Virus record (IMG/VR): IMGVR_UViG_3300038492_000581 | Span: 25,815-89,814 of that record | Source of the DNA: a virus | Taxonomy: Duplodnaviria; Heunggongvirae; Uroviricota; Caudoviricetes | Length of the DNA: 64,000 nt | Direction: 5' to 3' (one strand) | Shown: positions 1 to 64,000 of the stretch, piece after piece | Layout of the letters: every line of letters starts with the position of its first letter | Numbering within the stretch: the stretch's first letter is position 1 | Program-made: the position numbers and the translations under genes | The notes under the pieces: generated by a model | What the model was told of the DNA's origin: nothing | Seen by the model: only the letters and a program-made list of their open reading frames with translations | Databases searched by the model: none

Positions 1-335
1 TTTTCTACTTCATCACGAATTTCCACGCCCTTAGAAGGGTCTTGGGAGGAGCCTTCGAATCCATCCCAATCTTCGTGTTGAGAGATAACGCTGGCTTTGT
101 TATTTGTACGATTTATGAGATGTTGGATTTTTCGTTTGATCGCAGGTATTGCAAAAGTGGAGAATTTGACTCCATAAGAAGCATTATATCGTTCGTCAGC
201 TTCGTATAGTGCATACCAAGCTTCTTGTTCTATGTCGTCTCGATTTATCAAGGCTCCACGACAAAGATGTTGATTTTCAGCTCCGAGATTTTTGACAAAG
301 TTAATCCACTTGTTCGGTTCGAAATTCTTCGGCAT
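1..335 (-). CDS. sigma-70 family factor-like protein, 5' part only. The gene runs off the window start.
   Basis: Minus-strand ATG at 335. The translation MPKNFEPNKW...EAWYALYEADERYNASYGVKFSTFAIPAIKRKIQHLI has no stops and carries a sigma region 2-like motif (compare KFSTYATWWIRQAI). It is not in the ORF track because it is truncated. Confidence 0.45.
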   Translation of the reverse strand, partial: MPKNFEPNKWINFVKNLGAENQHLCRGALINRDDIEQEAWYALYEADERYNASYGVKFSTFAIPAIKRKIQHLINRTNNKASVISQHEDWDGFEGSSQDPSKGVEIRDEVE

Positions 336-738
336 GTTTTGTCTCGTATTCGATTTGTGCGAGCATGATGCCCATCCAAAATTCTTTGCTGCCTGCGTCA
401 AGATTATTCCATACTGGAATCAAGAAGGGATTGCCGATATCCCCTCCAGGAATGACTTCGTTGCTAACATTAATTTCTGGGTGATTGTAGAGCACTTTGC
501 CATTGAGGTCAGTAACTATGAGTTTGGCTATAGCGGGCGACTGTTTATCGCTTAGTAACCAAACAAAGTTGAGAAATTCGTCTCCCCGTATCTTCTTTTT
601 GATGGTACCCGAAGCACCCCTCGGAAGATAGTGAACAATAATACTTTCACTCTGCGAGATGTTGGACTTGAAAGTTTGGCGTAAATCTGCCCAGTTTACG
701 TTAATGGCCATTTTAGTCCTCCTTACTCTCCAATACAC
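301..738 (-). CDS. hypothetical protein
   Basis: 145 aa track ORF whose start overlaps the stop of the downstream SbcC-like gene. No recognisable motif. Confidence 0.45.
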   Translation of the reverse strand: MYWRVRRTKMAINVNWADLRQTFKSNISQSESIIVHYLPRGASGTIKKKIRGDEFLNFVWLLSDKQSPAIAKLIVTDLNGKVLYNHPEINVSNEVIPGGDIGNPFLIPVWNNLDAGSKEFWMGIMLAQIEYETKHAEEFRTEQVD

Positions 739-2003
739 TAATTGGCAACAACTTCCCCCTCCTCGATGTAGACTCCTAACTCTCCACTACTGTCTACAAC
801 TTCCAGCCAGACTTGATAATCTTTTTCTTTTGCCATGTCTCTCACTACTCGAAAGTTATCTTCGTCAAGTAGAGATGCGTCTTTAATTCTGATGACTCGA
901 AGACCTGGGTTTGACGCCATAGCAATGGCCATAGACACCTTCAGCTTTTCCGCCATTGAGGCTTGCACGAATGGGATCTCATTGAGCAACACTCCGTCTT
1001 CTGTAACCTCAAGACCTTCAATGGGTAGCTTGGCATTTTCGATAGCCTCCCGCTTCTCAAGATCGGCAAGCTCCATGCGGGCTTCGCACCTCTTAATCGA
1101 TGTTTCTACTTGGTCAAGGGATTCTTTTGTGGCACGATATGAAGCGTTATTGCGTGCTCTTCTATTGAGATCGTCGATGCCGGCAATCTTGTCTTCAATA
1201 TCCGTCGTATCAATCGGATCGGGAGTTTCGGCAAGCAATTCTTGAGCAGCTTCAAGCCTCAGTTTCGTAGAGGCCAACTGCTCTTCCAGCTTTTTGATAG
1301 CCTCCTTCTCCTCCAAGACAGCTCCTTTAGTTCTTGCATAGAGGGAATTTTGTTTTTTGGCGGCATCAAGCTCTGCAAGTAGGTCGCCGGCTCGAACTTC
1401 TTCGATAGGATCTTCTGCGGTCGGAGGCGTCATAGTTCCAAGCACACCAGACAAACGCTTCTTCTCCTTATTGAGTTCGGTGCGTTCGTTATAGGCGGTT
1501 TTTCGTGCGGCATCAAATTGGGTAATACTTGTACCAGTAATTGACTCAACGAGCTTTGCGATTTGTTGACACTGTTTATCCTCTTTCATTTCGGCAAATT
1601 CGAGAGGATCAAACGTTAGGTCGCCGATCATGTTGTTGATAAGCGTCTGAGGACTACTTTTCTTGTCACCATTAGCATCGGTAATTGTGAGAGATGTAGT
1701 GATCTTGCCGTCTTCATTCTCTTTGAATGTTCTTTTTAGAATATACTTAGGAGTTCTGATTTCGTCGTCAGAAATCTCCATTTCAATGTATCCTCGGCTT
1801 TCTCCGCTTCTAATAGGTCTTGGAGTTTCTTTTGTTGCCTGCTTCCATTGAGCGACTGCCCAAATAGCATCGAGTAGCGAACTCTTCCCGTTGGCATTTT
1901 TGCCGGAAACAAGTTGACAAGTTTCATCTGGCTCAATATCAAAGACTTTCATTCTTTTAAAGTTTTCGCCAGCCAGCCTGATGATTTTAAAGTTGCCGTT
2001 CAT
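738..2003 (-). CDS. SbcC/Rad50-like recombination ATPase (T4 gp46-like)
   Basis: N-terminal Walker A LVSGKNANGKSSLLDAI, a long coiled-coil middle and C-terminal LRVIRIKDASLLDEDN (Walker B/D-loop). The track ORF extends to 2072; the likely start is MNGNFKII at 2003. Confidence 0.7.
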   Translation of the reverse strand: MNGNFKIIRLAGENFKRMKVFDIEPDETCQLVSGKNANGKSSLLDAIWAVAQWKQATKETPRPIRSGESRGYIEMEISDDEIRTPKYILKRTFKENEDGKITTSLTITDANGDKKSSPQTLINNMIGDLTFDPLEFAEMKEDKQCQQIAKLVESITGTSITQFDAARKTAYNERTELNKEKKRLSGVLGTMTPPTAEDPIEEVRAGDLLAELDAAKKQNSLYARTKGAVLEEKEAIKKLEEQLASTKLRLEAAQELLAETPDPIDTTDIEDKIAGIDDLNRRARNNASYRATKESLDQVETSIKRCEARMELADLEKREAIENAKLPIEGLEVTEDGVLLNEIPFVQASMAEKLKVSMAIAMASNPGLRVIRIKDASLLDEDNFRVVRDMAKEKDYQVWLEVVDSSGELGVYIEEGEVVAN

Positions 2004-2518
2004 TTCAATTGTCTCCAGGCGAACATACCCACATTGATACGATAAGAAAGTTTGCCACCAAAACCTCCCCACGGAATCTTTTTGCAGTTATCGCGAATGT
2101 ATTCCATGGTAGTTGGAGTTATGATTGCAAATTTCGGATGCGATGTTGACGAACCGATGACCATGAGAATACTCGCTTCTTGCTTAAGATAAGAATCTAC
2201 TTGTCCTACCTTAAGGTGAAAGAATTTGTCAAGCATAGGCTTCGAGAACTTGACTTCTATGAGGCCATACCCCTTGACCTCATAATCCGCATTGGAGTTT
2301 ACCTCATCTGCTTCGAGGTATTCCCCTCTGCCTTTGCCGCAACCAGAGAAAGATGCTTCTATCTTTTCCCCAGTAGTTCTTTCTAAGTAATCAAGCCAGA
2401 GTTTGAAAAGCTTTTGCTCCGTCTTGGAAGTTTCAGCTATATCTTTCTTGAACTCTTTTTTTGACCGCTTATCGAACCTATACGAGTTTCTCTTGTTAGT
2501 CAATGGCGAGCTGCCCAA
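2000..2518 (-). CDS. putative PD-(D/E)xK-type nuclease
   Basis: 172 aa. EADEV...DYEVKGYGLIEVK resembles a D..E.K nuclease core. Weak call. Confidence 0.35.
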   Translation of the reverse strand: MGSSPLTNKRNSYRFDKRSKKEFKKDIAETSKTEQKLFKLWLDYLERTTGEKIEASFSGCGKGRGEYLEADEVNSNADYEVKGYGLIEVKFSKPMLDKFFHLKVGQVDSYLKQEASILMVIGSSTSHPKFAIITPTTMEYIRDNCKKIPWGGFGGKLSYRINVGMFAWRQLK

Positions 2519-3089
2519 ACAATTCTCTGATTCGACACATTACCTTAAAGCAGGCAATGGTATCAAACAACGCACCGTGGTAATTTCCGGTTACATCGCT
2601 CATGTCAACCTTTAAAACCTTGATGGCACGCTCTAAACGCTTTCCGGTCCCAACGTTGGGAAGATCGGCGAACAGCTCCATCGGTGCAAGAGAGTCGATT
2701 TTGTGATATGTGAAGTTAGATTCGAATTGAATCTCGGGGTATGGTCCTTTGAAGTCAAACACATGTTTGCATAGAAATCTGACATCAAAGGCGACATTGT
2801 GGCCGCCGTAGAGTTGGCAACCGTGTTCGACATAACAGTCTGTGAATCGATCGGCGATTTCTGAAACAGGAATTCCTACATCCATACATTGTTCGGCGGA
2901 AATTCCGTGTACTCCGAAAGCTCCGTCGGTGATGACATAGTCATCTACGCTATCAAGCTTTACAAAATCTTCTGCCGCGTGAAGAACTTCTCCGTTGGCC
3001 AAATCTCCAACGACGTAACCCACAGAAAGAAGAGAGTGCATGGACGGATCGAGTCCACCAGTTTCGGTGTCGAATACTTGAATTTTCAT
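2496..3089 (-). CDS. DEDDh 3'-5' exonuclease (DnaQ/epsilon-like)
   Basis: Exo I VFDTETGGL, Exo II GHNVAFDVRFL and Exo III YHGALFDTIA. Confidence 0.75.
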   Translation of the reverse strand: MKIQVFDTETGGLDPSMHSLLSVGYVVGDLANGEVLHAAEDFVKLDSVDDYVITDGAFGVHGISAEQCMDVGIPVSEIADRFTDCYVEHGCQLYGGHNVAFDVRFLCKHVFDFKGPYPEIQFESNFTYHKIDSLAPMELFADLPNVGTGKRLERAIKVLKVDMSDVTGNYHGALFDTIACFKVMCRIRELFGQLAID

Positions 3090-3098
3090 TTCAGCCTC

Positions 3099-3494
3099 CT
3101 ACTGCTGGGCCTGTGGAGGCTGAACGTTGCTGATTTCATTCAGCATGTTCAAAAGGAGTGCAGCCCTGATCGCGAACGAGCCGGGAATCATTGTGTTTCG
3201 TCCAGTGATTACCGAGATAAGGAAACGGCAGTCATCACCTGTTAACTCAATGTTTTTCTTGGTTGGCTCTGGAGAAAGTACGGTATTTTTGGAACCGTTA
3301 TACTGAGTAATATATCGGTCGAGATCATTTTGCGTAGGAAATGTTTGGTTAATTTCTGGCTGGCTTTCGTCTCCCCGGAAGTTTACAAGGAGAATTTTTC
3401 CAGTAAGTTTTACAACCAAATAAGTATTGATACTTCCTTCTTGAGAAGGGAAGTCAATAAAATCACCGTGCTTAATCATAACTATGAACTCCAA
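3099..3494 (-). CDS. hypothetical protein
   Basis: 131 aa ORF in the minus-strand operon context. Confidence 0.4.
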   Translation of the reverse strand: MEFIVMIKHGDFIDFPSQEGSINTYLVVKLTGKILLVNFRGDESQPEINQTFPTQNDLDRYITQYNGSKNTVLSPEPTKKNIELTGDDCRFLISVITGRNTMIPGSFAIRAALLLNMLNEISNVQPPQAQQ

Positions 3495-3659
3495 AAGCCA
3501 AAAATCAAATTACCCCTGAGTATTTATACTGTACAGAGGCGTCAAAGTCAACGAAAAAACCGGGTCGGCAAAAAGTTGTAGAAGTATCCAGATTTTTCGC
3601 TTTAAGGAGATCCCAAGCTCAAAATCTGAAATTCATAAACACCCAGTCAAAAATATTAA

Positions 3660-4388
3660 TCAAGAAATGAAGCCACTGTTTTCTAAGAAAAGTTCGACCT
3701 TCTTCTCAAGATCTTGGATGGTTGAGTTGTTGTGAATGACATATCTGAAGGGATGTTCGTCAAGTGCGGTTTCGGATGGATGGCTATCGCTTTTCAGCGT
3801 CTCCATATCCCTCTCTACTCGAACAACTACACCTTCGCGTGATTCAATAGCCTCAACTTCGTTAGGAAAACGAGTATCGGTTACAAGAACAAGATCAATG
3901 CCTTCCCAATCTTGACGAAACGGAGCCTCAGCCCACACCTCAGAGTAAACTTGTTCGCGGAAAATATCGGTGCCCATTACTTGGAGCAGTTCTCGGTGAG
4001 TCATTAGCCCTGTTCGGGCTACAGATAAATCTTCCTTATCACCGGGTAGCCCAGGAATACCGGGTAATCTTTGTGTATTCGAATACTTAAGACGAATTTC
4101 CATAGGTAGACCATCCCATGGAATATGAGTGAGAGATTCTTTGTCTTGGTTGGCCCCATATACTTTGTTTGGGTCCAACCCAAACACATTGATGCACATA
4201 TCTTTTAGAGTCTCTGCAAAGGCATATTCAGCGACGGTATAACCGCGGGACTCCAATAATTCTGTAGCTATATTTGCCGAAAGATTCTTCCCACGTTGTT
4301 TTTTCCCTGAAAAGCCAATGAATCTTGTCATATTAATCCTTCCAATTTCTTGGTACTGGGATAAATTTGCCAGCCACTTTTTCGACAA
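3660..4388 (-). CDS. deoxynucleoside monophosphate kinase (T4 gp1-like)
   Basis: P-loop IGFSGKKQRGK. LQVMGTDIF and VTDTRFPNEVEAI resemble T4 Dnk LMQALGTDLI and VPDTRQDHE. Confidence 0.55.
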   Translation of the reverse strand: MSKKWLANLSQYQEIGRINMTRFIGFSGKKQRGKNLSANIATELLESRGYTVAEYAFAETLKDMCINVFGLDPNKVYGANQDKESLTHIPWDGLPMEIRLKYSNTQRLPGIPGLPGDKEDLSVARTGLMTHRELLQVMGTDIFREQVYSEVWAEAPFRQDWEGIDLVLVTDTRFPNEVEAIESREGVVVRVERDMETLKSDSHPSETALDEHPFRYVIHNNSTIQDLEKKVELFLENSGFIS

Positions 4389-4821
4389 CCCCTTTTTTCA
4401 ATAGGTTACGCAAAGTTCGCTTGGCAATTTTGCTGTTAGAAACATTCCATCCCCAACTATGATCATTCCATACGAACATATGATCTTCTTTTATATGTCG
4501 CAACCAAAGTATAGTGAGAATGCTTGCTTCTTCCTCTTCTCTCTGAGCGTTCTCATCATTCAATAGGACTGGTGCTCCACTACTTATGTCAGGCGAATCT
4601 CCTAAGCCAAACTCCGGGGTTTTCCGTCGAGTAGGGGAAGCTACTTGAAAGTGGCAAATGTCATGCAATACAGAGTGACCATCGTACCATGAACGATCCA
4701 TGTTTCGTGTATGTATGTATTTGCCATCCCAACTATATTTCTCTCGTTCTTCTTTTAGAGGTAAAGATAGTTGTTTGGCGATGCATCTTACCTTTCTTGC
4801 AAGAGATTTAGCATCCTGCAT
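4333..4821 (-). CDS. hypothetical protein
   Basis: 162 aa ORF. Confidence 0.4.
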   Translation of the reverse strand: MQDAKSLARKVRCIAKQLSLPLKEEREKYSWDGKYIHTRNMDRSWYDGHSVLHDICHFQVASPTRRKTPEFGLGDSPDISSGAPVLLNDENAQREEEEASILTILWLRHIKEDHMFVWNDHSWGWNVSNSKIAKRTLRNLLKKGVVEKVAGKFIPVPRNWKD

Positions 4822-5072
4822 TAAAATTTGTCCTTAGAATATTCAGATACTTTGCCTTCCCAAACAATAGACGATTGCCCGATGTTCCACACACGAACTT
4901 CCTGATCATGACGAGTTCCATATTTTAAGTAAGACTTATGATGACCAATGGCACCCTTCGCACTACTCAATCTATGAAATGTCTTGTAGAACTTCCACTC
5001 TCCATCGCTCTTTACAAGAAGGGCGTAAAAGTTGTCTGGAATCTCTTTGAGTTGATATCTGGCAAAAGACAT
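4821..5072 (-). CDS. hypothetical protein
   Basis: 83 aa ORF, start/stop coupled to its neighbours. Confidence 0.35.
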   Translation of the reverse strand: MSFARYQLKEIPDNFYALLVKSDGEWKFYKTFHRLSSAKGAIGHHKSYLKYGTRHDQEVRVWNIGQSSIVWEGKVSEYSKDKF

Positions 5073-5734
5073 TAAACTCCGCCTCCCAGCTCGTAAAAAC
5101 GATGCATGAATGCACGACGTATAGCATCAAAATCTGTTCCGTGAGCTTGGCAACCGGACGGACTGGTTAAGGCATCATCGACCGCGACAGTAACACGATC
5201 GTAATCTTGGGATACAGCATAATCCTTAACCCAGTCATGCTTTCGCACGAACAGTTCCTTTGCTTCGTGTATCAAGCAATCTGTATCGGCACGATGAACC
5301 AGTTCAGACATGGGCCATACAAGATTAAATTTTTCAAAGATGATTTCTTGCAATCGCTCTTCTGCCGCCTGGACGTTTTCAAACTCTCTTTTTATGGGGC
5401 TTGGTATGTCCGAAAGATAAGCCTCAGAGGCATCATGCATCAGTCCTTGAAGTTGCTCTTGTTCGGTGCCGCCCATGTGCTTGATGCGGTTTGAAACTTG
5501 GATGGAGTGGGCACCGACCGAATAAAAGGTGCGGATTTGTCCATTCCATCGGGCGATCATTGGTAATGCGTGAGCGATATCATTGATATCAATCATCTCG
5601 GGCGAAGCGTTAAAGATATTGACCATTTTGCCCGAGAAGGTTTGAATGGAGGGATTAGGAATCTTCTTGTCCATCTTCGGCAAGCTCCCTGATTGTTTCT
5701 TTCCACGTTTGTTCGACAATATCCTTACTGTCAA
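5072..5734 (-). CDS. HD-domain phosphohydrolase (YfbR-like 5'-deoxynucleotidase)
   Basis: HD motif H...LMHDASEAYLSDIPSPIK. Overlaps the next ORF, so the true start may be the internal MDKK at about 5674. Confidence 0.5.
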   Translation of the reverse strand: MTVRILSNKRGKKQSGSLPKMDKKIPNPSIQTFSGKMVNIFNASPEMIDINDIAHALPMIARWNGQIRTFYSVGAHSIQVSNRIKHMGGTEQEQLQGLMHDASEAYLSDIPSPIKREFENVQAAEERLQEIIFEKFNLVWPMSELVHRADTDCLIHEAKELFVRKHDWVKDYAVSQDYDRVTVAVDDALTSPSGCQAHGTDFDAIRRAFMHRFYELGGGV

Positions 5735-6719
5735 GAAGTCCGAACATCATGCCCCAGTACCCTGATGGAATGTTGGATTGAATCCATAACGCTACGTCTT
5801 TTCGGCTGTCAAAATTTCCTGGTATTGCGTCAAAATATTCGTACGCTCGGTAATTAACGATATCGTAGACTTGCTGAATGCGTGCTCTAATATCATCAAA
5901 ACCCTTTTGAAGCTCTTTGGGTAACGCCGAAATATGTACTCCATAATCCCCTTCACGCATCAGGGCCATAACGCCCTTGACGCTCATGTGCTCCAGGAGA
6001 CGGTGTGCTTTGACGTACCGAGGGTCTTTGGCTTTCACGCGTTTGCCGTTTTCAAAACGTATTACGTAGCCTTCACGTAAATCTTCCTCGAAGGGTATCT
6101 CTGTATCTCTGTCCAATTCAAATTGGAACTGCCGCGGACGACGAAATCCACATCGATTGGCGTAATCTGTTACTCTTTGGTGTGGCCACTCTTCGCCATC
6201 ATGCTCGAAGATGGCGAGCAAAGTTAGAAACTCTTCTTTGTCGTAATCTACAACGACTCGATTATCTGGATAGACAATCTCGAAAATTGGAGTAACTCTA
6301 TCTGGCAATAGTTCTGGGGCATACCTCATGCTATTAAGCATCTCGGTGCCCTTAATAGCTTGATCGCTTACAAAGCTGCCTGGCGTAGCAAGATGCCATT
6401 TACCATTCTTTTGATATCCATTACCGCAAGAACCATCCAGTTTTTCCCAAATAGTATAGCCCTTTGACCAGGGTAAATACTTAGGTTGGGTGCTGGGGCG
6501 TTCGCCGATATTGAAGAACTTGATAAATGGTCGAGCAACAACTTCTCCGCTATCTTTCATGATAAGCCCGCGAGCTTGCATGTTCCACTTGTTCCAAGCA
6601 TTCTTTTGTACGCAATTCTGGGTGTACTTAAACAAGTACATGTCATCAAGCTCAGACCGGTTTACATTGCCGGCGTCAACTTCTCGGTTTAGTTGTTTCC
6701 AAAGATTGTGATCTATCAC
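5655..6719 (-). CDS. RNA ligase, T4 Rnl1 (RnlA)-like
   Basis: ARGLIMKD, PFIKFFNIGERP and the KxDG motif IWEKLDGS align with T4 Rnl1 CRGIMF, PMEKFFNLNENP and KEDGSL. Confidence 0.7.
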   Translation of the reverse strand: MIDHNLWKQLNREVDAGNVNRSELDDMYLFKYTQNCVQKNAWNKWNMQARGLIMKDSGEVVARPFIKFFNIGERPSTQPKYLPWSKGYTIWEKLDGSCGNGYQKNGKWHLATPGSFVSDQAIKGTEMLNSMRYAPELLPDRVTPIFEIVYPDNRVVVDYDKEEFLTLLAIFEHDGEEWPHQRVTDYANRCGFRRPRQFQFELDRDTEIPFEEDLREGYVIRFENGKRVKAKDPRYVKAHRLLEHMSVKGVMALMREGDYGVHISALPKELQKGFDDIRARIQQVYDIVNYRAYEYFDAIPGNFDSRKDVALWIQSNIPSGYWGMMFGLLDSKDIVEQTWKETIRELAEDGQEDS

Positions 6720-7477
6720 GACTTGTTCCGCACCATTTTCAACATTGAATCGAAATCGTTGTATTCAAATTCTACGAGGCTTTGTCCATTCCATACCTCT
6801 TGCATGTTTGCTCGCAGTGTCGGATCATTAATGAAAAACCAACCCTGTCGATTTCGAGGGAGCAGTTCTTCCCAAGTATCTTTGCCATAATGATCTCTGT
6901 CTTCTTCGTTGGATACTTGGTAGTTAATCATATCCTTCATTTCGGAGACAGATTTTCCGTGCAGCTCTCTGTGCGAAAACATCGATCTCGCATACATTGA
7001 GACCGAGTTTCTGGTTGCGTCTCTCCAACGCCACAAAAAATAGTTTCCAACATCTTCCCAAGGCATGTTCCAGCAACGAGCATCAAACATGGCGGGATTT
7101 TCGATTGGGCGGAGAGAATCTTGGTTAAGCAGGCTCGAATTAAATGCTGCGGTTGCTACAGACGATGCAATACTGCAAATCTTCTGCACCTTGCCGCCGA
7201 ACCAAGGCTGACTTTGAGTACGTGCATCTGTTTGAAGGACAATGCTGAATTCATCCGACTGCACGTACCCAAAGATGGCACCCTGAGCTTCTTGCATTAA
7301 AGCTCTGGCAACATCATTCATGCCCCTATTAATCTTCGAATCAAAACAGTGCATGCCTTTTGTATAGTTGTGAAATGATCTGCCGTCCACCCGGATTAAG
7401 ATGGGCATACGAGGAACCAGCACAGACGAGTTGGCCGATTCATACGACTTCATTCTATCGCCGAGAGCGTCTTTCAT
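6716..7477 (-). CDS. Thg1-like protein (tRNA-His guanylyltransferase family)
   Basis: RVDGRSFHNYTK and FGYVQSDEFSIVL match the Thg1 signatures RLDGRxFxxF and YxQSDEhS. The track start at 7555 overlaps the upstream gene; the internal MKDALGDRMKSYE start at 7477 is preferred. Confidence 0.65.
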   Translation of the reverse strand: MKDALGDRMKSYESANSSVLVPRMPILIRVDGRSFHNYTKGMHCFDSKINRGMNDVARALMQEAQGAIFGYVQSDEFSIVLQTDARTQSQPWFGGKVQKICSIASSVATAAFNSSLLNQDSLRPIENPAMFDARCWNMPWEDVGNYFLWRWRDATRNSVSMYARSMFSHRELHGKSVSEMKDMINYQVSNEEDRDHYGKDTWEELLPRNRQGWFFINDPTLRANMQEVWNGQSLVEFEYNDFDSMLKMVRNKS

Positions 7478-8132
7478 TACTCTTCTTCTTTCCCATACCG
7501 GCATCATCGATATAACGGACAATAATCTGGTCGATTTTTTCTCCCTCGCCGCCAAGCTCGTTCATGGCGTGATGAATTTGTGCAAGTAAATTCCTCTGAG
7601 GATAGGGCTTATTGATGAACTCCGGTCCGCGACCCTGGGCATCTGCCTGTGAAATTAGGCCCACCGAAGCTTGATATTGACCAAGATTACGAATTAGCCT
7701 GACGCGTGTGATAGTCTTCAGTTCATTCAGTTTGTGTACTAAGAGATGGTACTTGGAAGCTCGCCAGGCTGTTTCTCGAAACGAATCTGGTGCATTAAAA
7801 GCATCGCATAACTTATGTACAAGAGGTACGCCCAAACTTTCGTGGTCGTAGTGATGCGGGAGATTATCGTCGGGAGTAACGGCTTTGCCGAGGTCATGAC
7901 ACATTGCCCCGAACACCTCTTGAGGGTCACCACCCAGTTCAACAGCACGGTCGACTACCAGGTACGTATGTACGAATGCATCGCCTTCTGGATGCCATTT
8001 GGGAGGCTGTAGCCGCCCTTTTAGATTGTATACCCAAGGGAGATGTTTCTCCATGTCTTCATCTGACATATTACGGAGAAAATCTCCCCCCTGAGTGGTC
8101 AATCCATCAATCAGTTTGTTAAATTCCATCAC
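7455..8132 (-). CDS. HD-domain protein resembling the C-terminal HD (phosphatase/2',3'-cyclic phosphodiesterase) domain of bacterial CCA-adding enzyme
   Basis: KWHPEGDAFVHT...MCHDLGKA resembles the CCA-enzyme HD-domain HPEIDTGIHT...HDIGK, as recalled from memory. Confidence 0.45.
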   Translation of the reverse strand: MMEFNKLIDGLTTQGGDFLRNMSDEDMEKHLPWVYNLKGRLQPPKWHPEGDAFVHTYLVVDRAVELGGDPQEVFGAMCHDLGKAVTPDDNLPHHYDHESLGVPLVHKLCDAFNAPDSFRETAWRASKYHLLVHKLNELKTITRVRLIRNLGQYQASVGLISQADAQGRGPEFINKPYPQRNLLAQIHHAMNELGGEGEKIDQIIVRYIDDAGMGKKKSNERRSRR

Positions 8133-8161
8133 GATCCTCGTGATTAACAGCTTGCCGGACT

Positions 8162-8563
8162 TCAGCCTTTATTGCTGTTGTTAACTTGTGCAGCAGCTTG
8201 GCGTGCAATATCTACGATACGATCAAGCCGCTCATTTGTTGACGAACTTGTGCCGAAGAAGTCGTTATCATCTTCCACAAAGTTTCCGGTGCCATCGTCA
8301 ATCATAGGCTTGAACATCTGGCGAAAAGCACTCATCAGATCATGAGCGTCACCATTAACTTGGCCGATGTTGAAGAAGTAACCATTGCTACGGGCTTTGT
8401 CGAGGCGAGCCCGCAGAATCTTATTCACAGTGCGTCTATCGTGATTGGGGTTCAGGCGACCATGGCGAAACGCCACAGCAAACACTCCCTCGCCGCTTTC
8501 ATTGATGCTGGTGGCTACCGAGATGCCGGCCACTGGTCGATGAGAAAACAGGACTTTCGTCAT
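8162..8563 (-). CDS. hypothetical protein
   Basis: 133 aa ORF. Confidence 0.4.
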   Translation of the reverse strand: MTKVLFSHRPVAGISVATSINESGEGVFAVAFRHGRLNPNHDRRTVNKILRARLDKARSNGYFFNIGQVNGDAHDLMSAFRQMFKPMIDDGTGNFVEDDNDFFGTSSSTNERLDRIVDIARQAAAQVNNSNKG

Positions 8564-8565
8564 TT

Positions 8566-10575
8566 CTACGCTCTCCTTGAGTACATAATGTCAGTTTTTG
8601 GAACGTTGATAGTATAACTTTCGCCTTCAAGGCTGTCAAGGGGACTTTGAATACTTCCCCCATTACGGTTAGTTTTCGAATCCTCCTGCATATAGATTCG
8701 ATAAGCACGCTTGCCGCTGCCGTTGAAGATGTCTGCATTTTGCTGAGATAATCCAGACAAACCATCAGTGAAGATGATGACTGCATCAACATCGTCAGTT
8801 TGAATCTTCTCGTTACAGTATTCGATGACCTCATCGAAACAGGTTGAAGCACCGGCGAACACCTCGCCGGCTCTCATCTGAGCGATTTCGTTTTCATCAA
8901 GCTCTTTGATAGAGCCGGCGAAACTCATAACTCCGGAATCTCCATCGTCATTTCGCGAAAAAGCAATGTCGGCCTTTTCCTCAAACGTATCGCACATATA
9001 CATCATATGAGGAAAGAACTCGGTCATCGAAGGAGAAAGATCGAAGAACACGAGAACGCGACGCTTGCCTTCGGTACCCTCTTGATTTTGAAACAATGGG
9101 TATACAGGCGGACGCATACCCATAATTGCCATCATTGTACCTTCCTCAGTAAGAATCTGAGGATAAGGTCGGCTCATGATGTCATTTTCAAGCACCTCGG
9201 TAATTCGGCCAGCAACATCACGCATGATTTTTTCTGTGTAGATTTTCTCTGCGTAACGATCGAGACCAGGATCGGAAATATCTTCTGGCGTTTTAATGAA
9301 CTTGTCCCAAAATTCGGTCCTACAGTCAGAATACTTTTTCCAGCCCAAGCCACCCTGCAGTCTCTTGGGGACTAAAGACTTGCGTAGAGCCTCTTCGGCT
9401 TCGCGTGCTGATTCCGAGGCAATGTTTAGGCAATCTTCCATCATTCTGATGGTAGATCCATTAGGCATTTTTACTTCGTTCTTATTTTTGCCCTGACCTC
9501 CACCTTGTTGGTTCTTTTGTTCCTCACCCTCTCCTTCGCCACCACCGCCAGGCATTTTAAGAAGAGGAGCTTGACAATCGCTGTCTTCATCCATACCAAA
9601 AGGGTTCATTCCTTTAGTATTTTCATCGATCGGGACACCGAGTCTGGATAGGGCCATTCGATCGTCATAAGTGAGCTGAGAGCGTAGCCGGAAATATAGA
9701 TCATCAGGATTGACGTTTCGGATGTCAAACTTGAGCCTCTTGTAGACTTTCTTGGTTCGTTTCTTCTTAGTCTTCGGAGTTTCGTACTCGATTTCCTGCG
9801 GACCAGTGTCGTAAAGGCTTTCCCAAATCTCTGCGTAAGCGGGATTGACCCTGCGAAGCTTTCTGAGATCGGCATCCTCTAAAGAAGAGTTTGCCAAGGC
9901 CAGAACAGTGAACTTGCTTTCGTCAGGATATAGATATTGACAAAGTTTGTTCCATGCCTTTGAAACTTTGCCAGTAGTAGTGGCCGCCATGATTCGATTA
10001 GCACAAATGTCCATAACAAATCGTGCTAACCTCTTATCACCCAAATTTTCTCGACCACGACACAATGCCCGATGAAGAACCGCCCGTTGCATGATCATAC
10101 GAGCATAAGCCATCTTCCCCATAAGAATATAAGGATTGATGAGAATACGCTCTTTATTATTCTCGTCCAAACCCCACAGACAAATATCTACGTCGGTATT
10201 CGGTTCAGTGATTGTTCGAGCATGCAGATAACTAACACGCATCTTCATGTAAATCTTGCTGATACGAGCTTCCATCTTAGTTCGAGGCTTAACGGCGAAG
10301 ATATCGTACTTAGCGTTGCCTTTCAGCTCGCGACGCATTTCATCGAGATCGATGGGCAGAATCTTTTCTTCGGGTTTAACAAGCTTGCCATAACGCCATA
10401 GCTTGTCTCCGGATTGATCAACCTCAAACCATTTGATGAACCTGCCTTTGGATGTATCTTGTCCATACCTATTGCATCGAGTAGCAAGACTTCCATCTGC
10501 TGAAGTAGGAAGGGGTGCATCGGATCGTACAGTAATGGCGTGAGTTGAATAATCAGTTAGTTGAATGTCGCTCAT
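8566..10575 (-). CDS. von Willebrand factor A domain protein (CobT-like)
   Basis: 669 aa. Acidic/Gly-rich linker GGGGEGEGEEQ and a C-terminal vWA (RVLVFFDLSPSM ... IIFTDG). It sits immediately downstream of the MoxR-like ATPase. Confidence 0.55.
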   Translation of the reverse strand: MSDIQLTDYSTHAITVRSDAPLPTSADGSLATRCNRYGQDTSKGRFIKWFEVDQSGDKLWRYGKLVKPEEKILPIDLDEMRRELKGNAKYDIFAVKPRTKMEARISKIYMKMRVSYLHARTITEPNTDVDICLWGLDENNKERILINPYILMGKMAYARMIMQRAVLHRALCRGRENLGDKRLARFVMDICANRIMAATTTGKVSKAWNKLCQYLYPDESKFTVLALANSSLEDADLRKLRRVNPAYAEIWESLYDTGPQEIEYETPKTKKKRTKKVYKRLKFDIRNVNPDDLYFRLRSQLTYDDRMALSRLGVPIDENTKGMNPFGMDEDSDCQAPLLKMPGGGGEGEGEEQKNQQGGGQGKNKNEVKMPNGSTIRMMEDCLNIASESAREAEEALRKSLVPKRLQGGLGWKKYSDCRTEFWDKFIKTPEDISDPGLDRYAEKIYTEKIMRDVAGRITEVLENDIMSRPYPQILTEEGTMMAIMGMRPPVYPLFQNQEGTEGKRRVLVFFDLSPSMTEFFPHMMYMCDTFEEKADIAFSRNDDGDSGVMSFAGSIKELDENEIAQMRAGEVFAGASTCFDEVIEYCNEKIQTDDVDAVIIFTDGLSGLSQQNADIFNGSGKRAYRIYMQEDSKTNRNGGSIQSPLDSLEGESYTINVPKTDIMYSRRA

Positions 10576-10703
10576 TATTTATCTGCTGAAGAAACGCCTC
10601 AACAAAGATGGCCAATTCATTGTCGCTTAAGCGTGCAAACTTAGTTACTTTATAAAGTAGCTTTGCACGCTCATTCAAACTTGCTTTCTGCCATTTATTT
10701 GTA

Positions 10704-12086
10704 TCAATCATCGTTATTCGTTGCTAAAATCTCGGAAACCTGCAAAGAGTTAAGACGATCGGCCTTTGCGTACTTGGAGGCCATCATTTGCATTTTAGAG
10801 TCAGTGCAGTCAGGATAGCTGCCATGCATGAGAACTCGTGCAATATCCGTGATGACAAAGCCACGAACTTGATCGGCAACATGCTTGGTCTTAGGGTGAT
10901 CCTTGAGAACTTTCCATAGAGGACCAACCTGAGAGATGTCTTCGGAAGTTGCCTGATTTAGAGTATCGCCAGTGATACGGGTGATTTCCAAATCATCAAG
11001 ATGTTGGCAAACGTTGGCAATTTCTCTTTGAAGAAAATCAACCTTCTGTCGGGCCGACAGGGCCGAAGCAAAGCCACAGTGAAGTTTGCCCTCGGGGGTG
11101 TTGATGCCTTCGACGAGCATTCCGGATAGCTGACGCCAAGCTTTATTACAGATGTCAATGAACTCGGGCCCAGCCTCTGAATGATGGGTCTGAATATTGT
11201 AGCGAACCGCATACTCTCCGGCAAGCTGAAGAGGATTAGGATATCCCATTACTCGGAAATATGCACAAAGCCCCACAATAGCGATCGGAAGTTGTGCTGC
11301 AAAAGTACGAGGAGAAGTCCAAGCAGCGAGATTCTCTCTAAGCTCCGTGCTTCCCATCACCTTGTCTTTGATGTGAGGGATAAAAGCACTAACGAATGTA
11401 GACATCTGCTCGAATAAATCATCATCTTCAATGAGAATTTCGTACTCTTGTCGAGTTTTTACAATCACTTCGTCAAGCTCGGTCGCAATAGACTGAAGAT
11501 TTCGGCCAGAACTTCTTCGGTTAAGTGCGATCATACTACGAACATCGCTGGGTTCTACAGTCTCATAATTTTCGCATGGTAACCAAAAAAGAAAACGATC
11601 CTTGAGGGCCGCATCCAGCTTACGAGAATTCTTGTACGTGGCTGGATTGCCTGTGGCAATAGCAAGAGTGTAGTCGCATGGAATACCCTGAAATGAACGC
11701 TCTTCGAGAACTTCCATCCAATAGTTCATGCGTTCTGTGTTGGCACGGGCCAGCTCGTCAATAACGACAATATTGGCACCAAAGATCGATCGGTCCGTTT
11801 TGATAAACTCAAACTTGCCGGTCTTTTCGGCACCCGCCATGTTTGGGAATCCACCAATATCAATTAGGCCCGCTTTATCTGCTGAATAGTAGCGGAATCC
11901 GCGACCAGTCTCATCAATAGTGCGACCAAGAACCTTGCCCAGCGTGGTCTTGCCAACACCGTGAAGAGCTTCGAGATAAATATTGTGCCGAAGTGCCGCG
12001 GCAACAACAACGCACGGCTCGATCTTGTGATATCCTCCTACAATTTTTTCGAGGATACTTTGACTCTTAGGAATGGTGAAGCTCAT
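10704..12086 (-). CDS. MoxR-like AAA+ ATPase (CobS-like)
   Basis: Walker A ALHGVGKTTL, Walker B VVIDELARAN, sensor ATGNP and LDAALKDRF. Confidence 0.65.
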   Translation of the reverse strand: MSFTIPKSQSILEKIVGGYHKIEPCVVVAAALRHNIYLEALHGVGKTTLGKVLGRTIDETGRGFRYYSADKAGLIDIGGFPNMAGAEKTGKFEFIKTDRSIFGANIVVIDELARANTERMNYWMEVLEERSFQGIPCDYTLAIATGNPATYKNSRKLDAALKDRFLFWLPCENYETVEPSDVRSMIALNRRSSGRNLQSIATELDEVIVKTRQEYEILIEDDDLFEQMSTFVSAFIPHIKDKVMGSTELRENLAAWTSPRTFAAQLPIAIVGLCAYFRVMGYPNPLQLAGEYAVRYNIQTHHSEAGPEFIDICNKAWRQLSGMLVEGINTPEGKLHCGFASALSARQKVDFLQREIANVCQHLDDLEITRITGDTLNQATSEDISQVGPLWKVLKDHPKTKHVADQVRGFVITDIARVLMHGSYPDCTDSKMQMMASKYAKADRLNSLQVSEILATNNDD

Positions 12087-12091
12087 TGTAA

Positions 12092-12682
12092 TTAGCTCTC
12101 CTGATCGAAGTCGAAGTCGGTGACTTCGGTAATGGACAGATAAACGTCGGCCTCTTCTGTGGCACCCCGGAAGATGGCATCGATGGCACCTTCGCCACCT
12201 TTTTGAGTGGTTACCTCGATGATGACGAGGTCATTGTCGTTTGCATTGACAGTCACGACTTTTGAGAAAGCTAAGATCTTTTTGAACATGATCTTATACT
12301 TGATAGCTTCGGCTTGCTCGGGGTCACTGACGGTAGCTTCATCGTAGTAGAACTCTGTAAGCCCGCTAACTACTTGTCCTCCAGCAACTTTCTGTACTTT
12401 GTCGCTGATGGAAAAGATGGTTGGTGTTTCTCGGCCCTTGCAATGAACCAAGAATTGATGTCCAGATAAAGCCTGTGCCACTTCTTGATCCGCGACGTGG
12501 TCACAGCCACGTAAAATTGTGGCGTCCTTGGCGTTACTACGCTCAACACCGAACTCGCGTGCGATGGAATTCAGATTTCGCATACCGAAGCCAAAATGGG
12601 TGCCGAGAACGCGATAGGGCGTGCCGTTCGTGTCATCGAGCGAACGTGCCGTACGCACTCTGGGAGTGAGATCAGTGCTCAT
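12092..12682 (-). CDS. hypothetical protein
   Basis: 196 aa ORF. Confidence 0.4.
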   Translation of the reverse strand: MSTDLTPRVRTARSLDDTNGTPYRVLGTHFGFGMRNLNSIAREFGVERSNAKDATILRGCDHVADQEVAQALSGHQFLVHCKGRETPTIFSISDKVQKVAGGQVVSGLTEFYYDEATVSDPEQAEAIKYKIMFKKILAFSKVVTVNANDNDLVIIEVTTQKGGEGAIDAIFRGATEEADVYLSITEVTDFDFDQES

Positions 12683-12739
12683 GTGGATTCTCCGTTGTGT
12701 GACTCGTCCTAAGAGTATAGCACGAGTTGAGCGAGGCAG

Positions 12740-13105
12740 CTATTTTTTCTCGATTTTTCCTTCTTCGTAGCCGCTGCACTGTTTTACTTCTGGCACGTCT
12801 ATTTGCTTTCTTAAGATTGGATGACAGCAAATGCCGTGAATGAATGTCTTGACGGTGTGGGCTTTTGATTCAACCTCTTTGGTGCCATCATCGTCATTTT
12901 CGCCGTGACCAAACAATTCGTTGTGGGCGGCAAGAGCGTGATCTACTTCAGCCGGGCTATTTTCGTCGAAGAATGTGCCGTCTTCAACCACGGGATGAGC
13001 TGTACGAACATCAAAGATGCTCTCAGTTGCCAACTTAAGCCCACAAATTCCATGCTTACAAGTAAAGCATAGCGAATTCTCTGCGTTTAGTTCGTTTTTA
13101 CTCAT
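12740..13105 (-). CDS. hypothetical Cys/His-rich protein
   Basis: 121 aa with several CxxC/HxxxC pairs. Confidence 0.35.
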   Translation of the reverse strand: MSKNELNAENSLCFTCKHGICGLKLATESIFDVRTAHPVVEDGTFFDENSPAEVDHALAAHNELFGHGENDDDGTKEVESKAHTVKTFIHGICCHPILRKQIDVPEVKQCSGYEEGKIEKK

Positions 13106-13680
13106 TTGTTTCTTTCAAATACCAGAGGATCATCCCATAGAACTTCGCCAGGAATATGCTGATAGGTGTCAATGAAACGCTGAATTACATCAAGCGGAAC
13201 ATTATGAACATTTCGTTTAACCAAAACCTTAGCATCCCACGGTCCTGGTGTCCGAATGATTTCAAACCGGTAATCAAACTGTCTCGCCAAATCAGCATAG
13301 ACTTGTACATCTCTTATTTTGATTGATGTATTAGAAACAATAATGCATTCGGTTCGTGCGATCATTTCTCGCTTTACTTCAAGTTGACACCACTTGTGAG
13401 CATCCCCCAGAAAATCTTTATTGAATGCGTAATTTGGGCCCCAAAAGTTATCGGCTTCAATTACAGGAGGACTTTCGATTTCGTCGTGCGATCTACTGAA
13501 CATGAACTGCTCAGAAAGATGGTTTGCGATTGTACTCTTGCCAGTTCCACAAGGGCCGCGTACAATATAAAGAATTGGCTTCTGTTTTTCACAGTATGAC
13601 AATGGTCTATATCCAAGATGTTTGAGAAGTTTGTCGTCCATGATCAAAAGTTTGGGCGGCCCCATTTTTGGGCCGCCCAA
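13102..13680 (-). CDS. polynucleotide 5'-kinase-like P-loop kinase (T4 Pnk kinase-domain-like, no fused phosphatase domain)
   Basis: P-loop IVRGPCGTGKST. IIVSNTSI and KRNVHNVPLDVIQRFIDTY parallel T4 Pnk IISDTNL and [20 protein letters not shown]. Confidence 0.55.
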   Translation of the reverse strand: MGGPKMGPPKLLIMDDKLLKHLGYRPLSYCEKQKPILYIVRGPCGTGKSTIANHLSEQFMFSRSHDEIESPPVIEADNFWGPNYAFNKDFLGDAHKWCQLEVKREMIARTECIIVSNTSIKIRDVQVYADLARQFDYRFEIIRTPGPWDAKVLVKRNVHNVPLDVIQRFIDTYQHIPGEVLWDDPLVFERNK

Positions 13681-13686
13681 TTGTGG

Positions 13687-14091
13687 TTAGAAGAGTTGGT
13701 CGTCATCCTCATTTTCAGACGGCTTTGCAGCTTTCTTCTTTTGCGTCGCCTTGCCACCACCGCCATCGCCCCTCGACATAAACTCGAAGGAATCGATGAT
13801 GAATTCAATCTTTGAACGCTTTTCACCGTCAGTGTTTTCCCACTGATTCAGAGAAGCCTGACATTCGACCAAGATGGGCGTACCCTTCTTGAAATGTTCT
13901 GCGATCACTTCGGCACGACGGCCGAAAGCAACCAGATCGAAAAAGTTGACCCGATCATCCTTGTCTTTACCGGCGTAAGCATTGCTCGCGATAGTCAGTC
14001 GGGCCACAGCGGTCCCACTCTTTGCTTCACGAAGCTCAACATCACGAGTGAGATTGCCCGTAAAGATACACTTGTTAAGATTGCTCGCCAT
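13687..14091 (-). CDS. ssb: single-stranded DNA-binding protein
   Basis: OB-fold-like N terminus, a Gly-rich linker GDGGGGK and the acidic C-terminal tail DDDQLF. Confidence 0.75.
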   Translation of the reverse strand: MASNLNKCIFTGNLTRDVELREAKSGTAVARLTIASNAYAGKDKDDRVNFFDLVAFGRRAEVIAEHFKKGTPILVECQASLNQWENTDGEKRSKIEFIIDSFEFMSRGDGGGGKATQKKKAAKPSENEDDDQLF

Positions 14092-14497
14092 CTTGGATTA
14101 ACTCCTTGAAATATTTTCTGGTCTCTTCAAATGCCTCTGAACGGCTGAGACCAGCTTCCTTTTGCTTTTTAGTCATGCGGAAACGTTTTCCGCCAGATCT
14201 TTCTCCAAAGTTATCCAGTGTGAGTTCGGGATCTTGCCAAACGTCTTCAGATATAATTGATCGTACCGTGCGTTGGCTTGATCTCTGATATCCGCTCTTA
14301 ACAAACTCCTCAAACGCTTGTTGACGACTTAAGCCACGCTCAACTTGGATTCTCGTTCGTCTGAACCGAGTCTCGGCTCGCAGTTCGTATTCCTTGATGG
14401 ATTCCACGGCTTTCCTCCAGCTTTCGGAGTTCTGCCTCAGCTTCACCGTAGTATCGTTCTTGCGAGACAAAGCCGCCTTTTCTTGGTAGCTTGTCAA
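14075..14497 (-). CDS. small basic protein with two GLSRxxAFEE repeats
   Basis: ERGLSRQQAFEEFVKSG and KEAGLSRSEAFEETRKY. The C-terminal domain is paralogous to the C terminus of the 46202..46795 protein. Confidence 0.4.
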   Translation of the reverse strand: MTSYQEKAALSRKNDTTVKLRQNSESWRKAVESIKEYELRAETRFRRTRIQVERGLSRQQAFEEFVKSGYQRSSQRTVRSIISEDVWQDPELTLDNFGERSGGKRFRMTKKQKEAGLSRSEAFEETRKYFKELIQDGEQS

Positions 14498-14639
14498 AAT
14501 CAGGAATGGATTGATCCTCTAACTGATCGTGATAATGAAAATGTTGGGCCAAGAGACACAACAAATGATTCCGTCTATTGTAAGCTAAGACAGCCTCGTA
14601 ATCTTGCTTGTTTAACATCTCTCTTCCCTCATTGGGACA

Positions 14640-14730
14640 TGAGTGGAGCCGGCGAGAATTGAACTCGCGTGCTGCTGTCCGTCGCCTCGATAGGATTTTA
14701 CACGCTTAGTTTCTTGCGAAACATTGGGGG
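14640..14730 (-). tRNA. possible tRNA-like element. Only the T-arm was recognised.
   Basis: Minus-strand GCGAGTTCAATTCTCGC T-arm followed by CGGCTCCA. I could not pair a 5' acceptor strand. Confidence 0.2.
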
Positions 14731-15012
14731 ACGTATTTGGTACGTCGCCTTCCACCACTCTGTTTTGTGAAAACAGAGAAAACGTTTTGCCGATGTATTA
14801 TAGTCGTCCCAATCTATCGGCATCAATTGGTTTGACTTGCTGCTACGCAGCCATCTTTGTAGTGCCAGTTAGGCTTGAGCATTCTGTTAAGGTCGGACGC
14901 ACAACAACCCTGCGTGACTATCTCAGTTCGTGAACCCAGTCGATACCTTTCGGCCCCGGGTACCATTAATAGTACACTTAATGGTGTCTAAAGTCAACTG
15001 ATTTTTGATGAT

Positions 15013-15639
15013 TTACACAGGCCAAACGTATTGCTGTGTATCATCTTCGGACCATTGGAAACGGTCATACCAATTATTGTCTGTAATGGGTGGAACGCCC
15101 ATATTGTCCAGAAGTTTATGTACATGCTCGCGATCAGGTATAGTAAACAGATTAAGCTCCGGAAGACCGCGGGACTTAAGCCACTTGTTAGCACCGCGAC
15201 CAACGCCAGGAACAGTTCGTATACGTTGTGCGAGTAGGTCGATCGTCCCTTTGAAAATCAGGCGAGATCGATGGCTGGAATGAACGTCGTCACGACTGAT
15301 CCAGTTAGGCAGAGTATACATCGGCACAGGGGCCAAACGAAGCGTGTTATTGCCGCCACGATTAATCCACTCTTCAATAGTGGCGTTCATGTAGTGTCGT
15401 AAGGCGTACTCATAGCCTTTCCACATTTTGGCAGCAGGATGTTTCGACCAACCTTTAACTGACAAAGGCTTGTTCTTGATAAAACCTTGTTGAATACGCC
15501 ACTCGCGTTCAGCCAAAGCCCAGTCGTCACCAAGAGAAGTGAGAATTTGAAAGGCTTCGGTGCGTTGCTTGCCAAGACGTTTCTTGTCGAGCATGATGGC
15601 GGAAGCACGAAAGTTAGGAACAGGCAAAAATGTTTGCAT
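15013..15639 (-). CDS. possible pyrimidine-dimer DNA glycosylase family protein (DenV-like). Uncertain.
   Basis: N-terminal MLDKKRLGKQRTEAFQIL...GW.KHPA..MW.G recalls bacterial Pyr_excise family members. Confidence 0.35.
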   Translation of the reverse strand: MQTFLPVPNFRASAIMLDKKRLGKQRTEAFQILTSLGDDWALAEREWRIQQGFIKNKPLSVKGWSKHPAAKMWKGYEYALRHYMNATIEEWINRGGNNTLRLAPVPMYTLPNWISRDDVHSSHRSRLIFKGTIDLLAQRIRTVPGVGRGANKWLKSRGLPELNLFTIPDREHVHKLLDNMGVPPITDNNWYDRFQWSEDDTQQYVWPV

Positions 15640-15682
15640 GTAGGCAGTATACTCTACTTTTCGGTTTTATCAAGAAAAATCT

Positions 15683-15886
15683 CTACCGAGTTGCGGCACG
15701 CCGCAGGCGATTAAGTAGTCGTCTTTCTGTTGGAGAGACATTCTTGACAACTCTGCGAAAAGCCTGCTCTCTTGTGAGGTTAAACTCGGCTGAGCTGTTT
15801 GTCCATAGCCATCCATGCAATGGGCTCTGGTATGCCCAGTAGCCTTGTCGTTGAAGAAATCGTCTTTCAATGTCTCGTTTACGCAT
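15683..15886 (-). CDS. small basic protein with an LTREQAFRRV motif
   Basis: The track ORF extends to 15970 across tRNA-His; the internal MRKRDIERRF start is preferred. Confidence 0.3.
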   Translation of the reverse strand: MRKRDIERRFLQRQGYWAYQSPLHGWLWTNSSAEFNLTREQAFRRVVKNVSPTERRLLNRLRRAATR

Positions 15887-15914
15887 TGTTATTATTCCGC
15901 AATAATAAAAAGAA

Positions 15915-15989
15915 GGGGGAACGCCGGGATTTGAACCCGAACTTCCAGAGTCACAATCTGACGTGCTCACCGTTTACACCACGATCCCC
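15915..15989 (-). tRNA. tRNA-His (GTG)
   Basis: Anticodon loop TTGTGAC, T-arm TCGGGTTCAAATCCCGG and acceptor GGGGATC. The G run at the 5' end is compatible with an encoded G-1. Confidence 0.55.
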
Positions 15990-15995
15990 ATGTTG

Positions 15996-16253
15996 CTACA
16001 GTTCTTGCACTGTAACTCCAGTCTGTCCTGCACGCAAAGTGTTGTGCCTACCAGACAGACCGCTAATAAGTACCTCGAAGCTGATTGCCGTATCTTCGTC
16101 GGGAGTATAGATCAAGAATCCATTTGATCCTCCGGTTGTATTATGACTTCCTGGTATGCCAGCTCCAGGACCGGTTTCTCGTCCGCTTCCATTAGAAAGG
16201 CTTATGACTTGATCAGAAATGACATTCCCTACGTCGTCAAGCACCCGCATCAT
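15996..16253 (-). CDS. hypothetical Gly-rich small protein
   Basis: 85 aa ORF lying between two tRNAs. Confidence 0.3.
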   Translation of the reverse strand: MMRVLDDVGNVISDQVISLSNGSGRETGPGAGIPGSHNTTGGSNGFLIYTPDEDTAISFEVLISGLSGRHNTLRAGQTGVTVQEL

Positions 16254-16311
16254 CGTAGCTCCTCGTGCCGAATCCGCAGGACTGCCACCAACGCCAATCG
16301 AACGATGTGAC

Positions 16312-16385
16312 CAACCCCTGTCAGATTCGAACTGACGTCTGTAGATTTGCAGTCTACCGCATGAACCACTCTACCAAGGAGTCAT
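16312..16385 (-). tRNA. tRNA-like, anticodon loop CTGCAAA (Cys GCA). Acceptor pairing not found.
   Basis: Canonical T-arm GTCAGTTCGAATCTGAC, anticodon stem GTAGA/TCTAC and D-loop TTGGTAGAG. A 5' acceptor strand complementary to AGGGGTT is missing. Confidence 0.35.
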
Positions 16386-16388
16386 TTA

Positions 16389-16682
16389 TCAGTCATCGCT
16401 GATCCTAAAAAGTTGTTTAATATCTGTGTTTGCTGAAGTTCTGTAAATACGCAGAAACTCAACTACGGGTTCGGGCAGATGTACATCTGCAAACCAAACA
16501 GTGTCCTCGCCATTTGGGAACATCCCTTGGGAGATAGTATAGTCAACAGGATTTGTTTCCGCAGGACATGATGGAATTTTATCAAGAGGAGTAAACACCT
16601 TATCATTTAGAGAAGCGTGTCTCATTAGATAGCCATTGATAAATCCAAGCGTGGTATAATATAGTTCTTCGTATTTCATCAC
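16389..16682 (-). CDS. hypothetical protein
   Basis: 97 aa ORF. Confidence 0.4.
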   Translation of the reverse strand: MMKYEELYYTTLGFINGYLMRHASLNDKVFTPLDKIPSCPAETNPVDYTISQGMFPNGEDTVWFADVHLPEPVVEFLRIYRTSANTDIKQLFRISDD

Positions 16683-16707
16683 ACGTTCATCCCTTGTATT
16701 AATGACT

Positions 16708-17001
16708 CTAAATTCTTGGTCTTAGTAGGCTGGCTACCAATCTATCGGCTTGCAAAGTGTCTTTTACAAGATTTTCATCTCGCTCTTTGTCTACGATGTC
16801 ATATTCGTAGTCTTTTGGATTCTTTGAGGGACATCCCTTAACGTCGCGACAACTTCGAATAGTGATGAAAAGCTCGTCAATAGCTTCATGCACATTTCTT
16901 CCGGCAGAATGATACCCTGGCTTTTCTACAACTTTAGCCCTAAAACAACCTGCCTTACCACCATAACGTCCACGAGGATCGAAGTGAACTTGAATCTTCA
17001 T
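16708..17001 (-). CDS. hypothetical protein
   Basis: 97 aa ORF. Confidence 0.4.
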   Translation of the reverse strand: MKIQVHFDPRGRYGGKAGCFRAKVVEKPGYHSAGRNVHEAIDELFITIRSCRDVKGCPSKNPKDYEYDIVDKERDENLVKDTLQADRLVASLLRPRI

Positions 17002-17087
17002 TGTGTACTACCTTGTAGTTAAGTAAACCTGTTTGTCACCGGCCTAAGACCGGCCGCTTTTCCTAATAGCTTTGCTTGGTGTGACGA

Positions 17088-17160
17088 TGACCCTGAACGG
17101 ATTCGAACCGTTATCCATGGATTGAGAGTCCACGTGTCCTAACCATTAGACGACAGGGCC
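17088..17160 (-). tRNA. tRNA-Glu (CTC)
   Basis: GGCCCTGTCGTCTAATGGTTAGGACACGTGGACTCTCAATCCATGGATAACGGTTCGAATCCGTTCAGGGTCA. All four stems pair. Confidence 0.65.
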
Positions 17161-17162
17161 TT

Positions 17163-17489
17163 TTAATCCATTTCATCTTGAGTAATTTCCGATCGTGCTG
17201 ACTTGCTTGATTCCGAGTGCTTTATTGACTTAATGTGGACTTCAGCATCACAAGACCATTGATCTTTATCGCCAAATACGTAATCAAATTCCGAAGGAAG
17301 AAGATCAACACAATCGCCCGGATTTCTGTCAAATCTGGCAAATCCTTCGCGATCTTTGGTATTCAGCCTTGTTCCTACAATATACTTGCCAGAATCACGG
17401 CGGAAACCCAAGATCCACTTAACTTCTTTTTCGCCGTGAATACGCACTCTTGTGCCGACACACAAGACCATTTCGTGTTTATCGCTCAT
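17163..17489 (-). CDS. hypothetical protein
   Basis: 108 aa ORF. Confidence 0.4.
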   Translation of the reverse strand: MSDKHEMVLCVGTRVRIHGEKEVKWILGFRRDSGKYIVGTRLNTKDREGFARFDRNPGDCVDLLPSEFDYVFGDKDQWSCDAEVHIKSIKHSESSKSARSEITQDEMD

Positions 17490-17535
17490 ACCTCATTATA
17501 CCCCAATTCGCGTGTAGTGCCAAAGAAAATGAAAA

Positions 17536-17608
17536 TGAGGCAGCCGGGATTCGAACCCGAGATTCCAGCATGGCAAGCTGACGTGTTGGCCGCTAACACC
17601 ACTACCCC
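17536..17608 (-). tRNA. tRNA-Gly (GCC)
   Basis: GGGGTAGTGGTGTTAGCGGCCAACACGTCAGCTTGCCATGCTGGAATCTCGGGTTCGAATCCCGGCTGCCTCA. Confidence 0.6.
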
Positions 17609-17609
17609 T

Positions 17610-18131
17610 CTAAAACTTTTCTGTCTTGCCTGACAGGTAATTATGTGATCGACGATAGATGCCGCTTGTTAATTTTTTCGACATCCAAAGCTTTGCGAAT
17701 GGCCCGCCTCTACCAAGAGACATATTATCCCGCAGATCAGCCAACTTAGCTCTTCGAGCCAATTCATTACTGCGTACTCTTTCGATATAGTCTTCATAAC
17801 TTTCGCCTTCGATTTTAGTCATGGCGACTACACTGTCTACAATATCCGGATGATATACTCTTTCTAAATCCTCTTCGGCAACATCCGTATCCTCAATTAA
17901 ATCGTGCATGATGCATACACATTGAAGCATAACATATTCAACTTCGGTAAGTCCGCTATGATCTACATGCAGCATTACACGCATGGGATGTAGGATGTAA
18001 GGAACATCACTTCCTTTATCTGTTTGTTTGTTGTGGTATATAGTGGCCAACTGGATTGCTTTTTGCAGATAGGCGTAAGCTTCTCTCAATTCCGGAGGAG
18101 TGTATTTAAGAACTTTTTGTCGCTCAACCAT
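17610..18131 (-). CDS. HD-domain hydrolase of the SpoT/Mesh1 (p)ppGpp hydrolase type
   Basis: YILHPMRV ... MHDLIEDT matches the RelA/SpoT HD-domain signature. Confidence 0.5.
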   Translation of the reverse strand: MVERQKVLKYTPPELREAYAYLQKAIQLATIYHNKQTDKGSDVPYILHPMRVMLHVDHSGLTEVEYVMLQCVCIMHDLIEDTDVAEEDLERVYHPDIVDSVVAMTKIEGESYEDYIERVRSNELARRAKLADLRDNMSLGRGGPFAKLWMSKKLTSGIYRRSHNYLSGKTEKF

Positions 18132-18393
18132 TTAGCTGTTCCATTAATTTGGACCAAAATTCATCGCCCTGTGTTTTGCCCTCGGGATCAATACCTGCGG
18201 CCTTTAAGGCGTTTACAATTCTGTCCGACTCTTCATTAGTAACATCTCGATCGACCGAGGTTTTACCAAGGACCGCCGCGTTCGCAACATCCCAGGCCAA
18301 ACTTCGTATGGCCATTTCTACTTTACGCCCAATTTTGGCGGCAGAGTCCATCGTCATGTTCACTCCAAAAAGGCTTGAGCCCTTCATTCTCAA
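18124..18393 (-). CDS. hypothetical protein
   Basis: 89 aa ORF. Confidence 0.35.
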   Translation of the reverse strand: MRMKGSSLFGVNMTMDSAAKIGRKVEMAIRSLAWDVANAAVLGKTSVDRDVTNEESDRIVNALKAAGIDPEGKTQGDEFWSKLMEQLNG

Positions 18394-18700
18394 TATGTGC
18401 CCAGCAATCAGAACAGGGTTTAGAAAAACGAATTTCTCCCCTTCTATTTATTCTCACTACAAAGATTGAGCATCCACGCAAATTAGAACGAACACGCTTA
18501 GCTCTTAGTATAGCAGAAAACTCAGCATGGTGAGAGTTGTTGTGGCCGCAGCCTCGGGGATGAGTCTTGGACGAATCATTAAAACCGGACGCAATCAGAC
18601 GGCGACCTTTGTACACTACGGCTCCGTGCCTAAACTCGTCTTCGGACGAAAAAAGGGCGGCTTTATAGGCCGCCCTCAGAATTTTGGGGGAAACGTTCAT
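18323..18700 (-). CDS. CMP/dCMP-type zinc deaminase
   Basis: HAEFSAI ... PCSDCW zinc-binding motifs (H-A-E and PCxxC). Confidence 0.6.
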   Translation of the reverse strand: MNVSPKILRAAYKAALFSSEDEFRHGAVVYKGRRLIASGFNDSSKTHPRGCGHNNSHHAEFSAILRAKRVRSNLRGCSIFVVRINRRGEIRFSKPCSDCWAHIENEGLKPFWSEHDDGLCRQNWA

Positions 18701-18958
18701 GTTTCCTCCTTGGAAAAAGCAGAGGTAAGTATGAAGGGTAGTTAAAATTGGTTTAGAAGGAACCCCTCGAATAGCCTCTTTGGATCAGCGGTAATCTTTG
18801 CCTCTTGGTTTTTATTCAGAAAAAGTGTTAGAAGGAAGAGGACAAAATGGCCGCTTGTAAGATAGGCGGTTATTACAACATCTATTTAGTCAGCTTAAAT
18901 GGCTGATGCTCAATGAGCATCGTAGAAGGAAGATGTTTGCATGGCCACCTTTGATCAT

Positions 18959-21037
18959 TTACACATACTCCGACAGGATGGTCGAGATGCTTGAAGGAGT
19001 CACGTCGCCGTCCCACGAGAAGACGGTGTCGGCTTTCTCCGCTGTCTCAACCAGTGTACCACGAGATTCGCCGTGAAGCCAGAACAAATCGTAGAGATTT
19101 GCCTTATTTTCCAGATTCAGGGCAGACTCAACGGCATCGTACAGAGTAGCACTGTTGTTTTCCACGTTGTTCGGACGAACCAAGTTATCTGCACCTCGGC
19201 CCGTAGCCATATCGAGCCAAATGGCCTGACGCTCCTGAAGGTCGAAGATGACCGGAATAGCCTTCTTTGACGAAGCAGTCAAATCGATCTTCTGCTCAAC
19301 AGTCTTCGGATCGAAGATTTCGTTGCTCTGAACGCCGTTTCGAGTCATCCAGCCTGCGTAGCAGATCTCGTGATCGTCGAAATTCGGCCCAGAGTAAACC
19401 AATACAGACATTGCGATATATCGATACCCAGCCTCAAGAGCCTTCTTGATATCGATATCGATGAACTCGCACGCACCGTTCGGAGCGTGAGTGATGTCTC
19501 CGGAGTGGCAAGCAAACCCATTTCTGAGTTGCGTATAGCTCACATGAGACTGTTGGGCGAATCCGTCCGTATACATGTTGGCACTAAGGTCGATATCCCG
19601 ACCCTTCCAGTAAATGAAGAGACGGAGGGCTTCCTTGTCCGCGAATGGAATTCGAGTCCCGCGTGCAACCGTATTTAGTGCTTCTGATGCATTACGAAGA
19701 TTCAGAGGCACGGGGCACTCCAGCAGACTTTCATCCACATAGACATTACCCAGACTGTCCAGCTTAGAAAACCTTTCTCGGAGAATGTCCTCGATGCCGG
19801 AACGAATCTTCTTGACCGACCATTCGGACAGAGCATCCAACTTAGTCTTGAGAAGAGTAGACTTACCACTCTTAGGCCACACAACACGACGATCGACCTC
19901 TTCGGTGCGAGTGTTGAAGTGTCCATAAAGCTGAAGCAGAACTCTCGTATCTATCTGATCGGCAACGTTAAGGAATGGCGTAACCACCCCACGAGCACCG
20001 AAGGTACGGATCATGTGATCCAAGCGTCGAGCAAACACGCCCGGACGAGTCGTCAAAAGCTCTACGGCAGTTGACTTATCGCCTCCGGCGATAGCGGACT
20101 CAACCTTGCTGTCGAACGTGCGATACTTGGCGGAACGATTGCGAGCCTCGTTCAGAGTAGCAACAGCTTCGGGAGCAGTGCTCCTATAATCTCCGGCGTG
20201 CAGACTGTGAGCCAAACGGACCCACTTTCCACGGTGACGGAAAATATCGTCGGTGTTGACTACCTGCTCAAGACGCTCCATGAAAGCACGTCGCAGTGGA
20301 CGACCAAAGCTCTTGAACTTGGTGTTCGTCGCCAAAGATACGTCGCCACCAGAAAGGTGCGTGGCAACACGAAGAATATCTGTTGCAGTCTTAAGAACCT
20401 GCATACCAACCGAATTCCAGCCCCTTTGAATGCACTCGGCGACGAACCAGCACAGATTCTCCTTGAAAGGAATACTGTCTGGCATGTGCTCGTTGATATC
20501 TTCCTCACGAGCCACGTCCAGGATACGATCCATGAACTTGAGATCGGCCGGAGTGAGGGCACCGTTAGAGGAAAGCATCTCGCCGAAAATGTGGATCAGA
20601 TCATGATCTTCTGCAAGATGAAGGGTCTTGAACTCGACATTCTCAAACGCCGGAAGACGAGCCTCCTTGACGAAATCAGGACGCCACGTACCTTCCGTGA
20701 AGTAATGGAGGATCGCATTGACGAACAACTCGATCGAAGATACCTCCATAACCTGACTTGGGAAGTTAGGGTAAAAAGGCTCCCACTCAACATCATCACC
20801 TACCATCTTGGCGAGAATAGGGATGATTTCGGCGTACACCTCGCCAAGACGCTTGTCGGAAAGGCGGCTAAGCATGTCGGTAAGATCCTGGCCCATGATG
20901 AAGCCAAGACGCATGACTTCGGCCTGGAAAGACATTACTCGGGGATCGGCAGGATTGACCTCAGACTTCAGACGGGTAGCCTGAATATCGATTACGTTGG
21001 CCTTCTTGATTAGAATATCCTGCATGACTTTCTCCAA
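18959..21037 (-). CDS. large hypothetical protein (692 aa)
   Basis: Long clean ORF with no motif I can name. The N-terminal two thirds look helical and the C-terminal third looks like an alpha/beta domain. Confidence 0.5.
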   Translation of the reverse strand: MEKVMQDILIKKANVIDIQATRLKSEVNPADPRVMSFQAEVMRLGFIMGQDLTDMLSRLSDKRLGEVYAEIIPILAKMVGDDVEWEPFYPNFPSQVMEVSSIELFVNAILHYFTEGTWRPDFVKEARLPAFENVEFKTLHLAEDHDLIHIFGEMLSSNGALTPADLKFMDRILDVAREEDINEHMPDSIPFKENLCWFVAECIQRGWNSVGMQVLKTATDILRVATHLSGGDVSLATNTKFKSFGRPLRRAFMERLEQVVNTDDIFRHRGKWVRLAHSLHAGDYRSTAPEAVATLNEARNRSAKYRTFDSKVESAIAGGDKSTAVELLTTRPGVFARRLDHMIRTFGARGVVTPFLNVADQIDTRVLLQLYGHFNTRTEEVDRRVVWPKSGKSTLLKTKLDALSEWSVKKIRSGIEDILRERFSKLDSLGNVYVDESLLECPVPLNLRNASEALNTVARGTRIPFADKEALRLFIYWKGRDIDLSANMYTDGFAQQSHVSYTQLRNGFACHSGDITHAPNGACEFIDIDIKKALEAGYRYIAMSVLVYSGPNFDDHEICYAGWMTRNGVQSNEIFDPKTVEQKIDLTASSKKAIPVIFDLQERQAIWLDMATGRGADNLVRPNNVENNSATLYDAVESALNLENKANLYDLFWLHGESRGTLVETAEKADTVFSWDGDVTPSSISTILSEYV

Positions 21038-21074
21038 AACCGTGATGTGACTATGCCTTGCATAGTTTATTTGG

Positions 21075-21146
21075 TGGAGGTTGGCAGAATCGAACTGCCA
21101 ATTTCTGCGTGCAAAGCAGATGTGTTCCCGTTAGCACTAAACCCCC
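21075..21146 (-). tRNA. tRNA-Ala (TGC), with genomically encoded CCA at 21072..21074
   Basis: GGGGGTTTAGTGCTAACGGGAACACATCTGCTTTGCACGCAGAAATTGGCAGTTCGATTCTGCCAACCTCCA followed by CCA. Confidence 0.6.
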
Positions 21147-21158
21147 AGGAGTCACACT

Positions 21159-21632
21159 ATGGTATCGCAAAACTGCGTCCAGTGCAACAAAATTTTCCAA
21201 ACCAAGCCCTCATATGTAAAGAGGGGTCAGGGTCGTTTCTGTTCCATCTCTTGTTCCAATCGATTCAATAAGGCTTTACCAAAAGAACCGAATGTATCTT
21301 GTACTTATTGCAATGCGGATTTCTATAAGCCACCGAGCAAAATGTCAAACTCAAAGAGCGGCCTCTTCTTCTGTTCTCGCGAACATAAAGATCTCGCTCA
21401 AAGAATCGGTGGGATAAAAGAAATCCAGCCCGATCATTATGGCGAAGGTAAATACTCAAAATATCGCACTAAAGCTCTTCGATTTCTTGAGCAAGTTTGC
21501 AACAGATGTGGGTACCAAGAGCATCCAGAAATTCTTCAGGCTCATCATATAGACCATAACAGATCTAACAACGATATCAAAAATCTTGAGATGCTTTGTC
21601 CAAACTGCCATGCACTCGAACATCGCAACTGA
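21159..21632 (+). CDS. HNH homing endonuclease
   Basis: C-terminal HHIDHNRSNNDIKNLEMLCPNCH plus an N-terminal Cys cluster. Opposite strand to the surrounding operon and directly adjacent to a tRNA. Confidence 0.65.
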   Translation: MVSQNCVQCNKIFQTKPSYVKRGQGRFCSISCSNRFNKALPKEPNVSCTYCNADFYKPPSKMSNSKSGLFFCSREHKDLAQRIGGIKEIQPDHYGEGKYSKYRTKALRFLEQVCNRCGYQEHPEILQAHHIDHNRSNNDIKNLEMLCPNCHALEHRN

Positions 21633-21669
21633 GATAATTATACTCTACACTTAACCAGTAAGCAAGCAA

Positions 21670-22218
21670 TTAATTGAGAAAATCGCAAATTCTGTCAAAA
21701 TCGAAATGGTTACGATCGTAACCAATTATCATTTCTGTGGTTGCGAAACTCTTCAAGAATTCTTGGTTGTAGTCCCACTGCGGCATTAAGACTTTCGTGC
21801 CAGGATTCTTCTGCATGAAGGGCTTAACAAAGTCGGGTCCGTCATCTACCAAGAGGTGTGCTTTTAGTATAGAGCGATCTTGAGTAAGATGAAAAGGATA
21901 ACCGGGGAACGCCCGGTTGATCCAATTAAGCTTGCCAACCAACGCCCGCCCGCCGCATTTTGGGATACCACTTACAAAATGGACTTCATATCCGTGAGAC
22001 TTAACAAGGCTTACTATTTCAAAGCCTGTTTGAATTCTGGGTACTTCTTCCCAAAAAGATTGTCTTGATTTGATGTGGTTAAGCTGATTGTTTGCCTCGT
22101 CAGAATTCTGGGGCGAGTTCCACGTATGAACAAACGAGCAATCCATTTGTTCGGCGAGTGACCCATGAATGTTTGCAAGGACACCATCAACATCAATAAG
22201 TGCGATTTTGTTATGCAC
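21670..22218 (-). CDS. HAD-superfamily phosphatase/nucleotidase
   Basis: Motif I LIDVDGVL and motif IV LVDDGPD. Confidence 0.55.
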   Translation of the reverse strand: MHNKIALIDVDGVLANIHGSLAEQMDCSFVHTWNSPQNSDEANNQLNHIKSRQSFWEEVPRIQTGFEIVSLVKSHGYEVHFVSGIPKCGGRALVGKLNWINRAFPGYPFHLTQDRSILKAHLLVDDGPDFVKPFMQKNPGTKVLMPQWDYNQEFLKSFATTEMIIGYDRNHFDFDRICDFLN

Positions 22219-22219
22219 C

Positions 22220-22567
22220 TTATTGTTTCTCCATCAAGACGCTATCACTTTTACGATCGATCACTTTCCAACCTTGTCGACCCCATTTGTTAACAATTTT
22301 TTCCTGTTGTTCTGTGACCCAAAGATGATGAATTACAACAACTTGAACACCAGATTTCGCGTCTTGAGGAGGTTCGGGGGCCTCCCACTCTTCGTGAGAT
22401 TCAATTGCCCGGCTAAACAATTCATTGATGCCAGTGACAATTAAAAATATACTACTGATAGTTATCGTAGCCACCCCTAAACCTATAAGAAAGGCATAAC
22501 TTATTTTCTTCAATTTCATCGAGCGAACTTTTTGAATTGCTTCTTTTTTGTTCGTTGTTGTCTGCAT
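22220..22567 (-). CDS. membrane-anchored protein with a C-terminal WGRQGWKV domain
   Basis: N-terminal TM helix. The C terminus is paralogous to the 59698..59961 product (KWGKAGWKVV). Confidence 0.4.
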   Translation of the reverse strand: MQTTTNKKEAIQKVRSMKLKKISYAFLIGLGVATITISSIFLIVTGINELFSRAIESHEEWEAPEPPQDAKSGVQVVVIHHLWVTEQQEKIVNKWGRQGWKVIDRKSDSVLMEKQ

Positions 22568-22586
22568 TTTTTACTCCGTAAATGAG

Positions 22587-22669
22587 TAGGCGGCTTGGGA
22601 TTTGAACCCAACTGGACCAGACTACGGAATTATAATCCACTGCTTATAAGACAGTTCCGATACCCGCCC
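22587..22669 (-). tRNA. tRNA, long (83 nt) and atypical. Anticodon loop TTATAAT or CTTATAA; isotype unresolved.
   Basis: Acceptor GGGCGGG/GCCGCCT and T-arm TTGGGTTCAAATCCCAA are clean. The D and anticodon region contains two AT-rich palindromic hairpins that I cannot fit to a standard cloverleaf. Confidence 0.4.
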
Positions 22670-22684
22670 ATATGTTTTGGTACA

Positions 22685-22921
22685 TTAATCTTCTTCATCA
22701 TCTTTGGCTTCGACGGTAGCTTGGAAAGCTTCTTCCATAGCCCTTACAAGATCAAAGAAGGATTGTGTTTGATCCTTATCAAGATCTACGCACAGTCCGC
22801 TTTCCTTATGGAAAAAACTAACCGTGTAGTCCGATTGCCCGTCGTCTGACAGATCCATATAGAATGACGCGTCATCAAAGTTGCTCGTCAGGTCTACACG
22901 CATTGGTAGGCGTCTGCTCAT
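22685..22921 (-). CDS. hypothetical acidic protein
   Basis: 78 aa. Confidence 0.35.
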   Translation of the reverse strand: MSRRLPMRVDLTSNFDDASFYMDLSDDGQSDYTVSFFHKESGLCVDLDKDQTQSFFDLVRAMEEAFQATVEAKDDEED

Positions 22922-23385
22922 GAGTTGAGTATCCTGATAATTTGATCGGCTTCCGCAACAGTTAAACCTCCATTCTTTCCATTTGTTTTTACAAAGAAAG
23001 GAAGCTGTATTTCTTCATCGTCCACAATAGCACAACGAGTCATCGTAAGAAGAGGGTTAAGCTCTGTATCAACGATCCAAAGCATGATTTCAGACCTCCG
23101 ATCACGCAGGCTCATTTTAATGGGCGTAAACCATTTTGGCCGACTTATATCCATGGCATCAAAAGCTTGAAAGACTTTATTTCGATCGTAACGCCACGAA
23201 GAAGATACGCATACTTCGCAGCCAGTTTCTTCGATGATTCTTTTTAATTGTGCTACACAAGAGGGATCGAAGCCCGCGGCTGACTGGCACCACTCAACTT
23301 GTCCATCTTCATCTGAAGGGAGATTGTCTTTCCAATGTTGGACGTGATTGAGAACACCATCGATGTCAAGAAAGAGAACTTTCAT
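22918..23385 (-). CDS. HAD-superfamily phosphatase
   Basis: LFLDIDGVL, VSSSWR and AIVDDE. Confidence 0.55.
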   Translation of the reverse strand: MKVLFLDIDGVLNHVQHWKDNLPSDEDGQVEWCQSAAGFDPSCVAQLKRIIEETGCEVCVSSSWRYDRNKVFQAFDAMDISRPKWFTPIKMSLRDRRSEIMLWIVDTELNPLLTMTRCAIVDDEEIQLPFFVKTNGKNGGLTVAEADQIIRILNS

Positions 23386-23933
23386 GATTTAAGTTTTCCA
23401 TGTTTTACAAAATATGAATGATTTTCATCTTTCAGTCTTTTGATGTATCTCTTCTGAATGTCAATCAGTTTATGTGCGTTTTTCAAACGGTTGATCGTGC
23501 CTTGTTCCCAATATGTAGATGACGAAAGTGTGCGTGAAAGATCATGTGCGTCCTCTTCGCTAAATCCTATACGTCCATCGACTTTAATGAGACGGTCGGG
23601 CATAGTTTCATAATAATGCCATCGATCAATAGCTTCGTCATCAACAACAGCCCAATTGAATATGTTATTCTGACCTACATATCGTAGAACCGCACTACTT
23701 CTATCAAAACTTTCTGTGTACACAGAAATGCTGTCTACACCATGCTCCATCATGCGACGTTTCAGAAGATCTGAGTTAAAAGCAGAAAGAGTTACTACTT
23801 TTGAATCATGCTCTCTTATTACTTGAGCAAATCGATGTAGCAAAACATCGTCAAGATCTGGATTCGTGTGGCCTTCTGCGAAGGTGTATCGATTGAATAC
23901 GCCATCAACATCAATGAATACAACAGGTTTCAT
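23382..23933 (-). CDS. HAD-superfamily phosphatase
   Basis: VFIDVDGVF and AVVDDE. Confidence 0.55.
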   Translation of the reverse strand: MKPVVFIDVDGVFNRYTFAEGHTNPDLDDVLLHRFAQVIREHDSKVVTLSAFNSDLLKRRMMEHGVDSISVYTESFDRSSAVLRYVGQNNIFNWAVVDDEAIDRWHYYETMPDRLIKVDGRIGFSEEDAHDLSRTLSSSTYWEQGTINRLKNAHKLIDIQKRYIKRLKDENHSYFVKHGKLKS

Positions 23934-24127
23934 GCCCCTGAACCACCCTTCTTGATTTCTTCGCCGGGCCAGCCGCCGCCCTTAAACACAATTCCGATCC
24001 GCCCCCAAACTCTTTGCAGTTTAAACTTCTTACATCCGGGACATTTCTTGGGGTGCGGATCGGAAGCCTTGCGGTCTTTGTCAAGCCTATGACCGCAGTT
24101 ATCGCATTGGTATTCAAAGATAGGCAT
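23930..24127 (-). CDS. FmdB-family zinc-ribbon protein
   Basis: MPIFEYQCDNCGH ... CPGC. The internal start MPIF is preferred over the track start. Confidence 0.45.
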   Translation of the reverse strand: MPIFEYQCDNCGHRLDKDRKASDPHPKKCPGCKKFKLQRVWGRIGIVFKGGGWPGEEIKKGGSGA

Positions 24128-24132
24128 ATTGT

Positions 24133-24588
24133 TTATCCGTATGCAGCGAGTAATTGCCATCTTGGCTCTTGCCAAGAAATATCGTGAGTTTTGCAGAAAG
24201 CGAACATTTCGTCCCGGAGCTTTTTCGTTTCATCTGGCCGTGTTAGTTCGAGAGTGTCATCTTCCACGATTGTGGCAAAATCCCAAGAGCCACTAATGCA
24301 TACGGAACAGAAATACCAAGTGGCTTCAGAGTCAGCCGATCCATCATAGGCCAGACGAAACGGTCTATCTCCTTCAAAACGACCGGAGTCATTTCTCCAT
24401 TTCTTCCAATCTTTATGGGAATAGTCTTGGTGATCGGGTTGTGCTGGCTTTTCTCTACCAAGCTTCTGATCTACCCACTCATCAAAGTCATAAAAGCTAT
24501 CGCCCCATGGATACATTTCTTCTGTATCGAGATTTGGTTCGATGGCAAATCCAAGGATGAAACTGGCGGTTGGCGAATTACCCATCAC
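24133..24588 (-). CDS. hypothetical protein
   Basis: 151 aa. Confidence 0.4.
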   Translation of the reverse strand: MMGNSPTASFILGFAIEPNLDTEEMYPWGDSFYDFDEWVDQKLGREKPAQPDHQDYSHKDWKKWRNDSGRFEGDRPFRLAYDGSADSEATWYFCSVCISGSWDFATIVEDDTLELTRPDETKKLRDEMFAFCKTHDISWQEPRWQLLAAYG

Positions 24589-25757
24589 TCATCTCCATAA
24601 AGATTGTGTGTACGAATATAGTCTACCACAGGTGTAGGCAAATTCGAAAGATTTTTTCGAGATTCTGTGCTTGAGACTTGTTCAAACTTCGGGTTTTCAT
24701 GCGTCACAATATTGAGCGAATTAGAACGCGGTGGCCGATCTAAATCCTTGCTGTTCCGCATGAAAACATGAAGTGCCGATGTCTTCAAAGGGTCAAGATA
24801 ATCTTCTGTGGGGCAGTATTTGTCTGCTACTACTGCATTGTAGGTATCAAGACCCATCACGTAGTTCCGGACTTCGGGGCATCCAAAACTCGTTAGCATT
24901 TCGTCAAATTCAACAAATTTACCATAACCAAAAGTTACAAGAACTGGGTACCCCAAAGAATTGATCATAGAGATTCGATGAGATATATCCTTCAGATCCG
25001 TTGGCATCATCTTTCGGACATTGGTCAAACTGATTTCGAATATTGGATCTTCAGGAGACTTGAGTGCCATGTAATCGTGTGCATCTGTAACTGGCCTAAA
25101 AGATCCTCGAAACCAGTTAACGTTTTGACGAATGTGCGAGACTGCTCTTCTCGGAACTCCATCTGTACCGAAAAACAGAGGGTTGTTCTTGTTGCAAAAC
25201 TCTAACAGGTGTTCTTGTGCGAATCCTCTGCTTTTAATCACATCAATGTTTACCGGCAAGCCTTGAATATAGTCTAAGGTTTCATTCCACTTTGTTCCCC
25301 GGTAAAGAAGGACGTTTGACATGAACCATAGAATTGTATCTAAGGTTGTCATGATTGCGGTTTCGCGGGTCATTCCCTTGCGAAGACGAAAATGCATTAG
25401 TGAACGAGAGCCTTCATCGTAATACAGAGATACCCAAGCATGACTTTCTCCTTGTTCATCCTCTTTTTTGAAGGCTCCGGTAATACAAAGCGAAAAAGGT
25501 GTTTTGCCAAGCTTTTCAATTTCGTTACGATTTTCGGAATGATCTTCCCAAGCGATTCGTGCCGCCATTTCTTCTGAAACAGATGTAGTTCCTATACAGG
25601 TTGGCTGAGTGTTCTTGTGATACCTGCACGTGCTCTTGTACAGAACCTTAGAGGCACCATCATGACTGGTGAGCCATGCAGTAAGAGGCACGCCAAGGCC
25701 AGCTTCGTTGATACAGCCCATGTATCCCGAGTTTTTTAGATCTTCGAAGATTTGCAT
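24585..25757 (-). CDS. hypothetical protein in the NAD-salvage neighbourhood
   Basis: 390 aa, translationally coupled to the NAMPT gene. No PRPP-synthetase or NMNAT motif seen. Confidence 0.45.
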   Translation of the reverse strand: MQIFEDLKNSGYMGCINEAGLGVPLTAWLTSHDGASKVLYKSTCRYHKNTQPTCIGTTSVSEEMAARIAWEDHSENRNEIEKLGKTPFSLCITGAFKKEDEQGESHAWVSLYYDEGSRSLMHFRLRKGMTRETAIMTTLDTILWFMSNVLLYRGTKWNETLDYIQGLPVNIDVIKSRGFAQEHLLEFCNKNNPLFFGTDGVPRRAVSHIRQNVNWFRGSFRPVTDAHDYMALKSPEDPIFEISLTNVRKMMPTDLKDISHRISMINSLGYPVLVTFGYGKFVEFDEMLTSFGCPEVRNYVMGLDTYNAVVADKYCPTEDYLDPLKTSALHVFMRNSKDLDRPPRSNSLNIVTHENPKFEQVSSTESRKNLSNLPTPVVDYIRTHNLYGDE

Positions 25758-27379
25758 TACCAGTCTCCGTCGAGCATGTCAGCCTGAAGATTAAGGACCT
25801 CATCTCTCTGGTCTCGAATCTTCTTACTTAAAACTTCTTTTGGTTGCTCTCTATCGCGAAAGTTATTGAGAATTCTTTGTCGGGCGACAAGATTTGTTTC
25901 AAGACAAGGATCGAGAATCACCTCGTCCATATCTTGTCCAGAAATTCCATCATACCAAGGCTTCAAAAGAAATCTTGATTCTGAGATGTTATTTGTAATT
26001 GCGACGGGCCAAACAGTTTCATCGTTTTCATTCGCGTTTTCGATTACTTGAACTTCCCCAGGAATACTTGTCTTGGCAAGAGTTTCAGAACGCTTACATG
26101 TTCCGCGACCTTCAGTACCGACTTCTGCTAATTTGTAGGACAAACCAATATGATCACGTTTGATACTATTACGAAGATGTCCGCCAACACCAAACGCTCC
26201 GCTTGCAAATGGACTCCATCCGCGACGAATACAGTAGTTGATGATATTAATCATGGTTTCCCAGTCCATGCCATCACCCTCGATCCAACGAAGACGAGTG
26301 GCACACTTGAAACCATCACTTTCTTCAAAAAGATTATTGGATTCGCAAACATCAAGAACATGTTTTATGCACGTCAGTGGATCACCAGAATCGGGGCGTG
26401 CAACGATAACATTAGAGTCTTCAGACCATTCATTCGCAAGACGATCTCCAAGTTTGCTAACCATCTTGAAAAAATCATTGGTGTCTGAAACGTGGGCAGT
26501 GATTCCTGTTGTTTTTCCCAATTCGTACAACGCGGAATGACATTTCGGCTCACTTTGGAAGCCAGTTACCGTGCGGTGAGCAAGGGCGTGAATCGAACAG
26601 CCGAAAGAGGTTTGCGTATCTTTCCAGTCAAGATATGAACCAGCAACAGTGTCGGTTCCTGGAAAGACCATATTATGGGCCATACCAAGAACCTCAGACT
26701 CCATTTCGCACGCTCCAGCTCTATCGCCAAAGTCATGGCACATAATACTGATTGCAAATTGTACGTTCTCCTCAGGCCACGAAGGATGGATCTCTCGGCA
26801 GCGACGTGCAAGGTAATCACGCCACCACATGGCAGCGGTCACGCGTTCCATGGGAGCCCAGATTTGGACGAACTTGCTCTCAAACCAGCCCGCCAGCTCG
26901 CCAAACCCGTCTTGAGCTGAAACCTGCATAACAGGCTCATACGGAAACACTACGCTTCCGTCCAAAAAAGCTTCGATACGAATGGGAATAATTCCATCGC
27001 ACTCTTCGACAACTCTGACCCACATATCTCGATCAAATTGATATGGAGTGCCGCCAGCATGAAATGTGGCGAGAAATCTGTCGGCTTCTTCAATTTCGTA
27101 CATTGTAATCGGTTGAGTTAAAAGGTCACGAATGATTCTTCGTAATCCGAAGAAAACAATCCGATCATCCAAAGCCACGCCTTTTGGCATGATTTTTGAC
27201 AAACCTCGTCGAGGCACCATGTGATAGATGGAGCGTTCTTTTGCGTCTTGTGACGCGTGCGGGCCTGTGCCGATTGTATAGGCGTCTGCTCGCAGCAGGC
27301 GGGGCACCACAGGAGTACCTTCGACAAATTCCGACACTGACATCTTTTCACGCATTTCGCAACTCCTCATATTCGACAA
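25757..27379 (-). CDS. nadV: nicotinamide phosphoribosyltransferase (NAMPT/NadV)
   Basis: RADAYTIG, IRIEAFLDGSV, GWFESKFVQIWAP, CHDFGDRAG...GTDTVAG, ARPDSGDPL and IEGDGM align with human and bacterial NAMPT blocks. Confidence 0.8.
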   Translation of the reverse strand: MSNMRSCEMREKMSVSEFVEGTPVVPRLLRADAYTIGTGPHASQDAKERSIYHMVPRRGLSKIMPKGVALDDRIVFFGLRRIIRDLLTQPITMYEIEEADRFLATFHAGGTPYQFDRDMWVRVVEECDGIIPIRIEAFLDGSVVFPYEPVMQVSAQDGFGELAGWFESKFVQIWAPMERVTAAMWWRDYLARRCREIHPSWPEENVQFAISIMCHDFGDRAGACEMESEVLGMAHNMVFPGTDTVAGSYLDWKDTQTSFGCSIHALAHRTVTGFQSEPKCHSALYELGKTTGITAHVSDTNDFFKMVSKLGDRLANEWSEDSNVIVARPDSGDPLTCIKHVLDVCESNNLFEESDGFKCATRLRWIEGDGMDWETMINIINYCIRRGWSPFASGAFGVGGHLRNSIKRDHIGLSYKLAEVGTEGRGTCKRSETLAKTSIPGEVQVIENANENDETVWPVAITNNISESRFLLKPWYDGISGQDMDEVILDPCLETNLVARQRILNNFRDREQPKEVLSKKIRDQRDEVLNLQADMLDGDW

Positions 27380-27896
27380 TAGCCAATCTTACCAACTTGT
27401 TGTGATTGAAGGCCAGCTTGATGGACCCAGTTTGTACGTCGTGGATCGGAAACCATGCGGCGTCATAGCAATCGTCGCCGCCCCGCGGTTGTTTTTGTTC
27501 TTTTGCAATGTTTACCCAGAGGTCTGTTGGGTAGCGATCGGGAATTTGGATTCTTCCAACATGATGGAGGGTTTCGGGAACGAGTCCCGTTTCTTCCCAG
27601 TGTTCTCGAATGGCAGCATCAAACTCCGATTCACCTTCGTTAACGTGTCCGCCAGGCAAGGCCCAGAAATCTGGATAGAGATTGGCATCTTTATTTCTCT
27701 TCACTAAGAGAATATAGTTGCCGTAGAACGTTGCGATATCACCAGTTAAAAGTCGTGATCGATGGGCGACGGCACTGCATTCGCGAGCAAGCTCGCGAAG
27801 ACCTTTATGCTTTTCGGGGTCCGTGTCGTCAATTACTTGTTTTGCAATTTTTTTGAGATAAATCTCAAGATATTTTTCGCGAAGTTCGTCGGTCAT
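27348..27896 (-). CDS. Nudix hydrolase (ADP-ribose/NAD pyrophosphatase-like)
   Basis: Nudix box GGHVNEGESEFDAAIREHWEETGL. Confidence 0.7.
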   Translation of the reverse strand: MTDELREKYLEIYLKKIAKQVIDDTDPEKHKGLRELARECSAVAHRSRLLTGDIATFYGNYILLVKRNKDANLYPDFWALPGGHVNEGESEFDAAIREHWEETGLVPETLHHVGRIQIPDRYPTDLWVNIAKEQKQPRGGDDCYDAAWFPIHDVQTGSIKLAFNHNKLVRLAIVEYEELRNA

Positions 27897-28267
27897 TACT
27901 TGATCTCTTCAAGAATCTCAACGATATTAGGGTAGGTAGACATAAACCCAACACGCCAGCCAGTTATCTTGACGCGGTACTTGTTGCCAGCTTTCAGCTT
28001 ACCATACAAAGAGGATGAACTGAAGTTTCCGTAAGCGATTGTATCTTCGATCTTGAATTCGCCTTCATCAGCGAATACAAGATAGTACGAAGAATCTTGA
28101 TTGTTGATTCGCTCCTTGTCGTTAACTGTGATAGTGATAGTTTCTTCAGTAGAGTACTGAAAGACGAAAGAGACGCCCACCAATCCAATAATCAATAGGA
28201 CGACGAGAAGGACTCCACTCTTAGGTGACGAGGAACGGCGATAACGATTGCGACGTGAATAACCCAT
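27896..28267 (-). CDS. membrane-anchored hypothetical protein
   Basis: TM segment VLLVVLLIIGLVGVSFVF. The track start at 28318 runs into a tRNA-like gene; the internal MGYS start is preferred. Confidence 0.4.
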   Translation of the reverse strand: MGYSRRNRYRRSSSPKSGVLLVVLLIIGLVGVSFVFQYSTEETITITVNDKERINNQDSSYYLVFADEGEFKIEDTIAYGNFSSSSLYGKLKAGNKYRVKITGWRVGFMSTYPNIVEILEEIK

Positions 28268-28291
28268 GAGATTTCTCCATTGTTGTGTTAG

Positions 28292-28369
28292 TGGGGACGG
28301 TGGGGCTCGAACCCACATTTACATCCTATTACCACTGTACGGTTTAGAAGACCGCCGGGATACGTCCCC
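28292..28369 (-). tRNA. atypical tRNA-like, anticodon loop CTTCTAA (Arg TCT). No recognisable D-arm.
   Basis: Perfect acceptor GGGGACG/CGTCCCC, T-arm GTGGGTTCGAGCCCCAC and anticodon arm GCGGT-CTTCTAA-ACCGT. Only 5 nt separate TA(8-9) from the anticodon stem. A 22-nt insert (ACAGTGGTAATAGGATGTAAAT) lies between the anticodon and T arms. Confidence 0.4.
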
Positions 28370-28376
28370 AATTATA

Positions 28377-28631
28377 TTACGACTCTTCTTTGTCAGGAGT
28401 CTCAGGCAACTTTTTGATGCCAACTTGATAACCTGCGATCATAAGAAACGGTGCCACCGACGCAATCGTGAGGAAGAATGCTCCGAAAGATTCTATCACA
28501 ATTCCGATTCCAATACCGCCAAGAATAGACATTACGATGGCAGTGATAAAGCAGGCAATTGTCCAGCCTTGCTGGTCACCTGTGAGATTTTCGAAGAAGG
28601 TTACTGGTTTGCTTGAGTGTCGATATGTCAT
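28377..28631 (-). CDS. small membrane protein
   Basis: 84 aa with two TM helices. Confidence 0.4.
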   Translation of the reverse strand: MTYRHSSKPVTFFENLTGDQQGWTIACFITAIVMSILGGIGIGIVIESFGAFFLTIASVAPFLMIAGYQVGIKKLPETPDKEES

Positions 28632-28639
28632 TTGTAAAG

Positions 28640-28712
28640 TACCCCGGCCAGGAATTGAACCTGGATTTCAAGTTTAGGAAACTCGTGTTCTGTCCTATTG
28701 AACTACCAGGGC
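28640..28712 (-). tRNA. tRNA-Arg (CCT)
   Basis: GCCCTGGTAGTTCAATAGGACAGAACACGAGTTTCCTAAACTTGAAATCCAGGTTCAATTCCTGGCCGGGGTA. Confidence 0.6.
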
Positions 28713-29885
28713 TTAAGGCAGATCCTTAGTATCCCTGAAAACAACTCCAACAGGAAACCTTGGAATTTGATCGTCTGTACGATCAAAGAATCTGATGGTG
28801 AGCGGTTTTCCAATATACTCATCTCTGTCGAGATAAAACTGCCTTCGCTCTTCCATTGTGGCCTTCATGCTGCATTCAAAGGTGCCGTCAGTTACGTCGT
28901 TGCGGCAAACCCAAACGACGCAACCCTCCATCTTTCCTCGGCCCCCTCGGGCAGCGACAACAGTGAATTCGGCGTCTTGAAATTTCTTGACTTTTAAAAG
29001 ATGTGCCGATCGATAGCCCCAAAGATATGTACCACTATTTCCACGAAGCATAGATCCTTCGTATCCATCAGTCATGTGTTGGCCGTATACATCCCACATG
29101 TCGGCTTCGCTGTTGACGTACTCTCCATACACCTTAGTGATATTATCACTTCGCTTGACTACCGCGATTAGATTTGCAAGCCTGTCCCTCCAAGGCAGAC
29201 TATCGTCCCCTCTGTGTGTGGGCACATCATAGACATGATATACAAGATTGAGGCTTTCAGGCTTATAGGATTTGCTTTCCGGATTAGCAGACTTTACCCA
29301 GGATGTAACGCGTTGACACGATTGACCATGAATGTATATTTCGCCATCAAGGATAGTTCCTTCGGGCAACCATTTAGCAAGTTGTTCTTGGATAACTGGA
29401 ACAAAGTATGGCTTGCCCTGTCGCGACGTCAGGCGGATTTCGCCGCCAACATTCTCGGCCAAACATCGTACGCCATCAAGTTTGGGCTGAAGATATCCGG
29501 GCCATTCGAACTTCTTGCCTTTGGTGGTAATCTTACCACTCGTGTTGGAATAAGAATGGGCCGTCATAGGAAGAGGTAACTGCTCTTGTGCCCCTTCTGG
29601 AGTCTCAGAGTACTTACGTTCTAATTTGAACTTATGAAGTGATTCGGCCTCTGAAGCGGCCTGTTCTTCGCCGGTGGTTTCGTTGGATCTTCCTACATTT
29701 TTGGGCACTGCGGTTTTTTGGGAAACTTGAAGTTTGCCACCAACAATACCGTATTCAGTGAAGATTTGATCTCCTTTACTCCAAACACGCCATTGACGCA
29801 ACTCGCCGGACTTACCTTTGTGATAAAGCGTTGGAAAATTCATGAGCGTTTCTTTTTGAGCCAAGACTTTATAAGACGATACCAA
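28713..29885 (-). CDS. ATP-dependent DNA ligase
   Basis: Motif I QPKLDGVR (KxDGxR) with the adenylation and OB domains. About 390 aa, similar in size to the T7 and Chlorella-virus ligases. Confidence 0.8.
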   Translation of the reverse strand: MVSSYKVLAQKETLMNFPTLYHKGKSGELRQWRVWSKGDQIFTEYGIVGGKLQVSQKTAVPKNVGRSNETTGEEQAASEAESLHKFKLERKYSETPEGAQEQLPLPMTAHSYSNTSGKITTKGKKFEWPGYLQPKLDGVRCLAENVGGEIRLTSRQGKPYFVPVIQEQLAKWLPEGTILDGEIYIHGQSCQRVTSWVKSANPESKSYKPESLNLVYHVYDVPTHRGDDSLPWRDRLANLIAVVKRSDNITKVYGEYVNSEADMWDVYGQHMTDGYEGSMLRGNSGTYLWGYRSAHLLKVKKFQDAEFTVVAARGGRGKMEGCVVWVCRNDVTDGTFECSMKATMEERRQFYLDRDEYIGKPLTIRFFDRTDDQIPRFPVGVVFRDTKDLP

Positions 29886-30109
29886 GGGACGCGTTCCTCA
29901 AATAATTCGCAGTCTCCACTATGGTTAACGTCTTCGCATTTTTCAAAACTAACAAAACGAGTTGTGCCTTCTATTGGATGGAATCGTTCGCTTGTGTTTG
30001 ACGATGCTCTACAGAAAAATTTGTATTCAAAGTCAGATTCTTCTATATCGACCATCACTTCGTTTACTTCGGTTATTAGATGTTTGCAATTTTTGCATGC
30101 CACCTTCAT
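29840..30109 (-). CDS. small zinc-ribbon protein
   Basis: MKVACKNCKH...; the internal start is preferred. Confidence 0.3.
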   Translation of the reverse strand: MKVACKNCKHLITEVNEVMVDIEESDFEYKFFCRASSNTSERFHPIEGTTRFVSFEKCEDVNHSGDCELFEERVPWYRLIKSWLKKKRS

Positions 30110-30206
30110 TTTGAAACTCCGACAAAAAAGATGCACGAAACCTGCCGGGCCCAATGGCCACCCGTTGTTTTAACCAGCACTATGTCTTGGGCAGGTTTCA
30201 TGCGAG

Positions 30207-30279
30207 TGGGGGCACCAAGGATTCGAACCTGGATCTGTGCAGTTACAGTGCAGCGTGTTACCGTTAACACTATACCCCC
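30207..30279 (-). tRNA. tRNA with anticodon GTA (Tyr), type I architecture
   Basis: Acceptor GGGGGTA/TGCCCCC, D-arm GTGT-TAACGGTA-ACAC, anticodon loop CTGTAAC and T-arm CCAGGTTCGAATCCTTGG. Confidence 0.5.
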
Positions 30280-30296
30280 AAATTGTTTTTAACAAG

Positions 30297-30368
30297 CAGA
30301 CCAGCCAGGATTCGAACCCGAACCAAGTGATTTGGAATCACCTATGCTACCATTAACACCACTGGCCT
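30297..30368 (-). tRNA. tRNA-Trp (CCA)
   Basis: Acceptor AGGCCAG/CTGGTCT, anticodon arm GGTGA-TTCCAAA-TCACT and T-arm TCGGGTTCGAATCCTGG. Confidence 0.55.
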
Positions 30369-30373
30369 ATTCT

Positions 30374-30673
30374 TCAATAGGGCCTGACAAGTTTCATATC
30401 AATACCCTCACCCTCAGTAGCATTTAGAATAATATTCTTCATGCTACGATGAATTCCTCCATTTGAATCTATGAAACCGAGGCTGCGAAGCGTGTCGCCA
30501 TTGTTGCCGAAAAACTCATAATTTCCATCGCGACATTTCATGACGAGATCGAAAAAAGCTGTTGTATTGTCTTTAAGCAGCCTTTTTAAAGACATCATAG
30601 TGACTGCAACTAAAGGCTTTGCTTCTTGCGTGCCATCTTTGAGTGTAATAACTTCAGTCATTATTGACTCCAT
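30374..30673 (-). CDS. hypothetical protein
   Basis: 99 aa. Confidence 0.4.
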   Translation of the reverse strand: MESIMTEVITLKDGTQEAKPLVAVTMMSLKRLLKDNTTAFFDLVMKCRDGNYEFFGNNGDTLRSLGFIDSNGGIHRSMKNIILNATEGEGIDMKLVRPY

Positions 30674-30691
30674 TGTTTAGTAAATCAAAAA

Positions 30692-30777
30692 ATGAAAGAC
30701 TGGGATTCGAACCCAGACTACGGGTTCCACATAGCTGAAACAACATTCCCGCGTGCTTCCAATTACACTACCTTTCA
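30692..30777 (-). tRNA. tRNA-like gene with a 23-nt insertion where the anticodon loop should be
   Basis: Acceptor TGAAAGG/TCTTTCA, D-arm GTGT-AATTGGAA-GCAC and T-arm CTGGGTTCGAATCCCAG are all good. The stem GCGGG/CCCGT closes a 23-nt loop containing an internal hairpin GTTTC...GGAAC. Confidence 0.4.
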
Positions 30778-30939
30778 AACGCTTTCGCGACTACGCTTTT
30801 CAAACATTGATGTCTTCGCAACATTGAGCCTGTCCGGGGCTTTATCCCGGCTCACGCTTTCTATTGAGTTGCCTCAGCTATGGTTACTCAATGTGTATTG
30901 AATCGATTTATTTGTCAAGCGATGTTGTCGCTTCCGCAG

Positions 30940-31022
30940 CGGACAGAGAAGGACTCGAACCTTCGAGGCTTTTACACCTTACGACTTAGCAGGCCGCTGC
31001 ATTACCACTCTGCCATCTGTCC
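30940..31022 (-). tRNA. tRNA-Ser (GCT), type II
   Basis: GGACAGATGGCAGAGTGGTAATGCAGCGGCCTGCTAAGTCGTAAGGTGTAAAAGCCTCGAAGGTTCGAGTCCTTCTCTGTCCG. Confidence 0.6.
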
Positions 31023-31373
31023 ATTGTGCCAGTTTTCGACAATGTCAAAAACAAGCTTACGTGCATGACTATAGAGCTGCGATGCCTCTCCATGCCACCG
31101 AATTATACCACCTTTTTCGTCCAAAACCACCACTGAGTTATTATTCCCTAAGTTCGTGATGGATGTACATAGAGTACGCATTTCGATTACAATTCGAATA
31201 TGCTCATCTTGGTATACCAAGAAATCATCATAATGCGTTTTCATGGAAATGTGTCCGGCTGTTTTTTCGCAAGCTACGATGCTTCGTATTCTTGAGTCGA
31301 AATCGCCGGGCGTGCCATCGGTCTCCGCAATAAAACGGCACATATGAATGAAAACATTGTCTTGATGATCCAT
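31002..31373 (-). CDS. hypothetical protein
   Basis: The track ORF 31002..31460 spans tRNA-Phe; the internal start MDHQDNVF is preferred. The last 7 codons overlap the 5' end of tRNA-Ser. Confidence 0.3.
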   Translation of the reverse strand: MDHQDNVFIHMCRFIAETDGTPGDFDSRIRSIVACEKTAGHISMKTHYDDFLVYQDEHIRIVIEMRTLCTSITNLGNNNSVVVLDEKGGIIRWHGEASQLYSHARKLVFDIVENWHNGQMAEW

Positions 31374-31398
31374 GCTAACATCATCTCCATTATCAAAG

Positions 31399-31469
31399 TG
31401 GGCTCCCAGGGAGTCGAACCCCAACCTCGGGTACTTCACACCCGCGTGCGACCAATACACCAGAGGCCC
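31399..31469 (-). tRNA. tRNA-Phe (GAA)
   Basis: GGGCCTCTGGTGTATTGGTCGCACGCGGGTGTGAAGTACCCGAGGTTGGGGTTCGACTCCCTGGGAGCCCA. Confidence 0.6.
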
Positions 31470-31511
31470 AGATGGGACCGACTATAAGCCGGCCCTTGCG
31501 TCCGTTAGGAC

Positions 31512-32405
31512 TTACTTGCCCGCAGGAGCAAGCATACGCGTTACGAGGTCGCCAATGCCGCCTTCGCCCAGGAAATAGACCTGAGAGGCCGGATTACCGG
31601 ACATCGATTCCAAAGCCTCAAAACCCCGAATCTGAAGGTAGGCGGGACTGTCGTCCGCCGCAGCCTGAAGCTTCTCGATCTCGTAAGCTCGTGCGTCAGC
31701 GAGTTCACGAATTGCGGTTGCCTTTTCAGAAGCCGCCTTGCGGTCCGCCACGGCTTTCTCGGTGATTTCGGCCAGCTCCAACTTCTTACGTTCCAGCTCG
31801 GCCATCTGCTCGTTGACTTGTTCCTCACGCTTCTTCTTGGCCTCAATGGCTTCCTGAACAAACTGAGGAAGGCGAACATCTCGGATCAGAACTGAGTTCA
31901 CGATAATGCCTTCGGGCCCAACAGCTTCGGCAAGACGGGTAGTCAGATCGGTCTGCATAGTTGCTTGGATCTGATCTTCGAAGAACAATTCAGCCTTCTC
32001 AGTACCTTTGCCGACCTCTCGCGAAAGTGAGCGGAAGTTGGGGAGAAGGTGGACCGCCAACAGTCTATCGACCGGGGCATCGCTACCGTGCTCCGTGACG
32101 ATGTGCTCGGCCATCGTTGGATTGATTTCGTACTGAATGGAAAAATCAAAATTTGTAATCAGACGATCCTGAGAGGGCATTCCAACCTTCTGCTTCTCAG
32201 TTTTATCGTAACACTCAATTTCGGTGAAACTGGTTACGACATTGAGGGGCGACCAGTTCGGGCCAGGCTGAAGAGTGACCACGACTTTGCCGAAACGTTT
32301 GCCGACTTTGACAGTACCATCATCGACGCCCTCGTAGCCGCCGAACATAGCGATGAGAAGAACGATGCCGAAAAACGCGGCAACACCAAGTTTAACAGGA
32401 CTCAT
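31512..32405 (-). CDS. SPFH/Band-7 (prohibitin/HflC-like) membrane protein
   Basis: N-terminal TM, SPFH core ...IRDVRLPQFVQEAIEAKKKREEQ... and a coiled-coil tail. Confidence 0.65.
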   Translation of the reverse strand: MSPVKLGVAAFFGIVLLIAMFGGYEGVDDGTVKVGKRFGKVVVTLQPGPNWSPLNVVTSFTEIECYDKTEKQKVGMPSQDRLITNFDFSIQYEINPTMAEHIVTEHGSDAPVDRLLAVHLLPNFRSLSREVGKGTEKAELFFEDQIQATMQTDLTTRLAEAVGPEGIIVNSVLIRDVRLPQFVQEAIEAKKKREEQVNEQMAELERKKLELAEITEKAVADRKAASEKATAIRELADARAYEIEKLQAAADDSPAYLQIRGFEALESMSGNPASQVYFLGEGGIGDLVTRMLAPAGK

Positions 32406-32434
32406 ATAGATTCTCCAGGTTTTTAGTAAGGGAG

Positions 32435-32512
32435 TAGCGGCGGTTGGATTTGAACCAACATGTAACCGGGTTACGCTTTCTACGTCTTATCAGGACGAGG
32501 CGATACACCGCC
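32435..32512 (-). tRNA. atypical tRNA-like, anticodon loop CTGATAA (Ile GAT). No recognisable D-arm.
   Basis: Acceptor GGCGGTG/CGCCGCT, TA(8-9), then after 5 nt the anticodon arm TCGTC-CTGATAA-GACGT, a 23-nt insert with the hairpin GTAAC-CCG-GTTAC, and T-arm GTTGGTTCAAATCCAAC. The architecture matches 28292..28369. Confidence 0.4.
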
Positions 32513-32877
32513 AGAATTATTCGATTTTTCTTTCCATTTCAAGCCCGAAAACGTTCTACAAAAGATGCTTCGAAGTCGCAAAGCTTGGGTTCTCATAGTT
32601 GCTGTGATTGTCATGATCTTTAAGACAAAACTTGGTCTTGATGAGGAAACTGCCAGCAACATTATGAAGGTTGCAATGGCCTACATTGTTGGGCAAGGAG
32701 TCGCAGATCTTGGTAAAGAGAAAGCAAGCAATATTTCGACTTCCGTAGACTAATTGTCAAAATCAAAATGACAATCGCACTCGCAGCCCCATAGGGCTGT
32801 TTAAGTTGCAGCCATCACACAAATCATGATTGCCAGCAAGACAATCTTCACTAAGAGCATCAAAACAATTGTTCATC

Positions 32878-33903
32878 TTATTTTTCTCTTTCAAGATATT
32901 CAGGACTTCTTTGCTTGAGTATCAACCTGCCACCAAGTTTTTCTGACCTCTGCTCCCGCATGGGGCGGATCACGATGCCTTCGCGACGTGTATCAAGCAA
33001 CGCAGAGGTGCCGTTTGATGCTTCTTGTATAGTTCTACCACACAGCCAGTCAGCAAGCAAAACATTTTGTCCTAAAATTGGTACCATTGCAATGCCCATC
33101 GAGGTGCACAAATTAACGAACGAATCAACGTCGATCCAATTATAACCCACTTTGATATCGAATACTCTAACATCAAGCTCCGATAGCCTGTAGATGTTCT
33201 TTTGGAATCCAGGACCAATAAACTCTCCGTAAAGTGTCACAGTCTCGCCATAAGATTGTGAGATCCTTTTTGCTTTATGAAGCAGACCTGTTCTCTTGGC
33301 GACCGCCCAGTACGAATGATCTTCCTCACCATCAGGCACGATGGTAAATCTACGTTGACTGACAAAGGCTTCGTCTGTTTCAGGATTGTATGTTACGGAA
33401 AAGTTAGATCCTTCAAGCTTCTCAGTAATAAGCACTCTTTGATTCATCAGTTCTTGTGCGACTTCAGCGTAACGATCAGCACCCTCTATGTCATACATGC
33501 TCAGCCCTTCGGGTAACGCATGAAGACGACCGTTTTTGCAAGGCACCTCGGGCGGCTCGTATTTGGTTACGCCAAAGAACTCTGTCAAGTCGCCTTTGCA
33601 AGCTGCGGCCAACGATGCGGGCCCAACAATACCCTGAGAGATTTCGCCACGCAAACGCACGGTCTTTACTCTATCTTTCTTCTTACCCGAGAGTTTTCCC
33701 GTAAGACCCAGTTGTTCTTGAACACGCTCAGGTAGAATAGAATCGATTGGGAAGTAAACTACCTTGTCGCCGGGAACGTATGATTCACGACCAACAACAA
33801 ACTGAAACGTTGATCCAGCAAGCGTTGCAATATCAAGCCGGTCAGCTTGAGGGTGACGTTTTACTGTATTTATTGTTTCAATGGTTACGCCGAAAAAGCT
33901 CAT
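32878..33903 (-). CDS. RNA ligase-like nucleotidyltransferase with an N-terminal tRNA-binding (Myf/EMAP-like OB) domain
   Basis: N terminus VKRHPQADRLDIATLAGSTFQFVVGRESYVPGDKVVYFP fits the tRNA-binding domain pattern HP.AD.L..........V.G......G..V. The central KxDG-type motif ITEKLEGSNFSV fits ATP-dependent ligase motif I. Confidence 0.5.
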   Translation of the reverse strand: MSFFGVTIETINTVKRHPQADRLDIATLAGSTFQFVVGRESYVPGDKVVYFPIDSILPERVQEQLGLTGKLSGKKKDRVKTVRLRGEISQGIVGPASLAAACKGDLTEFFGVTKYEPPEVPCKNGRLHALPEGLSMYDIEGADRYAEVAQELMNQRVLITEKLEGSNFSVTYNPETDEAFVSQRRFTIVPDGEEDHSYWAVAKRTGLLHKAKRISQSYGETVTLYGEFIGPGFQKNIYRLSELDVRVFDIKVGYNWIDVDSFVNLCTSMGIAMVPILGQNVLLADWLCGRTIQEASNGTSALLDTRREGIVIRPMREQRSEKLGGRLILKQRSPEYLEREK

Positions 33904-33904
33904 T

Positions 33905-34144
33905 TTATCGAATCCGAGTTATACCACAGTCAGAACAGCCATAAGGCAGGCCCAGGCCACCACATTTTGAGCATGTTTTGTATGGCCGAATACGAAACTT
34001 GACTATCTTCCTGCCATAAAACTTGCTATTAGGGCTCAACGTCATATCAAAGATGTCGTCTGGTGCTTTATTATCAAAGGCCCAATACTTATCGTCTTTG
34101 TCGAACCAGACATTACAAAGAAAGCCCTCCATTGGTTTACTCAA
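33905..34144 (-). CDS. small zinc-ribbon protein
   Basis: C-terminal CSKCGGLGLPYGCSDCG. Confidence 0.35.
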   Translation of the reverse strand: MSKPMEGFLCNVWFDKDDKYWAFDNKAPDDIFDMTLSPNSKFYGRKIVKFRIRPYKTCSKCGGLGLPYGCSDCGITRIR

Positions 34145-34427
34145 CCAAAGACGGCCACGAATCGCCTGCCTCGATAAGATCTGTCCAGTCGAGGCTGTAG
34201 TATTCTGGGTGATATCCAGAAAGAGATCTACTAAAGTAACTCAACTGTCTGCCAATCAATGCTTCTCTCAGCGTGGCTGCTTCGCAGCCATTGTCACCAT
34301 TATAGCTACTAATGTAGACCGACGACCCCTCCTTATTGGCAGGCATTATGATGATTGCTGAGTCTGGATCTTCCCAACAACATGTATCAGAAAGAATCTG
34401 TTCGATTGTTGCGTCTTGTGCTTTCAT
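34137..34427 (-). CDS. hypothetical protein
   Basis: 96 aa. Confidence 0.35.
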   Translation of the reverse strand: MKAQDATIEQILSDTCCWEDPDSAIIIMPANKEGSSVYISSYNGDNGCEAATLREALIGRQLSYFSRSLSGYHPEYYSLDWTDLIEAGDSWPSLVE

Positions 34428-34480
34428 TATTCGCTCGCTGCTTCTGGGTTATATATGTCTATAGCTGAAAACGCTTTCAT

Positions 34481-34699
34481 TCATCTACCCAACAAACGTC
34501 GTTCTACCGAACGGATCGTGCAAACAGCGTCTCCGCCGATGTCAACATGAGCGTTGGCACGCCTGTCGGCATCACCGACACTTACAGTATAGACGCGTTT
34601 GCTAAAATCTGCACAGATTTCCTCAAATATTTTTCGAGCAAATTTTTCTGGATCTTGTCCAGCTTCGTTCCAAAGCTTTTCGATCATAAGTGCCTCCAC
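34481..34699 (-). CDS. hypothetical protein
   Basis: 72 aa. The start codon directly abuts the tRNA-like element. Confidence 0.35.
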   Translation of the reverse strand: MEALMIEKLWNEAGQDPEKFARKIFEEICADFSKRVYTVSVGDADRRANAHVDIGGDAVCTIRSVERRLLGR

Positions 34700-34765
34700 C
34701 AGGACTCGAACCTGGATCTTACTGATTAAGAGTCAGCCGTAATGTCCATTATACTACAGAGTCAT
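34691..34765 (-). tRNA. tRNA-like or pseudo-tRNA, anticodon loop CTCTTAA (Lys CTT). Acceptor stem does not pair.
   Basis: D-arm GTAG-TATAATGGACA-TTAC, anticodon arm GCTGA-CTCTTAA-TCAGT and T-arm CCAGGTTCGAGTCCTGG are all good. The 3' strand TGGAGGC has no complementary 5' strand. Confidence 0.3.
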
Positions 34766-35070
34766 TATTCAATTGGCGGTCCAAAGATCAAAATAAAGTG
34801 ATCGCCGCCAGGGCTTGTTGCTACCGTCATTGTTCCAGGACCCTTGGGTAGCTGGGAAAAGATAGATTCTTCTATCGCAAGAAACCCCAATGATACATCT
34901 TCGACTTCGATAATCTGAGATTGTTCAATCTCCGGAAATCCGGGCGGGGTTCGATCGACTGTGATTAACGGATCGAGTCCAGAAGCGGAAAATGTCATGC
35001 CAGAAACGAATGCCGTGCTTGCCATCAAGAGACATGACACCAAGATGAGGAGTAAATCCTTCTTGGACAT
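34765..35070 (-). CDS. secreted or lipoprotein-like hypothetical protein
   Basis: Signal peptide-like MSKKDLLLILVSCLLMASTAFVSG. The track start at 35124 is likely a non-ATG artefact. Confidence 0.4.
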   Translation of the reverse strand: MSKKDLLLILVSCLLMASTAFVSGMTFSASGLDPLITVDRTPPGFPEIEQSQIIEVEDVSLGFLAIEESIFSQLPKGPGTMTVATSPGGDHFILIFGPPIE

Positions 35071-35141
35071 CTTTTTGCCCTTTGGTGCTTCTACTTTCTT
35101 GTATTCTTTTTCGACCACTATCAAGCTCCTTTATAAAGAGA

Positions 35142-35213
35142 TTGCCCACCTGGGACTCGAACCCAGAAGACCAGTGTGTAAAACTGGCATGATAGCCTTT
35201 TCATCAGCGGGCA
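35142..35213 (-). tRNA. tRNA-Val (TAC)
   Basis: TGCCCGCTGATGAAAAGGCTATCATGCCAGTTTTACACACTGGTCTTCTGGGTTCGAGTCCCAGGTGGGCAA. Confidence 0.6.
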
Positions 35214-35388
35214 TTGTGCCGATGTTGTCCTACCTTTCAGACTTCTCTGACGAAATTATTACCAGCCCATCGGCAGACACGGCCTTTTTCATCGCAGAGC
35301 GGGTTCGCGGTTATTCTTATTTGTTTAATCCCAGCAATAATAACCGACACGAAGAACGTCGCTGGAAGATTATGAGGCAAAGCCTCAG

Positions 35389-35463
35389 CGATCCCGGCCG
35401 GATTTGAACCGGCGTTAACGGCGTGACAAGCCGACGTGATAGACCATACTACACTACGGGACC
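35389..35463 (-). tRNA. tRNA-Asp (GTC)
   Basis: Acceptor GGTCCCG/CGGGATC, anticodon loop TTGTCAC and T-arm GCCGGTTCAAATCCGGC. Confidence 0.6.
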
Positions 35464-35510
35464 AGTCTATGTGAACCAAACTGTTTCGCGATCTTTGTAT
35501 GGCATTTATT

Positions 35511-35873
35511 CTATATCGCCGTATCCTTCATATTTTCGACGGAGTCGAAAACTTGGTCGGCAGATTCCATCAGCTTCTTTTTATCATACATACCAAGACG
35601 CTCTGCAATCTGCATGATTTGGGGAATTCGGACTCCTTCCGAATCCTCCAGTTTCTCTCGCATAATCATCCAACCAGCACACATACGCTCGTCACCACGA
35701 CTCGCGTATTCTCCGGTTTCGTCGTTCCAGCCATCGTCGTGAACGGTTTTGTGGCAATCAAAGCGTTCTGCTTCGACTATATCATCGATACGCCGTTCTG
35801 ACAAACGAATTCCGCCTTCTTTTCGAAAAGGACAGTCGTCGCAGGGTTTTTCAAGATTTGGTTTAAACATCAC
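35511..35873 (-). CDS. hypothetical protein
   Basis: 120 aa with N-terminal CDDCPF...C. Confidence 0.4.
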   Translation of the reverse strand: MMFKPNLEKPCDDCPFRKEGGIRLSERRIDDIVEAERFDCHKTVHDDGWNDETGEYASRGDERMCAGWMIMREKLEDSEGVRIPQIMQIAERLGMYDKKKLMESADQVFDSVENMKDTAI

Positions 35874-36100
35874 TTACGTTTTTCAAGCGTAATAGGACCG
35901 CCTTCACCATCATAATCTTTTACATACCAATCCGGATTCTTGTGAAGAAAATTAATTACAGATTGATAATCAACCTTGTTAGACGGATTAACTACTTTTT
36001 TGATTTGACCATCTACTCCAAGCTGATCTTGAACATCACTACATCCTATGAACGCGAATGCGAGAACGAGTATAACGAAAATCCATGATGTCTTTTTCAT
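35870..36100 (-). CDS. lipoprotein
   Basis: Signal peptide plus lipobox VLAFAFIGC. Confidence 0.45.
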   Translation of the reverse strand: MKKTSWIFVILVLAFAFIGCSDVQDQLGVDGQIKKVVNPSNKVDYQSVINFLHKNPDWYVKDYDGEGGPITLEKRK

Positions 36101-36102
36101 TG

Positions 36103-36744
36103 TTAATCCCTACTAATCGCAAGCTTTGGGCCATGCGGGTCCAATTCTAATTTCTTGTACTCGCGAGCAAATGCTCTTTGGATGGCGACGAGCCAGCCGA
36201 CTTCGGCGTCCTTGTACCATCCAAAGACCATGTCCGAAAAGATGTCGGAGCCGAACACAGTTTCCATTGCTTCGTGATATTCTGCTTCGGTCTCGAAATC
36301 TTCTCTATTTCGCCAATGCTCGGCATCGAGAAATCTGAATCGTCCTTCCTCTTCGTCATAACAGTCGATGAGATGAAACTCTTCCGTTTCACTCATGAAG
36401 TATTCCATAGACTTGTCGGGCTGCCAAGACTTTTCCAGATCGAACTTCTGAAGAAGGTAGCCAGGATCAAGGTGTCCCGCGAACCAGTTTAGTCCGTAGC
36501 CTACAGTGGACACATTTCCATGATGTCCCGGCGTAAGGTCGCCCGTTAGAGTAATGGCATATGGTCCGATGGTAATGTAAGTCGACATACAATTCTCTCT
36601 GGTCGGCTTACACAAATGAAACGCTTTTATTCTCTCGTGATCACAGATCACTTCGAGAATATGATTCTCCAATTGTTTTTCATAGAAAGCAAAATCATTT
36701 GGGAGCATTAATCCACTCCAAATCTTCAATTTCTTCGGGCACAC
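36103..36744 (-). CDS. hypothetical protein
   Basis: 213 aa. Confidence 0.45.
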   Translation of the reverse strand: MCPKKLKIWSGLMLPNDFAFYEKQLENHILEVICDHERIKAFHLCKPTRENCMSTYITIGPYAITLTGDLTPGHHGNVSTVGYGLNWFAGHLDPGYLLQKFDLEKSWQPDKSMEYFMSETEEFHLIDCYDEEEGRFRFLDAEHWRNREDFETEAEYHEAMETVFGSDIFSDMVFGWYKDAEVGWLVAIQRAFAREYKKLELDPHGPKLAISRD

Positions 36745-37105
36745 CCCTAATAGTTTTCATTAAGTCTATGTGCTCATTAAGCACTGTGAATACTCCTGGG
36801 AGTATATCATATCTAACTCTTTCGTAATTCCACTCCGTGTTAGCAAGATGCCTGATGCGGACATTACACTTAGGACAAACAATTTGTATCTCGGTGCCTC
36901 CCCAAGTATGATAACCTCCTCCGCCATGTCCATCTGCCGGCACCTCATAAAGAGGAAGATAGGCTTTTAGCCTAACGTACCGAGTTCGCTTATTGCAATT
37001 GGCACATTTCCACATCTTTCGGCGGCGAATTTGCTGGGCTTCTTCGGCCAGCTTAGACCGTTCAATTTCGATTTGTTTGAGTCTATTTGGCATCGGGATT
37101 TTCAA
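36695..37105 (-). CDS. zinc-ribbon hypothetical protein
   Basis: CANCNK...CPKCN. Confidence 0.4.
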   Translation of the reverse strand: MKIPMPNRLKQIEIERSKLAEEAQQIRRRKMWKCANCNKRTRYVRLKAYLPLYEVPADGHGGGGYHTWGGTEIQIVCPKCNVRIRHLANTEWNYERVRYDILPGVFTVLNEHIDLMKTIRGVPEEIEDLEWINAPK

Positions 37106-37328
37106 TTATAATAGTTTCTCCAACCTTACCCAGCTTTCCACGTTGTGTAAAGGTGGTTCCATCCTTCTTGCGTAGCACGGTATGCCACTTCTTTTTGAGA
37201 GCAAGTATCCCGTCACCATCTTCATAAACTTCTGTAATCTCTACTTCAATATGTGTAGGAACAGGCTCCCCACAAGAAGCAAGAGAAATACAGCACAGTA
37301 ATACAAGGAAAGAAATGATGCGTCTCAT
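37083..37328 (-). CDS. lipoprotein
   Basis: The internal start MRRIISFLVLLCCISLASCG gives a signal peptide plus lipobox. The track start at 37451 overlaps the upstream gene. Confidence 0.4.
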   Translation of the reverse strand: MRRIISFLVLLCCISLASCGEPVPTHIEVEITEVYEDGDGILALKKKWHTVLRKKDGTTFTQRGKLGKVGETIIIENPDAK

Positions 37329-37636
37329 TTGGTCAGCTCGGATAGTAGTATTGGCGTGTAGTCTGTGTTTTCGCAAGAAACATTGAAGCTGCGTTTGTGT
37401 GGCCTCAATGCCGTGTGATTGTGCTGGTGGCCGTGCACCAGATAATCGCAATCGATGTTATCGAGGATTTGTTCGAGGGCACTGTATGGCTCGATCGGAT
37501 AGTGCTGAAACAGCCAGGTTTTGCCGTGCTCTTGCAGCATCATTGATTTGGCCACGAAGTCAAATGGTCGATCACAATAGTCGATGATATTTTTGTGACC
37601 GAAATGGGTGTCACCGATTACAAAGAGTCTGCTCAT
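37325..37636 (-). CDS. small calcineurin-like metallophosphoesterase
   Basis: FVIGDTHFGH ... VHGHQH. The internal start MSRLF is preferred. Confidence 0.5.
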   Translation of the reverse strand: MSRLFVIGDTHFGHKNIIDYCDRPFDFVAKSMMLQEHGKTWLFQHYPIEPYSALEQILDNIDCDYLVHGHQHNHTALRPHKRSFNVSCENTDYTPILLSELTK

Positions 37637-37749
37637 GTAGCCACTCCATCTTGCGTTTCCATTCATCTCTGATAGAGCTCATTGAATGTTTTTTTCTCTT
37701 GTTTCGAATCATTGATTCGATATAGCTAAACCTATCTTTGTCGTTTGAG

Positions 37750-37844
37750 CGGGTAGTGTAGGATTTGAACCTACAAGACGATGCGAAAGCACCGTCCAAT
37801 CCGCTTTCCAGGCGGGTCCAATACCGGGTTCTGGTCAACTACCC
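37750..37844 (-). tRNA. tRNA-Ser (GGA), long (95 nt) with an 8-bp variable-arm stem
   Basis: Acceptor GGGTAGT/ACTACCC, anticodon loop CTGGAAA, variable arm GACGGTGC-TTTC-GCATCGTC and T-arm GTAGGTTCAAATCCTAC. Confidence 0.5.
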
Positions 37845-38185
37845 ATTTTTCTGTAATTGTACACCGTGCGTCGAGAAACACCAAGCTCTTCAATAATATC
37901 GCTTACTGAGAGTCCGTGTGCATGCATGTCAGCGATTTGTTTCTTGATAGCATCATCTAAAGGCTTGTTTGTATATTCAGTAAAACTCTTGCCGGCCACG
38001 CCCTTAAGCTCTCGTCCACGAGAGCGATTTGGAATTGGGCTTCCTTTGAGCTTTTCCTTGTAGATCTCGACATATCTCTCACATTCTCTTCGCGAGCCGA
38101 CGAAGTCTGCACCGTTTCCAACAACTTTGAAATAACCGCTCTCTGGATCAGGCACTATGGTAATCATTGGTGACGACTTCCTCAA
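37835..38185 (-). CDS. HTH DNA-binding protein with a degenerate GIY-YIG-like N terminus. Uncertain.
   Basis: N-terminal SGYFKVVGNGADFVGS (GYF-x9-FVG) and a C-terminal resolvase/Seg-like HTH HGLSVSDIIEELGVSRRTVYNY. Confidence 0.35.
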   Translation of the reverse strand: MRKSSPMITIVPDPESGYFKVVGNGADFVGSRRECERYVEIYKEKLKGSPIPNRSRGRELKGVAGKSFTEYTNKPLDDAIKKQIADMHAHGLSVSDIIEELGVSRRTVYNYRKMGS

Positions 38186-38327
38186 TTTCTGTAACTTCGA
38201 AATCTCCCATCTCTACGTCGTCACCAAATGACTGATAAAGATCTTCTTCGTTGGGCTCATTGGTGTAAGCCTCAAAATCTCGCGAAGGAACATGAAGTGC
38301 GATCCAGACCTTCATTGTTTTCTCCAT
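38148..38327 (-). CDS. hypothetical acidic small protein
   Basis: The track ORF start at 38366 lies inside tRNA-Asn; the internal start is preferred. Confidence 0.3.
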   Translation of the reverse strand: MEKTMKVWIALHVPSRDFEAYTNEPNEEDLYQSFGDDVEMGDFEVTEIEEVVTNDYHSA

Positions 38328-38336
38328 TGTAAAAAG

Positions 38337-38410
38337 CTCCAGAGATGCGATTCGAACGCATAACATTCACGTTAACAGCGTGTTCCCAGTACCAACCCGG
38401 GCCCTCTGGA
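38337..38410 (-). tRNA. tRNA-Asn (GTT)
   Basis: TCCAGAGGGCCCGGGTTGGTACTGGGAACACGCTGTTAACGTGAATGTTATGCGTTCGAATCGCATCTCTGGAG. Confidence 0.55.
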
Positions 38411-38414
38411 TTAA

Positions 38415-38804
38415 CTACCACCAAATTTTGCCACGTCTTTCAAATCTTTCACGACTCCGCCTGTTCTGGCCTTTCACGCATAGATTGCACCGACATCCGT
38501 CTTTGTAAGGTCCGCCAGTACCGTGTTGTTTAACATCATGTCCATAATTATCATTACATGTTTTGTTTTTATGGCATTCAAAACATAACACTTGACATTT
38601 AGCTAATTCTGTTTCCCTTTTTTCTTTCGAGAAACTCCAAATCCTATGAGTCGTCTTGGTTGACGGATCAATATGATCCACTTGAAGATCCTTTTCAGAA
38701 CCACACTTAGCACACGGACCGTTCTCTTCTAACCAAGCTAATTTTCGCCTGGCTATCCAGTCACGTTGATACTTCTTCTGTTTTTCTGGATCTTTATAAG
38801 GCAT
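38415..38804 (-). CDS. HNH homing endonuclease
   Basis: CAKCGSEKDLQVDHIDPS ... CQVLCFECHKNK. The track N terminus (to 38885) is a translation of tRNA-Ser; the true start is MPYKDPEKQ. Confidence 0.6.
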   Translation of the reverse strand: MPYKDPEKQKKYQRDWIARRKLAWLEENGPCAKCGSEKDLQVDHIDPSTKTTHRIWSFSKEKRETELAKCQVLCFECHKNKTCNDNYGHDVKQHGTGGPYKDGCRCNLCVKGQNRRSRERFERRGKIWW

Positions 38805-38814
38805 CTTTACTGAG

Positions 38815-38907
38815 CGGATGCAGTGTGATTTGAACACACGCCACGAAGGATCACTCCGTGCTCTCTGCTTTCGAGGCAGGGACATTACCGGGCTCTGTCA
38901 TACATCC
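38815..38907 (-). tRNA. tRNA-Ser (CGA), type II
   Basis: Acceptor GGATGTA/TGCATCC, anticodon loop CTCGAAA, long variable arm and T-arm GTGTGTTCAAATCACAC. Confidence 0.5.
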
Positions 38908-39060
38908 TCATTTCCAATCATCCTCGTCTCGGCTTCCGCCGCGACGTGCTTGGGCGAGATTTTGTTCTTCCACGAGATCTTCAATACATTCGCCACAAAG
39001 ACTCTGTCCATTATAAGGAATAAGCTTTTCAACCTTATCTTGACACCCTGGACACTTCAT
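38908..39060 (-). CDS. small zinc-ribbon protein (50 aa, not in the track)
   Basis: MKCPGCQDKVEKLIPYNGQSLCGECIEDLVEEQNL... preceded by a GAGAG RBS. Confidence 0.3.
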   Translation of the reverse strand: MKCPGCQDKVEKLIPYNGQSLCGECIEDLVEEQNLAQARRGGSRDEDDWK

Positions 39061-39091
39061 TTCACTCTCTTGATTCTACGATGTAAAAAAG

Positions 39092-39165
39092 TACCGGGAA
39101 GTGGAGTCGAACCACTAATCACCACATTCTTAATGTGGTCGCGTTGCCAATTAGCATACCCCGGC
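39092..39165 (-). tRNA. tRNA-Leu-like, type I, with a non-canonical 9-nt anticodon loop or 7-bp stem (anticodon TAA or AAG)
   Basis: Acceptor GCCGGGG/TCCCGGT, anticodon region ACCACATTAAGAATGTGGT and T-arm AGTGGTTCGACTCCACT. The T stem starts one nucleotide later than standard, which is consistent with an enlarged anticodon loop. Confidence 0.45.
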
Positions 39166-39196
39166 ATGATTCAAAACTGTTTAGTGTAGTTTTGAG

Positions 39197-39280
39197 TAGC
39201 CCCGGCTGGATTCGAACCAGCACGCCCTTTCGGGCACGAGTGTTTGAGACTCGCGTGTCTGCCATTTTCACCACGAGGCC
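39197..39280 (-). tRNA. tRNA-Leu (CAA), type II
   Basis: GGCCTCGTGGTGAAAATGGCAGACACGCGAGTCTCAAACACTCGTGCCCGAAAGGGCGTGCTGGTTCGAATCCAGCCGGGGCTA. Confidence 0.6.
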
Positions 39281-39285
39281 ATAAT

Positions 39286-39702
39286 ATGAAAACTTGTACT
39301 GGATGTCAAGAAACCAAAAACCTCACCGATTTTTCTTTTCGAAACAAAGCGAAAGATCTTCTGGCCGCAAGATGTAAGTCTTGCCATGCCAAATATGCTA
39401 AAAAGCATTACGAAGCTAACTCAGATGATTACAAGGCTCGGGCAGTCGCCAGCAATAGAGTTTCGAGAAAAAAGAATCGCGAATGGATTCGCGAACTGAA
39501 AAGAAAGTCTGGCTGTAGATATTGCGATGAATCAGAGCCAGTAGCACTTGATTTTCATCATGTCGAAAAGAAAATTGAAAACATTGCGATTTTGGCGTCC
39601 CGCAATGTTGGTCGACAAAAGCTTGAATCTGAAGTAAGAAAATGCATTGTTATTTGTGCTAATTGTCACCGAAAGCTTCATGCTGGCTTATTGCCCGCTT
39701 AA
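39286..39702 (+). CDS. HNH homing endonuclease
   Basis: CKSCHAKYAKKHY, CRYCDESEPVALDFHH and CANCHRKLH. The track start at 39244 lies inside tRNA-Leu; the real start is MKTCTGCQ at 39286. Opposite strand to the array. Confidence 0.6.
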   Translation: MKTCTGCQETKNLTDFSFRNKAKDLLAARCKSCHAKYAKKHYEANSDDYKARAVASNRVSRKKNREWIRELKRKSGCRYCDESEPVALDFHHVEKKIENIAILASRNVGRQKLESEVRKCIVICANCHRKLHAGLLPA

Positions 39703-39707
39703 TTACC

Positions 39708-39968
39708 TCAGCCTGCCAGGTGTTCCAAATGTTCTTCTACCCTTTCGAAGAATTCTTGTCGTGTGCCTTCATGAGCAACGATCACGTCATTCCCATGATC
39801 TTTGTAAACCATTCCACGGAATGGAGACCATAGAACGTATTGTTCTGGATCTTCCTCATTTTTCCAGATAGGAAGGCTTTCATTAGTATCAATAACGAAA
39901 GTCGCAGTCGAGAAATACAGTTTCGCCGGATTGTTCCACCGCGAATCTTTTCCTTTTGATTCTTTCAT
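39708..39968 (-). CDS. hypothetical protein
   Basis: 86 aa. Confidence 0.4.
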   Translation of the reverse strand: MKESKGKDSRWNNPAKLYFSTATFVIDTNESLPIWKNEEDPEQYVLWSPFRGMVYKDHGNDVIVAHEGTRQEFFERVEEHLEHLAG

Positions 39969-40249
39969 TTTGTCTCATTCATCAGTTCGGGCAAAAGAAC
40001 CGTAACGATATTTTTGCGAGTCCGATAGTAGACCAAGATCACTTCTCGATCTTCTATGTTGGCGAGCAAAAGTCTCACCCTATGTGATTGTTTTTCATAC
40101 AGAGAAAATTCGTTATTTTGAATTCGGTGAACTAAATCACGACGCATTTCTTTGTTAAGACTGATGCCCAACCTTTCTTCAAACCTACGTCGTGCGTGTT
40201 TTCTCTGCTGTAACTTCTTGCTTTTAGCTTTCTTTTTGCGGCGTCTCAT
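39965..40249 (-). CDS. hypothetical basic protein
   Basis: The internal start MRRRKKKAKSKK is preferred; the track start at 40342 overlaps a tRNA. Confidence 0.3.
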   Translation of the reverse strand: MRRRKKKAKSKKLQQRKHARRRFEERLGISLNKEMRRDLVHRIQNNEFSLYEKQSHRVRLLLANIEDREVILVYYRTRKNIVTVLLPELMNETK

Positions 40250-40311
40250 ATGAGTATTATACCCTGTGGCCGCCTTGCGGCCACAGAAAATTTTTATGCG
40301 GCGTGCCGCAG

Positions 40312-40385
40312 TGCCCCTGATAGGAGTCGAACCTATAGACACGACCTTCTGAGGATCGCCGCATTGCCAGTTAGCGTACAGAGGC
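40312..40385 (-). tRNA. tRNA with anticodon CAG (Leu), type I (short variable arm)
   Basis: Acceptor GCCTCTG/CAGGGGC, anticodon arm CGATC-CTCAGAA-GGTCG and T-arm ATAGGTTCGACTCCTAT. Confidence 0.5.
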
Positions 40386-40416
40386 GTTCGTGGGACTGAT
40401 GCCCCACGAGGATGGA

Positions 40417-41574
40417 TTAGGACTTGACGTAGAGCACCTCAGTTCCGGGGAACAGGTGTCGGTTCACGCTGGTGCTCTCAATAAAGATGGTGTAGTCACC
40501 AAAATCGCCGGGACGAATTCGAATATTGCTGCCACCAACAGGAAGATTGAGAATACTTCTGGCATTTGTGCCAGAGTACATCTTGCCGCTAATGTTGTGA
40601 CGGATTACAATCTCTTTACCAGGCTGAAGGGTTTCTGCCTTGGTAAGTTGGTAGAAAGCATTTCCTGTTTCATACTGAGATGAACCAACCCGACGACGAA
40701 TCGTCGCGGAACGAAGCTTTGCGTTGATGAAGTCTCGAATCTCCACCCAGCCCTTCTCATTCACATTTCGACCAGTCACCGCAAAGGTGGCAAACTCTTC
40801 CGAAACGTTGTGCATCTGAGAAAGATCACGAGAAGAAACGTCAACTGCGTCGACAAAGAAAGCGGTCGAGCCTCTGATGCCCTTGGTGCGGCCGTCAAAA
40901 TATCTGGCGGTACTCATCCTAATCTTGTCTGACATCTGTTTGAAACTGGCAACGTCGCCTTCTTGCCAGGCTTCAATGTTCCCTGCGGGAACACCGAGAC
41001 CCGTGAGGTATGCCTTCATGCGAGCGGGTCCCGTAAAAGCAATACTCCACCGTCCAGTTTTTTGAACTTCTTTGATCAAACTTCCAAGACGTCCTTTGTA
41101 TAGGCGAGAATTGTTTTCTTCGCCGTCGGTGATGCAAATTACAACAAAGCTTGTGTCTTTATTATTTGCATCAGGTAGGCTACGAAGATCATTGATTGCA
41201 ACACCAACTCCGTCTTCGAGGGCGGTCATTCCACTTGCTTGATAATCACGACTTGTGATCTTACGAACACGATCAATTGGTCGATTTCTCATGATCTTAC
41301 TCACAAGATCTCCGAAAGTGTAAAAGCTGAAAGTCGTCTTCTGCCCGGTTTGTGCGGCAGCAGCCTTATTGGCTTGAATTTGACTATTCACAGCTTCAAT
41401 AACTTTAGAAACACCAATTTGGTTCATCGACCAGCTTCGGTCGAGAACTATGGCAATATGGTTGGTGAGAACAACTTCTGTCGCTTTGGCGACAGACTTA
41501 CGCTTGCGGGTTTTCTTCTTGGGCTGGGTCTTGTTCGACATGAATCGACCCCGAGAATCTCTCATGATTGGCAT
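40417..41574 (-). CDS. von Willebrand factor A domain protein
   Basis: MIDAS motif IVLDRSWSM ... ICITDGEEN, followed by a C-terminal beta-rich domain. AGGAGG RBS. Confidence 0.6.
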   Translation of the reverse strand: MPIMRDSRGRFMSNKTQPKKKTRKRKSVAKATEVVLTNHIAIVLDRSWSMNQIGVSKVIEAVNSQIQANKAAAAQTGQKTTFSFYTFGDLVSKIMRNRPIDRVRKITSRDYQASGMTALEDGVGVAINDLRSLPDANNKDTSFVVICITDGEENNSRLYKGRLGSLIKEVQKTGRWSIAFTGPARMKAYLTGLGVPAGNIEAWQEGDVASFKQMSDKIRMSTARYFDGRTKGIRGSTAFFVDAVDVSSRDLSQMHNVSEEFATFAVTGRNVNEKGWVEIRDFINAKLRSATIRRRVGSSQYETGNAFYQLTKAETLQPGKEIVIRHNISGKMYSGTNARSILNLPVGGSNIRIRPGDFGDYTIFIESTSVNRHLFPGTEVLYVKS

Positions 41575-41647
41575 TTTTGCCTCCTGAAAATGGGTTCACT
41601 TACTGTGAAAAGTACACTATTTGATAAGTACAATTAACAGAAAGTAG

Positions 41648-41671
41648 TTGTCGCAACTAACGTTGCGACAA
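41648..41671. promoter_or_regulatory. perfect 24-bp palindrome TTGTCGCAACTAACGTTGCGACAA in the 5' region of the vWA gene. Candidate operator.
   Basis: 10-bp inverted arms around a 4-bp centre, located upstream of the minus-strand start at 41574. Confidence 0.4.
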
Positions 41672-41839
41672 TGGTTTACAAACAATTTTAAGTCCTGAAA
41701 AGATGTGCTTTTACGCCAAAAGGTCGTTTTCGCAAGGTGTCGAGACCAGGGACAACATATAGCTTACATGATGCAAAGCACCAATGCCTACTCCTTAGAT
41801 GATAGCTGCTTCTAAGCTTACATTTCCTTTCAAGACGAG

Positions 41840-41914
41840 TGCGGATACCAAGATTCGAACTTGGACTTTCGGTTTGGAAGACCGACGTGCTAAGCCGTTA
41901 AACACTACATCCGC
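41840..41914 (-). tRNA. tRNA-Gly (TCC)
   Basis: GCGGATGTAGTGTTTAACGGCTTAGCACGTCGGTCTTCCAAACCGAAAGTCCAAGTTCGAATCTTGGTATCCGCA. Confidence 0.6.
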
Positions 41915-41919
41915 ATAAG

Positions 41920-42103
41920 TGCCGGAGGCAGGATTCGAACCTGCAAGCCGCCAGTCAAACCCCTTTTGTCTTATGGGAAGTGGCCACTTCCCATAAGACT
42001 TCATGATTCTATTCTGTTGCTGCATTTCATGATTGCAGCACGGCACCCGCTTTACGAACGGGCGTGTTTACCAATTTCACCACTCCGAGCTTAATATCGT
42101 ATA
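41920..42103 (-). tRNA. tRNA-like fragments: a 3' T-arm/acceptor element (41920..41950) and a tRNA-Tyr-like 5' half (42040..42103), separated by two strong hairpins including a perfect 26-bp palindrome
   Basis: 3' part GCAGGTTCGAATCCTGC-CTCCGGC-A. 5' part GCTCGGAG-TG-GTG-AAATTGGTAAA-CAC-G-CCCGT-TCGTAAA-GCGGG (anticodon GTA, C33). Between them lie TTATGGGAAGTGGCCACTTCCCATAA and GCTGCAATCATGAAATGCAGC. The acceptor strands pair only 5 of 7. Confidence 0.25.
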
Positions 42104-42138
42104 TTCAATTGCCAAAGATCAGCGGCTTAGCCGCTGAG

Positions 42139-42210
42139 AGCCCCCGCCCGGAATCGAACCGGGTTCTGAGGTTTACAAGACCACTGCATCGCCAGCAATG
42201 CTTAAGGGGC
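42139..42210 (-). tRNA. tRNA-Thr (TGT)
   Basis: Acceptor GCCCCTT/CGGGGGC, D-arm GCAT-TGCTGGCG-ATGC, anticodon loop CTTGTAA and T-arm CCCGGTTCGATTCCGGG. Confidence 0.55.
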
Positions 42211-42220
42211 TTTAAAAGGT

Positions 42221-42305
42221 AGCCCTGGCAGGACTCGAACCTGCAATCAGTCGCAAGCGACTGGAGTGACAATTTCGGCTCAAGGTAACCAACTTGGACT
42301 TTCTT
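42221..42305 (-). tRNA. tRNA-like element. Canonical D-loop and T-arm, acceptor and anticodon unresolved.
   Basis: Classic D-loop AGTTGGTTA and T-arm GCAGGTTCGAGTCCTGC followed by CAGGGCT-A. No complementary 5' strand found. The internal 7-bp hairpin AGTCGC-TT-GCGACT replaces a normal anticodon arm. Confidence 0.3.
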
Positions 42306-42426
42306 CGCCACTCACACCTTTATGTCAGTTTTGGTAAGATTATGAGTCTCTCAAAACAATCTCTTTAGAATGGTTAGTTCTACTGAGAAAAAGGCCGCCC
42401 TATCCATCAGGCGTTCAGGACCATAG

Positions 42427-42499
42427 TACCCCAGGAAGGAATCGAACCCTCATTTTTCGGTTCGTAGCCGAATGTCCTATCCGTTTGAACGACCGGGGC
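42427..42499 (-). tRNA. tRNA-Arg (ACG)
   Basis: GCCCCGGTCGTTCAAACGGATAGGACATTCGGCTACGAACCGAAAAATGAGGGTTCGATTCCTTCCTGGGGTA. Confidence 0.6.
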
Positions 42500-42502
42500 A
42501 AA

Positions 42503-42709
42503 TTAACAACAGCCGCATCCACAATCGCAGCCTATCAACTGTCTCATAGCGTCGTCATAGCCATTATTGTATTCTTGCAACAATCTTTGGTCAAGAGATT
42601 CTTGGGAGCCTTCAACAAATTCTTTTAGAATGACCCACTGCTCATCTGTCAGGATCATACCAAGATCGAGATTTAGCCGCTCACGACGCTCATCAAAACA
42701 AATACTCAT
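42503..42709 (-). CDS. small protein with a C-terminal CDCGCGCC cysteine cluster
   Basis: 68 aa. Confidence 0.35.
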   Translation of the reverse strand: MSICFDERRERLNLDLGMILTDEQWVILKEFVEGSQESLDQRLLQEYNNGYDDAMRQLIGCDCGCGCC

Positions 42710-42715
42710 TATTGT

Positions 42716-43150
42716 TTATGTCCATGTTTGTCGTAAAACTATTTTATGCACATTAGATTTGCTTGTTCCAATTTTGGCAGCTATATCTCGTATTGTCATA
42801 CCACTCTTTCTAAACTTTCGTATCTCGCTCACTTGTAATTGAGTTAGATAAGATTTCCCGCTCTTTTCTTTAACTGGATGGTTGCCACGATTTTTAGATT
42901 CTCTATCCAATGCGTTATCTCGATATGTTCCTAAGAACAAATGATCTAACTTTACACAGCTCGGATTATCGCACTTATGTAATACACATAAACCATTTGG
43001 TATTGGTCCATTTTGCATGTCCCAAGCCACTCTGTGTGCTCTCCAAGTTTTTTCTTTGTACCTAAAAGTACCATAACCCTTGGCGTCTTTTGATCCGGTC
43101 CACCACCAACAATTATTAGTTTTCCTGACTTTATTCCAAAATCGCTTCAT
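42716..43150 (-). CDS. HNH endonuclease (HNH_3/AP2-like) with a C-terminal HTH
   Basis: HRVAWDMQNGPIPNGLCVLHKCDNPSCVKLDHL and the C-terminal MTIRDIAAKIGTSKSNVHKIV. The internal start MKRFWNK is preferred. Confidence 0.55.
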   Translation of the reverse strand: MKRFWNKVRKTNNCWWWTGSKDAKGYGTFRYKEKTWRAHRVAWDMQNGPIPNGLCVLHKCDNPSCVKLDHLFLGTYRDNALDRESKNRGNHPVKEKSGKSYLTQLQVSEIRKFRKSGMTIRDIAAKIGTSKSNVHKIVLRQTWT

Positions 43151-43439
43151 ACACTTAGGTCCAAAGATAAGGCGATACATCCAAAACTCTTTTTGTTTGT
43201 TCGATATCTCTTCCAAAGCCAGCAAGTAAACTTGTACCACAATTCACCAGGGCGATACTCGTATGGAATAAGATCCCAGTAAAAGTATTGAATCTTAGTA
43301 AGAAGACCGTATGTCTCTTGTCGGTGCGTTCCACAAGTCACGCATATATCTTCATCGTCTTCTACACTCCAAGAGTATGCCGCCTTATCGCAACAATCTA
43401 TATCTCTGATTTTTATCATTTGAAAGCTCCGCTTTCAAG

Positions 43440-43509
43440 TACCGGAGGGAGGAATCGAACCTCCGATAAAGACTTATGAAATCTTCATATCAACCTTAGA
43501 TGCTCCGGC
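43440..43509 (-). tRNA. tRNA with anticodon CAT (Met, or Ile2 if lysidinylated), short (70 nt) with a reduced D-arm
   Basis: Acceptor GCCGGAG/CTCCGGT, anticodon arm AAGAT-TTCATAA-GTCTT and T-arm GGAGGTTCGATTCCTCC. The 5' end overlaps the 3' end of the HNH ORF by about 25 nt. Confidence 0.4.
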
Positions 43510-44018
43510 TTTGACCAATACCCTCTTGCGGGCTTTTCTATATTTCGTGCCTTGCACCGCTTGGCAATTGCCACATCCGAAACACCTAATTGAGCCGCCA
43601 GCTTTTGTGTGGGTATTTTCCATACCAATTTTTGTAATTCTTCGTCGCTCGGCCAATCAATTTTTGATCTGGTGCTATTGCTGCATGCTATAGAGCAATA
43701 TTTTTGTCGGCTATCATTTTGTTGAAACGATTTTCCACAAATACATTTTATTGTGGTTACTTTCGTTAAATGAAGCTTGGCATGTTCCGAAGCACTCAAA
43801 ATCTCTAAATTATCAACCGAATTATTGGTCCGATTTTCGTCTTTATGATGTACATGTTCAGAAGGATCTAAAAACCTACCGAGATGGTTTTCCATCACCA
43901 ATCTATGGAGATAGACACATCCATTTGCATAAGAAAAAGGATGGTCTGGAATACTCATAACTAAGTACCCATTACATTTCCCTTTAGGTTTAGAAAGATC
44001 GTGCTTCTTAAACTTCAT
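43485..44018 (-). CDS. HNH homing endonuclease
   Basis: GYLVMSIPDHPFSYANGCVYLHRLVMENHLGRFLDPSEHVHHKDENRTNNSVDNLEILSASEHAKLH. Confidence 0.6.
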   Translation of the reverse strand: MKFKKHDLSKPKGKCNGYLVMSIPDHPFSYANGCVYLHRLVMENHLGRFLDPSEHVHHKDENRTNNSVDNLEILSASEHAKLHLTKVTTIKCICGKSFQQNDSRQKYCSIACSNSTRSKIDWPSDEELQKLVWKIPTQKLAAQLGVSDVAIAKRCKARNIEKPARGYWSKPEHLRLI

Positions 44019-44020
44019 AA

Positions 44021-53209: not shown

Positions 53210-53556
53210 GCAAGATAATAATAGAGGTTGACACTGACGACGTTGAATATTTGATAAACTGTTTGCCGGAAACAATTTCGGTTCGCGGCAATCTTATCGC
53301 GTCGGGTGATGATGTATACGATGAAGAAATGGAAAACCGGGTTCTTGACGAACTGGAATTCAACCCTTGGGCCTGGTGCATTGTTAAAGTGACCGCCAAG
53401 CTTGGGCCCTACGAAGGAGAGGCATTTCTCGGCGGTTGCTCGTACTCCTCAAAACAATCTTTCCTTGAGGATGGCGGCGGATACTTCTTAGCACTTAAAG
53501 AAGAGGCCCGAGAGGACTTGATGCGGCAACTTCGTGCGATTATGGAAAAGTCATGA
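53206..53556 (+). CDS. hypothetical acidic protein
   Basis: 116 aa. Confidence 0.45.
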   Translation: MSKIIIEVDTDDVEYLINCLPETISVRGNLIASGDDVYDEEMENRVLDELEFNPWAWCIVKVTAKLGPYEGEAFLGGCSYSSKQSFLEDGGGYFLALKEEAREDLMRQLRAIMEKS

Positions 53557-53809
53557 TTTATTTCATCGTTACAAAGATTCAATTGCATTTAAGTTTACAG
53601 CGGTTGTCGAGGAGAGTCGCATCATTCGAGTTTTGGCCCGAGTGTTGATTTCTGCCACGATTGTTGATCAATTGAACCGAGAAGGGTTTGACGTTCACGA
53701 TTTCAACATCGTGGGTCAAGATGCTGGGGCCGATTTGGAAGAAGTGGCCGTTTCCGAACTCTGCGGCCAAATCTTGGGAGACCTTGTTTTGAAGCATACG
53801 GAGAAATGA
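53534..53809 (+). CDS. hypothetical protein (GTG start)
   Basis: 91 aa track ORF overlapping the end of the upstream gene. Confidence 0.25.
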   Translation: MRLWKSHDLFHRYKDSIAFKFTAVVEESRIIRVLARVLISATIVDQLNREGFDVHDFNIVGQDAGADLEEVAVSELCGQILGDLVLKHTEK

Positions 53810-54464
53810 GGAAATGGTCTATTTCAAGCTTGATCGAGCGAACGGAAATCCCATTTATGTTCATGGCGACGACATTTCGGCCATCGAAATTGACAGCCAA
53901 GAGGACGCCGAATAGACGCCAGCAAAAGGAGGCCGTGAGACGCCCATAAATCGTCCGAGACGCCATTTCGTTGTCGTTGTGATTCGCGGCACCCTTGTTC
54001 TCTTTTCACTGTACAAAGGCATTTAAGCATGATTTCAGACAACCTATCGGGCCTTCTCGCCGAGAGACTTAGGAACCTAAAAGCGGACTTGAGATTGAAG
54101 GGATTTTCCGATAAAGACGCTCAAGAATTGTTGGTTGCTATGTCGAAAGGTTTGTTGGTGGAGGTTGTTCGCGACGGACGTAAGTAGCTGAGAATAAAGA
54201 TTCTCGGTTGGGCGAACGTGGGAAATTTTTTCTTTTTGGATACAGAGAATCATGATTCAAGATTTCCAAATTCAACAACTCTCTTCTAAAACAAGAGAAT
54301 TGTACTTAGCGTTATTGAGTAGGGGGTTTGGGGAGGGGGATGCGTTGATTGCTATGATTGTGGAGGTTGCGAAGGGGAATCGGGCGAAGTAGCGGCCCTC
54401 CCACCCTATCCCACAATTCCCCATTTTCTCCCACCACTCATAACCCTTTGCCTGTAGCCACCTT

Positions 54465-54791
54465 ATGATCCTCCCAATCGACATCATCCACCTCCTAATC
54501 ATCGCCATATTCGCCCTCTCCATGGGGCTTTTCGCTGGAAAACCTCGTCATGCTCATGGGTATTATTGTTTGTTTTGTTTTGATTGGGGTAGTAGAGTTT
54601 GCCGCAGAATCTGCGGTGTCTTGGTAAAGGGAATGAAAAATTCCCAAGGGTCATTAAACTCGGTACCACAAAACACCACCAAATACCGCATAATCTTCGG
54701 AAAACACGCTAAAATGACCTTTTTCATCATGCTTGGACTAACTTTGGTCTATTTCTTCTGGCAACCTCCCTACCAGGGAATTGCAGACTAA
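54465..54791 (+). CDS. possible small membrane protein
   Basis: 108 aa with a hydrophobic N terminus and a Cys-rich segment. Confidence 0.25.
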   Translation: MILPIDIIHLLIIAIFALSMGLFAGKPRHAHGYYCLFCFDWGSRVCRRICGVLVKGMKNSQGSLNSVPQNTTKYRIIFGKHAKMTFFIMLGLTLVYFFWQPPYQGIAD

Positions 54792-54896
54792 ATTCCAAAT
54801 AAGTCTCAAGGCCGGCTTGACTCTTGCCGATAAAGAGAGTAGACTGATACAGAACAGAGCAGATTAGCTCACAAATAACAAAATCTGGAGAAACAC

Positions 54897-55172
54897 ATGA
54901 ACCTCGTCATCAAGACCCGCACCACTGCTTCCATCGACATTCCCTTCGGTCCTCGCAATGCTGTTGCCGAAACCGAAACCGCCGAGGCACGTCCCGCCAT
55001 CGCTTTCGAAAACTCCGCCGCCGCCATCGTGCAGGCTGTCCTCAATGGCGACGACGATTTTATCGCTCAGGTTCGCGACAACCTTCCGGGCAGCATCGAC
55101 CCCGAGTCCATCAACGTTTCCGCTTCACGTGGCAACTTTGTGGTCGATTTCGAACAGACCTATGAGGGGTAA
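54897..55172 (+). CDS. hypothetical protein
   Basis: TGGAGAAACACATG RBS. 91 aa. Confidence 0.45.
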   Translation: MNLVIKTRTTASIDIPFGPRNAVAETETAEARPAIAFENSAAAIVQAVLNGDDDFIAQVRDNLPGSIDPESINVSASRGNFVVDFEQTYEG

Positions 55173-55446
55173 TCCATATTATTTGTGTACCGGGGATCTA
55201 AAAATATTGATTCTCGGTACACCAATAAAAAGGAATTAAGTGTAGTATACCTTCCCTCGCGACCGGCCGGAGTCCTACGCCGATTCTGCGATTGCCAAAA
55301 ATCGTAGAAGTATCCAGCCCGCCCTTTAAGAGCTTTTGGCCGGTCGCCCCTCCTCTCTTGCATTTTCATGCAGAGCCACACCAGACGGACAGTGGCTAAA
55401 CACCCAGCACATATTCACCCATCGGGTAAAATATCCCCGTTCCCAC

Positions 55447-55496
55447 ATCGACATTCTTGAGCAATGTCTTAACCTGAACATTCGGGGCAAGTTAAG
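55447..55496 (+). repeat. 50-nt exact direct repeat, copy 2
   Basis: Identical to 51347..51396. Lies immediately upstream of an AAGGGGAG RBS and an ATG at 55507. Confidence 0.9.
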
Positions 55497-55552
55497 GGGA
55501 GAAATCATGAAAAAGCTTGAATCCTATAAAGCGACATTGCAGAAAGGACGAT

Positions 55553-55705
55553 ATGTACTATGTGAGAGATACGATAACCGGGATGCTGTTTCCCGGGGCG
55601 GAGTTTACAACTGATTACGAGGCACAAAAATTCGTTGAGCAATTTGCGAATCTCGAAATCTTAACAGAAAGTCAGTGGACAGAAAGTGATGACGCACGAA
55701 GGTAG
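55553..55705 (+). CDS. hypothetical small acidic protein
   Basis: MYYVRDTITGMLFPGAEFTTDYEAQKFVEQFANLEIL. The alternative overlapping ORF 55507..55614 (MKKLESYKATLQ...) has the stronger RBS, so I cannot decide between them. Confidence 0.25.
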   Translation: MYYVRDTITGMLFPGAEFTTDYEAQKFVEQFANLEILTESQWTESDDARR

Positions 55706-55958
55706 TAAATCTTTCAAAAAAGGTTGCTTGACAAAACAGGGACTCTCAGTAGACCTCGTAAACATTCTAACTTTCGGTGGACGCCGAAACGGATTCACCT
55801 TTGCCGAATCTATCATCACCATTATGTCCGCGAGCATGCTTGGAGCGACATTTGTTTTTCGCAATGTATGAAAAACTAAAAGAATGCATTGAGTCGGGAA
55901 TCCATCTTGAGAGTTGCGACGACGATGGATATTGCAACAATTGTGGAGAACAGTGAAA

Positions 55959-56351
55959 ATGACTTTGATGGAAGCTTTGGCGGAATACTTCGCCGGAAAT
56001 CTTGATGGTATCATTACGCCTGATGTGGCTGCCGAAATGATTACGAAAACCGGTGGCACGGGTCAGGTTTTCGCGGTATCATTCTATAAGAAAGGAAAGA
56101 AGAATGGGGAAGGAAAGAATGACCTGCGGGAGATGAGGTGTCGTCTTGGCTCGACCGTTAAAAAGGGTCTGTCAGGTGGCCCGGCTGTATATAAACCCGA
56201 CGAACATGGGCTGATTTGGTCCTATCTGATGGCCGGAGACGAACGCCGCAACGATGATGACAAAAACCGTCGATCCATTTCGGTTTCGGGTATAACAAGA
56301 TTGGCTATCGGTGGACGCACGTATCACGTAACAGGAAATCGGCATCATTAA
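55959..56351 (+). CDS. hypothetical protein
   Basis: Internal start MTLMEALAEYF with a GGAGAA RBS. Confidence 0.4.
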   Translation: MTLMEALAEYFAGNLDGIITPDVAAEMITKTGGTGQVFAVSFYKKGKKNGEGKNDLREMRCRLGSTVKKGLSGGPAVYKPDEHGLIWSYLMAGDERRNDDDKNRRSISVSGITRLAIGGRTYHVTGNRHH

Positions 56352-56502
56352 TGTGGAAAGAGGTAATAGATCGAATAAGAGACAGGGCGTTGAAGGCTAA
56401 TCCAAGGGATGAAATTCGGATAGAGCTATTGTATAAAAAAGCTTTGTCTAAAGGGCCAGATGCCGAAAAAGCTATTGAATCCCTCAGAAAGATTGCGGAT
56501 CG

Positions 56503-57216
56503 ATGAGGCAATTAACAAAGCCCGGGAACAAAAAGACAGGCATAAATACGACTCGGCACTTTTCATTGCCAAGCGGGCCAACGTGTCCAGGTGAAACTGA
56601 AACTTGTGCAAGTCAATGTTATGTCAAAAAAATGGTAAAGCTGCGTCCGAACGTTGGCGATTCGTATCAATCAAACCTCGATTTTATCGAGGAATACGGC
56701 TTGGATAAGTTTGCAAAAGCCATCAATGGGGAGCTTGCATGCTTCCGTGGTGACTTTCGAATTCACGTCTCGGGAGATTTTTATTCCCCCGAATATGTGT
56801 ATGCGTGGGCCAATATTGTTTTGGCGAATCCCGAGATTCAGTTTTGGACGTACACACGTTCTTGGCTTGTTGGTAGGGACATGCTTGAGGCCCTTAAGAT
56901 ACTTGGATCTTGTGTCAACATGAATTTGTGGGCCAGTCTCGACCGCGACACGGGCGATAGTTCGCTAATCGTTGATTGGCCAAGAGCCTATCTTTCGCTT
57001 GAAGACAGTGACGTGCCGACGCACGCGGTCGAGATGGTCTTTCGAAACAATGGCTCTAAAAAGAGCAAAGATCATGTCAGAAAGCTTGCGGGCAACCAAG
57101 TCTGTCCGCTTGAAAGCGGAAGGAAGTACCCGCATGTTTCTTGTGCATCATGTCGGCTTTGTGTTGACAAAATTACGGAGACAAAAGCTAAAGTCGTCGC
57201 TTTGTGCAGTCGATAA
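56503..57216 (+). CDS. hypothetical Cys-rich protein
   Basis: 237 aa. CPGETETCASQC and CPLESG...CASCRLC clusters. Confidence 0.45.
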   Translation: MRQLTKPGNKKTGINTTRHFSLPSGPTCPGETETCASQCYVKKMVKLRPNVGDSYQSNLDFIEEYGLDKFAKAINGELACFRGDFRIHVSGDFYSPEYVYAWANIVLANPEIQFWTYTRSWLVGRDMLEALKILGSCVNMNLWASLDRDTGDSSLIVDWPRAYLSLEDSDVPTHAVEMVFRNNGSKKSKDHVRKLAGNQVCPLESGRKYPHVSCASCRLCVDKITETKAKVVALCSR

Positions 57217-57253
57217 GCTATAATAGAACAAAACAACGCGACGGAGTAAAGCC

Positions 57254-57430
57254 ATGACGACCACGATACCCGACAACGATAGGGTTTCTGCCCAAAAAGA
57301 ACTTTTGGCCGATGCCGACGCACACAGAGTGAGGGCCGACGTCGAACGTATCGACCTCGATATTGCCAAACGCGAGACCGAGATAGAGGATTTGAGGGCT
57401 AAGCGGGACCGAATTCTTGCCGAACGATAA
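57254..57430 (+). CDS. small coiled-coil protein (58 aa, not in the track)
   Basis: GGAGTAAAG RBS then MTTTIPDNDRVSAQKELLADADAHRV... Confidence 0.35.
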   Translation: MTTTIPDNDRVSAQKELLADADAHRVRADVERIDLDIAKRETEIEDLRAKRDRILAER

Positions 57431-57436
57431 TTTTCC

Positions 57437-57472
57437 GACCTCCGGCGTGATCTCGTGCTATACTTCTAATGT
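57437..57472 (+). promoter_or_regulatory. conserved promoter-like motif, copy 1 (GACCTCC-N15-TATACTTCTAATGT)
   Basis: Shares the GACCTCC and 14-nt TATACTTCTAATGT blocks with 57632..57670. Each copy precedes a small ORF. Confidence 0.4.
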
Positions 57473-57631
57473 GAGGGGCAAACGTCCCCCTCACAGAAAC
57501 ACGCAACACGAGGAAACGACATGAGCACAGTATGGAAGCCGACATACAAAGAAGCGATCAAAGCCGCTAAAGGTGATGTAAAGGCTATCCATATTGACCC
57601 GTGTGGCGGATTTATTATTCGCAAATAAAAA

Positions 57632-57670
57632 GACCTCCTCGGACGCAATTCTGTGTTATACTTCTAATGT
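57632..57670 (+). promoter_or_regulatory. conserved promoter-like motif, copy 2 (GACCTCC-N18-TATACTTCTAATGT)
   Basis: See copy 1. Followed by the RBS and ATG at 57701. Confidence 0.4.
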
Positions 57671-57700
57671 AAGACAAACACAACTGGTGAGAGAACAAAC

Positions 57701-57883
57701 ATGAGTCACAATGACGCACGCAAAGCCCTAACGCAAGCAGAAATCGACGCCCTTCGCACTTCGATCGCGTTCGCTAAGATGTTTGGCGATACTGACACTC
57801 TGTCACGCCTGCGTCAAGAGGTTATTTCGTATCAAGATCTCGGGCAAGCACACGACGAGATTATGGCCGCTTTTGCCGCATAG
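57701..57883 (+). CDS. hypothetical small protein
   Basis: 60 aa track ORF. Confidence 0.4.
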   Translation: MSHNDARKALTQAEIDALRTSIAFAKMFGDTDTLSRLRQEVISYQDLGQAHDEIMAAFAA

Positions 57884-57892
57884 GAGAAATCA

Positions 57893-58066
57893 TGAGCTAC
57901 AACCGCACAACTCTGATGGATCTCGAATTCGCCGATCTTAAGCAAGCTGTCGTTGCCGAGCGACCCGTCTTTCCCTACCCCGCTCCGGATGCGGCGGACA
58001 AGGCGATTGAGGCGGGGGAGATCTGGGCGGCTATGGTGGCCGACGAAAATCGTCGTCAAGGGTAAT
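57893..58066 (+). CDS. hypothetical small protein (57 aa, not in the track)
   Basis: GGAGAAATC RBS then MSYNRTTLMDLEFADLKQ... Confidence 0.3.
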
Positions 58067-58285
58067 TTGACTGGTCTTGATTCTGAGTGTGATCTTTATT
58101 CATCGCTCAAAGAACTTGAGGAAAATGTGGTGTGACGGGTGATTATACAGACCCCCCAGGGGTTTTTTCACTCTAAGAGAATACCCACCGGGTGGGATTT
58201 CTCCCATGGGGCCACACAACACAGCCCCATATTTTTGCTACTCAAGTCCCACAACCATTTGGGTGTTTCAAACATCTCTTCGAGC

Positions 58286-58558
58286 TTAGCGAGTTTCATA
58301 AAAAACATGCACCTCAAAAATCAAATCGCCTTTGGGAATTTCCATGTAGGGCACATCGTCCAGCACCACTCTGTGAATATCATATTCAGCCTTCTCCTCC
58401 CAGCGAGATAGCACACAGTAGTCAATCAAACTCATGTCGTCGGTCATGAACTCCAGCATTGCATCAAGTGCATCTATCTTTTCGGGATGTCCACCCAAAA
58501 GACCATATCCCTTTGGGATATCTGTAAAACGCTTTAGTTCAATTATCTTCTTTTTCAT
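58286..58558 (-). CDS. hypothetical protein, paralog of the 58950..59210 product
   Basis: MKKKIIELKRF...VHVFYETR versus MRKKTIEVKREL...AEIYYERSE. Confidence 0.45.
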   Translation of the reverse strand: MKKKIIELKRFTDIPKGYGLLGGHPEKIDALDAMLEFMTDDMSLIDYCVLSRWEEKAEYDIHRVVLDDVPYMEIPKGDLIFEVHVFYETR

Positions 58559-58950
58559 AGGTCTTGGGCTTCAGAGTCCAACATTGCCAGGATAGACATA
58601 ATGACAAAAGAGCTAAGTTCATTAGTAATGACGCCTTCGTCCAAAATACTTCGCAGTCCCTCTATCTGAACTTCTTCATCTTTATCCAAATACTTTTTGA
58701 ATTTCTTAACCAATCGTTTTGATACTTGATCTTCAGAAGCATCTGTCATCAATTCGATGAATTCATTTATAGAAGGCTTCTCTTCGTAGTTATTTAGAAA
58801 ATAACTACGAAGAATTTGTAGATCTTCTTTGGCCCCGCAAATTTCAATGGGAATTTGACAGTATTCAATTTCCAGCATCATTTTGTATAAATGAGGCGGC
58901 ACAATACTATGTGCATAAAATTTAGGTTCTGATATTGACTTGATTTTCAC
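58555..58950 (-). CDS. hypothetical protein
   Basis: 131 aa. Confidence 0.45.
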   Translation of the reverse strand: MKIKSISEPKFYAHSIVPPHLYKMMLEIEYCQIPIEICGAKEDLQILRSYFLNNYEEKPSINEFIELMTDASEDQVSKRLVKKFKKYLDKDEEVQIEGLRSILDEGVITNELSSFVIMSILAMLDSEAQDL

Positions 58951-59210
58951 TACTCGCTCCTCTCGTAATAGATTTCGGCTTTGTAAATGACATTTCGTAG
59001 CGGCAAATCGCCCGGCTCCACAAAGAAGGCTGGTTTTCTGTCGTTCGTTTCCGTTTCGGAAACGACGAAGTGTTTGATATACCTTTCGCCGTCGCTCATA
59101 TTCTCACAGACCTTCTCCATCACCTCGTGCTGAGTAGGCTTGCTAACACAGTCGACATGTCTTCCAAGAACATTAAGTTCACGTTTTACTTCAATCGTTT
59201 TCTTTCGCAC
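58950..59210 (-). CDS. hypothetical protein, paralog of the 58286..58558 product
   Basis: See the 58286..58558 entry. Confidence 0.45.
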   Translation of the reverse strand: MRKKTIEVKRELNVLGRHVDCVSKPTQHEVMEKVCENMSDGERYIKHFVVSETETNDRKPAFFVEPGDLPLRNVIYKAEIYYERSE

Positions 59211-59445
59211 CTGATAATATCTCGTCTACTTCATCAATTGCAATCAAAGCATCATACAATTTTCTTTGTATCATAGAATCCGGAGGATAAGTTTGATGCA
59301 CACTGACACTGCCATTGTGTTCCTGGCCTTCTGGGCCAGGATGATATATTGAGTGATGAAATCCTTCCAACATCACTTGTGCAATTCTTATCTCTGCCAT
59401 TGCTTTAGCAAGGCTGATACGAGGGTCTTGTTGGTTGTTAACCAT
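59191..59445 (-). CDS. hypothetical protein
   Basis: 84 aa. Confidence 0.4.
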   Translation of the reverse strand: MVNNQQDPRISLAKAMAEIRIAQVMLEGFHHSIYHPGPEGQEHNGSVSVHQTYPPDSMIQRKLYDALIAIDEVDEILSGAKEND

Positions 59446-59701
59446 TACTGTTATTTCTCATAAAAGGTGCCTCTATATTTTGACTTTTCATGTAACCCAA
59501 AAGCGATCGCACTTCAGGCTCCAAATCTGTACGGGCTAACTGCTTGTCCAAAAATATTCCAATCACTCGGACGTAAATGGGGCATCCCGAAGTATGTCCA
59601 TACTTTCGAATACCGGATTCCGAAATGCGACAAAACGCACAAGCTTCAAAATCGGCTGTCTCCCAAAGAGATATTCTGGGATAGTCTTCGCTTATACTCA
59701 T
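59438..59701 (-). CDS. hypothetical Cys-containing protein
   Basis: 87 aa. Confidence 0.4.
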   Translation of the reverse strand: MSISEDYPRISLWETADFEACAFCRISESGIRKYGHTSGCPIYVRVIGIFLDKQLARTDLEPEVRSLLGYMKSQNIEAPFMRNNSNG

Positions 59702-59961
59702 TGCTTCTCCAGGACTATCTGATTATGTTCCACAATCACAACCTTCCACCCCGCTTTGCCCCACTTTTCCAAAAGAGTTTTTCGAGCTACATCAGTATAA
59801 ACACTGACCACCTCTTGGCGTCCTGGATCAGCAAATTCTGGCGGTTCAGGCACAGTCGTAAAATTGTTAGGCAAGTGACGCAAACCAATCACGACTGCCA
59901 CAAAAAGTGTAATGGCGGCCAGAAACATAATGGTAACTCTTATACGGCGAATCATCGTCAA
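59698..59961 (-). CDS. membrane-anchored protein with a C-terminal KWGKAGWKVV domain
   Basis: Paralog of the 22220..22567 product. Confidence 0.4.
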   Translation of the reverse strand: MTMIRRIRVTIMFLAAITLFVAVVIGLRHLPNNFTTVPEPPEFADPGRQEVVSVYTDVARKTLLEKWGKAGWKVVIVEHNQIVLEKQ

Positions 59962-60323
59962 ATCACTCCTGTAACAGAGGCCATTTCATTTGCCACGAGC
60001 ATGTATAAAGCATCTCGCACTTCGTCGGCAGACATTCCGCGATTTTCACCATTTTTGATGCAGTAAGCATCAACAGCATCAATGACTTCGTCAAAATTGA
60101 GCAGCTTTTCGTAGTCCAGTCGGTATAGCACAATCTGTGCAGTTCTGGGCAGATCCCAATAAACTTCGGCACGTTCCAAAGTAGGTCGCAGACGCAAATA
60201 CTTTCGATGCCGATCTTCCTGATCTTCTATTATTTTGTTTGCTCTAACAAGCCAATCTTCCAAGGCAGTTCGTCTTGGATTGGAAGTTAAGGCTCTCATG
60301 AAACTTGTGCCGAAAGATTTCAT
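59958..60323 (-). CDS. hypothetical protein
   Basis: 121 aa. Confidence 0.4.
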   Translation of the reverse strand: MKSFGTSFMRALTSNPRRTALEDWLVRANKIIEDQEDRHRKYLRLRPTLERAEVYWDLPRTAQIVLYRLDYEKLLNFDEVIDAVDAYCIKNGENRGMSADEVRDALYMLVANEMASVTGVI

Positions 60324-60332
60324 AGGTGTTAA

Positions 60333-60653
60333 TTATTGTGGCGACAAACAATCCTGATGAGCTACCATATGCTTGTCAATCTTTTGCAAAATTTCCCACT
60401 GCTCCTTGGGGCTCTTTGTTAGTGCCGAACGAGCCATATCCTCAACATCTTGAGATATATCTCCGCAGGAGACAGTGAGAATTTGTAGTGTTTGCTCAAT
60501 TGCGTAATGATACCATTCAATCTCATCTTCCGAGGGAATACGTTCTGCAACTACACTGCCTCCGGCAGTGAAATACGGCCAAGACAATATGAAGATTGAT
60601 CCTATTATCACTGTTCCAAAGAACACTTTAAGCGGCGTGATTTTCATTTTCAA
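60333..60653 (-). CDS. signal-peptide/TM protein
   Basis: Hydrophobic N terminus FFGTVIIGSIFILSW. Confidence 0.4.
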   Translation of the reverse strand: MKMKITPLKVFFGTVIIGSIFILSWPYFTAGGSVVAERIPSEDEIEWYHYAIEQTLQILTVSCGDISQDVEDMARSALTKSPKEQWEILQKIDKHMVAHQDCLSPQ

Positions 60654-61678
60654 ATGAGCTTTTCGTTAAGGCCCAAGCCTGACAAAGCGTAAGAAGCGGA
60701 TGAATCTCGCACATAGCTTCGATCTGTGCCAGAGACTATCTGCTCGTACCAAGCCATAAGCTGGGCTTGGCTGACGACCGATGGTAATCCTGCTTCCTTC
60801 AAGAGTCTCTTCAGGTCGTCGCCATCCAATCCCAATGATGTTTCCCAAACATTGAACGCTTTGGTTTGTGACAGATTGTGAAGCTTGAGGACATCGAAAC
60901 AACGTCCCGGCCGCATGAGAGCCTCGTCGATATCTGTTGTGTTTTGATTTGTTGTAATAAGCATTTTGGAACTTTTACAAAAGATTCCATCACTGAAGCT
61001 GAGTAGATTGGAAACAAAAGGAGTTCTTCCGTCAAGCTCAGTGTCCATGTCATCAAAAATGACGAGGTCGTATTGTGTGCGAGCCAGTTTTGCCCATGTT
61101 TGCTGATTGGCGGCGATTTCGCTACCTTTGATGTATGCTACTCGGGAGTAGCGTCCCGATTTAAGCATCAGTCTTATAAATGACGTTTTGCCGACGCCAG
61201 GATCGCCCAGTAAAATCATAGTCGTGCTTGCTGAAGCCCCAAAAGCATCGAGCAGCTTGACCGAATCAATGTCAGCATAGAGTTCCGGAATGACTGTGCC
61301 CAACTCGTCATTGGCAACCACAATGAGTGAAGTCTCAATGCTGCCCTTGGCGTGAAAAAAGAAGTCGACCGTGACATCCCTTTTGAAAAACTTTTCAAAC
61401 TTCTTTACCACTGTCTCAAGTAATTGTAAAGAATTCGCAAAGAAAATGACGCTTCCACACCCCGAAACAAATATGGCAGCATTATCGCCTTTGTATATCG
61501 AGAAAACATCTGTCACGCACTTTTCGGTGCAGGTGCCTGCCCGGGCTTTGAAGGCTTCAAGTTTTCCGCCAGGCACATAGAAAGATCCCACCGAATACGC
61601 ATACTCGTCATCGAGTTTAGCAACCAGAGAAAGATCGATCTGACCGGTGTAACCTATATTAAAATTTACTTGTGACAT
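60650..61678 (-). CDS. AAA family ATPase
   Basis: Walker A ILLGDPGVGKTSF, Walker B LVIFDDMD and second region of homology ALMRPGRCFDV. Confidence 0.65.
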   Translation of the reverse strand: MSQVNFNIGYTGQIDLSLVAKLDDEYAYSVGSFYVPGGKLEAFKARAGTCTEKCVTDVFSIYKGDNAAIFVSGCGSVIFFANSLQLLETVVKKFEKFFKRDVTVDFFFHAKGSIETSLIVVANDELGTVIPELYADIDSVKLLDAFGASASTTMILLGDPGVGKTSFIRLMLKSGRYSRVAYIKGSEIAANQQTWAKLARTQYDLVIFDDMDTELDGRTPFVSNLLSFSDGIFCKSSKMLITTNQNTTDIDEALMRPGRCFDVLKLHNLSQTKAFNVWETSLGLDGDDLKRLLKEAGLPSVVSQAQLMAWYEQIVSGTDRSYVRDSSASYALSGLGLNEKLI

Positions 61679-62126
61679 TTGTTAGCTCGTATACCGCCAT
61701 GGAAAGTTCTTCACCAGTGGATGGGCCTTTTGGGGCCACCAACAAATCAAAAGCATACCAGTCTCGCGGAGCCCGCACCATACGCAAGGCTCGTTTATAT
61801 CCGTCGCCAAATTTTCTCCAAGGAAACCGTTTTTCGACATCGCCGTCTGGCCGCCGAATCTCAGTTGCCTCAAGCAGCACGTTTTTGGGCAATCGAAACG
61901 GACCGTAGAATTCTTGGGCGGCTTCTCTTATTTTCTGTTTGATACAAAGCTTTGCGAAGCATTCCCAAGAAGATCTATTTTCATCGAAGTATTTGGCTGC
62001 GATCATGACGGCCTCTCTACCAACTTGACAGAGGTCGTCGAATTCCAGTACATTCGATTCAGTATCGTCCGCTATTGTTCGAATATATCTTTCGAATTTC
62101 TTAACGTCGTCGGAAGACAATTCCAT
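61659..62126 (-). CDS. sigma-70 family factor-like protein (region 2)
   Basis: DLCQVGREAVMIAAKYFDENRSSWECFAKLCIKQKIREAAQ parallels the sigma region 2 pattern DLIQEGNIGLMKAVEKFDP.RG.KFSTYA.WWIRQAI. Confidence 0.5.
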   Translation of the reverse strand: MELSSDDVKKFERYIRTIADDTESNVLEFDDLCQVGREAVMIAAKYFDENRSSWECFAKLCIKQKIREAAQEFYGPFRLPKNVLLEATEIRRPDGDVEKRFPWRKFGDGYKRALRMVRAPRDWYAFDLLVAPKGPSTGEELSMAVYELTNVTSKF

Positions 62127-62409
62127 CTTCAGTTTCCCTCAAAAGATACCAGCCTTTTGTATCTGAGTTCAAGATGAAATCAGTCATTTGAGATTGAGAC
62201 ATTCCTGATGTTTCGACAAAGCACGTGTTGTTGTCGATAAATTCCACTGGCGGTATTTTACCTTCATTGGAATAAAATATTCCATTTGACATACCCTCTG
62301 TGAAGAATGCCACCGTTCCAGTGAGTAGTAATCCAACCAAAACGTATCGCCAGTTGAACATTGTGCGGTTTTTGCTGGTCATTGCCGATATCTCCTCGCG
62401 TGATTGCAT
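62101..62409 (-). CDS. small membrane protein
   Basis: 102 aa with an N-terminal TM helix. Confidence 0.4.
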   Translation of the reverse strand: MQSREEISAMTSKNRTMFNWRYVLVGLLLTGTVAFFTEGMSNGIFYSNEGKIPPVEFIDNNTCFVETSGMSQSQMTDFILNSDTKGWYLLRETEDGIVFRRR

Positions 62410-62518
62410 GCGAGTATATCATACGCCCGTTAGGGCGTCAATTAAATTTCGTCTCAATTAATATGTAAAGGGTGTACTATTGGAAGGGGCGATCGTGTCC
62501 CATCAAAAGGAGACATCT

Positions 62519-64000
62519 ATGACTTTTACTGCTGTAAAAGCTGTGTTTGAATTTAATGGTATGCCGGACGTGGTATGTCAACTTGACGAGGTCAAGCACG
62601 TTGTTGTTTCTCAACCTGGAAAATCCGACCATATTGTTGAGTGTGGTTTAAAAACTGGTCATGAGGATGGCGTCGTCGGAGTTAACTCCCATTTCCAGCC
62701 GTATGTCCGCAACAGAGGTACGACTCATTTCACCAACTTTTCTGGCGAAGAAAATCATTATGTTTTGCCGGACAACTGGTATCTGGAATTTGAGGGAACA
62801 GAGTCTACGGTTGACCAAACCGTCCGTTGGGATAGGAGCAACAAAACCGATACATATATTAACGTGAATGGGACTTGTTTTGGTCTTCGCGACGGGTGGG
62901 CCCAAGAACCATGTGCTATCCAAACTTTCGCGGATGGTCGTTTGCGAATTTACATGCTGGATAACACGAATCCCAATTACTCATATCCACCTATGCCGTC
63001 AACTTTCCGTACGCCCGGAATTCCAGAATCCTCAAATCATCACACGTTCCGCGGCGGGCTCATGAAGATGTGGGACATCTATGTTTTGTCGACCAGCAAT
63101 ATTTCCCGACTTCAGCTTCCATCTCAACCGAATTTGACTCCCGCTCAATATTCGGAACTTTACACTTTTGTTGGTATGCAATCTGCATCGGTTCGTGCCA
63201 GCCGTCCACCACGTTTTAAGAAGTTACTTGAGTCAATGAATCGTATTGGAACAACTACGATTGACGGTCAAGATCAGAGGTCCGCGATTTGGTATTGGAT
63301 GCGGGGAGACGACAGATTTCATTACCATGGTTGGAACAACGATGTTTTCGATGTTTCCAGCCAAGCTCATAATATTGGATGGAAACAATGGCCTGATATT
63401 TGGTGGGCTGACGGTCCGTACAACCTTGGTTACGATTGGTTGCTTACAGCTATCCGTCTTTGGCTTGATACAAACAGTCCAGTATGGTGGAACATTGTAG
63501 AAAGATGGGCTCGTTTTGCGGCAACCACATCGCTTTGCTGGAATACCGATCTACCAGACGCAAACGCCGGACGAACTTCGTTTGATCCAGAAGACTCCAA
63601 TTTTGTTGGATTCGGCAAATGGGGTGGACGACAGTGGTACGAAAAAGGTGAAACTGCATATGGTAATGAAATTGGTGCTCAGTACTGGCCTTCTGAGTAT
63701 AAGCAATACGCAAAAGGACTACTTGCCGCTTCTATTATCTACCCAGGAGCGTGGTGGGCAGAAGAAGGCTTGTCTTTTTTTCTGAAACGTCTTGATCAGG
63801 ATGGCCAATCAAATTGGGGTGGAAGGTATGGTCATCGGACTGCCGGCTGGAAGATGATGAATCCGACAGCAGCATATCGTCGTACCGGAAAAGAAGAATT
63901 CCGCACCAACGCTATTGCCGAAGCACATAATTTTATCAATCTGTGTAAGACGCCAGATAATCGTCTTTGGGAAACGGCATACCATGGAGAAGATTCGATT
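62519..64000 (+). CDS. large hypothetical Trp/Asn-rich protein, N-terminal 494 aa. The gene continues past the window end. Possible structural protein or glycan-binding protein.
   Basis: AAAGGAGACATCTATG RBS. The frame stays open from 62519 to the last base. It is absent from the ORF track, presumably because no stop lies within the window. Confidence 0.55.
   Translation, partial: MTFTAVKAVFEFNGMPDVVCQLDEVKHVVVSQPGKSDHIVECGLKTGHEDGVVGVNSHFQPYVRNRGTTHFTNFSGEENHYVLPDNWYLEFEGTESTVDQTVRWDRSNKTDTYINVNGTCFGLRDGWAQEPCAIQTFADGRLRIYMLDNTNPNYSYPPMPSTFRTPGIPESSNHHTFRGGLMKMWDIYVLSTSNISRLQLPSQPNLTPAQYSELYTFVGMQSASVRASRPPRFKKLLESMNRIGTTTIDGQDQRSAIWYWMRGDDRFHYHGWNNDVFDVSSQAHNIGWKQWPDIWWADGPYNLGYDWLLTAIRLWLDTNSPVWWNIVERWARFAATTSLCWNTDLPDANAGRTSFDPEDSNFVGFGKWGGRQWYEKGETAYGNEIGAQYWPSEYKQYAKGLLAASIIYPGAWWAEEGLSFFLKRLDQDGQSNWGGRYGHRTAGWKMMNPTAAYRRTGKEEFRTNAIAEAHNFINLCKTPDNRLWETAYHGEDSI

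Follow-up and report, generated by a model that had tools for sequence, protein, structure and literature searches.

Within 9 kb, the phage DNA studied here encodes an RNA ligase, a Thg1-like protein (TLP), two HD-domain proteins and a P-loop kinase, which raises the question whether these enzymes work together on damaged tRNA ends or are neighbors by descent. We analyzed a stretch of 64,000 nucleotides (the window; positions 25,815 to 89,814 of IMG/VR record IMGVR_UViG_3300038492_000581) from an uncultured large phage of a lineage for which no cultured relative was found. An initial annotation had read the five genes as a broad module against tRNA damage. An ORF check of the window found all five, each on the minus strand, where that annotation had placed them. 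Profile searches agreed with the families named, and neither the Thg1-like nor the HD proteins moved to unrelated families.

Families and catalytic residues of the encoded proteins

Three of the genes, those for one HD protein, the TLP and the ligase, form an overlapping operon: the TLP gene begins at an ATG (7477) 23 nt inside the HD gene's 3' end, and the GTG start of the ligase gene overlaps the TLP stop codon as GTGA. The ligase (5655..6719, minus strand) is an ATP-dependent RNA ligase of the T4 Rnl1 family, as proposed. It matched PF09511 RNA_lig_T4_1 (E 5.7e-20, 72.6 bits, cut-off 28.3) and phrog_562 (E 4e-57, residues 21-344 covered), and a PDB search returned T4 Rnl1 only (2C5U, E 3e-10). 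K93 and motifs IV and V are intact in the alignment, where K93 (in KLDG) corresponds to K99 of T4 Rnl1, EGYV matches motif IV, and KAK pairs with K240/K242. Because the orthologue in the related locus L008 aligns from residue 1 of the protein started at GTG 6719, the public gene call of 308 aa is too short.

The TLP (6716..7477, minus strand) had also been recognized correctly, and is a predicted template-dependent 3'-5' nucleotidyltransferase of the bacterial type. It matched PF04446 Thg1 (E 5e-29) and phrog_4717 (E 1e-70), and its best PDB match was the Bacillus thuringiensis TLP 4KGK (E 3.3e-40), with eukaryal and archaeal Thg1 at about 1e-8. The alignment to 4KGK shows conservation of the carboxylates D31 and D75-E76. 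The protein shares catalytic carboxylates and a similar length with the B. thuringiensis TLP, its best sequence match, and with other bacterial and archaeal TLPs, from which it differs in being encoded by a phage and in the translational coupling of its gene to that of an RNA ligase.

The HD protein of the operon (7455..8132, minus strand) matched PF01966 HD in the family scan and positions 203-373 of the 409 positions of NCBIfam NF008137, 'multifunctional CCA addition/repair protein' (E 2.4e-33); it equals the C-terminal half of phrog_2244, a tRNA nucleotidyltransferase. The metal-binding and catalytic residues H47, H55, H79-D80, H97 (in HHxxH), H129, H133 and D164 were invariant over 27 homologues. 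With its AF2 model (pLDDT 92), the best 14 Foldseek matches were all to the tRNA nucleotidyltransferase structures 3WFO-3WFR (TM 0.60-0.65). In L008 and L009, a full-length CCA enzyme occupies the identical position at the locus and shares 45% identity with the HD protein over its residues 226-414. No nucleotidyltransferase head for the HD protein was found in the window or in the 10 kb past it, and the HD half stands alone, as an intact ORF, not only in this phage but also in about 30 of 41 homologues. Judged from these sequences, it is a 'headless Cca': the remnant of an orthologous, full-length CCA-adding enzyme of class II (E. coli-type), reduced to one half. The initial annotation had rightly called it CCA-like; the orthologous full-length enzymes of the relatives rule out that it was an independent invention. 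That the HD ORF was kept intact after loss of the nucleotidyltransferase half speaks for selection acting on the phosphoesterase activity as such. The HD domain of E. coli Cca takes 2',3'-cyclic phosphate off tRNA 3' ends, as a passage in PMC6961547 (citing Yakunin 2004) reports. The phage protein is clearly homologous to this domain (model positions 203-373) and has all HD motif residues, but lacks the nucleotidyltransferase head and neck, and therefore cannot add CCA.

The ORF 13102-13680 encodes a P-loop kinase without a phosphatase domain. Since a GC-rich hairpin (13652-13680) contains the TTG at 13680 and homologues start near residue 35 of this ORF, the most likely start is ATG 13641, and we retained the gene, with this shorter limit, as 13102..13641 (minus strand). 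The protein scored 25 bits against AAA_33 in the family scan (cut-off 27) and E 6e-9 against phrog_505 polynucleotide kinase. A profile of 18 homologues placed the T4 Pnk kinase domain first (1LY1, E 1.2e-7; 1LTQ, 4.5e-7), followed by the kinase of Clostridium thermocellum Pnkp (CthPnkp) and PSTK, while Foldseek with the AF2 model (pLDDT 88.5) put the CthPnkp kinase on top (4GP6/4GP7/4JT2, TM 0.72). At E about 1e-7 and 15-20% identity, the likeness to Pnk is modest, and PSTK, gluconate kinases and APS kinases came only slightly behind in Foldseek. The invariant P-loop, Asp and Arg correspond in the alignment to K15, D35 and R126 of T4 Pnk, and the homologues (148-174 aa) all lack a phosphatase domain. 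The protein therefore groups, as had been suggested, with polynucleotide 5'-kinases (the AAA_33/Pnk clade) rather than with dNMP kinases; the true dNMP kinase is a separate gene (3660-4388, family scan).

The second HD protein (5072..5734, minus strand), directly after the ligase, is a YfbR/Dmp-like phosphohydrolase whose start is uncertain (5734, 5674 or 5626). It matched phrog_318 dNMP 5'-phosphatase (E 2e-47) and, slightly under the cut-off, Pfam YfbR-like (22.8 bits, cut-off 25.9); its best PDB match was the HD protein Atu1052 (E 1e-13), with YfbR at just E 0.02. In L008 and L009, Rnl1 is likewise followed by a gene of this kind, which also occurs in L010, where Rnl1 is missing. Its likeness to phage dNMP 5'-phosphatases and its dNMP kinase and exonuclease neighbors make a role in nucleotide metabolism more likely than the role in RNA repair first assigned to it. 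Though syntenic with Rnl1, it is probably a nucleotide 5'-phosphatase belonging to the adjacent nucleotide-metabolism genes; the HD family assignment itself was correct.

Linkage of the genes in related phage contigs

The related loci come from diverged metagenomic phage contigs (36-58% identity). Rnl1 was found in all six of those with a CCA enzyme or HD gene (L008, L009, L015, L016, L017, L018), 0.6-3 kb downstream of it, which indicates that the clustering is more than chance. A kinase gene lies 0.1-1.2 kb upstream of the CCA/HD gene in L009, L015 and L016, and a TLP gene lies between it and Rnl1 in L008 and L009, being absent from the other four. The order kinase (where present), CCA enzyme or HD, TLP (where present), Rnl1 is thus kept, and HD and Rnl1 remain linked though the intervening genes vary. 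In the window itself, 5 kb separate the kinase from the HD gene, with a MoxR-vWA pair and small ORFs between them. Synteny in the relatives extends to non-RNA genes on the flanks (dNMP kinase, RNase_T exonuclease), and the conserved linkage was seen only within one phage lineage, so that shared ancestry could explain part of it.

A proposed tRNA end-repair pathway and its alternatives

By analogy with the biochemistry of T4 Pnk/Rnl1, the E. coli Cca HD domain and the B. thuringiensis TLP, we infer that the gene set is a tRNA end-repair system with a purpose in counter-defence; that it combines a split T4 'heal and seal' core with a TLP arm is the reading we favor, with reasonable though far from full confidence. 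The Cca-type HD phosphoesterase would open and remove a 2',3'-cyclic or 3'-phosphate, the kinase would phosphorylate the 5'-OH, and the Rnl1-family ligase would seal the break. It had been suggested that an HD protein could supply the missing 3'-phosphatase, and for the Cca-type HD this is supported by the kinase-HD-Rnl1 linkage conserved in relatives. Two tandem stand-alone 'Swiss Army Knife' (SAK) HAD phosphatases (22918..23933, minus strand; 22918-23385 and 23382-23933), which matched PF18143 HAD_SAK_2 (E 8.5e-19 and 2.4e-14) and phrog_1818, are alternative candidates for this step. The third member of what had been proposed as a tandem of three (21670-22218) is an NT5C-type deoxyribonucleotidase.

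The TLP, made from the same overlapping message, would provide a second arm, refilling lost tRNA 5' nucleotides with the acceptor stem's 3' strand as template; G-1, across from C73 of tRNA-His, would be among these nucleotides. The TLP would require, as would the ligase, a 5'-monophosphate end, which the kinase could provide. On 5'-truncated tRNAs, TLPs add templated nucleotides after 5'-adenylylation (PMC4820378). A possible substrate is the phage tRNA-His (15915..15989, minus strand), which has a C73 discriminator. Its gene encodes G at -1 (15989), so that G-1 addition, a role originally given to the TLP, is not obviously needed. We know of no defense nuclease that has been shown to clip the 5' ends of tRNA. 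Since other phages have a TLP without an adjoining ligase and four of the six related loci with HD and Rnl1 have no TLP, this arm may act independently. The initial interpretation is supported in part.

The presumed clients of repair are an array of 24 tRNA genes (15915..45272, minus strand), 23 of them, and likewise a tmRNA of the window, without encoded CCA. It is conceivable, if improbable, that the genes are for the ordinary maturation and maintenance of these tRNAs instead of counter-defense. The relatives' CCA enzyme, found at exactly the position of the HD gene, would then add CCA to the CCA-less tRNAs, the TLP would secure G-1 of tRNA-His in cases of cleavage at +1 by host RNase P (G-1/C73 being an arrangement that TLPs can restore), and the HD half would repair spontaneous 3' cyclic-phosphate damage. 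This leaves unexplained why HD, kinase and ligase were retained once the CCA-adding half was lost, a loss after which CCA addition must be the host's; furthermore, ordinary bacterial tRNA maturation has no role for a ligase or a 5'-kinase, and G-1 is already encoded.

Less probable still is that free nucleotides are the substrates of the kinase and of both HD proteins, for instance in dNMP or 2',3'-cNMP turnover or in the removal of signaling nucleotides, and that proximity to Rnl1 and TLP reflects inherited order without a common pathway. The YfbR/Dmp-like HD, dNMP kinase, NT5C-type HAD and exonuclease do lie in one block, the non-RNA genes on the flanks show equal synteny in relatives, small-molecule kinases have the same fold as the kinase, and the E. 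coli Cca HD domain reportedly hydrolyzes free 2',3'-cNMPs in vitro too. Against it stand the descent of the HD protein from a tRNA-binding enzyme, the fact that the kinase best matches polynucleotide and tRNA kinases in both sequence and fold, the translational overlap of HD, TLP and Rnl1, and the persistence of the HD-Rnl1 link across varying intervening genes. A main role of the Rnl1 homologue in tail-fiber attachment, unrelated to its neighbors and comparable to the second function of T4 gp63, is highly improbable in view of its intact ligase motifs, the absence of structural genes nearby and its linkage with RNA-end enzymes in seven loci, despite the annotation of phrog_562 as 'RNA ligase and tail fiber protein attachment catalyst'.

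Comparison with known repair systems

The favored reading, tRNA end repair, shares with T4 Pnkp and Rnl1, which act against the anticodon nuclease PrrC, a Pnk-clade 5'-kinase with aligned catalytic Asp and Arg, the Rnl1-family motifs, and the principle that 2',3'>P and 5'-OH ends are healed before the break is sealed. It differs in that the kinase has no fused HAD phosphatase, that 3' healing is predicted to fall to an HD phosphoesterase with a gene of its own and with its origin in a CCA-adding enzyme, and that a TLP is inserted between HD and ligase. C. thermocellum Pnkp (with Hen1), the best structural match of the kinase domain, is likewise a modular heal-and-seal system, but fuses kinase, metallophosphoesterase and ligase in one protein, whereas the phage has separate genes and a different phosphoesterase fold. 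The Omega-type (cluster J) mycobacteriophage Pound is an independent instance of a TLP near an RNA end-healing enzyme, its TLP gene 114 lying two genes from polynucleotide kinase gene 117; this Pnk is of the full-length kinase-phosphatase type, and the annotation of the 5 kb flanks shows neither an Rnl1 nor an HD gene. Gene 114 is annotated 'tRNA nucleotidyltransferase'.

The window has further candidate RNA-repair genes, all on the minus strand: a second RNA ligase of the nick-sealing DraRnl type with an N-terminal OB domain (32878..33903; TIGR02306, 164 bits, over the cut-off of 151; PF09414; PHA02142 OB domain), the RNA-ligase-associated Pol-beta nucleotidyltransferase RlaP (47833-48528; PF10127) and, directly after it, a calcineurin-type metallophosphoesterase (47153-47917; PF00149), the block 47153..48528 matching phrog_388 and phrog_1649. 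For jumbo phages, an expanded RNA-repair toolkit that includes Thg1, CCA enzyme, RlaP, PNK and HD-like phosphatases has already been described (Iyer, Anantharaman, Krishnan, Burroughs, Aravind 2021, PMC7824862). This survey, with Burroughs and Aravind 2016, shares its inventory with our analysis, namely Rnl1/Rnl2 ligases, PNK, SAK-HAD, RlaP, CCA enzyme, sporadic Thg1, occasional HD-like phosphatases and many tRNAs, and likewise the counter-defense reading. It treats the parts genome by genome, and in the sections consulted we found neither an overlapping HD-TLP-Rnl1 operon nor a headless Cca HD family linked to kinase and Rnl1. The general idea is already published for jumbo phages, and the make-up found here is unusual.

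Family assignment of the ligase, the Cca-type HD protein, the Thg1-like protein and the kinase

All five open reading frames that the initial annotation had grouped between 5072 and 13680 as a tRNA end-repair toolkit were found where it had placed them, in a part of the window (~0.3 to 49 kb) in which almost all genes lie on the minus strand. The putative ligase (5655–6719, minus strand, 354 aa) matched PF09511 (RNA_lig_T4_1) with an E-value of 5.7e-20 and 72.6 bits (cut-off 28.3), and its matches in the PDB were T4 Rnl1 entries only. The nucleophile K93 of its motif I (KLDG) aligned with K99 of the T4 enzyme, its motif IV (EGYV) with the EGYV of T4, and its motif V (KAK) with T4 K240/K242. 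The proposal of an RNA ligase of the T4 Rnl1 type was thus borne out. The score with the strict NCBIfam equivalog model (58.9) was below the cut-off of 242, indicating that the protein is a member of the family and not a T4 RnlA equivalog. As to the C-terminal tRNA-specificity domain, the alignment with phrog_562 covered residues 21–344, but that with T4 Rnl1 itself ended at residue 241.

The protein described as resembling the HD domain of CCA-adding enzymes (7455–8132, minus strand, 225 aa) aligned only with positions 203–373 (of 409) of NF008137, which in NCBIfam represents the multifunctional CCA addition/repair protein of E. coli (E 2.4e-33), and only with residues 226–414 of full-length orthologues (45% identity). 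In the phage tRNA-nucleotidyltransferase PHROG it likewise matched the C-terminal half, and the metal ligands of its HD motif (H...HD...D) were invariant in both alignments of homologues (A2 and A3). Because nothing significant was found when the PDB was searched by sequence, its identity was decided from the NCBIfam profile and from a fold search. With the AlphaFold model (pLDDT 92), the only match at a useful score was the C-terminal half of class II tRNA nucleotidyltransferase (3WFO–3WFR, TM 0.60–0.65), generic HD proteins being far weaker. The match to the C-terminal half of NF008137 and the fold match both upheld the assignment. The protein is not a CCA-adding enzyme, since its score with NF008137 (115) was below the whole-protein cut-off (451) and since tblastn and a motif scan of the 64-kb window and of the 10 kb adjoining it on the left detected no trace of the nucleotidyltransferase head (Pol-beta, GGxVRD, DxD). 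A remnant of the head was also looked for in the 133-aa open reading frame upstream of the HD gene (8162–8563), and there was none. A length of 180–260 aa is shared by about 30 of the 41 closest homologues. Judging from these comparisons, the protein is a decapitated CCA enzyme that recurs as a family of its own, linked to Rnl1 and the kinase.

The Thg1-like protein (TLP; 6716–7477, minus strand) matched PF04446 (Thg1) with an E-value of 5e-29 and 101 bits (cut-off 29.2), as well as phrog_4717. Its best solved relative was the Bacillus thuringiensis TLP (4KGK, E 3.3e-40), far ahead of the structures of archaeal TLPs and eukaryal Thg1 (6e-9 to 3e-7 only), which indicated that it is of the bacterial type. 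Its metal-binding carboxylates, D31 (RVDG) and D75-E76 (QSDE), are kept compared with 4KGK; with these and the Pfam score, the Thg1-like assignment holds. Homologues of the TLP were present in 164 deposited phage genomes, and those of Rnl1 in 1767. In other phages the TLP is unlinked to ligases; in Mycobacterium phage Pound, however, it lies two genes from Pnk. The literature search turned up no experiments on a phage TLP.

The kinase (13102–13641, minus strand) is short and has a P-loop; it matched AAA_33 below the threshold and, in addition, a polynucleotide-kinase PHROG. A PDB search with the single sequence gave P-loop noise only. We collected and aligned 17 homologues and searched the resulting family profile against the PDB. 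The top two matches were both to T4 Pnk, first to its kinase domain (1LY1, E 1.2e-7) and then to the full-length protein (1LTQ, E 4.5e-7), followed by the kinase of Clostridium thermocellum Pnkp (CthPnkp) and the tRNA kinase PSTK, while deoxynucleoside and dNMP kinases scored at E 0.007 or weaker. The invariant Asp (general base) and Arg (lid) of the family aligned with D35 and R126 of T4 Pnk. Foldseek with the AlphaFold model (pLDDT 88.5) ranked the CthPnkp kinase first (E about 1e-7, TM 0.72), ahead of PSTK and then of gluconate and APS kinases. From these profile and fold rankings, the protein groups with polynucleotide and tRNA kinases, although with modest scores, and a Pnk-like kinase is favoured over a dNMP kinase, as the initial annotation had it. 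The dNMP kinase of the phage is encoded by another gene (3660–4388, PF21448). The kinase and all its homologues measure 148–192 aa (homologues 148–174) and consist of the kinase domain only; the fused 3'-phosphatase (HAD in T4, metallophosphoesterase in C. thermocellum) is absent from all of them, as had been claimed for the window protein. One of the homologues is named 'NEDD4-binding protein 2' in one source.

A GC-rich, perfect 11-bp hairpin (13652–13680, 9 GC pairs), terminator-like on both strands, lies between the SSB gene and the kinase and overlaps the upstream TTG of the kinase reading frame. Because of this overlap, and because the homologues begin near residue 35, the ATG at 13641 is the likely start.

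Gene arrangement and linkage in related phages

The genes for the Cca-type HD protein, TLP and Rnl1 overlap. The ATG of the TLP (7477, minus strand), which follows a purine-rich stretch, falls within the HD gene, 23 nt from its 3' end, and the GTG of Rnl1 (6719, minus strand) overlaps the TLP stop codon as GTGA. The long Rnl1 N-terminus is real, since the alignment with the orthologue of a related metagenomic phage locus (L008) starts at residue 1 and since residues 28–47 match Rnl1 profiles; the public gene call of 308 aa is too short. A YfbR/Dmp-like HD gene (5072–5734, minus strand) comes next and overlaps the end of Rnl1.

The kinase gene is located 5 kb upstream of these genes, on the same strand, and is separated from the HD gene by two small open reading frames, a MoxR ATPase, a 669-aa vWA protein and the 133-aa open reading frame. 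The latter, as well as the 121-aa and 196-aa frames, had no family matches and no counterparts in related loci, and they were therefore not counted as parts. The MoxR AAA+ ATPase and the vWA protein (C-terminal vWA with a DxSxS MIDAS; 8566–12086, minus strand) are kept in the related loci L009, L010 and L018. We found no evidence that this pair is part of a repair module, and the accessible literature suggests for MoxR–vWA pairs a chaperone role in assembly. A second vWA gene (40417–41574, minus strand) is a homologue of the one found between kinase and HD in two other related loci, L015 and L016.

Megablast of positions 5000–14000 against 50,697 phage records gave no match, nor did tblastn with the 669-aa vWA protein, and the lineage is without a cultured relative. 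A matching JGI metagenome contig encodes MoxR, TLP and HD proteins identical to those described here, and a contig of about 110 kb also represents the window. The closest homologues of the TLP and the HD protein were found on other metagenomic phage contigs (36–58% identity).

In L008 and L009, the position of the HD gene is taken by a full-length CCA-adding enzyme (PolyA_pol, RNA-binding and HD domains, 414–426 aa), followed by TLP, Rnl1, a YfbR-like HD, a dNMP kinase and an RNase_T exonuclease; in L009, an AAA_33 kinase is directly upstream of the CCA enzyme. The Rnl1 gene of L009 (6972–8101) is apparently in two pieces, one of 119 aa from the N-terminus and one of 250 aa for the rest; a frameshift, decay to a pseudogene or a misassembly could account for this. 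In L015 to L018, the HD protein stands alone as in the window, with Rnl1 0.6–3 kb downstream and no TLP; in L015 and L016, the kinase lies ~1.2 kb upstream of the HD gene, with the single vWA gene between them. L010 has a TLP without Rnl1 or HD. The kinase, the Cca-type HD and Rnl1, which form one same-strand block in the window, are thus linked also in L009, L015 and L016, and HD and Rnl1 are linked in six loci. As evidence for a pathway this has its weak points: all of the linkage stems from one lineage, whose unrelated flanking genes are syntenic too, and four of the relatives do without the TLP.

tRNA genes, tmRNA and other RNA-related genes

One alternative is that these genes serve the routine maturation of the phage's own tRNAs. 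ARAGORN identified 24 tRNA genes from 15.9 to 45.3 kb (15915–45272, minus strand), and 23 of them lack an encoded CCA, the exception being a tRNA-Ala (21072–21146). In 15 genes, position 74 is a C followed by T, and in most of the others a T comes right after the discriminator. Together with the tmRNA, which has the same pattern, this indicates dependence on a CCA-adding enzyme that is no longer encoded at the syntenic site. Relatives that encode the whole CCA enzyme are able to complete their tRNAs themselves; here that step must be left to the host. The initial annotation had invoked the TLP for G-1 addition to tRNA-His, and this need was not supported, as the gene already encodes a G at -1 opposite the C73 discriminator; G-1 addition is therefore not obviously required, though the TLP could restore G-1. 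The acceptor stems are essentially all paired, with one mismatch each in tRNA-His, Phe, Lys, Thr and Met, which argues against a 5'-editing role of the TLP on mismatched stems such as that in amoebal mitochondria, and we rejected it.

The mismatch in tRNA-Met (44021–44092, minus strand) is C1xA72, a mark of bacterial initiator tRNA. Two HNH_3 homing-type endonucleases are encoded amid the tRNA genes (42716–43240 and 43485–44018, both minus strand), and weak extra Rfam tRNA matches were obtained at 28292–28369, 43440–43509 and 41920–42089; the last one is 170 nt long and may hold an insert.

The tmRNA (14641–14957, minus strand) was missed by ARAGORN and matched the full Rfam model RF00023 with 63.3 bits (gathering score 47). 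Its acceptor stem contains a G3.U70 pair, and its 3' end reads CCAC followed by tc, hence no full CCA. The tag is likely (A)GTTKMAA, read from a GGC resume codon. The gene is ~1 kb upstream of the kinase, past the SSB gene and a 140-aa open reading frame. It fits a theme of translation rescue, and tmRNAs are known in large phages (PMC7162821).

Other RNA-related genes were found in the window. A DraRnl-type RNA ligase with an N-terminal OB domain (32878–33903, minus strand) scored above the NCBIfam cut-off, and an RlaP nucleotidyltransferase is directly followed by a calcineurin-type phosphoesterase (47153–48528, minus strand); this pair and the DraRnl-type ligase are second and third RNA-repair modules. 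The tandem trio of HAD phosphatases in the initial annotation held in part: two are SAK-type HAD phosphatases, and the third is an NT5C-type HAD. A 173-aa protein (17610–18131, minus strand) showed a sub-threshold match to HD_4, of the SpoT/small-alarmone-hydrolase type (22.6 bits compared with 27.2), and could degrade alarmones or undo the 3'-pyrophosphorylation of tRNA by toxSAS. A gene for a NAMPT-like nicotinamide phosphoribosyltransferase (25757–27379, minus strand) overlaps a NUDIX gene (27348–27896), the two forming an NAD+ salvage pair; such pairs have been proposed to counter NAD+-depleting defences. Just past the left end of the window (11293–16570 of L019), further translation- or RNA-related genes encode a sigma factor, uracil-DNA glycosylase, methionine aminopeptidase, peptide deformylase and PhoH.

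A proposed split heal-and-seal pathway

The reading with the most support is that of a split heal-and-seal pathway. It rests on the family assignments, the intact active sites, the overlap of the genes and their conserved linkage, and every enzymatic step in it is deduced from homologues. The Cca-type HD would clear 2',3'-cyclic phosphate or 3'-phosphate ends, as documented for the HD domain of E. coli Cca (PMC6961547, citing Yakunin 2004). The 5'-OH ends would be phosphorylated by the Pnk-type kinase, the break would be sealed by Rnl1 as in T4, and the TLP would refill lost 5' nucleotides, templated by the acceptor's 3' strand. TLPs refill 5' nucleotides after adenylylating a 5'-monophosphate (PMC4820378), which provides a chemical reason for the TLP to share a kinase with the ligase. 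No defence nuclease clipping tRNA 5' ends was found in the literature, the PtuAB paper being without cleavage-site detail.

A role of the two HD proteins and the kinase in nucleotide metabolism, or in the removal of signalling nucleotides, would be in keeping with the match of the YfbR/Dmp-like HD protein to phrog_318 (deoxyribonucleoside 5'-monophosphate phosphatase, E 2e-47). Its scores with Pfam YfbR-like (22.8 bits) and NCBIfam (17.6) were below the cut-offs of 25.9 and 122, its nearest structure was the uncharacterised HD protein Atu1052, and YfbR was a weak match; the relatives of the other HD protein and of the kinase are a CCA enzyme and polynucleotide and tRNA kinases. A tail-fibre role of the Rnl1 homologue, compatible with its likeness to T4 Rnl1, seems the least probable alternative for a gene that accompanies the Cca-type HD in related loci.

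Within the heal-and-seal reading, we put forward tentatively, as possible rather than likely, that the HD–TLP–Rnl1 operon and the Pnk-type kinase form one pathway, in which a phosphoesterase derived from a CCA enzyme replaces the Pnk phosphatase and in which a bacterial-type TLP and the ligase rebuild tRNA 5' ends damaged by an as yet unidentified host defence.

In a survey of jumbo phages, Iyer et al. 2021 (PMC7824862) list Rnl1/Rnl2, PNK, SAK-HAD, RlaP and CCA enzyme, with sporadic Thg1 and occasional HD-like phosphatases, all as a counter-defence RNA-repair toolkit, so that the concept is already known. The overlapping HD–TLP–Rnl1 operon seems undescribed in the accessible literature, and so does the headless Cca HD that recurs in linkage with Rnl1 and a kinase-only Pnk. 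If the proteins are ordinary, this is one more case of the toolkit catalogued for large phages. The headless Cca HD, kinase-only Pnk and Rnl1 suggest heal-and-seal from parts other than T4 Pnkp, which would widen the RNA-repair markers for phage genomes and would hint at host nucleases that hit tRNA ends, not anticodon loops. The position of the TLP between an RNA-end phosphoesterase and Rnl1 leads to the hypothesis that TLPs belong to the tRNA repair with which phages counter host defence. If the one-pathway reading is true, it would place a bacterial-type TLP for the first time in a defined physiological context and would mean that the targets of defence nucleases include the 5' side of the tRNA acceptor stem.

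What the first reader, a model, noticed from the sequence alone, without database searches (positions are those of the whole stretch)
28292..28369. Two tRNA-like genes with the same non-canonical architecture: no D-arm and a 22 to 23-nt insert between the anticodon and T arms
Loci 28292..28369 (anticodon TCT) and 32435..32512 (anticodon GAT) both have perfect acceptor stems, U8A9, a canonical anticodon stem-loop beginning only 5 nt after position 9, and then a 22 to 23-nt extra segment before a canonical T-arm. In the first locus the extra segment contains a D-loop-like AGTGGTAAT. Either these are D-armless or permuted tRNAs, or they are tRNA-derived regulatory RNAs. The recurrence of the same layout argues against random decay.
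Basis: seen in the sequence. Interest (0 to 1): 0.6.

Follow-up and report, generated by a model that had tools for sequence, protein, structure and literature searches.

The report
Phage tRNAs with a rewired D-arm
The two odd tRNA-like genes are real members of a widespread family of phage isoleucine and arginine tRNAs, largely missed by annotation, in which half of the D-arm has moved to the other side of the anticodon arm while the base pairs and contacts that build the normal L-shape appear to be kept.

Summary
Both loci lie on the minus strand and are 78 nt long. Each has an acceptor stem, U8-A9, a 4-nt connector, a normal anticodon arm (UCU, GAU), a 22-nt insert and a normal T-arm. ARAGORN misses both, and Rfam's tRNA model aligns them with the D-arm deleted. 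They are not D-armless. A covariance model built from relatives finds 104 members in IMG/VR loci, a third member in the window (22587-22669, UAU), and members in cultured Bacteroides, Streptomyces, Agrobacterium, Pseudomonas and E. coli phages, where they are mostly unannotated or mis-annotated. The connector pairs with a triplet in the insert (99.6% paired, about 30 independent compensatory switches). That triplet is followed by U-A-R-N-N-G-G, matching 13-A14-R15-16-17-G18-G19. The R15 equivalent covaries with the base before the T stem, as in the Levitt pair 15:48. Arg-type members have A20 and Ile-type members have U20 and A73. The segment 10-21 therefore appears to have been transposed to the variable region. 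Members sit in tRNA arrays and carry only Ile or Arg anticodons. The most likely reading is functional tRNAs with a new core topology. No prior description was found. Expression, charging and the 3D fold are untested.

The parts
28292..28369 (-). Family member L1: tRNA-Arg(UCU)-type gene, 78 nt, no encoded CCA. It is the most divergent of the well-scoring members: U at position 10 gives a C25.U10 mismatch, position 45 is C, and there are 2 extra nt after A20.
   Evidence: Rfam tRNA 39.8 bits. Family model R1 75.1 bits; this locus was in the training set. Sequence.
28357..28360 (-). L1 'connector' UCCC, equivalent to the D-stem 3' strand (positions 22-25). It is followed directly by G26 and the anticodon stem.
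   Evidence: Alignment to the family. The family D-stem is 99.6% paired. In L1 only 2 of the 3 pairs are Watson-Crick.
28346..28348 (-). L1 anticodon UCU, in the loop CUUCUAA (28344..28350).
28317..28334 (-). L1 transposed D segment: UGG (positions 10-12), U13, A14, A15, U16, A17, G18 G19 (28326..28325), A20 (28324), UGUAAA, U48 (28317).
   Evidence: Model R1 alignment. Family conservation and covariation.
32435..32512 (-). Family member L2: tRNA-Ile(GAU)-type gene, 78 nt, no encoded CCA. A typical member.
   Evidence: Rfam tRNA 29.5 bits. R1 83.2 bits. Sequence.
32500..32503 (-). L2 connector UCGC, equivalent to the D-stem 3' strand (22-25). C23-G24-C25 pair with G12-C11-G10.
32489..32491 (-). 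L2 anticodon GAU, in the loop CUGAUAA (32487..32493).
32460..32481 (-). L2 insert: A44 G45 (32481..32480), linker AAA, GCG (positions 10-12; 32476..32474), U13, A14 A15, CCC, G18 G19 (32467..32466), U20, UACA, U48 (32460).
   Evidence: R1 alignment. Covariation.
22587..22669 (-). Probable third member L3: tRNA-Ile(UAU)-type, 83 nt. The connector is UCGG (22657..22660), whose CGG pairs with CCG (22625..22627). The linker is 9 nt. Deviations: a G7.G66 mismatch and G15.G48. Anticodon at 22646..22648.
   Evidence: R1 40.9 bits, E 1e-8 in the window; this locus was not in the training set. Rfam does not detect it at E<=1, nor does ARAGORN.

Best explanation
The two loci, and a third at 22587..22669, are genes for elongator tRNAs of a conserved phage family in which the core has been rewired. 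In a canonical tRNA the order is acceptor 5' strand, U8 N9, [10-13 plus D-loop 14-21], [22-25], 26, anticodon arm, 44-48, T-arm. In this family the order is acceptor 5' strand, U8 A9, [U C N C, equivalent to 22-25], N26, anticodon arm, A44 G45, a 2-3-nt linker, [G N G U, equivalent to 10-13], A14 R15 N N G18 G19 N20, a few more nt, Y48, T-arm. So the D-stem 5' strand and the D-loop have been moved from the 5' side to the 3' side of the anticodon arm. What is shown: the D-stem still forms, between strands that now enclose the anticodon arm, and the base taken as R15 covaries with the base taken as Y48. What is inferred: the RNA folds into the usual L-shape. The anticodon-D helix keeps its length (5 bp, then 26/44, then 3-4 layers). 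U8-A14, R15-Y48 and G18G19-T-loop contacts would be retained, and the new covalent links (9 to 22, 45 to 10, 21 to 48) join residues that are neighbours in the canonical core. Also inferred: host IleRS or ArgRS charges these tRNAs through the usual determinants (anticodon; A73 and U20 for Ile; C35 and A20 for Arg), and they decode AUH (Ile) and AGR/CGN (Arg) codons during infection. Why the rewired form is kept is unknown. The narrow isotype range fits a single origin in a tRNA-Ile(UAU), followed by anticodon and identity switching, since UAU and UCU differ by one base.
For: (1) Family. The signature shared by L1 and L2 found 14 IMG/VR loci, all with the full layout. A relaxed pattern gave more than 120 matches. 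Model R1 found 104 members at 41-97 bits, against 32 bits or less for canonical tRNAs. A mis-registered pattern of similar information content gave 6 hits, none tRNA-like.
(2) D-stem. Columns 12-14 with 47-49 of alignment A3 are 99.6% paired. Pair 24:11 is UA 38, CG 37, GC 7, AU 6, UG 1 with no mismatch. The other two pairs also have compensatory variants (A-U, G-C, U-A). There were about 30 concerted changes on a neighbour-joining tree. This pair ranks third among all column pairs by mutual information. RNAalifold predicts the helix on its own, and a structure-blind MAFFT alignment shows it too.
(3) D-loop equivalence. The invariant U-A after the strand, the A-to-GG spacing equal to A14-to-G18, and G18G19 in 87-88 of 89 sequences all fit. 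R15:Y48 is AU 65, GC 20, other 4. It is the top non-helix pair by mutual information and changed about 21 times in concert.
(4) Identity. All 14 Arg-type members (C35) have A at position 20. Of the 75 Ile-type members, 74 have U20 and all 75 have A73. A20 is the main ArgRS determinant, and A73 and D20 are Ile determinants (PMC9976931).
(5) Context, for 119 members in 109 loci. The median distance to the nearest canonical tRNA is 13 nt. 849 of 862 neighbouring tRNAs are on the same strand. The CCA habit is concordant in 52 cases and discordant in 7. Only 2 of 37 members duplicate the anticodon of a canonical neighbour. Members fill exact tRNA-sized gaps in arrays.
(6) The window has 24 canonical tRNAs and no tRNA-Ile, although Ile is 6.1% of codons.
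(7) Examples that do not depend on my patterns, in cultured phages (tikkala, LilMartin, Atu_ph04, PAK_P2, 121Q), obey the same rules.
(8) Rival pairings show no covariation.
Against: There is no experimental evidence of any kind: transcription, processing, CCA addition, charging and the 3D fold are all untested. The nearest-neighbour energy model does not favour the transposed D-stem. It appears in the MFE of 6 of 89 members (median pair probability 0.05), whereas canonical D-stems in the same loci appear in 53% of cases (0.36). Most members were retrieved with patterns that fix U8 A9 U C. C, A44 G45, G. G U A, GG and GUUC, so the invariance of those positions is partly built in; only columns 24:11, 15:48, 20, 73 and the stems are unbiased. 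The 35/20 coupling rests on only 2-3 evolutionary events. Most Ile-type members have a U27.U43 mismatch, so a sizeable asymmetric internal loop separates the anticodon stem from the D-stem, and coaxial stacking is assumed rather than shown. Window L1 has an imperfect D-stem (C25.U10), and its MFE prefers the alternative pairing AUCC:GGAU. L3 has several deviations and could be decaying. The tertiary contacts were inferred from textbook tRNA geometry and were not modelled.
Confidence: 0.8

Rival explanations
1. These are truly D-armless tRNAs, like mitochondrial tRNA-Ser(AGY). A short unpaired connector replaces the D-arm, and the 22-nt segment is simply an enlarged, unstructured or self-folding variable loop.
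For: Rfam's tRNA model aligns them this way. Single-sequence MFE folds rarely contain the D-stem. In L2 and many Ile-type members a small hairpin (GUAA...UUAC) can be drawn in the insert.
Against: The connector covaries with a triplet in the insert: 99.6% paired, about 30 concerted changes, four Watson-Crick types and no mismatch at 24:11. The insert hairpin shows no covariation: 80% paired, the same as the shuffles, with no double changes, and 38 of 84 sequences break one pair. The insert carries a D-loop-like A-R-N-N-G-G with R15:Y48 covariation. Total length (75-83 nt among the members examined; the window's are 78, 78 and 83) is that of a full tRNA, not a reduced one.
Confidence: 0.06
2. 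These are tRNA-derived non-translational RNAs that keep a tRNA-like shape but are not used to decode codons. Examples would be decoys for host tRNA-targeting nucleases, regulators, primers or processing punctuation.
For: The topology is non-canonical, and the literature held here records no cytosolic translation system that naturally uses such a tRNA (PMC11551756). The window phage encodes an RNA ligase next to L2 and a tmRNA, so conflicts over tRNA damage and repair are plausible. There are no expression or charging data.
Against: Anticodon loops are fully canonical (C32 in 88 and U33 in 88 of 89; A37 in 89 of 89). Isotype-specific determinants outside the anticodon track the anticodon: A20 with Arg, U20 and A73 with Ile. 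The acceptor/T-arm is 7/5 with G53-C61 and UUCRA. Members follow the genome's CCA habit and almost never duplicate a canonical neighbour's anticodon (2 of 37). In the window they are the only Ile decoders in a nearly complete tRNA set.
Confidence: 0.1
3. These are decaying tRNA pseudogenes, or the apparent family is an artefact of the search patterns and of model-fitted alignment.
For: Patterns fixed many positions. The A3 alignment was fitted to the model. L3, and L005 15024-15100, show degenerate features (C33, no GG, mismatches).
Against: Stems are 94% paired across 89 distinct sequences from many habitats and phage groups, with compensatory changes in 20 of 21 pairs. The covarying columns were not fixed by any pattern. 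The MAFFT alignment gives the same result. Members found only by the model or by BLAST, including six GenBank phages, obey the same rules. The mis-registered control pattern found nothing tRNA-like.
Confidence: 0.03

Closest known systems
Canonical bacterial and phage elongator tRNA (Rfam RF00005), specifically tRNA-Ile and tRNA-Arg
   Same: 7-bp acceptor stem, 5-bp T stem with a UUCRA T-loop and G53-C61, 5-bp anticodon stem with a 7-nt loop (Y32 U33 NNN A37), U8, A14, R15:Y48, G18G19, G10 paired with C25, A44 G45, A73 (Ile), A20 (Arg), overall length about 77 nt, and location in tRNA arrays.
   Different: The strands of the D-arm are in a different order. The 22-25 strand follows position 9 directly, and the 10-13 strand plus D-loop lie between position 45 and position 48. 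There is therefore no D hairpin, the D-stem encloses the anticodon arm, and the secondary structure is a three-way junction with a bulged long arm rather than a four-way cloverleaf.
Mitochondrial D-armless tRNAs (metazoan mt-tRNA-Ser(AGY), nematode mt-tRNAs)
   Same: There is no hairpin between the acceptor and anticodon stems, only a short connector of 4-5 nt after position 9.
   Different: The mitochondrial tRNAs lack the D-stem, the D-loop and the GG/T-loop contacts. They are short (about 54-65 nt), are described as flexible or Y-shaped, are restricted to mitochondria, and rely on co-evolved factors (PMC7609411, PMC11551756). The phage family keeps the D-stem, the D-loop motifs and full length.
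Type II tRNAs (Leu, Ser, bacterial Tyr, Sec) and allo-tRNAs with a long variable arm
   Same: Extra nucleotides between the anticodon arm and the T-arm.
   Different: Type II variable arms form their own hairpin and coexist with a normal D-arm. Allo-tRNAs differ in the acceptor/T split (8/4, 9/3; PMC5389517). Here the extra segment shows no covariation for a hairpin of its own and instead supplies one D-stem strand and the D-loop.
Circularly permuted and split tRNA genes (Cyanidioschyzon merolae, some archaea). This comparison rests on my own knowledge and was not checked here.
   Same: The order of tRNA segments in the gene is rearranged.
   Different: In those cases the gene is permuted at the termini and processing restores a canonical mature tRNA. 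Here the termini are normal and no processing step that would restore canonical order is evident, so the mature RNA itself is predicted to be rearranged.
Viral tRNA-like structures (for example plant-virus TLS) and mascRNA
   Same: An L-shaped tRNA mimic reached through non-canonical connectivity.
   Different: Those are parts of larger RNAs or are non-decoding RNAs with unusual acceptor or anticodon regions. The phage family has complete, canonical acceptor, anticodon and T arms and stand-alone genes in tRNA arrays.

Membership tests
tRNA (Rfam RF00005; functional elongator tRNA) | Score at or above the family's gathering threshold (29 bits) | tested here: inconclusive
   L1 scores 39.8 bits and L2 29.5 bits, which is borderline and seen only with permissive filters. 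L3 is not detected at E<=1. Of 10 other members, 5 were detected at 31-35 bits and 5 were missed.
tRNA (Rfam RF00005; functional elongator tRNA) | 7-bp acceptor stem, 5-bp T stem with a T-psi-C-type loop, and a 5-bp anticodon stem with a 7-nt loop, U33 and a purine at 37 | tested here: met
   Across 89 distinct members the acceptor is 97.8% paired and the T stem 98.2% paired; the anticodon stem is 82% paired overall because 27:43 is a U.U mismatch in most Ile-type members (the other four pairs are about 98-100% paired). U33 is present in 88 of 89 and A37 in 89 of 89. The T-loop is U54 U55 C56 R57 A58, with G53-C61 in 89 of 89.
tRNA (Rfam RF00005; functional elongator tRNA) | D-arm hairpin (stem 10-13:22-25 closing the D-loop) between position 9 and position 26 | tested here: not met
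   Only 4 nt lie between A9 and N26. The D-stem does form, but between that connector and a strand 3' of the anticodon arm.
tRNA (Rfam RF00005; functional elongator tRNA) | Conserved core residues for the L-shape: U8, A14, R15:Y48, G18G19 | tested here: met
   U8 is present in 89 of 89, the A14 equivalent in 89 of 89, GG in 87-88 of 89, and R15:Y48 as A-U or G-C in 85 of 89 with about 21 concerted changes. U8, A14 and GG were partly fixed by the search pattern, but they also hold in members found only by the model or by BLAST.
tRNA (Rfam RF00005; functional elongator tRNA) | Aminoacylation and use on the ribosome | not testable with these tools
   Only indirect evidence: identity determinants (PMC9976931), array context and anticodon complementarity.
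Mitochondrial-type D-armless tRNA | Absence of the D-stem and D-loop, with the connector unpaired | tested here: not met
   The connector is paired (99.6%) and covaries, and D-loop motifs are present in the insert.
Type II (long variable arm) tRNA | The variable region forms its own stem-loop, and a normal D-arm is present | tested here: not met
   The candidate hairpin in the insert shows no covariation (80% paired, equal to the shuffles, no double changes), and there is no D hairpin.
Permuted tRNA gene (C. merolae type) | The 3' half precedes the 5' half in the gene, and the termini are joined through a circular intermediate | tested here: not met
   The acceptor 5' and 3' strands are at the gene ends in normal order, and the discriminator and, in many members, an encoded CCA follow the 3' strand.

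The most novel reading that the evidence does not exclude
A natural, widespread class of tRNAs outside mitochondria whose core is wired differently from the universal cloverleaf. The D-stem 5' strand and D-loop are transposed to the variable region, yet the tRNA works with ordinary bacterial synthetases, EF-Tu and ribosomes. It would have arisen once, spread across very different phage groups (Crassvirales, Streptomyces, Agrobacterium, Pseudomonas and E. coli jumbo phages, and large environmental phages), and switched between Ile and Arg identity. It may be retained because the altered backbone path escapes a host or phage tRNA-directed nuclease or modification enzyme.
Probability: 0.55. Interest if true: 0.9.

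Novelty: new variant of a known kind. Interest (0 to 1): 0.85.

Why it matters
The cloverleaf is treated as universal for cytosolic tRNAs. A 2024 paper states that all known bacterial tRNAs are canonical and that arm-less tRNAs exist only in mitochondria (PMC11551756). A conserved family with the same parts joined in a different order would show three things. First, the L-shaped core can be built with another strand topology. Second, standard bacterial translation factors presumably accept such a tRNA. Third, tRNA finders systematically miss or mislabel a class of phage tRNAs. ARAGORN calls overlap only 3 of 119 members, two of them under a wrong identity. Rfam detected 5 of 10 at marginal scores. 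GenBank records leave the sites blank, call one tRNA-Leu, or cover one with a protein CDS. In practical terms, tRNA complements and codon-usage analyses of many phages, including therapeutic Pakpunavirus-type phages and crAss-like phages, lack their Ile or Arg decoders. The scaffold could also be of use for orthogonal tRNA design. The question can be tested directly, because members occur in cultured phages of E. coli, P. aeruginosa, Streptomyces, Agrobacterium and Bacteroides.

Tried and rejected
- ARAGORN in relaxed, intron and mitochondrial modes gave only mutually inconsistent forced folds.
- A 5' hairpin between the acceptor 5' strand and the connector is possible in the window's L1 and L2, but it is not conserved: 55% paired, at shuffle level.
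- A mini-hairpin inside the insert (GUAA...UUAC) has no covariation. My first test of it was mis-registered by one column and was repeated.
- For L1, the MFE pairing AUCC:GGAU is not conserved in the family. Members with A23 break it while compensating in the D-stem.
- Megablast of the region against GenBank phages found no match. The DNA ligase used as a single query against IMG/VR found no relatives, and the exact L1 T-arm and acceptor string found none either.
- My first Python layout scanner found the layout only in the window and in L001.
- My first relaxed DNA pattern had one N too many and returned only random sequence, which I then used as a negative control.
- Pattern hits in isolate genomes (Erwinia, Pantoea, Enterobacter) and in CPR bacteria are false positives. 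The CPR hits are canonical tRNA-Ser.
- Promoter and terminator scans around the loci gave counts equal to the shuffles and were uninformative.
- Synteny with the closest relatives (L002-L007) was uninformative because the order of genes in the tRNA island is not conserved. Those relatives carry canonical tRNA-Ile(GAU).
- Eight literature searches and four papers yielded no prior description. The library does not cover most subscription journals.
Full report
OBSERVATION. The window is part of a large phage genome. It carries a tRNA island (24 ARAGORN tRNAs, all on the minus strand, 15.9-45.3 kb), a tmRNA, and NAMPT/NAPRTase, DNA ligase, RNA ligase, MoxR-type ATPase and vWA genes. Its closest protein relatives lie on contigs of about 150-180 kb. 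Each has a fully paired 7-bp acceptor stem, U8 A9, 4 nt plus one more nt, a canonical anticodon arm (UCU in L1, GAU in L2), 22 nt, a canonical T-arm and A73. Each is 78 nt long, and every element has the same length in both. ARAGORN does not call them, and its permissive modes give only forced, mutually inconsistent folds. Rfam's tRNA model matches both end to end (39.8 and 29.5 bits; gathering score 29). It replaces the 15 D-arm positions with 4 nt and puts a 19-nt insertion in the variable region. The two loci share 17 of 26 positions between G7 and A44, which suggests they are paralogs. Both are intergenic.

A FAMILY, NOT A ONE-OFF. A DNA pattern made from the positions shared by L1 and L2 plus a T-loop found 14 IMG/VR contigs from unrelated samples. 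All 14 have the complete layout, with anticodons UAU, GAU, CAU or UCU. An accidental variant of a later pattern, shifted by one position but of similar information content, returned 6 hits, none of them tRNA-like. I used this as a background control. A covariance model (R1) built from the 16 sequences separates family members (41-97 bits) from canonical tRNAs (32 bits or less) in 1.55 Mb of phage DNA. It also found members that were not in the training set, including a third locus in the window at 22587..22669 (UAU; 40.9 bits) and members with Arg anticodons ACG and CCU. R1 aligned 104 members, 89 of them distinct, as alignment A3.

WHAT THE STRUCTURE IS. The 4-nt 'connector' is not unpaired. 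Its last three bases pair with a triplet inside the insert, and 99.6% of cells are paired. The middle pair is U-A in 38 sequences, C-G in 37, G-C in 7, A-U in 6 and U-G in 1, with no mismatch. The two flanking pairs have rarer compensatory variants (A-U, G-C, U-A). These columns were not fixed by any search pattern. The pair ranks third among all column pairs by APC-corrected mutual information. On a neighbour-joining tree built from the other columns it changed about 30 times, with both sides moving together. RNAalifold predicts the helix without being told about it, and a structure-blind MAFFT alignment of the first 16 sequences shows it as well. For the whole structure, 94.3% of cells are paired, compared with 63% in shuffles and 51% or less when partners are slid by 1-3 columns.

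The triplet is always followed by U-A-R-N-N-G-G. That is the sequence and spacing of positions 13, A14, R15, 16, 17, G18, G19 in a canonical tRNA. The base at the R15 position covaries with the last base before the T stem as A with U (65 sequences) or G with C (20 sequences), with 4 exceptions. This is the behaviour of the Levitt pair 15:48. It is the strongest non-helix signal in the mutual-information ranking and changed about 21 times in concert. The connector, U-C-N-C, is followed directly by N26 and the anticodon stem, just as positions 22-25 are in a canonical tRNA. A44 and G45 follow the anticodon stem as usual.

The simplest reading is that the segment 10-21 (D-stem 5' strand plus D-loop) has been transposed from between positions 9 and 22 to between positions 45 and 48. 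The D-stem then forms between non-adjacent strands and encloses the anticodon arm. The anticodon-D helix keeps its canonical number of layers: 5 bp, then the 26/44 layer, then 3 Watson-Crick pairs and a U13.U22 layer. From textbook tRNA geometry (inference, not modelled here), the three new covalent joins connect residues that are neighbours in the canonical core. Residue 8 pairs with 14 next to the 13-22 layer, which bears on the 9-to-22 join. Residue 45 contacts the 10-25 pair, which bears on the 45-to-10 join. Residue 21 lies in the 8-14 layer, which stacks on the 15-48 layer, which bears on the 21-to-48 join. An ordinary L-shape is therefore plausible.

Two rival pairings fail. A 5' hairpin between the acceptor strand and the connector is at shuffle level. 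A small hairpin within the insert is 80% paired, the same as the shuffles, with no compensatory change.

DO THEY ACT AS tRNAs? This cannot be tested directly here, but the indirect evidence is consistent.
- Identity: all 14 Arg-type members (C35) have A at the position-20 equivalent. Of the 75 Ile-type members, 74 have U there and all 75 have A73. A20 is the main determinant for bacterial ArgRS, together with C35 and position 36. A73, the anticodon and D-loop positions including D20 are Ile determinants (PMC9976931). On the tree this coupling amounts to only 2-3 events, so it is supportive but not strong statistically.
- Context: for 119 members in 109 loci, the median distance to the nearest canonical tRNA is 13 nt and 849 of 862 neighbouring tRNAs are on the same strand. 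Members have or lack an encoded CCA in line with their genome's habit (52 concordant, 7 discordant). Among the 37 members with at least 8 canonical neighbours, only 2 share an anticodon with a canonical tRNA.
- Arrays: in dense arrays the members occupy exact tRNA-sized gaps. Examples are the gap between tRNA-Trp and tRNA-Met in Kehishuvirus 'tikkala', and the position abutting tRNA-Ile(GAU) in two Actinomycetota MAG arrays.
- The window: the 24 canonical tRNAs cover 18 amino acids and include no tRNA-Ile, although Ile is 6.1% of codons. AUA is 11% of Ile codons and AGA 22% of Arg codons. The three family members supply Ile(GAU), Ile(UAU) and Arg(UCU).
- Isotypes: a structure-only scan of 3.0 Mb, with no sequence signature for the D-stem or the anticodon, found 130 instances. 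After discounting one misparsed canonical tRNA, all carry Ile-box anticodons (UAU 101, GAU 13, CAU 1) or Arg anticodons (UCU 6, ACG 4, CCU 3, UCG 1). UAU and UCU differ by one base. This fits a single origin followed by an identity switch.

DISTRIBUTION. Members occur on IMG/VR contigs from a few kb up to 288 kb. In a scan of one genome for each of 185,579 bacterial and archaeal species, about 15 of the 40 pattern hits were true members, and all were on MAG contigs. Several of those contigs are phage-sized or carry tRNA arrays. The hits in isolate genomes and in CPR bacteria were false.

In GenBank phages, found by BLAST and so independently of my patterns, members are present in:
- Bacteroides crAss-like phage 'tikkala' (GAU, 74 bits)
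- crAss-like phage cr130_1 (UAU, 66 bits)
- Streptomyces phage LilMartin (GAU, 73 bits) and its relatives
- Agrobacterium phage Atu_ph04 (UCU, 72 bits)
- Pseudomonas phage PAK_P2 (UCU, 66 bits) and relatives
- E. coli jumbo phage 121Q (UCU, 59 bits), with BLAST matches at equivalent sites in about 20 related E. coli and Salmonella jumbo phages (only 121Q was tested with the model)

In the records examined the site is blank, except that 121Q calls it tRNA-Leu(taa) and Coruscant places it under a protein CDS. ARAGORN misses all of them. Rfam's tRNA model at gathering score caught 5 of 10 tested members, at 31-35 bits.

CAVEATS.
- Nothing here is experimental.
- The nearest-neighbour energy model does not favour the transposed D-stem. 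It is in the MFE of 6 of 89 members, whereas canonical D-stems from the same loci are in the MFE of 53%. This is expected for a 3-bp helix that closes a multiloop, but it means the case rests on covariation.
- The search patterns fixed many conserved positions, so only the covarying and unconstrained columns count as evidence.
- Most Ile-type members have a U27.U43 mismatch, so the junction between the anticodon stem and the D-stem is a sizeable internal loop.
- Window L1 is atypical. U10 gives a C25.U10 mismatch, position 45 is C, and there are two extra bases after A20. Its MFE prefers another pairing.
- L3 has a 9-nt linker, a G7.G66 mismatch and G15.G48, and it may be degenerating.

COMPARISON AND NOVELTY. 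The family works like a tRNA and keeps every arm and core motif, but it fails one defining feature of the cloverleaf: a D hairpin between positions 9 and 26. It is not a mitochondrial-type D-armless tRNA, because the D-stem and D-loop are present. It is not a type II tRNA, because the insert has no stem of its own. It is not a permuted gene of the C. merolae type, because the termini are normal. Rfam has no separate family overlapping these loci. Eight full-text searches and four papers gave no description of this layout. The papers were a 2020 review of non-canonical tRNAs, the allo-tRNA paper, a 2024 paper stating that all known bacterial tRNAs are canonical, and the 2023 identity review. 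The library does not include most subscription journals, so an earlier report cannot be ruled out. I classify this as a new variant of a known kind, namely tRNA, and rate its interest as high.

Noticed in passing
It has a 9-nt linker, a CGG/CCG D-stem, a G7.G66 mismatch and G15.G48. ARAGORN and Rfam both miss it.
   Followed up: partly
window 14641..14957 (-): A tmRNA gene by Rfam (63.3 bits, full length) in the phage tRNA island. ARAGORN did not report it. Relative L084 also has a tmRNA, at 127 bits.
   Followed up: no
window 41920..42089 (-): A 170-nt match to Rfam tRNA (34.3 bits). It is a tRNA-like gene with an insertion of about 100 nt in the variable region that contains a long perfect hairpin (AGUCUUAUGGGAAGUGGCCACUUCCCAUAAGAC). 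Its identity and processing are unknown.
   Followed up: no
window 43440..43509 (-): A 70-nt tRNA with anticodon CAU, C8 instead of U8 and a shifted 3-bp D-stem. Rfam gives 35.9 bits and ARAGORN misses it. It could be tRNA-Ile2 (lysidine type) or a Met tRNA. It is not a member of the rewired family (R1 23 bits).
   Followed up: partly
window 30692..30777 (-); L002, L004, L005, L006: tRNA-Asn is 86 nt with a long variable arm. The related large phages have tRNA-Asn, Lys, Thr and Cys genes of 86-92 nt. These isotypes are normally type I, so enlarged variable regions appear to be common in this phage group.
   Followed up: no
L002 6473-6549, L004 3342-3418, L006 5157-5230, L222 3563-3636: CUA-anticodon (amber suppressor) tRNAs in the related large phages and in crAss-like phage cr130_1. 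ARAGORN labels them 'Pyl'. They hint at stop-codon recoding in those genomes. None was found in the window.
   Followed up: no
window 32878..33903 (-), 28713..29885 (-), 25757..27379 (-), 10704..12086 (-), 40417..41574 (-): An RNA ligase (immediately upstream of L2), an ATP-dependent DNA ligase, a NAMPT/NAPRTase, a MoxR-type AAA+ ATPase and a vWA protein are interspersed with the tRNA genes. The RNA ligase suggests that tRNA damage and repair are relevant to this phage.
   Followed up: no
L263 2995-3076 (E. coli phage 121Q, KM507819.1 73585-73666); Streptomyces phage Coruscant MT711976.1 73031-73099: GenBank mis-annotations at family members. 121Q labels its Arg(UCU)-type member 'tRNA-Leu(taa)'. 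In Coruscant the site lies under an 'FtsK-like DNA translocase' CDS.
   Followed up: partly
L089 3809-3880 (-); L253 4506-4582 (+): L089 holds a 72-nt tRNA-like sequence with a GUA anticodon loop, C8 and no evident D-arm (R1 31 bits), which remains unresolved. L253 holds a variant family member (GAU) with an ACC/GGU D-stem and no U13.U22 layer. The layout is therefore more variable than my search patterns allowed.
   Followed up: no
window, whole tRNA island (15.9-45.3 kb): No tRNA-Gln of any kind was detected in the window, although CAA and CAG make up 3.5% of codons. With the family members included, 19 of the 20 amino acids are covered.
   Followed up: no

Follow-up and report, generated by a model that had tools for sequence, protein, structure and literature searches.

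A tRNA-Asn-derived phage gene with 14 extra nucleotides, probably placed in the anticodon loop

Archaeal tRNA introns of 11-129 nt have been reported, and in their canonical bulge-helix-bulge (BHB) register nt 32-35 form a helix with intron nucleotides n-5 to n-2, with the splice sites lying in the flanking 3-nt bulges (PMC4090602). Protein-spliced introns are absent from the tRNA genes of Lactobacillus plantarum (PMC4090602). In host nuclease cleavage and phage repair of the anticodon loop, as described for phage T4 (host nuclease PrrC; phage enzymes Pnkp and Rnl1), a single nick in a normal tRNA-Lys is resealed. We know of no report of a protein-spliced tRNA intron from bacteria or from phages that infect them. 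Self-splicing group I introns have a structured core and span hundreds of nucleotides. Host nucleases that cut anticodon loops or arms, and the phage tRNA changes that counter them, have been documented (PMC10264068, PMC11555353, PMC13056530).

Phages related to the one studied here usually carry two Asn tRNAs, a short class-I tRNA and an 86-87-nt tRNA with a long extra arm. We aligned eight long-arm copies by hand for a covariation test (Table 1; loci fetched for this study are denoted by L numbers). The results showed that all 192 of 192 pair cells held standard pairs, and compensatory changes were present in 17 of the 24 pairs. Each of the eight copies has a CUGUUAN loop on five Watson-Crick pairs and an extra arm made of 4 bp, a tetraloop and a 3-4-nt tail. 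The class-II-shaped tRNA-Asn is a real and conserved feature of this phage clade. The clade also holds long-arm Lys, Thr and Cys tRNAs, short Leu and Tyr tRNAs, and tRNA-like genes without a D arm.

In this study, we examined a tRNA-type gene in a 64,000-nt stretch of phage DNA (the window). A sequence-only reading had described it as a tRNA-like gene with canonical acceptor, D and T arms, whose anticodon loop is replaced by a 23-nt structured insertion. ARAGORN called a gene at exactly these positions, 30692-30777, on the minus strand and labelled it tRNA-Asn(GUU), 86 nt, and the Rfam model RF00005 recognized it with 44.1 bits (gathering score 29; E 4e-6 for the whole window). The minus-strand read is UGAAAGGUAGUGUAAUUGGAAGCACGCGGGAAUGUUGUUUCAGCUAUGUGGAACCCGUAGUCUGGGUUCGAAUCCCAGUCUUUCAU. 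The three body arms proved to be as described, with 7 pairs in the acceptor stem, 4 in the D stem and 5 in the T arm, all perfectly paired, and the nucleotides of the conserved tertiary contacts can be read from the sequence (U8, A14, G18G19, A21, U54U55C56 and A58). The U1-A72 pair is also present in all 15 Asn tRNAs, from related phages and the window, that we aligned. The discriminator is U, and CCA is not encoded at the 3' end.

The gene belongs to a cluster of at least 28 tRNA-type genes on the minus strand, spanning 15.9-45.3 kb. Pfam or PHROGs scans, which covered about 50 ORFs of the window, showed two RNA ligases, one of Rnl1 type (5655-6719) and a second one (32878-33903), together with a Thg1-like enzyme, an RlaP-family protein, two HAD_SAK_2 proteins, a metallophosphoesterase, an AAA_33 kinase-like ATPase and an RNase T-like exonuclease. 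We also looked for T arms beyond the genes already called, and this yielded four additional candidates, one of which is a canonical class-I tRNA-Asn(GUU) at 38337-38410. Both ARAGORN and the whole-window Rfam run had overlooked this gene, which scored 41.9 bits with Rfam in a local search and 77.6 bits with a covariance model of class-I Asn tRNAs (R2, see below). Its presence makes the 86-nt gene a redundant second copy.

Bases 1-37 and 52-86 of the 86-nt gene align with normal class-I tRNA-Asn(GUU) genes found in related phages, and this alignment places 14 extra bases at loop position 37/38. Besides the U1-A72 pair, the D arm (GTGTAATTGG..), the T arm and the body as a whole are shared with these tRNAs, UGUU is in register at 33-36, and the variable loop has 4 nt as theirs does. 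Its D arm (GTGTAATTGGAAGCAC) and its variable loop UAGU are nearer to those of the short Asn tRNAs (GTGTAATTGGTAACAC; UAUU) than to those of the long-arm tRNAs. The class-I tRNAs have a YUGUUAN loop on five pairs and G73, whereas the gene has the 14 extra nucleotides after position 37, A32, G37, an A31.A39 mismatch and U73. We compared positions 32 and 37 with a reference set of 345 distinct ARAGORN calls, taken from the window and 136 fetched loci. A32 proved to be rare (3 of 345 calls), and G37 was present in 38 of the 345.

Table 1. Positions of the parts of the 86-nt gene in the window and of the tRNA and tRNA-like genes compared with it
Feature	Position	Strand	Remarks
Whole 86-nt tRNA-Asn-derived gene	30692..30777	(-)	ARAGORN; Rfam tRNA 44.1 bits
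Acceptor stem 5' strand UGAAAGG	30771..30777	(-)	Partner UCUUUCA at 30693-30699; U1-A72
D arm GUGU-AAUUGGAA-GCAC, class-I type	30753..30768	(-)	Close to the relatives' short Asn tRNAs, e.g. GTGTAATTGGTAACAC in L096 7291
Anticodon stem 5' strand CGGG (nt 27-30)	30748..30751	(-)	Partner CCCG at 30721-30724 in Rfam alignment, R2 and minimum-energy fold
A31 and kept 5' loop part A32 U33 G34 U35 U36 G37	30741..30747	(-)	Anticodon GUU 30742-30744; collinear with YUGUUA of the relatives' Asn tRNAs
14 extra nt UUUCAGCUAUGUGG (sequence positions 38-51)	30727..30740	(-)	Insertion according to Rfam and R2
A38, A39 and anticodon stem 3' strand CCCG	30721..30726	(-)	Pair 31-39 is an A.A mismatch
4-nt variable loop UAGU	30717..30720	(-)	Compare UAUU, AAUU in class-I Asn tRNAs of L003, L096, L001
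T arm CUGGG-UUCGAAU-CCCAG	30700..30716	(-)	Rfam alignment
Canonical class-I tRNA-Asn(GUU) of the window	38337..38410	(-)	Loop CUGUUAA, U1-A72, G73; T-arm scan
Class-I tRNA-Asn(GUU) copies of related T4-like metagenomic phages	L001 8701, L003 7509, L096 7291		
Long-arm tRNA-Asn(GUU) copies of related phages	L001 8782, L003 7590, L005 6048, L094 14755, L096 7369, L098 4042, L099 8787, L105 8923		
tRNA-like genes with class-I body and 25-nt anticodon loop	L001 5134-5222, L096 3550-3638		

We built two covariance models, R1 from the long-arm Asn family and R2 from seven class-I Asn tRNAs, and scored the gene with both. The results showed 36.3 bits for R1 and 38.7 bits for R2, a difference of 2.4 bits. 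R1 gave 80-88 bits to the long-arm Asn members, 44-67 bits to long-arm Lys, Cys and Thr tRNAs and 37.6-44 bits to class-I Asn tRNAs (4 of 7), and its score for the gene was no higher than for unrelated tRNAs. R2 gave 70-78 bits to the class-I Asn members and 28-51 bits to the long-arm Asn tRNAs of R1. In the R2 alignment, CGGG is paired with CCCG, and a segment of the anticodon loop that measures 2 nt in the model measures 16 nt in the gene. As a control, R2 was applied to the long-arm Asn tRNAs L094 14755 and L001 8782, and their extra 12-13 nt were placed in the variable region. The R1 alignment of the gene left 6 non-paired positions in the arm.

Two folds of the anticodon region compete. 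In one, CGGG (30748-30751) and CCCG (30721-30724), extended by a G26.U wobble, enclose 23 nt, and this pairing was chosen by Rfam, by the minimum-energy fold and by R2. The stem GCGGG/CCCGT drawn in the sequence-only reading was thereby recovered, and the minimum-energy fold reproduced that drawing together with the hairpin UUUCA/UGGAA. The description of the loop as replaced by a 23-nt insertion is probably right in locating extra nucleotides in the loop, but it needs correction, as the 5' part of the loop with GUU is kept in register and 14 nt are added on its 3' side. In the other fold, that of ARAGORN, a 7-nt loop AUGUUGU stands on the stem CGGGA/UUCAG, in which there are a G.A mismatch, a G.U pair and an A-U pair; the variable region after it has 18 nt and contains a stem of 5 pairs. 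CGGGA/UUCAG with its G.A mismatch is the only possible 5-bp anticodon stem with a 7-nt loop.

We compared the stabilities of the two folds. The energies were -22.9 kcal/mol for the insertion fold and -15.8 kcal/mol for the ARAGORN fold, a gap of 7.1; the three body arms alone gave -13.8 kcal/mol, and comparison of this value with the ARAGORN fold indicated that ARAGORN's anticodon stem is destabilising. The anticodon arm of ARAGORN had an energy of +3.2 kcal/mol, the third least stable among the 345 distinct calls (mean -3.5, sd 2.1), and the two calls with worse arms were mis-folded. Whole-molecule energy was dropped as a means of discriminating between the folds, since real tRNAs often have minimum-energy folds other than the cloverleaf; the gap between the minimum-energy fold and the cloverleaf ranks 43rd of 345 for this gene and is not unusual among real tRNAs.

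We also randomised the 14 nt that distinguish the two folds and re-ran ARAGORN on 1000 shuffled inserts. An intron-less 86-nt tRNA was returned in 75% of the cases, and tRNA-Asn(GUU) in 23%, indicating that the canonical ARAGORN call is weak evidence. The sequence-only reading had named ARAGORN with intron detection as a check on the enlarged loop. The fold with a 7-nt loop was unchanged when the intron search was on, an outcome that this reading had named as a refutation, but a test that most shuffled inserts would answer in the same way has little power. CCCG positioned to leave a variable loop of 3-5 nt, a coincidence that the long-arm fold would require, arose in 0.4% of shuffles of the 18-nt stretch. 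The canonical-fold energy of the real insert was better than that of 89% of shuffles (p = 0.11). Of the two competing folds, the one with the extra nucleotides within the anticodon loop has the better support, and CGGG/CCCG closing a loop of 21-23 nt is predicted to be the strongest pairing, chosen by the structure-aware models. We consider it likely that 14 nt were inserted in the anticodon loop of a class-I tRNA-Asn paralogue.

Homologues of the gene were sought in several collections. Searches of GenBank phages in near and distant modes gave generic tRNA matches only, and four tRNA-derived patterns run against IMG/VR gave nothing or unrelated long-arm Met and Gln tRNAs. No close relative of the phage was found in GenBank phages or IMG/VR, and the 99-aa ORF adjoining the gene had no homologue but itself. 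Two other public contigs were retrieved that are 100% identical to the window, the gene included; the three public copies, being identical, carry no information on conservation. The DNA ligase at 28713-29885 has homologues, 55-65% identical, on 160-180-kb metagenomic contigs that carry T4 rIIB-like genes and large tRNA arrays. Loci anchored on this ligase in a protein database, a metagenome collection and IMG/VR (at most 65-70% protein identity) contained no orthologue with the insertion, and two GTDB genome scans gave no homologue of the gene. As these searches returned no homologue with sequence variation, there is no covariation for either fold.

Taken together, we put at about an even chance that the gene is a second, paralogous version of the class-I tRNA-Asn(GUU) of this phage, that its 14 additional nucleotides separate loop position 37 from the 3' strand of the anticodon stem, and that its product is a non-decoding RNA, either a relic or a mimic. 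We counted in favour of this explanation the R2 placement, the Rfam pairing, the energy gap, the weak anticodon arm of ARAGORN, the ease with which its canonical call arises for random inserts, the 0.4% frequency of the CCCG coincidence, the low R1 score, the redundancy of the gene and a precedent in the clade (see below). Perfect body stems were counted against it, since they argue against long neutral decay. Also counted against it was the length, since 86 nt is the size of the long-arm Asn tRNA usual in related phages and the 18 nt that follow the anticodon stem of ARAGORN have their match in L094 14755, as were the gap of only 2.4 bits between R2 and R1, the p value of 0.11 for the canonical fold, the energy rank of 43rd in 345 and the lack of a variant homologue.

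It is possible, though doubtful, that the gene instead encodes a working tRNA-Asn(GUU) with a long variable arm, the counterpart of the 86-nt class-II-shaped Asn tRNA of related phages. Its weak anticodon stem (C-G, G.A, G-C, G.U, A-U) might then be held by the L-shaped body, base modifications and the ribosome, which we likewise regard as doubtful. ARAGORN calls such a tRNA with and without intron search. The best argument for its reading is that a class-II-shaped tRNA-Asn is conserved in the clade and agrees in length with the gene, the copies in L001, L003, L005, L096, L098 and L105 having 86 nt. The gene resembles the long-arm tRNAs (86-87 nt) in U1-A72, in GUU and in being the second Asn gene of its genome, a two-paralogue pattern that recurs in the relatives. 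The long-arm copy of L094 belongs to the TGG-type acceptor lineage, and TGAAAGG and the class-I D arm of the gene are closer to this lineage than to the TCATGG/TCCAGG type. The register of U33, of GUU and of the purine at 37 is kept, 5 pairs are possible in the extra arm, the canonical-fold energy lies within the best 11% of shuffles, and other calls of the window, such as the Thr tRNA at 42138, tolerate a mismatch at pair 28-42.

The structural features of loop, stem and arm common to the long-arm family are missing from the gene. All eight members combine CUGUUAN on five pairs with an arm of 4 bp and a tetraloop, 100% paired; the gene has none of these, its loop AUGUUGU standing on 4 standard pairs (one of them a G.U wobble) and a G.A mismatch, and its would-be arm having 4-5 bp, a 7-nt loop and a 1-2-nt tail. 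The anticodon arm ranking third worst of 345, the A32 found in 3 of 345 calls, an R1 score at the level of unrelated tRNAs, the CCCG coincidence and the low specificity of ARAGORN at this locus likewise speak against a working long-arm tRNA.

If the RNA is non-decoding, a disabled relic and a retained mimic have roughly equal odds. All observations can be reconciled with the mimic suggested by the sequence-only reading, but they agree just as well with a simple disabled copy. As a mimic, the RNA could present an L-shaped body with GUU exposed in a large loop, and titrate or mislead a host factor that recognises tRNA-Asn. This factor could be an anticodon-arm nuclease or a modification enzyme, or the RNA could serve a non-ribosomal use of Asn-tRNA. 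We hold this version, whose share is contained in the even chance given to a non-decoding RNA, to be unlikely on its own, although several observations agree with it. The body stems and tertiary nucleotides have stayed intact, and the changes fall in the loop, at positions 32 and 37 that are otherwise conserved, which hints at retention; a recent insertion would look alike, as it would leave the body intact without selection. The window is rich in RNA repair genes. Both host nucleases of the anticodon loop or arm and countering changes in phage tRNAs are documented (PMC10264068, PMC11555353, PMC13056530); they offer a plausible setting for a mimic, and a link of the gene to such nucleases may be suggested by analogy. 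On the other side, we identified neither a variant homologue nor a target, and the three identical public copies are uninformative.

The clade maintains another enlarged-loop tRNA-like RNA, which also bears on a mimic. Two related phages carry a tRNA-like gene with a class-I body and a 25-nt anticodon loop (L001 5134 and L096 3550; Table 1). The stem closing this loop is CGGGC/GCCCG in one gene and UGAGC/GCUCA in the other, and these compensatory changes indicate that enlarged-loop tRNA-like RNAs are maintained in the clade. Both genes lack CCA although their neighbours encode it. They resemble the 86-nt gene in the class-I body, the G-C-rich stem around a 21-25-nt loop, the anticodon-loop heptamer beside one stem strand and the absence of CCA. 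They differ from it by an 18-nt insert on the 5' side, a strong palindromic hairpin and a Gln-like heptamer; moreover, they are kept in two phages, whereas the 86-nt gene has no known homologue, and the loops have no sequence similarity. Their loop sequence ACCCAGACUGGCCAGUCU had one 3-mismatch match in the window, inside an ORF. Among the fetched loci, it was present on the L001 and L096 contigs only, and a further search gave chance palindromes.

A third explanation takes up the archaeal-type BHB mini-intron raised in the sequence-only reading, in that the 14 nt would form a protein-spliced mini-intron at 37/38. A relaxed bulge-helix-loop would be cut twice by an endonuclease of the host or the phage, and the halves would be rejoined by the phage RNA repair enzymes, giving the loop AUGUUGA. 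We consider this very improbable. The site is exactly that of archaeal and eukaryal introns, and 14 nt lie inside the archaeal range of 11-129 nt (PMC4090602). A central 4-bp helix (A32-U49, U33.G48, G34.U47, U35-A46) and a 3' three-nt bulge (G50 G51 A52) can be drawn in the canonical register, and the intron would be UUUCAGCUAUGUGG. Only about half of the BHB motif can be drawn in this way. The helix has two Watson-Crick pairs, both A-U, and two G.U pairs, and it stems from a direct repeat AUGU...AUGU; such pairing arose in 5.2% of shuffled inserts, which is chance level. The inner helix h' cannot form (UUCAGCU), the 5' site lies in a 10-nt loop, and the outer helix starts with the A.A mismatch at 31-39. 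As a control, we ran the same BHB test on a distant contig, where the tRNA-Lys UUU at L063 4733-4823, which has a genuine 18-nt intron, passed in all parts. The spliced RNA would in addition keep the unusual A32 and G37.

The enzymes required for such an intron were also considered. Two RNA ligases are encoded in the window, as are the RlaP-family protein, both HAD_SAK_2 proteins, the metallophosphoesterase and the AAA_33 kinase-like ATPase, whereas no splicing endonuclease (EndA-type, tRNA_int_endo) or RtcB was found among the approximately 50 window ORFs scanned. As judged from these matches, the joining half of a splicing pathway appears to be encoded in the window, and the cutting half was not found among those ORFs. 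With its Rnl1-family ligase, its other RNA repair proteins and an anomaly in the anticodon loop, the locus recalls the T4 system; in T4, however, a nick in an otherwise normal tRNA is repaired, whereas cleavage and rejoining of the present RNA would be hypothetical. A tmRNA detected by Rfam at 14641-14957 and a relative binned with a Hydrogenophaga MAG point to a bacterial host, a setting from which we know of no such intron. Should the 14 nt be removed, we would know of no earlier protein-spliced tRNA intron from a bacterial system. Protein-dependent splicing of tRNA would then occur beyond archaea and eukaryotes, and the RNA repair genes of phages would be connected with the maturation of tRNA.

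Several other origins or roles of the insert were rejected. The hairpin GTTTC...GGAAC of the sequence-only reading exists, as UUUCA/UGGAA, but it is no more stable than in shuffled inserts (p = 0.54), which ruled it out as a selected structure. A group I intron is ruled out by the length of just 14 nt and by Rfam scans in which no intron family matched, and a repeated mobile element by the single copy in the window, with no further copy in IMG/VR. An anticodon in the distal hairpin loop (GCUAUG, containing CUA) would lack U33 and lie in a 6-nt loop on an arm of about 10 bp, which would misfit the decoding geometry. Deletion of one AUGU repeat copy with the spacer would give a His-like loop, AUGUGGA, but the body is Asn-like (U1-A72, without G-1), and a tRNA-His already encoded at 15915-15988 counts against this reading as well.

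For the preferred non-decoding RNA, the following course may be proposed. The gene would be transcribed with the neighbouring minus-strand tRNA genes, its ends would be trimmed and CCA would be added, an addition that nearly all tRNAs of the window need, since only one of them encodes CCA. The RNA would fold into a normal L-shaped body with the anticodon in an oversized loop, and AAY codons would for this reason not be read efficiently by it. Decoding of AAY would presumably be done by the canonical tRNA-Asn at 38337-38410. A mimic of this kind could, for example, serve as a bait that draws host nucleases of the anticodon arm.

Provided that the RNA is produced and retained, the phage would have a look-alike of a tRNA with its anticodon withdrawn from decoding, and this would bear on how phage tRNAs and host anticodon-arm nucleases shape one another. 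If the gene is only a broken copy, it calls for caution in annotation, as ARAGORN labels it a plain tRNA-Asn while the canonical tRNA-Asn was overlooked. More may be gained from the surrounding clade, with its array of tRNA forms and its many RNA repair genes, than from this gene alone.

The results showed that tRNA classes are swapped in the phage clade of the window, which includes the related loci L001, L003 and L096, among others. The Leu and Tyr tRNAs of the window were of class-I length, and the Asn, Lys, Thr and Cys tRNAs of relatives were class-II-shaped, with an extra arm of 4 bp and a tetraloop. For the tRNA-Asn of relatives, this shape was strongly supported by covariation. Met(CAU) and Gln tRNAs of 86-89 nt were also found in unrelated IMG/VR phages; these combined a class-I D arm (TAGTGTAATTGGYAACA) and regular anticodon arms with variable regions of 17-22 nt.

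The second tRNA-Asn of the window carried the unusual bases G8 and G14, and was detected neither by ARAGORN nor by the Rfam run over the whole window. In three further tRNA-like genes, only 4-6 nt stood in place of the D arm, and all three had a long extra arm. The anticodon arms of these genes were regular, with the loops CUUCUAA (UCU), CUGAUAA (GAU) and CUUAUAA (UAU). Only the first in the table reached the Rfam threshold, and the other two were detected by scanning the window for T arms. Rfam assigned about 100 nt of the 170-nt tRNA-like gene to the variable region, and these contain a long perfect hairpin (GUCUUAUGGGAAGUGG/CCACUUCCCAUAAGAC); the anticodon loop of this gene, UCGUAAA, reads GUA, yet has C33. 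At another locus, a good T arm (GCAGG-UUCGAGU-CCUGC) was followed by CAGGGCU, for which no matching 5' acceptor strand was found within 140 nt; this locus is possibly a fragment of a tRNA, or a 3' half.

tRNA-like features and RNA repair genes in the window and in other loci
Feature	Sequence	Positions	Strand	Basis
Leu (AAG, CAG) and Tyr tRNAs	window	39091-39165, 40311-40385, 30206-30279	(-)	
Canonical class-I tRNA-Asn(GUU)	window	38337-38410	(-)	Rfam, 41.9 bits, local search of region
Genes lacking a proper D arm	window	28292-28369, 32435-32512, 22587-22669	(-)	
170-nt tRNA-like gene	window	41920-42089	(-)	Rfam alignment
T-arm locus	window	42220-42345	(-)	
RNA repair and tRNA maintenance genes	window	2496-8132, 13102-13680, 22918-23933, 32878-33903, 47153-48528		
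Long Met(CAU) and Gln tRNAs	L008; L009; L010; L012	1133-1218; 724-812; 8755-8840; 995-1081		
Conserved tRNA-like gene, 25-nt anticodon loop	L001; L096 (L097, L101 the same)	5134-5222; 3550-3638		
Intron-bearing tRNA-Lys(UUU)	L063	4733-4823		
tmRNA-like piece	L001	5311-5393		tmRNA model, 68.5 bits
Amber (CUA) tRNAs	L003; L094; L096	3149-3222; 5188-5263; 3850-3925		

An enlarged anticodon loop was conserved in relatives, where a Gln-like heptamer, UUUUGAA or UAUUGAC, had an 18-nt palindromic hairpin (AGACUGGCCAGUCU) inserted on its 5' side. Compensatory changes between L001 and L096 were seen in the stem that closes this loop, and these genes encoded no CCA; adjacent tRNAs did. As a positive control, we used the tRNA-Lys(UUU) of L063, a distant metagenomic contig; the 18-nt intron of this tRNA, at 37/38, is a textbook example of the bulge-helix-bulge type. 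The ligase on this contig was 33% identical, and the contig is probably of archaeal or archaeal-virus origin.

Genes for RNA repair and for tRNA maintenance also formed a dense set in the window. The set comprised an RNase T-like exonuclease, an Rnl1-type RNA ligase, a second RNA ligase (PHA02142 type), a Thg1-like guanylyltransferase, an HD protein, an AAA_33 kinase-like protein, two HAD_SAK_2 proteins, a metallophosphoesterase and an RlaP-family protein.

Between the tRNA-Ala and tRNA-Glu of L001, 83 nt spanned positions 1-374 of the tmRNA model, and the piece looks like a tRNA-like domain without the coding part. No tRNA with a CUA anticodon was among the ARAGORN calls for the window. Relatives combine an amber tRNA with a release-factor-like gene (RF-1 domain; present in L001, L003 and L094), a pairing for which stop-codon reassignment in phages could be a candidate setting.

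Follow-up and report, generated by a model that had tools for sequence, protein, structure and literature searches.

Positions 41920 to 42090 on the minus strand of the window (the whole 64,000-nt stretch of phage DNA analyzed here) very probably form a single contiguous class II tRNA gene with an insert in its variable arm. The gene deviates from a working tRNA in three respects: a surplus U in the 5′ acceptor strand, a C at position 33, and a giant variable arm. The explanation we favor is a recently insertion-damaged, non-decoding tRNA gene that would still be transcribed. We give this statement as a whole a probability of roughly 0.45, a figure that is set by the part describing the gene as a non-decoding relic. 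The features of the gene are listed in Table 1.

Table 1. Parts of the tRNA-like gene and of its variable arm, with positions in the window.
Feature	Position	Strand	Sequence and structure	Basis
Whole tRNA-like gene	41920..42090 (171 nt)	-	Class II cloverleaf with hypertrophied variable arm	Rfam and MFE fold
5′ acceptor strand	42083..42090	-	GCUCGGAG; one nucleotide surplus (U at 42088)	Folds
D-arm	42064..42080	-	GUGAAAUUGGUAAACAC; 3-bp stem, Leu type, A14 and G18-G19 present	
Anticodon arm	42046..42062	-	CCCGU-UCGUAAA-GCGGG	cmscan; register as in phage tRNA-Leu and tRNA-Tyr
Variable arm	41947..42044 (98 nt)	-	Y-shaped: closing stem GCCGU/GCGGC, hairpin 1, long second arm	cmscan, folds
Hairpin 1	42019..42039	-	GCUGCA-AUCAUGAAA-UGCAGC; 6-bp stem, 9-nt loop	
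Direct repeat, copy 1	42026..42034	-	AAUCAUGAA; loop of hairpin 1; core UCAUGA self-complementary	
Direct repeat, copy 2	42000..42008	-	AAUCAUGAA; abuts the palindrome	
Perfect palindrome	41968-41999		GTCTTATGGGAAGTGG/CCACTTCCCATAAGAC; 32 bp, no spacer, center TGGCCA	
T-arm	41928..41944	-	GCAGG-UUCGAAU-CCUGC	cmscan and fold
3′ acceptor strand	41920..41927	-	CUCCGGC plus discriminator A73; CCA not encoded	

The Rfam tRNA model (RF00005) aligns end to end with 41920-42089 (model positions 1-71), scoring 34.3 bits against a gathering threshold of 29, and cmscan places an insertion of ~98 nt between model positions 44 and 45. The match has an E-value of 0.002 in a search of the whole window and of 2.4e-5 in a local search. 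A check with a tRNA covariance model had been proposed in the first-pass annotation, and the match spans both of the parts that it had described as tRNA halves. The unconstrained minimum free energy (MFE) structure is a cloverleaf of −69.7 kcal/mol. In 200 dinucleotide shuffles the MFE was −50.3 ± 4.0 kcal/mol (z = −4.88), and none of the 200 equaled the fold of the gene. Class II membership follows from the paired extra arm that separates the anticodon arm from the T-arm, from the 3-bp D-stem and from the Leu/Tyr/Ser-type D-loop, and the gene aligns position for position with class II tRNAs of phages. ARAGORN in its standard mode does not call the 171-nt gene. We rejected an 83-aa ORF at 41795-42046 as coding, which traverses tRNA-Gly. 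The features described in the first pass are all present: a minus-strand 5′ part with acceptor, D-arm and GTA anticodon arm, and a clean T-arm and 3′ acceptor strand near 41920 (recovered by both cmscan and the MFE fold), the two being separated by ~100 nt with strong secondary structure. The 5′ part had been drawn at 42040..42103; it is present, with its start at 42090 (or 42089), and 42091-42138 is spacer.

The acceptor can be folded in two ways. With U42088 bulged there are seven Watson-Crick pairs (−69.7 kcal/mol), and with a start at 42089 there are C1·C72 and U2·G71 mismatches (−67.0 kcal/mol). A perfect form of this acceptor, GCCGGAG/CUCCGGC, is found in two IMG/VR loci (L020 and L021), in which a 25-mer spanning the T-arm and the 3′ acceptor strand is also identical. 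A 1:72 mismatch occurs among the window tRNAs only in the candidate and in an initiator-type tRNA-Met, and we therefore rejected an array-wide 5′-editing tied to the Thg1-like gene of this phage. The 23-mer GGAGTGGTGAAATTGGTAAACAC, which covers acceptor and D-arm, is identical in 13 IMG/VR contigs, in nine of which ARAGORN reads a tRNA-Leu(UAA). The nucleotides of the tertiary contacts are kept (U8, A14, G18-G19, the T-loop UUCRANY and G53-C61).

The anticodon GUA lies at 42053-42055 and is preceded by C33 at 42056. A tRNA is expected to have a 7-nt anticodon loop with U33, as do all 24 other tRNAs of the window and 49 of the 52 tRNAs of other phage loci; the candidate has the loop UCGUAAA, with C33. 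The Tyr loops in L002 and L023 are CUGUAAA, and that of the candidate reads UC-GUA-AA. Bacterial tRNA-Tyr is identified by the anticodon GUA, A73 and a long variable arm, and these three marks are present. The Tyr-type body and the C32-U33 loop context are not: judged by its sequence, the body is Leu-type and Tyr-like only in the anticodon loop. Changes in the anticodon loop are known in phage tRNAs (PMC10264068).

The intervening sequence occupies the loop of the variable arm, in a tRNA of class II, and not the anticodon-loop intron position. The insert is ~88 nt long and takes the place of the loop. At the equivalent site the phage's own tRNA-Leu(CAA), at 39197-39280, reads GCCC-GAAA-GGGC, and the closing stems of the two genes are in the same register. 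When the insert is swapped for GAAA, the MFE structure of the resulting 85-nt sequence is a textbook class II cloverleaf. Constrained and unconstrained folds of the variable arm agree. The arm is 4-5 times the length of typical class II variable arms and is radically unlike any normal arm. Within it, the two copies of AAUCAUGAA could pair with each other as a 6-bp pseudoknot; by our own estimate, ~0.015 such 9-nt repeats with a self-complementary core are expected by chance. Rfam searches, including one with the insert alone, turned up neither a ribozyme nor an intron of group I or II, nor any other family (a YrlA match of 16.7 bits, against a threshold of 69, and matches to miRNAs were discarded as noise). 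No source of the insert was found elsewhere in the window or in the retrieved loci.

The palindrome had been recorded in the first pass as 26 bp long; it is real, and the 26-mer is the core of a 32-bp palindrome, by far the longest perfect one in the 64-kb window. It had no matches in 100 shuffles with up to three mismatches allowed, and our own arithmetic gives ~1.5e-5 perfect 32-bp palindromes expected in 64 kb. As RNA it forms a hairpin of 14-16 bp at the tip of the variable arm. Since the palindrome is perfect and spacer-less, so that the RNA loop GGCC is itself self-complementary, a recent origin at the DNA level is suggested; an RNA hairpin under selection would not be expected to have such a loop. 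The window contains the palindrome once (≤3 mismatches), and no further copy was found in IMG/VR. JGI metagenomes and GTDB genomes each gave two matches to a 20-mer core, in unrelated contexts and at chance level. A dispersed mobile element (REP/MITE-like) requires multiple copies and was rejected on finding one, and the earlier suggestion of a mobile hairpin is not borne out in the window, IMG/VR, JGI metagenomes or GTDB, where nothing beyond these chance 20-mers was found.

An assembly artefact can be dismissed: both sides are matched at 100% identity by Logan contigs of two further runs (window positions 44058-41970 in L029, and 41997 downwards in L030 and L031), and the three assemblies are identical at the locus. 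Each Logan contig ends inside the palindrome, which in our interpretation is as expected of a k=31 assembler. Relatives were not found in INPHARED, where megablast and blastn with the locus, the insert and the insert-trimmed gene returned nothing useful, or by exact-pattern scans of IMG/VR, JGI metagenomes and GTDB genomes with the palindrome, its core and the anticodon arm. In IMG/VR no close relative of the neighboring VWA protein was found. Its best diverged relatives in the protein database share ≤42% identity and come either from bacterial chromosomes (L014-L019, L022) or from a distant phage (L023, L024), whose tRNA array is ordered differently and has no counterpart. Look-ups with the HNH gene and with P0076 returned identical copies only. 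Leu-type tRNA genes with inserts of 90-120 nt do occur in unrelated IMG/VR phage contigs. An insert family common to the Leu-type genes of L001, L005, L020 and L021 was rejected, as the pairwise scores fall within the shuffled null and the insert positions differ.

The gene sits in a same-strand tRNA array, with tRNA-Thr(UGU) as its upstream neighbor and a 5-nt spacer (CUUAU) before tRNA-Gly(UCC). The array favors isoacceptor pairs and C34 anticodons. The phage encodes another tRNA-Tyr(GUA) at 30206-30279, which is 74 nt long and has no long arm, and further tRNAs with remodeled variable regions. At 42214-42303 there is a fusion of a tRNA-Gly fragment (an exact 13-mer copy) with a class II 3′ tRNA half, and a 5′ strand matching this orphan 3′ half was not found anywhere. 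Two HNH_3 genes (42716-43240 and 43485-44018) lie 0.6-2 kb upstream of the gene, and with them the proposal of an insertion scar left by a homing endonuclease remains plausible. The window also encodes, by Pfam, an Rnl1-type ligase, a Thg1-like enzyme, a second RNA ligase, RlaP, a metallophosphoesterase and a HAD_SAK_2 protein; as predicted from these domains, the set is a tRNA-repair toolkit (PMC7824862).

In our preferred explanation the gene derives from a class II tRNA, its body being of Leu type and its anticodon loop (GUA) of Tyr type. A recent DNA-level event, e.g., break repair or inverted duplication, would have replaced the variable-arm loop by ~88 nt, in a stretch of the array that is already rearranged and that lies beside two HNH homing-type endonuclease genes. 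The gene would still be transcribed together with its neighbors, RNase P and 3′ processing would probably release a stable tRNA-shaped RNA of ~171 nt, and efficient decoding would have been lost. C33, the surplus acceptor U and an arm so far beyond the typical length all point to relaxed constraint, and the fused tRNA fragments together with the HNH_3 genes point to local decay and rearrangement. The lack of a homologue in INPHARED, IMG/VR, JGI metagenomes and GTDB genomes favors a relic. Among engineered tRNAs with aptamers in the variable arm, small hairpins are tolerated and a Baby Spinach insert leaves marginal activity (PMC7590224), which favors a gene that does not decode. The label of a degenerate tRNA also stays plausible, with a decayed tRNA fragment adjoining, although the two halves to which it was applied are one gene.

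Several observations argue against a relic. The core is intact apart from two point deviations (U8, A14, G18-G19, the T-loop UUCGAAU, the stems and A73 are in place), and in a neutral relic, unless a very young one, broader decay would be expected. The insert lies exactly in the variable loop with the closing stem kept, the sole spot that is sterically tolerant of extra RNA. The strong structure of the insert and its 9-nt repeat hint at a function, the repair gene set and the other remodeled tRNAs fit selection on tRNA shape, and large phages are under pressure to shed junk.

A functional role, the main rival but one that we consider unlikely, could be in anti-defense: by analogy with known systems, the RNA may be a Tyr-type molecule whose extreme variable arm resists or decoys PtuAB nucleases (Septu, Retron-Eco7 type), serving a large, repair-equipped phage as a cleavage-proof substitute for the host tRNA-Tyr or as a nuclease decoy or sponge. 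PtuAB cleaves the variable loop of Escherichia coli tRNA-Tyr at U47/C48, and the tRNA-Tyr of the T5-like phage SP15, with a variable loop 5 nt longer, is uncut and neutralizes Retron-Eco7, an effect that is lost when the variable loop is deleted or swapped (PMC12673091, PMC13096335, PMC11555353). The GUA anticodon, A73 and class II architecture of the candidate are consistent with such a role, as are the repair toolkit and the short arm of the other tRNA-Tyr(GUA), which leaves neither Tyr gene with a normal variable arm; a decoy would need neither U33 nor a perfect acceptor. However, the gene is a singleton for which conserved relatives were not found, the documented resistant tRNA differs by 5 nt rather than by ~85, the Leu-type body makes recognition as tRNA-Tyr uncertain, and the spacer-less perfect palindrome resembles a DNA-level event. 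If that palindrome itself is what matters, as a site that a dimeric phage protein binds or that a homing endonuclease targets or left behind as a footprint, it would lie in a tRNA gene only incidentally. The length and perfection of the palindrome in a 64-kb window, the TCATGA-containing repeat that flanks it and the HNH endonuclease genes close by speak for this, yet we think it distinctly improbable: the site is present as a single copy with nothing similar elsewhere in the window, no promoter or terminator is associated with it, the surrounding genes are all on one strand within a tRNA operon, and no candidate binding protein can be named.

Other explanations concern how the parts of the gene might be joined. 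Calling the locus split, trans-spliced or two pseudogenes is contradicted by the single cloverleaf, in which the strands of the acceptor and those of the variable stem are complementary. That the locus holds two unconnected tRNA fragments, or halves joined in trans, is hardly credible: the 5′ and 3′ parts pair in the acceptor (seven pairs) and in the variable stem (five pairs), they are 98 nt apart on the same strand, and separate promoters were not found, even though a genuine orphan 3′ half does exist 130 nt upstream (42214-42300). A group I intron, taken as a covariance-model match with a size of at least ~200 nt, had also been raised. The 121-nt insert region searched alone gave no match at E ≤ 10, the group I search with the laxest filters gave no Rfam match, and an insert of ~88-97 nt is too small. 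Our own scan for bulge-helix-bulge motifs (two 3-nt bulges with a 4-bp helix between them, at the exon-intron boundaries) found only minimal matches of 2-3 bp, and excision there would leave no tRNA. The window has a tmRNA gene (Rfam), and as tmRNA is a bacterial system, a bacterial host is indicated; we know of no splicing endonuclease in bacteria, and none is among the 30 window proteins scanned with Pfam. An unclassified insert in the variable arm might nevertheless be excised, e.g., by a double-strand-specific RNase, and the ends rejoined by a phage RNA ligase to give a normal tRNA of ~85 nt. The two RNA ligases and end-healing candidates of the phage fit this, the closing stem GCCGU/GCGGC would keep the pieces together after cleavage, and there are the Leu-type tRNA genes with 90-120 nt inserts in unrelated IMG/VR phage contigs. 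In addition, tRNAs of Lak phages, including Tyr(GTA), carry conserved inserts that Rfam cannot classify and whose boundaries are not 37/38 (10.1101/356790). We still regard excision as improbable, given that no splicing endonuclease, known ribozyme or usefully placed bulge-helix-bulge was detected, no insert-free allele or relative was found, the inserts of other phages are unrelated in sequence and differently placed, and C33 and the acceptor defect would persist in the product. Far less credible is the call that ARAGORN makes with the -i option, namely a class I tRNA-Thr(CGU) of 74 nt interrupted at the canonical position 37/38 by an intron of 97 nt. This call has U33 (loop UUCGUA|A) and would be the partner of the adjoining upstream tRNA-Thr(UGU), in keeping with the array's preference for isoacceptor pairs and C34 anticodons. 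It does so with a C·U mismatch in the anticodon stem, without nucleotide 26, with a class II D-arm paired with a 5-nt variable loop, and with no bulge-helix-bulge motif. The forced fold reaches −58.3 kcal/mol against −69.7, the spliced product is not a cloverleaf, and the perfect CCCGU/GCGGG and GCCG/CGGC helices are left as coincidence. ARAGORN tries all intron lengths, so a 4/5 stem is expected by chance.

The candidate fits the class of insert-bearing tRNAs described in large phages, being a tRNA gene in an array with an unclassifiable internal insert (10.1101/356790). As with the "enigmatic introns" of Lak megaphages and other huge phages, the insert lengthens an array tRNA and is missed by Rfam and the gene by standard finders; one affected Lak tRNA is Tyr(GTA), and the true boundaries of the Lak inserts are not the 37/38 assumed by software (10.1101/356790). 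In contrast to the Lak inserts, which are conserved and for which insert-free alleles exist, this one has no relative that we found; it also lies in a class II variable-arm loop, is palindrome-ended and goes together with C33 and a defective acceptor. The SP15-type tRNA-Tyr is likewise a class II phage tRNA with GUA and an arm lengthened where PtuAB cuts (PMC12673091, PMC11555353). Its loop is longer by 5 nt and its function has been demonstrated, whereas the candidate has an arm ~85 nt longer, a Leu-type body and an odd position 33 and acceptor. Ordinary phage tRNA-Leu is also close, e.g., tRNA-Leu(CAA) of this phage and tRNA-Leu(UAA) in L002 and L007-L010. With these the candidate shares the 23-mer of acceptor and D-arm, G26, an anticodon stem of 5 bp with a 7-nt loop, the T-arm, A73, the same register and a variable stem that begins one base past the anticodon arm; it differs in the loop UCGUAAA, the surplus acceptor U and a variable loop of ~88 nt rather than 3-5 nt. 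Structured RNA on the tip of the variable arm, with the L-shape kept, is otherwise known from artificial V-Spinach and allo-tRNA aptamer fusions (PMC7590224), all of them smaller than this natural element. Group I introns of bacterial tRNA genes and bulge-helix-bulge introns of archaea and eukaryotes are also intervening sequences within tRNA genes, but the insert has no Rfam match, is far smaller than a group I intron, lacks the bulge-helix-bulge motif and lies outside the anticodon loop.

For the annotation of phage genomes, standard tRNA finders miss such genes or force them into a reading with an intron at 37/38, and perfect palindromes break k-mer assemblies at such loci. Where "tRNA halves" are noticed, their mutual complementarity should be checked before a split gene is called. 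If the gene is a relic, it offers a clean snapshot of the breakage and reshuffling of tRNA genes in phage arrays beside homing endonucleases. If the arm were excised and resealed by the phage ligases, it would be a case of protein-catalyzed tRNA splicing in bacteria, a rarer variant of the anti-defense idea. If the anti-defense role were true, this would be the largest natural tRNA variable arm known to us and a new route of phage escape from tRNA-targeting immunity. A functional molecule would show that a tRNA can bear an extra domain of ~100 nt, and the arms race over the tRNA-Tyr variable loop, between PtuAB/Septu/Retron-Eco7 and T5-like phages, would have reached an extreme structure.

The 171-nt candidate (window 42090 to 41920, minus strand) is very probably a single class II tRNA-derived gene with an insert within the loop of its variable arm. 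The first-pass annotation had described two tRNA halves, the 5' one starting at 42103. In an Infernal-type search, one alignment of the Rfam tRNA model spans 41920-42089 (34.3 bits; gathering score 29) and covers model positions 1-71. An insertion of ~98 nt sits between model positions 44 and 45, that is, in the variable region, and the 5' end falls at 42090 or 42089. The unconstrained minimum free energy (MFE) fold shows the four arms of a cloverleaf together with a large fifth arm (-69.7 kcal/mol vs. -50.3 ± 4.0 for shuffles; z = -4.88). The gene goes unreported in ARAGORN's standard mode.

Features of the candidate gene, its variable arm and the surrounding tRNA array (window coordinates)
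Feature	Position	Strand	Detail
5' acceptor strand	42090-42083	minus	GCUCGGAG
D-arm	42080-42064	minus	GUGAAAUUGGUAAACAC
G26	between D-arm and anticodon arm	minus	
Anticodon arm	42062-42046	minus	CCCGU-UCGUAAA-GCGGG
Variable arm	42044-41947	minus	98-nt block
Closing stem	base of variable arm	minus	GCCGU/GCGGC, 5 bp, predicted fold
Hairpin 1	variable arm	minus	GCUGCA-AUCAUGAAA-UGCAGC, predicted fold
Second arm	variable arm	minus	CAG/CUG, then GAAUC/GGUUU, then palindrome hairpin of 14-16 bp, predicted fold
Direct repeat, two copies	42026-42034 (hairpin 1 loop); 42000-42008 (abuts palindrome)	minus	AAUCAUGAA, exact, 9 nt
T-arm	41944-41928	minus	GCAGG-UUCGAAU-CCUGC
3' acceptor strand and A73	41927-41920	minus	CUCCGGC + A73
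GC-rich hairpin	42119-42137	minus	UCAGCGGC-UAA-GCCGCUGA, 8 bp, then UCUUUGG; directly after tRNA-Thr(UGU), just upstream of candidate
Decayed tRNA patchwork	42214-42303	minus	directly upstream; tRNA-Gly piece, then class II 3' half
HNH_3 endonuclease gene	42716-43240	minus	free-standing, inside array, upstream of candidate
HNH_3 endonuclease gene	43485-44018	minus	free-standing, inside array, upstream of candidate
tRNA(CAU)	43440-43509	minus	70 nt; Rfam 35.9 bits; missed by standard ARAGORN
tRNA-like gene	28292-28369	minus	Rfam 39.8 bits; missed by standard ARAGORN
tRNA-Tyr(GUA)	30206-30279	minus	74 nt, without long arm
tRNA-Asn(GUU)	30692-30777	minus	86 nt, with long extra arm
tRNA-Leu(AAG)	39091-39165	minus	75 nt, without long arm
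tRNA-Leu(CAG)	40311-40385	minus	75 nt, without long arm
tmRNA	14641-14957	minus	Rfam 63.3 bits; unreported by ARAGORN

Judged by its sequence, the body of the gene is class II and Leu-type. Thirteen IMG/VR contigs contain an exact copy of its 23-mer of acceptor and D-arm, and in nine of them ARAGORN calls a tRNA-Leu(UAA) of normal length. Two more contigs (L020, L021) match the 25-mer of T-arm and 3' acceptor without a difference, and there GCCGGAG forms a perfectly complementary 5' strand. In an alignment with class II tRNAs of phages, the candidate stays in exact register with them, and its variable arm reads GCCG-[insert]-CGGC vs. GCCC-GAAA-GGGC in the phage's own tRNA-Leu(CAA). With GAAA in place of the insert, the resulting 85 nt have a textbook class II cloverleaf as their MFE fold. 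Leu-type tRNA genes with internal inserts of 90-120 nt also occur in the IMG/VR viral loci L001 (~8960-9150), L005 (~7000-7180, minus strand), L020 (6630-6827) and L021 (~911-1094). These share an identical acceptor/D-arm or T-arm/acceptor with the candidate on otherwise unrelated contigs, but their inserts sit elsewhere in the tRNA and have no significant similarity to each other. In L005, ARAGORN -i at relaxed settings finds what may be a suppressor tRNA(UUA) carrying a 90-nt intron. Two more loci (L006 and L011) have an identical 5' part and no recognizable 3' half within 400 nt.

The variable arm is predicted to fold into a Y shape. The two AAUCAUGAA copies could pair through their self-complementary core UCAUGA, e.g., as a loop-linker pseudoknot, or could form a paired protein-binding site. 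The annotated palindrome exists but is longer than the 26 bp first described: 41968-41999 is 32 perfect bp with no spacer, by a wide margin the longest in the window. The second-best inverted repeat (58781-58813) has perfect 15-nt arms, TCTTCGTAGTTATTT and AAATAACTACGAAGA, around a 3-nt spacer. Without a spacer, the GGCC that forms the RNA "loop" is self-complementary too, which favors a DNA-level origin over a selected RNA hairpin. Beyond chance-level 20-mer matches in unrelated contexts, no second copy was found in the window, IMG/VR, JGI metagenomes or GTDB genomes, and neither the rest of the window nor any compared locus contained a source of the insert.

Three features deviate from a working tRNA. 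An extra U at 42088 in the 5' acceptor strand is either bulged or results in C1·C72 and U2·G71; among the window's 27 tRNA-like genes, the only other 1:72 mismatch is in the initiator-type tRNA-Met. Position 33 is C, where U33 is found in all 24 ARAGORN tRNAs of the window and in 49 of 52 distinct tRNAs of other phage loci. The UCGUAAA loop differs from the Tyr loops CUGUAAA (L002, L023) solely by swapped positions 32/33. The third deviation is the 98-nt variable arm. The rest is intact (U8, A14, G18-G19, T-loop, all stems and A73).

The array around the candidate holds about 27 tRNA-like genes and a tmRNA on the same strand, the tmRNA pointing to a bacterial host. With tRNA-Thr(UGU) 48 nt upstream and tRNA-Gly(UCC) 5 nt downstream, the candidate is almost certainly co-transcribed with both. 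The intervening hairpin looks like a weak terminator or processing hairpin and falls just under the T-run criterion of the terminator scan. In the upstream patchwork, the tRNA-Gly(UCC) piece is an exact 13-nt copy (42291-42303 = 41858-41870). The class II 3' half that follows comprises a variable hairpin (CAGUCG-CUUG-CGACUG), a T-arm 1 nt off the candidate's and a 3' acceptor resembling the one in tRNA-Leu(CAA); nowhere in the window is there a 5' acceptor strand to match it. The tRNA(CAU) has a reduced D-arm and nearly the candidate's acceptor (GCCGGAG/CUCCGGU), and the gene at 28292-28369 is rearranged in its middle part, an anticodon-like hairpin lying within the D region. Several other array tRNAs (Tyr, Asn, two Leu) have variable regions of the "wrong" class.

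The window also encodes RNA-repair genes (5655-7555, minus strand; 13102-13680; 23382-23933; 32878-33903; 47153-48528). Among them, an Rnl1-type RNA ligase gene (PF09511) overlaps with its start the stop of the adjacent gene for a Thg1-family 3'-5' nucleotidyltransferase (PF04446, E 5e-29). Further members are a second RNA ligase (PF09414 and PHA02142 OB fold), RlaP, a HAD_SAK_2 protein, a metallophosphoesterase and a P-loop kinase (AAA_33, weak match). This tRNA-repair toolkit matches that described for large phages (PMC7824862). Thg1-like genes occur in 164 deposited phage records, some of phages with Prevotella sp. as listed host. Three stretches (10704-12086, 25757-27379 and 40417-41574, minus strand) between them encode a MoxR-type AAA ATPase, a VWA protein and a NAMPT/NAPRTase NAD-salvage gene. 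The VWA protein is a separate gene embedded in the tRNA array; its closest diverged relatives are ≤42% identical, one within another tRNA array (L023, GCA_020063845.1).

We tentatively favor a young, insertion-damaged tRNA gene that would still be transcribed and processed but no longer decode (probability roughly 0.45), because of the three coincident defects, the DNA-type perfect palindrome, the adjacent decay and endonucleases (the HNH_3 genes lie 0.6-2 kb upstream), and the lack of conservation. The main rival, a nuclease-resistant tRNA-Tyr or decoy, is rather unlikely; it would account for an L-shape preserved despite drifted decoding features and is consistent with the repair-gene context. 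PtuAB nucleases of Retron-Eco7 and Septu cleave the variable loop of host tRNA-Tyr, and a T5-like phage tRNA-Tyr escapes through a variable loop longer by 5 nt (PMC12673091, PMC13096335, PMC11555353). In engineered tRNAs small V-arm hairpins are tolerated, and a Baby Spinach aptamer in the V-loop leaves only marginal activity (PMC7590224). For covariation of the arm we found only identical copies.

Excision of the insert with religation of the ends is less likely still. No bulge-helix-bulge motif was found whose excision points would yield a tRNA, and where the first-pass annotation had considered an intron, Rfam matched no family even for the 121-nt insert region alone, giving only hairpin-type noise far below family thresholds. 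Lak megaphage tRNAs, Tyr(GTA) among them, are reported to carry conserved "enigmatic introns" that Rfam cannot classify and whose boundaries are not at 37/38 (10.1101/356790); we found no later publication resolving them. A palindrome acting at the DNA level is slightly less probable again, and no associated promoter or terminator was found. ARAGORN's intron mode yields a 74-nt tRNA-Thr(CGU) interrupted at 37/38 by a 97-nt intron; this reading is attractive in that U33 returns, the loop (UUCGUA|A) is Thr-like and tRNA-Thr(UGU) is a neighbor. We consider it very improbable: it requires a C·U mismatch in the anticodon stem, lacks nucleotide 26 and has a variable loop of 5 nt beside a D-arm of class II. 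The forced fold is 11.4 kcal/mol worse and the spliced product has no cloverleaf fold. Its 4-of-5 stem is unremarkable because ARAGORN tries all intron lengths. Given the single cloverleaf, two separate fragments are hardly credible.

The candidate sequence is real. Logan assemblies from two other sequencing runs match window 44058-41970 (L029) and 41997-38792 (L031) at 100% identity, and 41997-35979 (L030) with one mismatch at 36624, 5 kb off. The copies are identical and therefore uninformative on selection. All three contigs end inside the palindrome, overlapping by 28 nt (41970-41997), as would be expected of a perfect palindrome longer than the assembler k of 31; the acceptor and variable-stem strands, complementary on its two sides, independently support the join. 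In unitig-level resources, palindromic loci like this one would usually end up divided between contigs.
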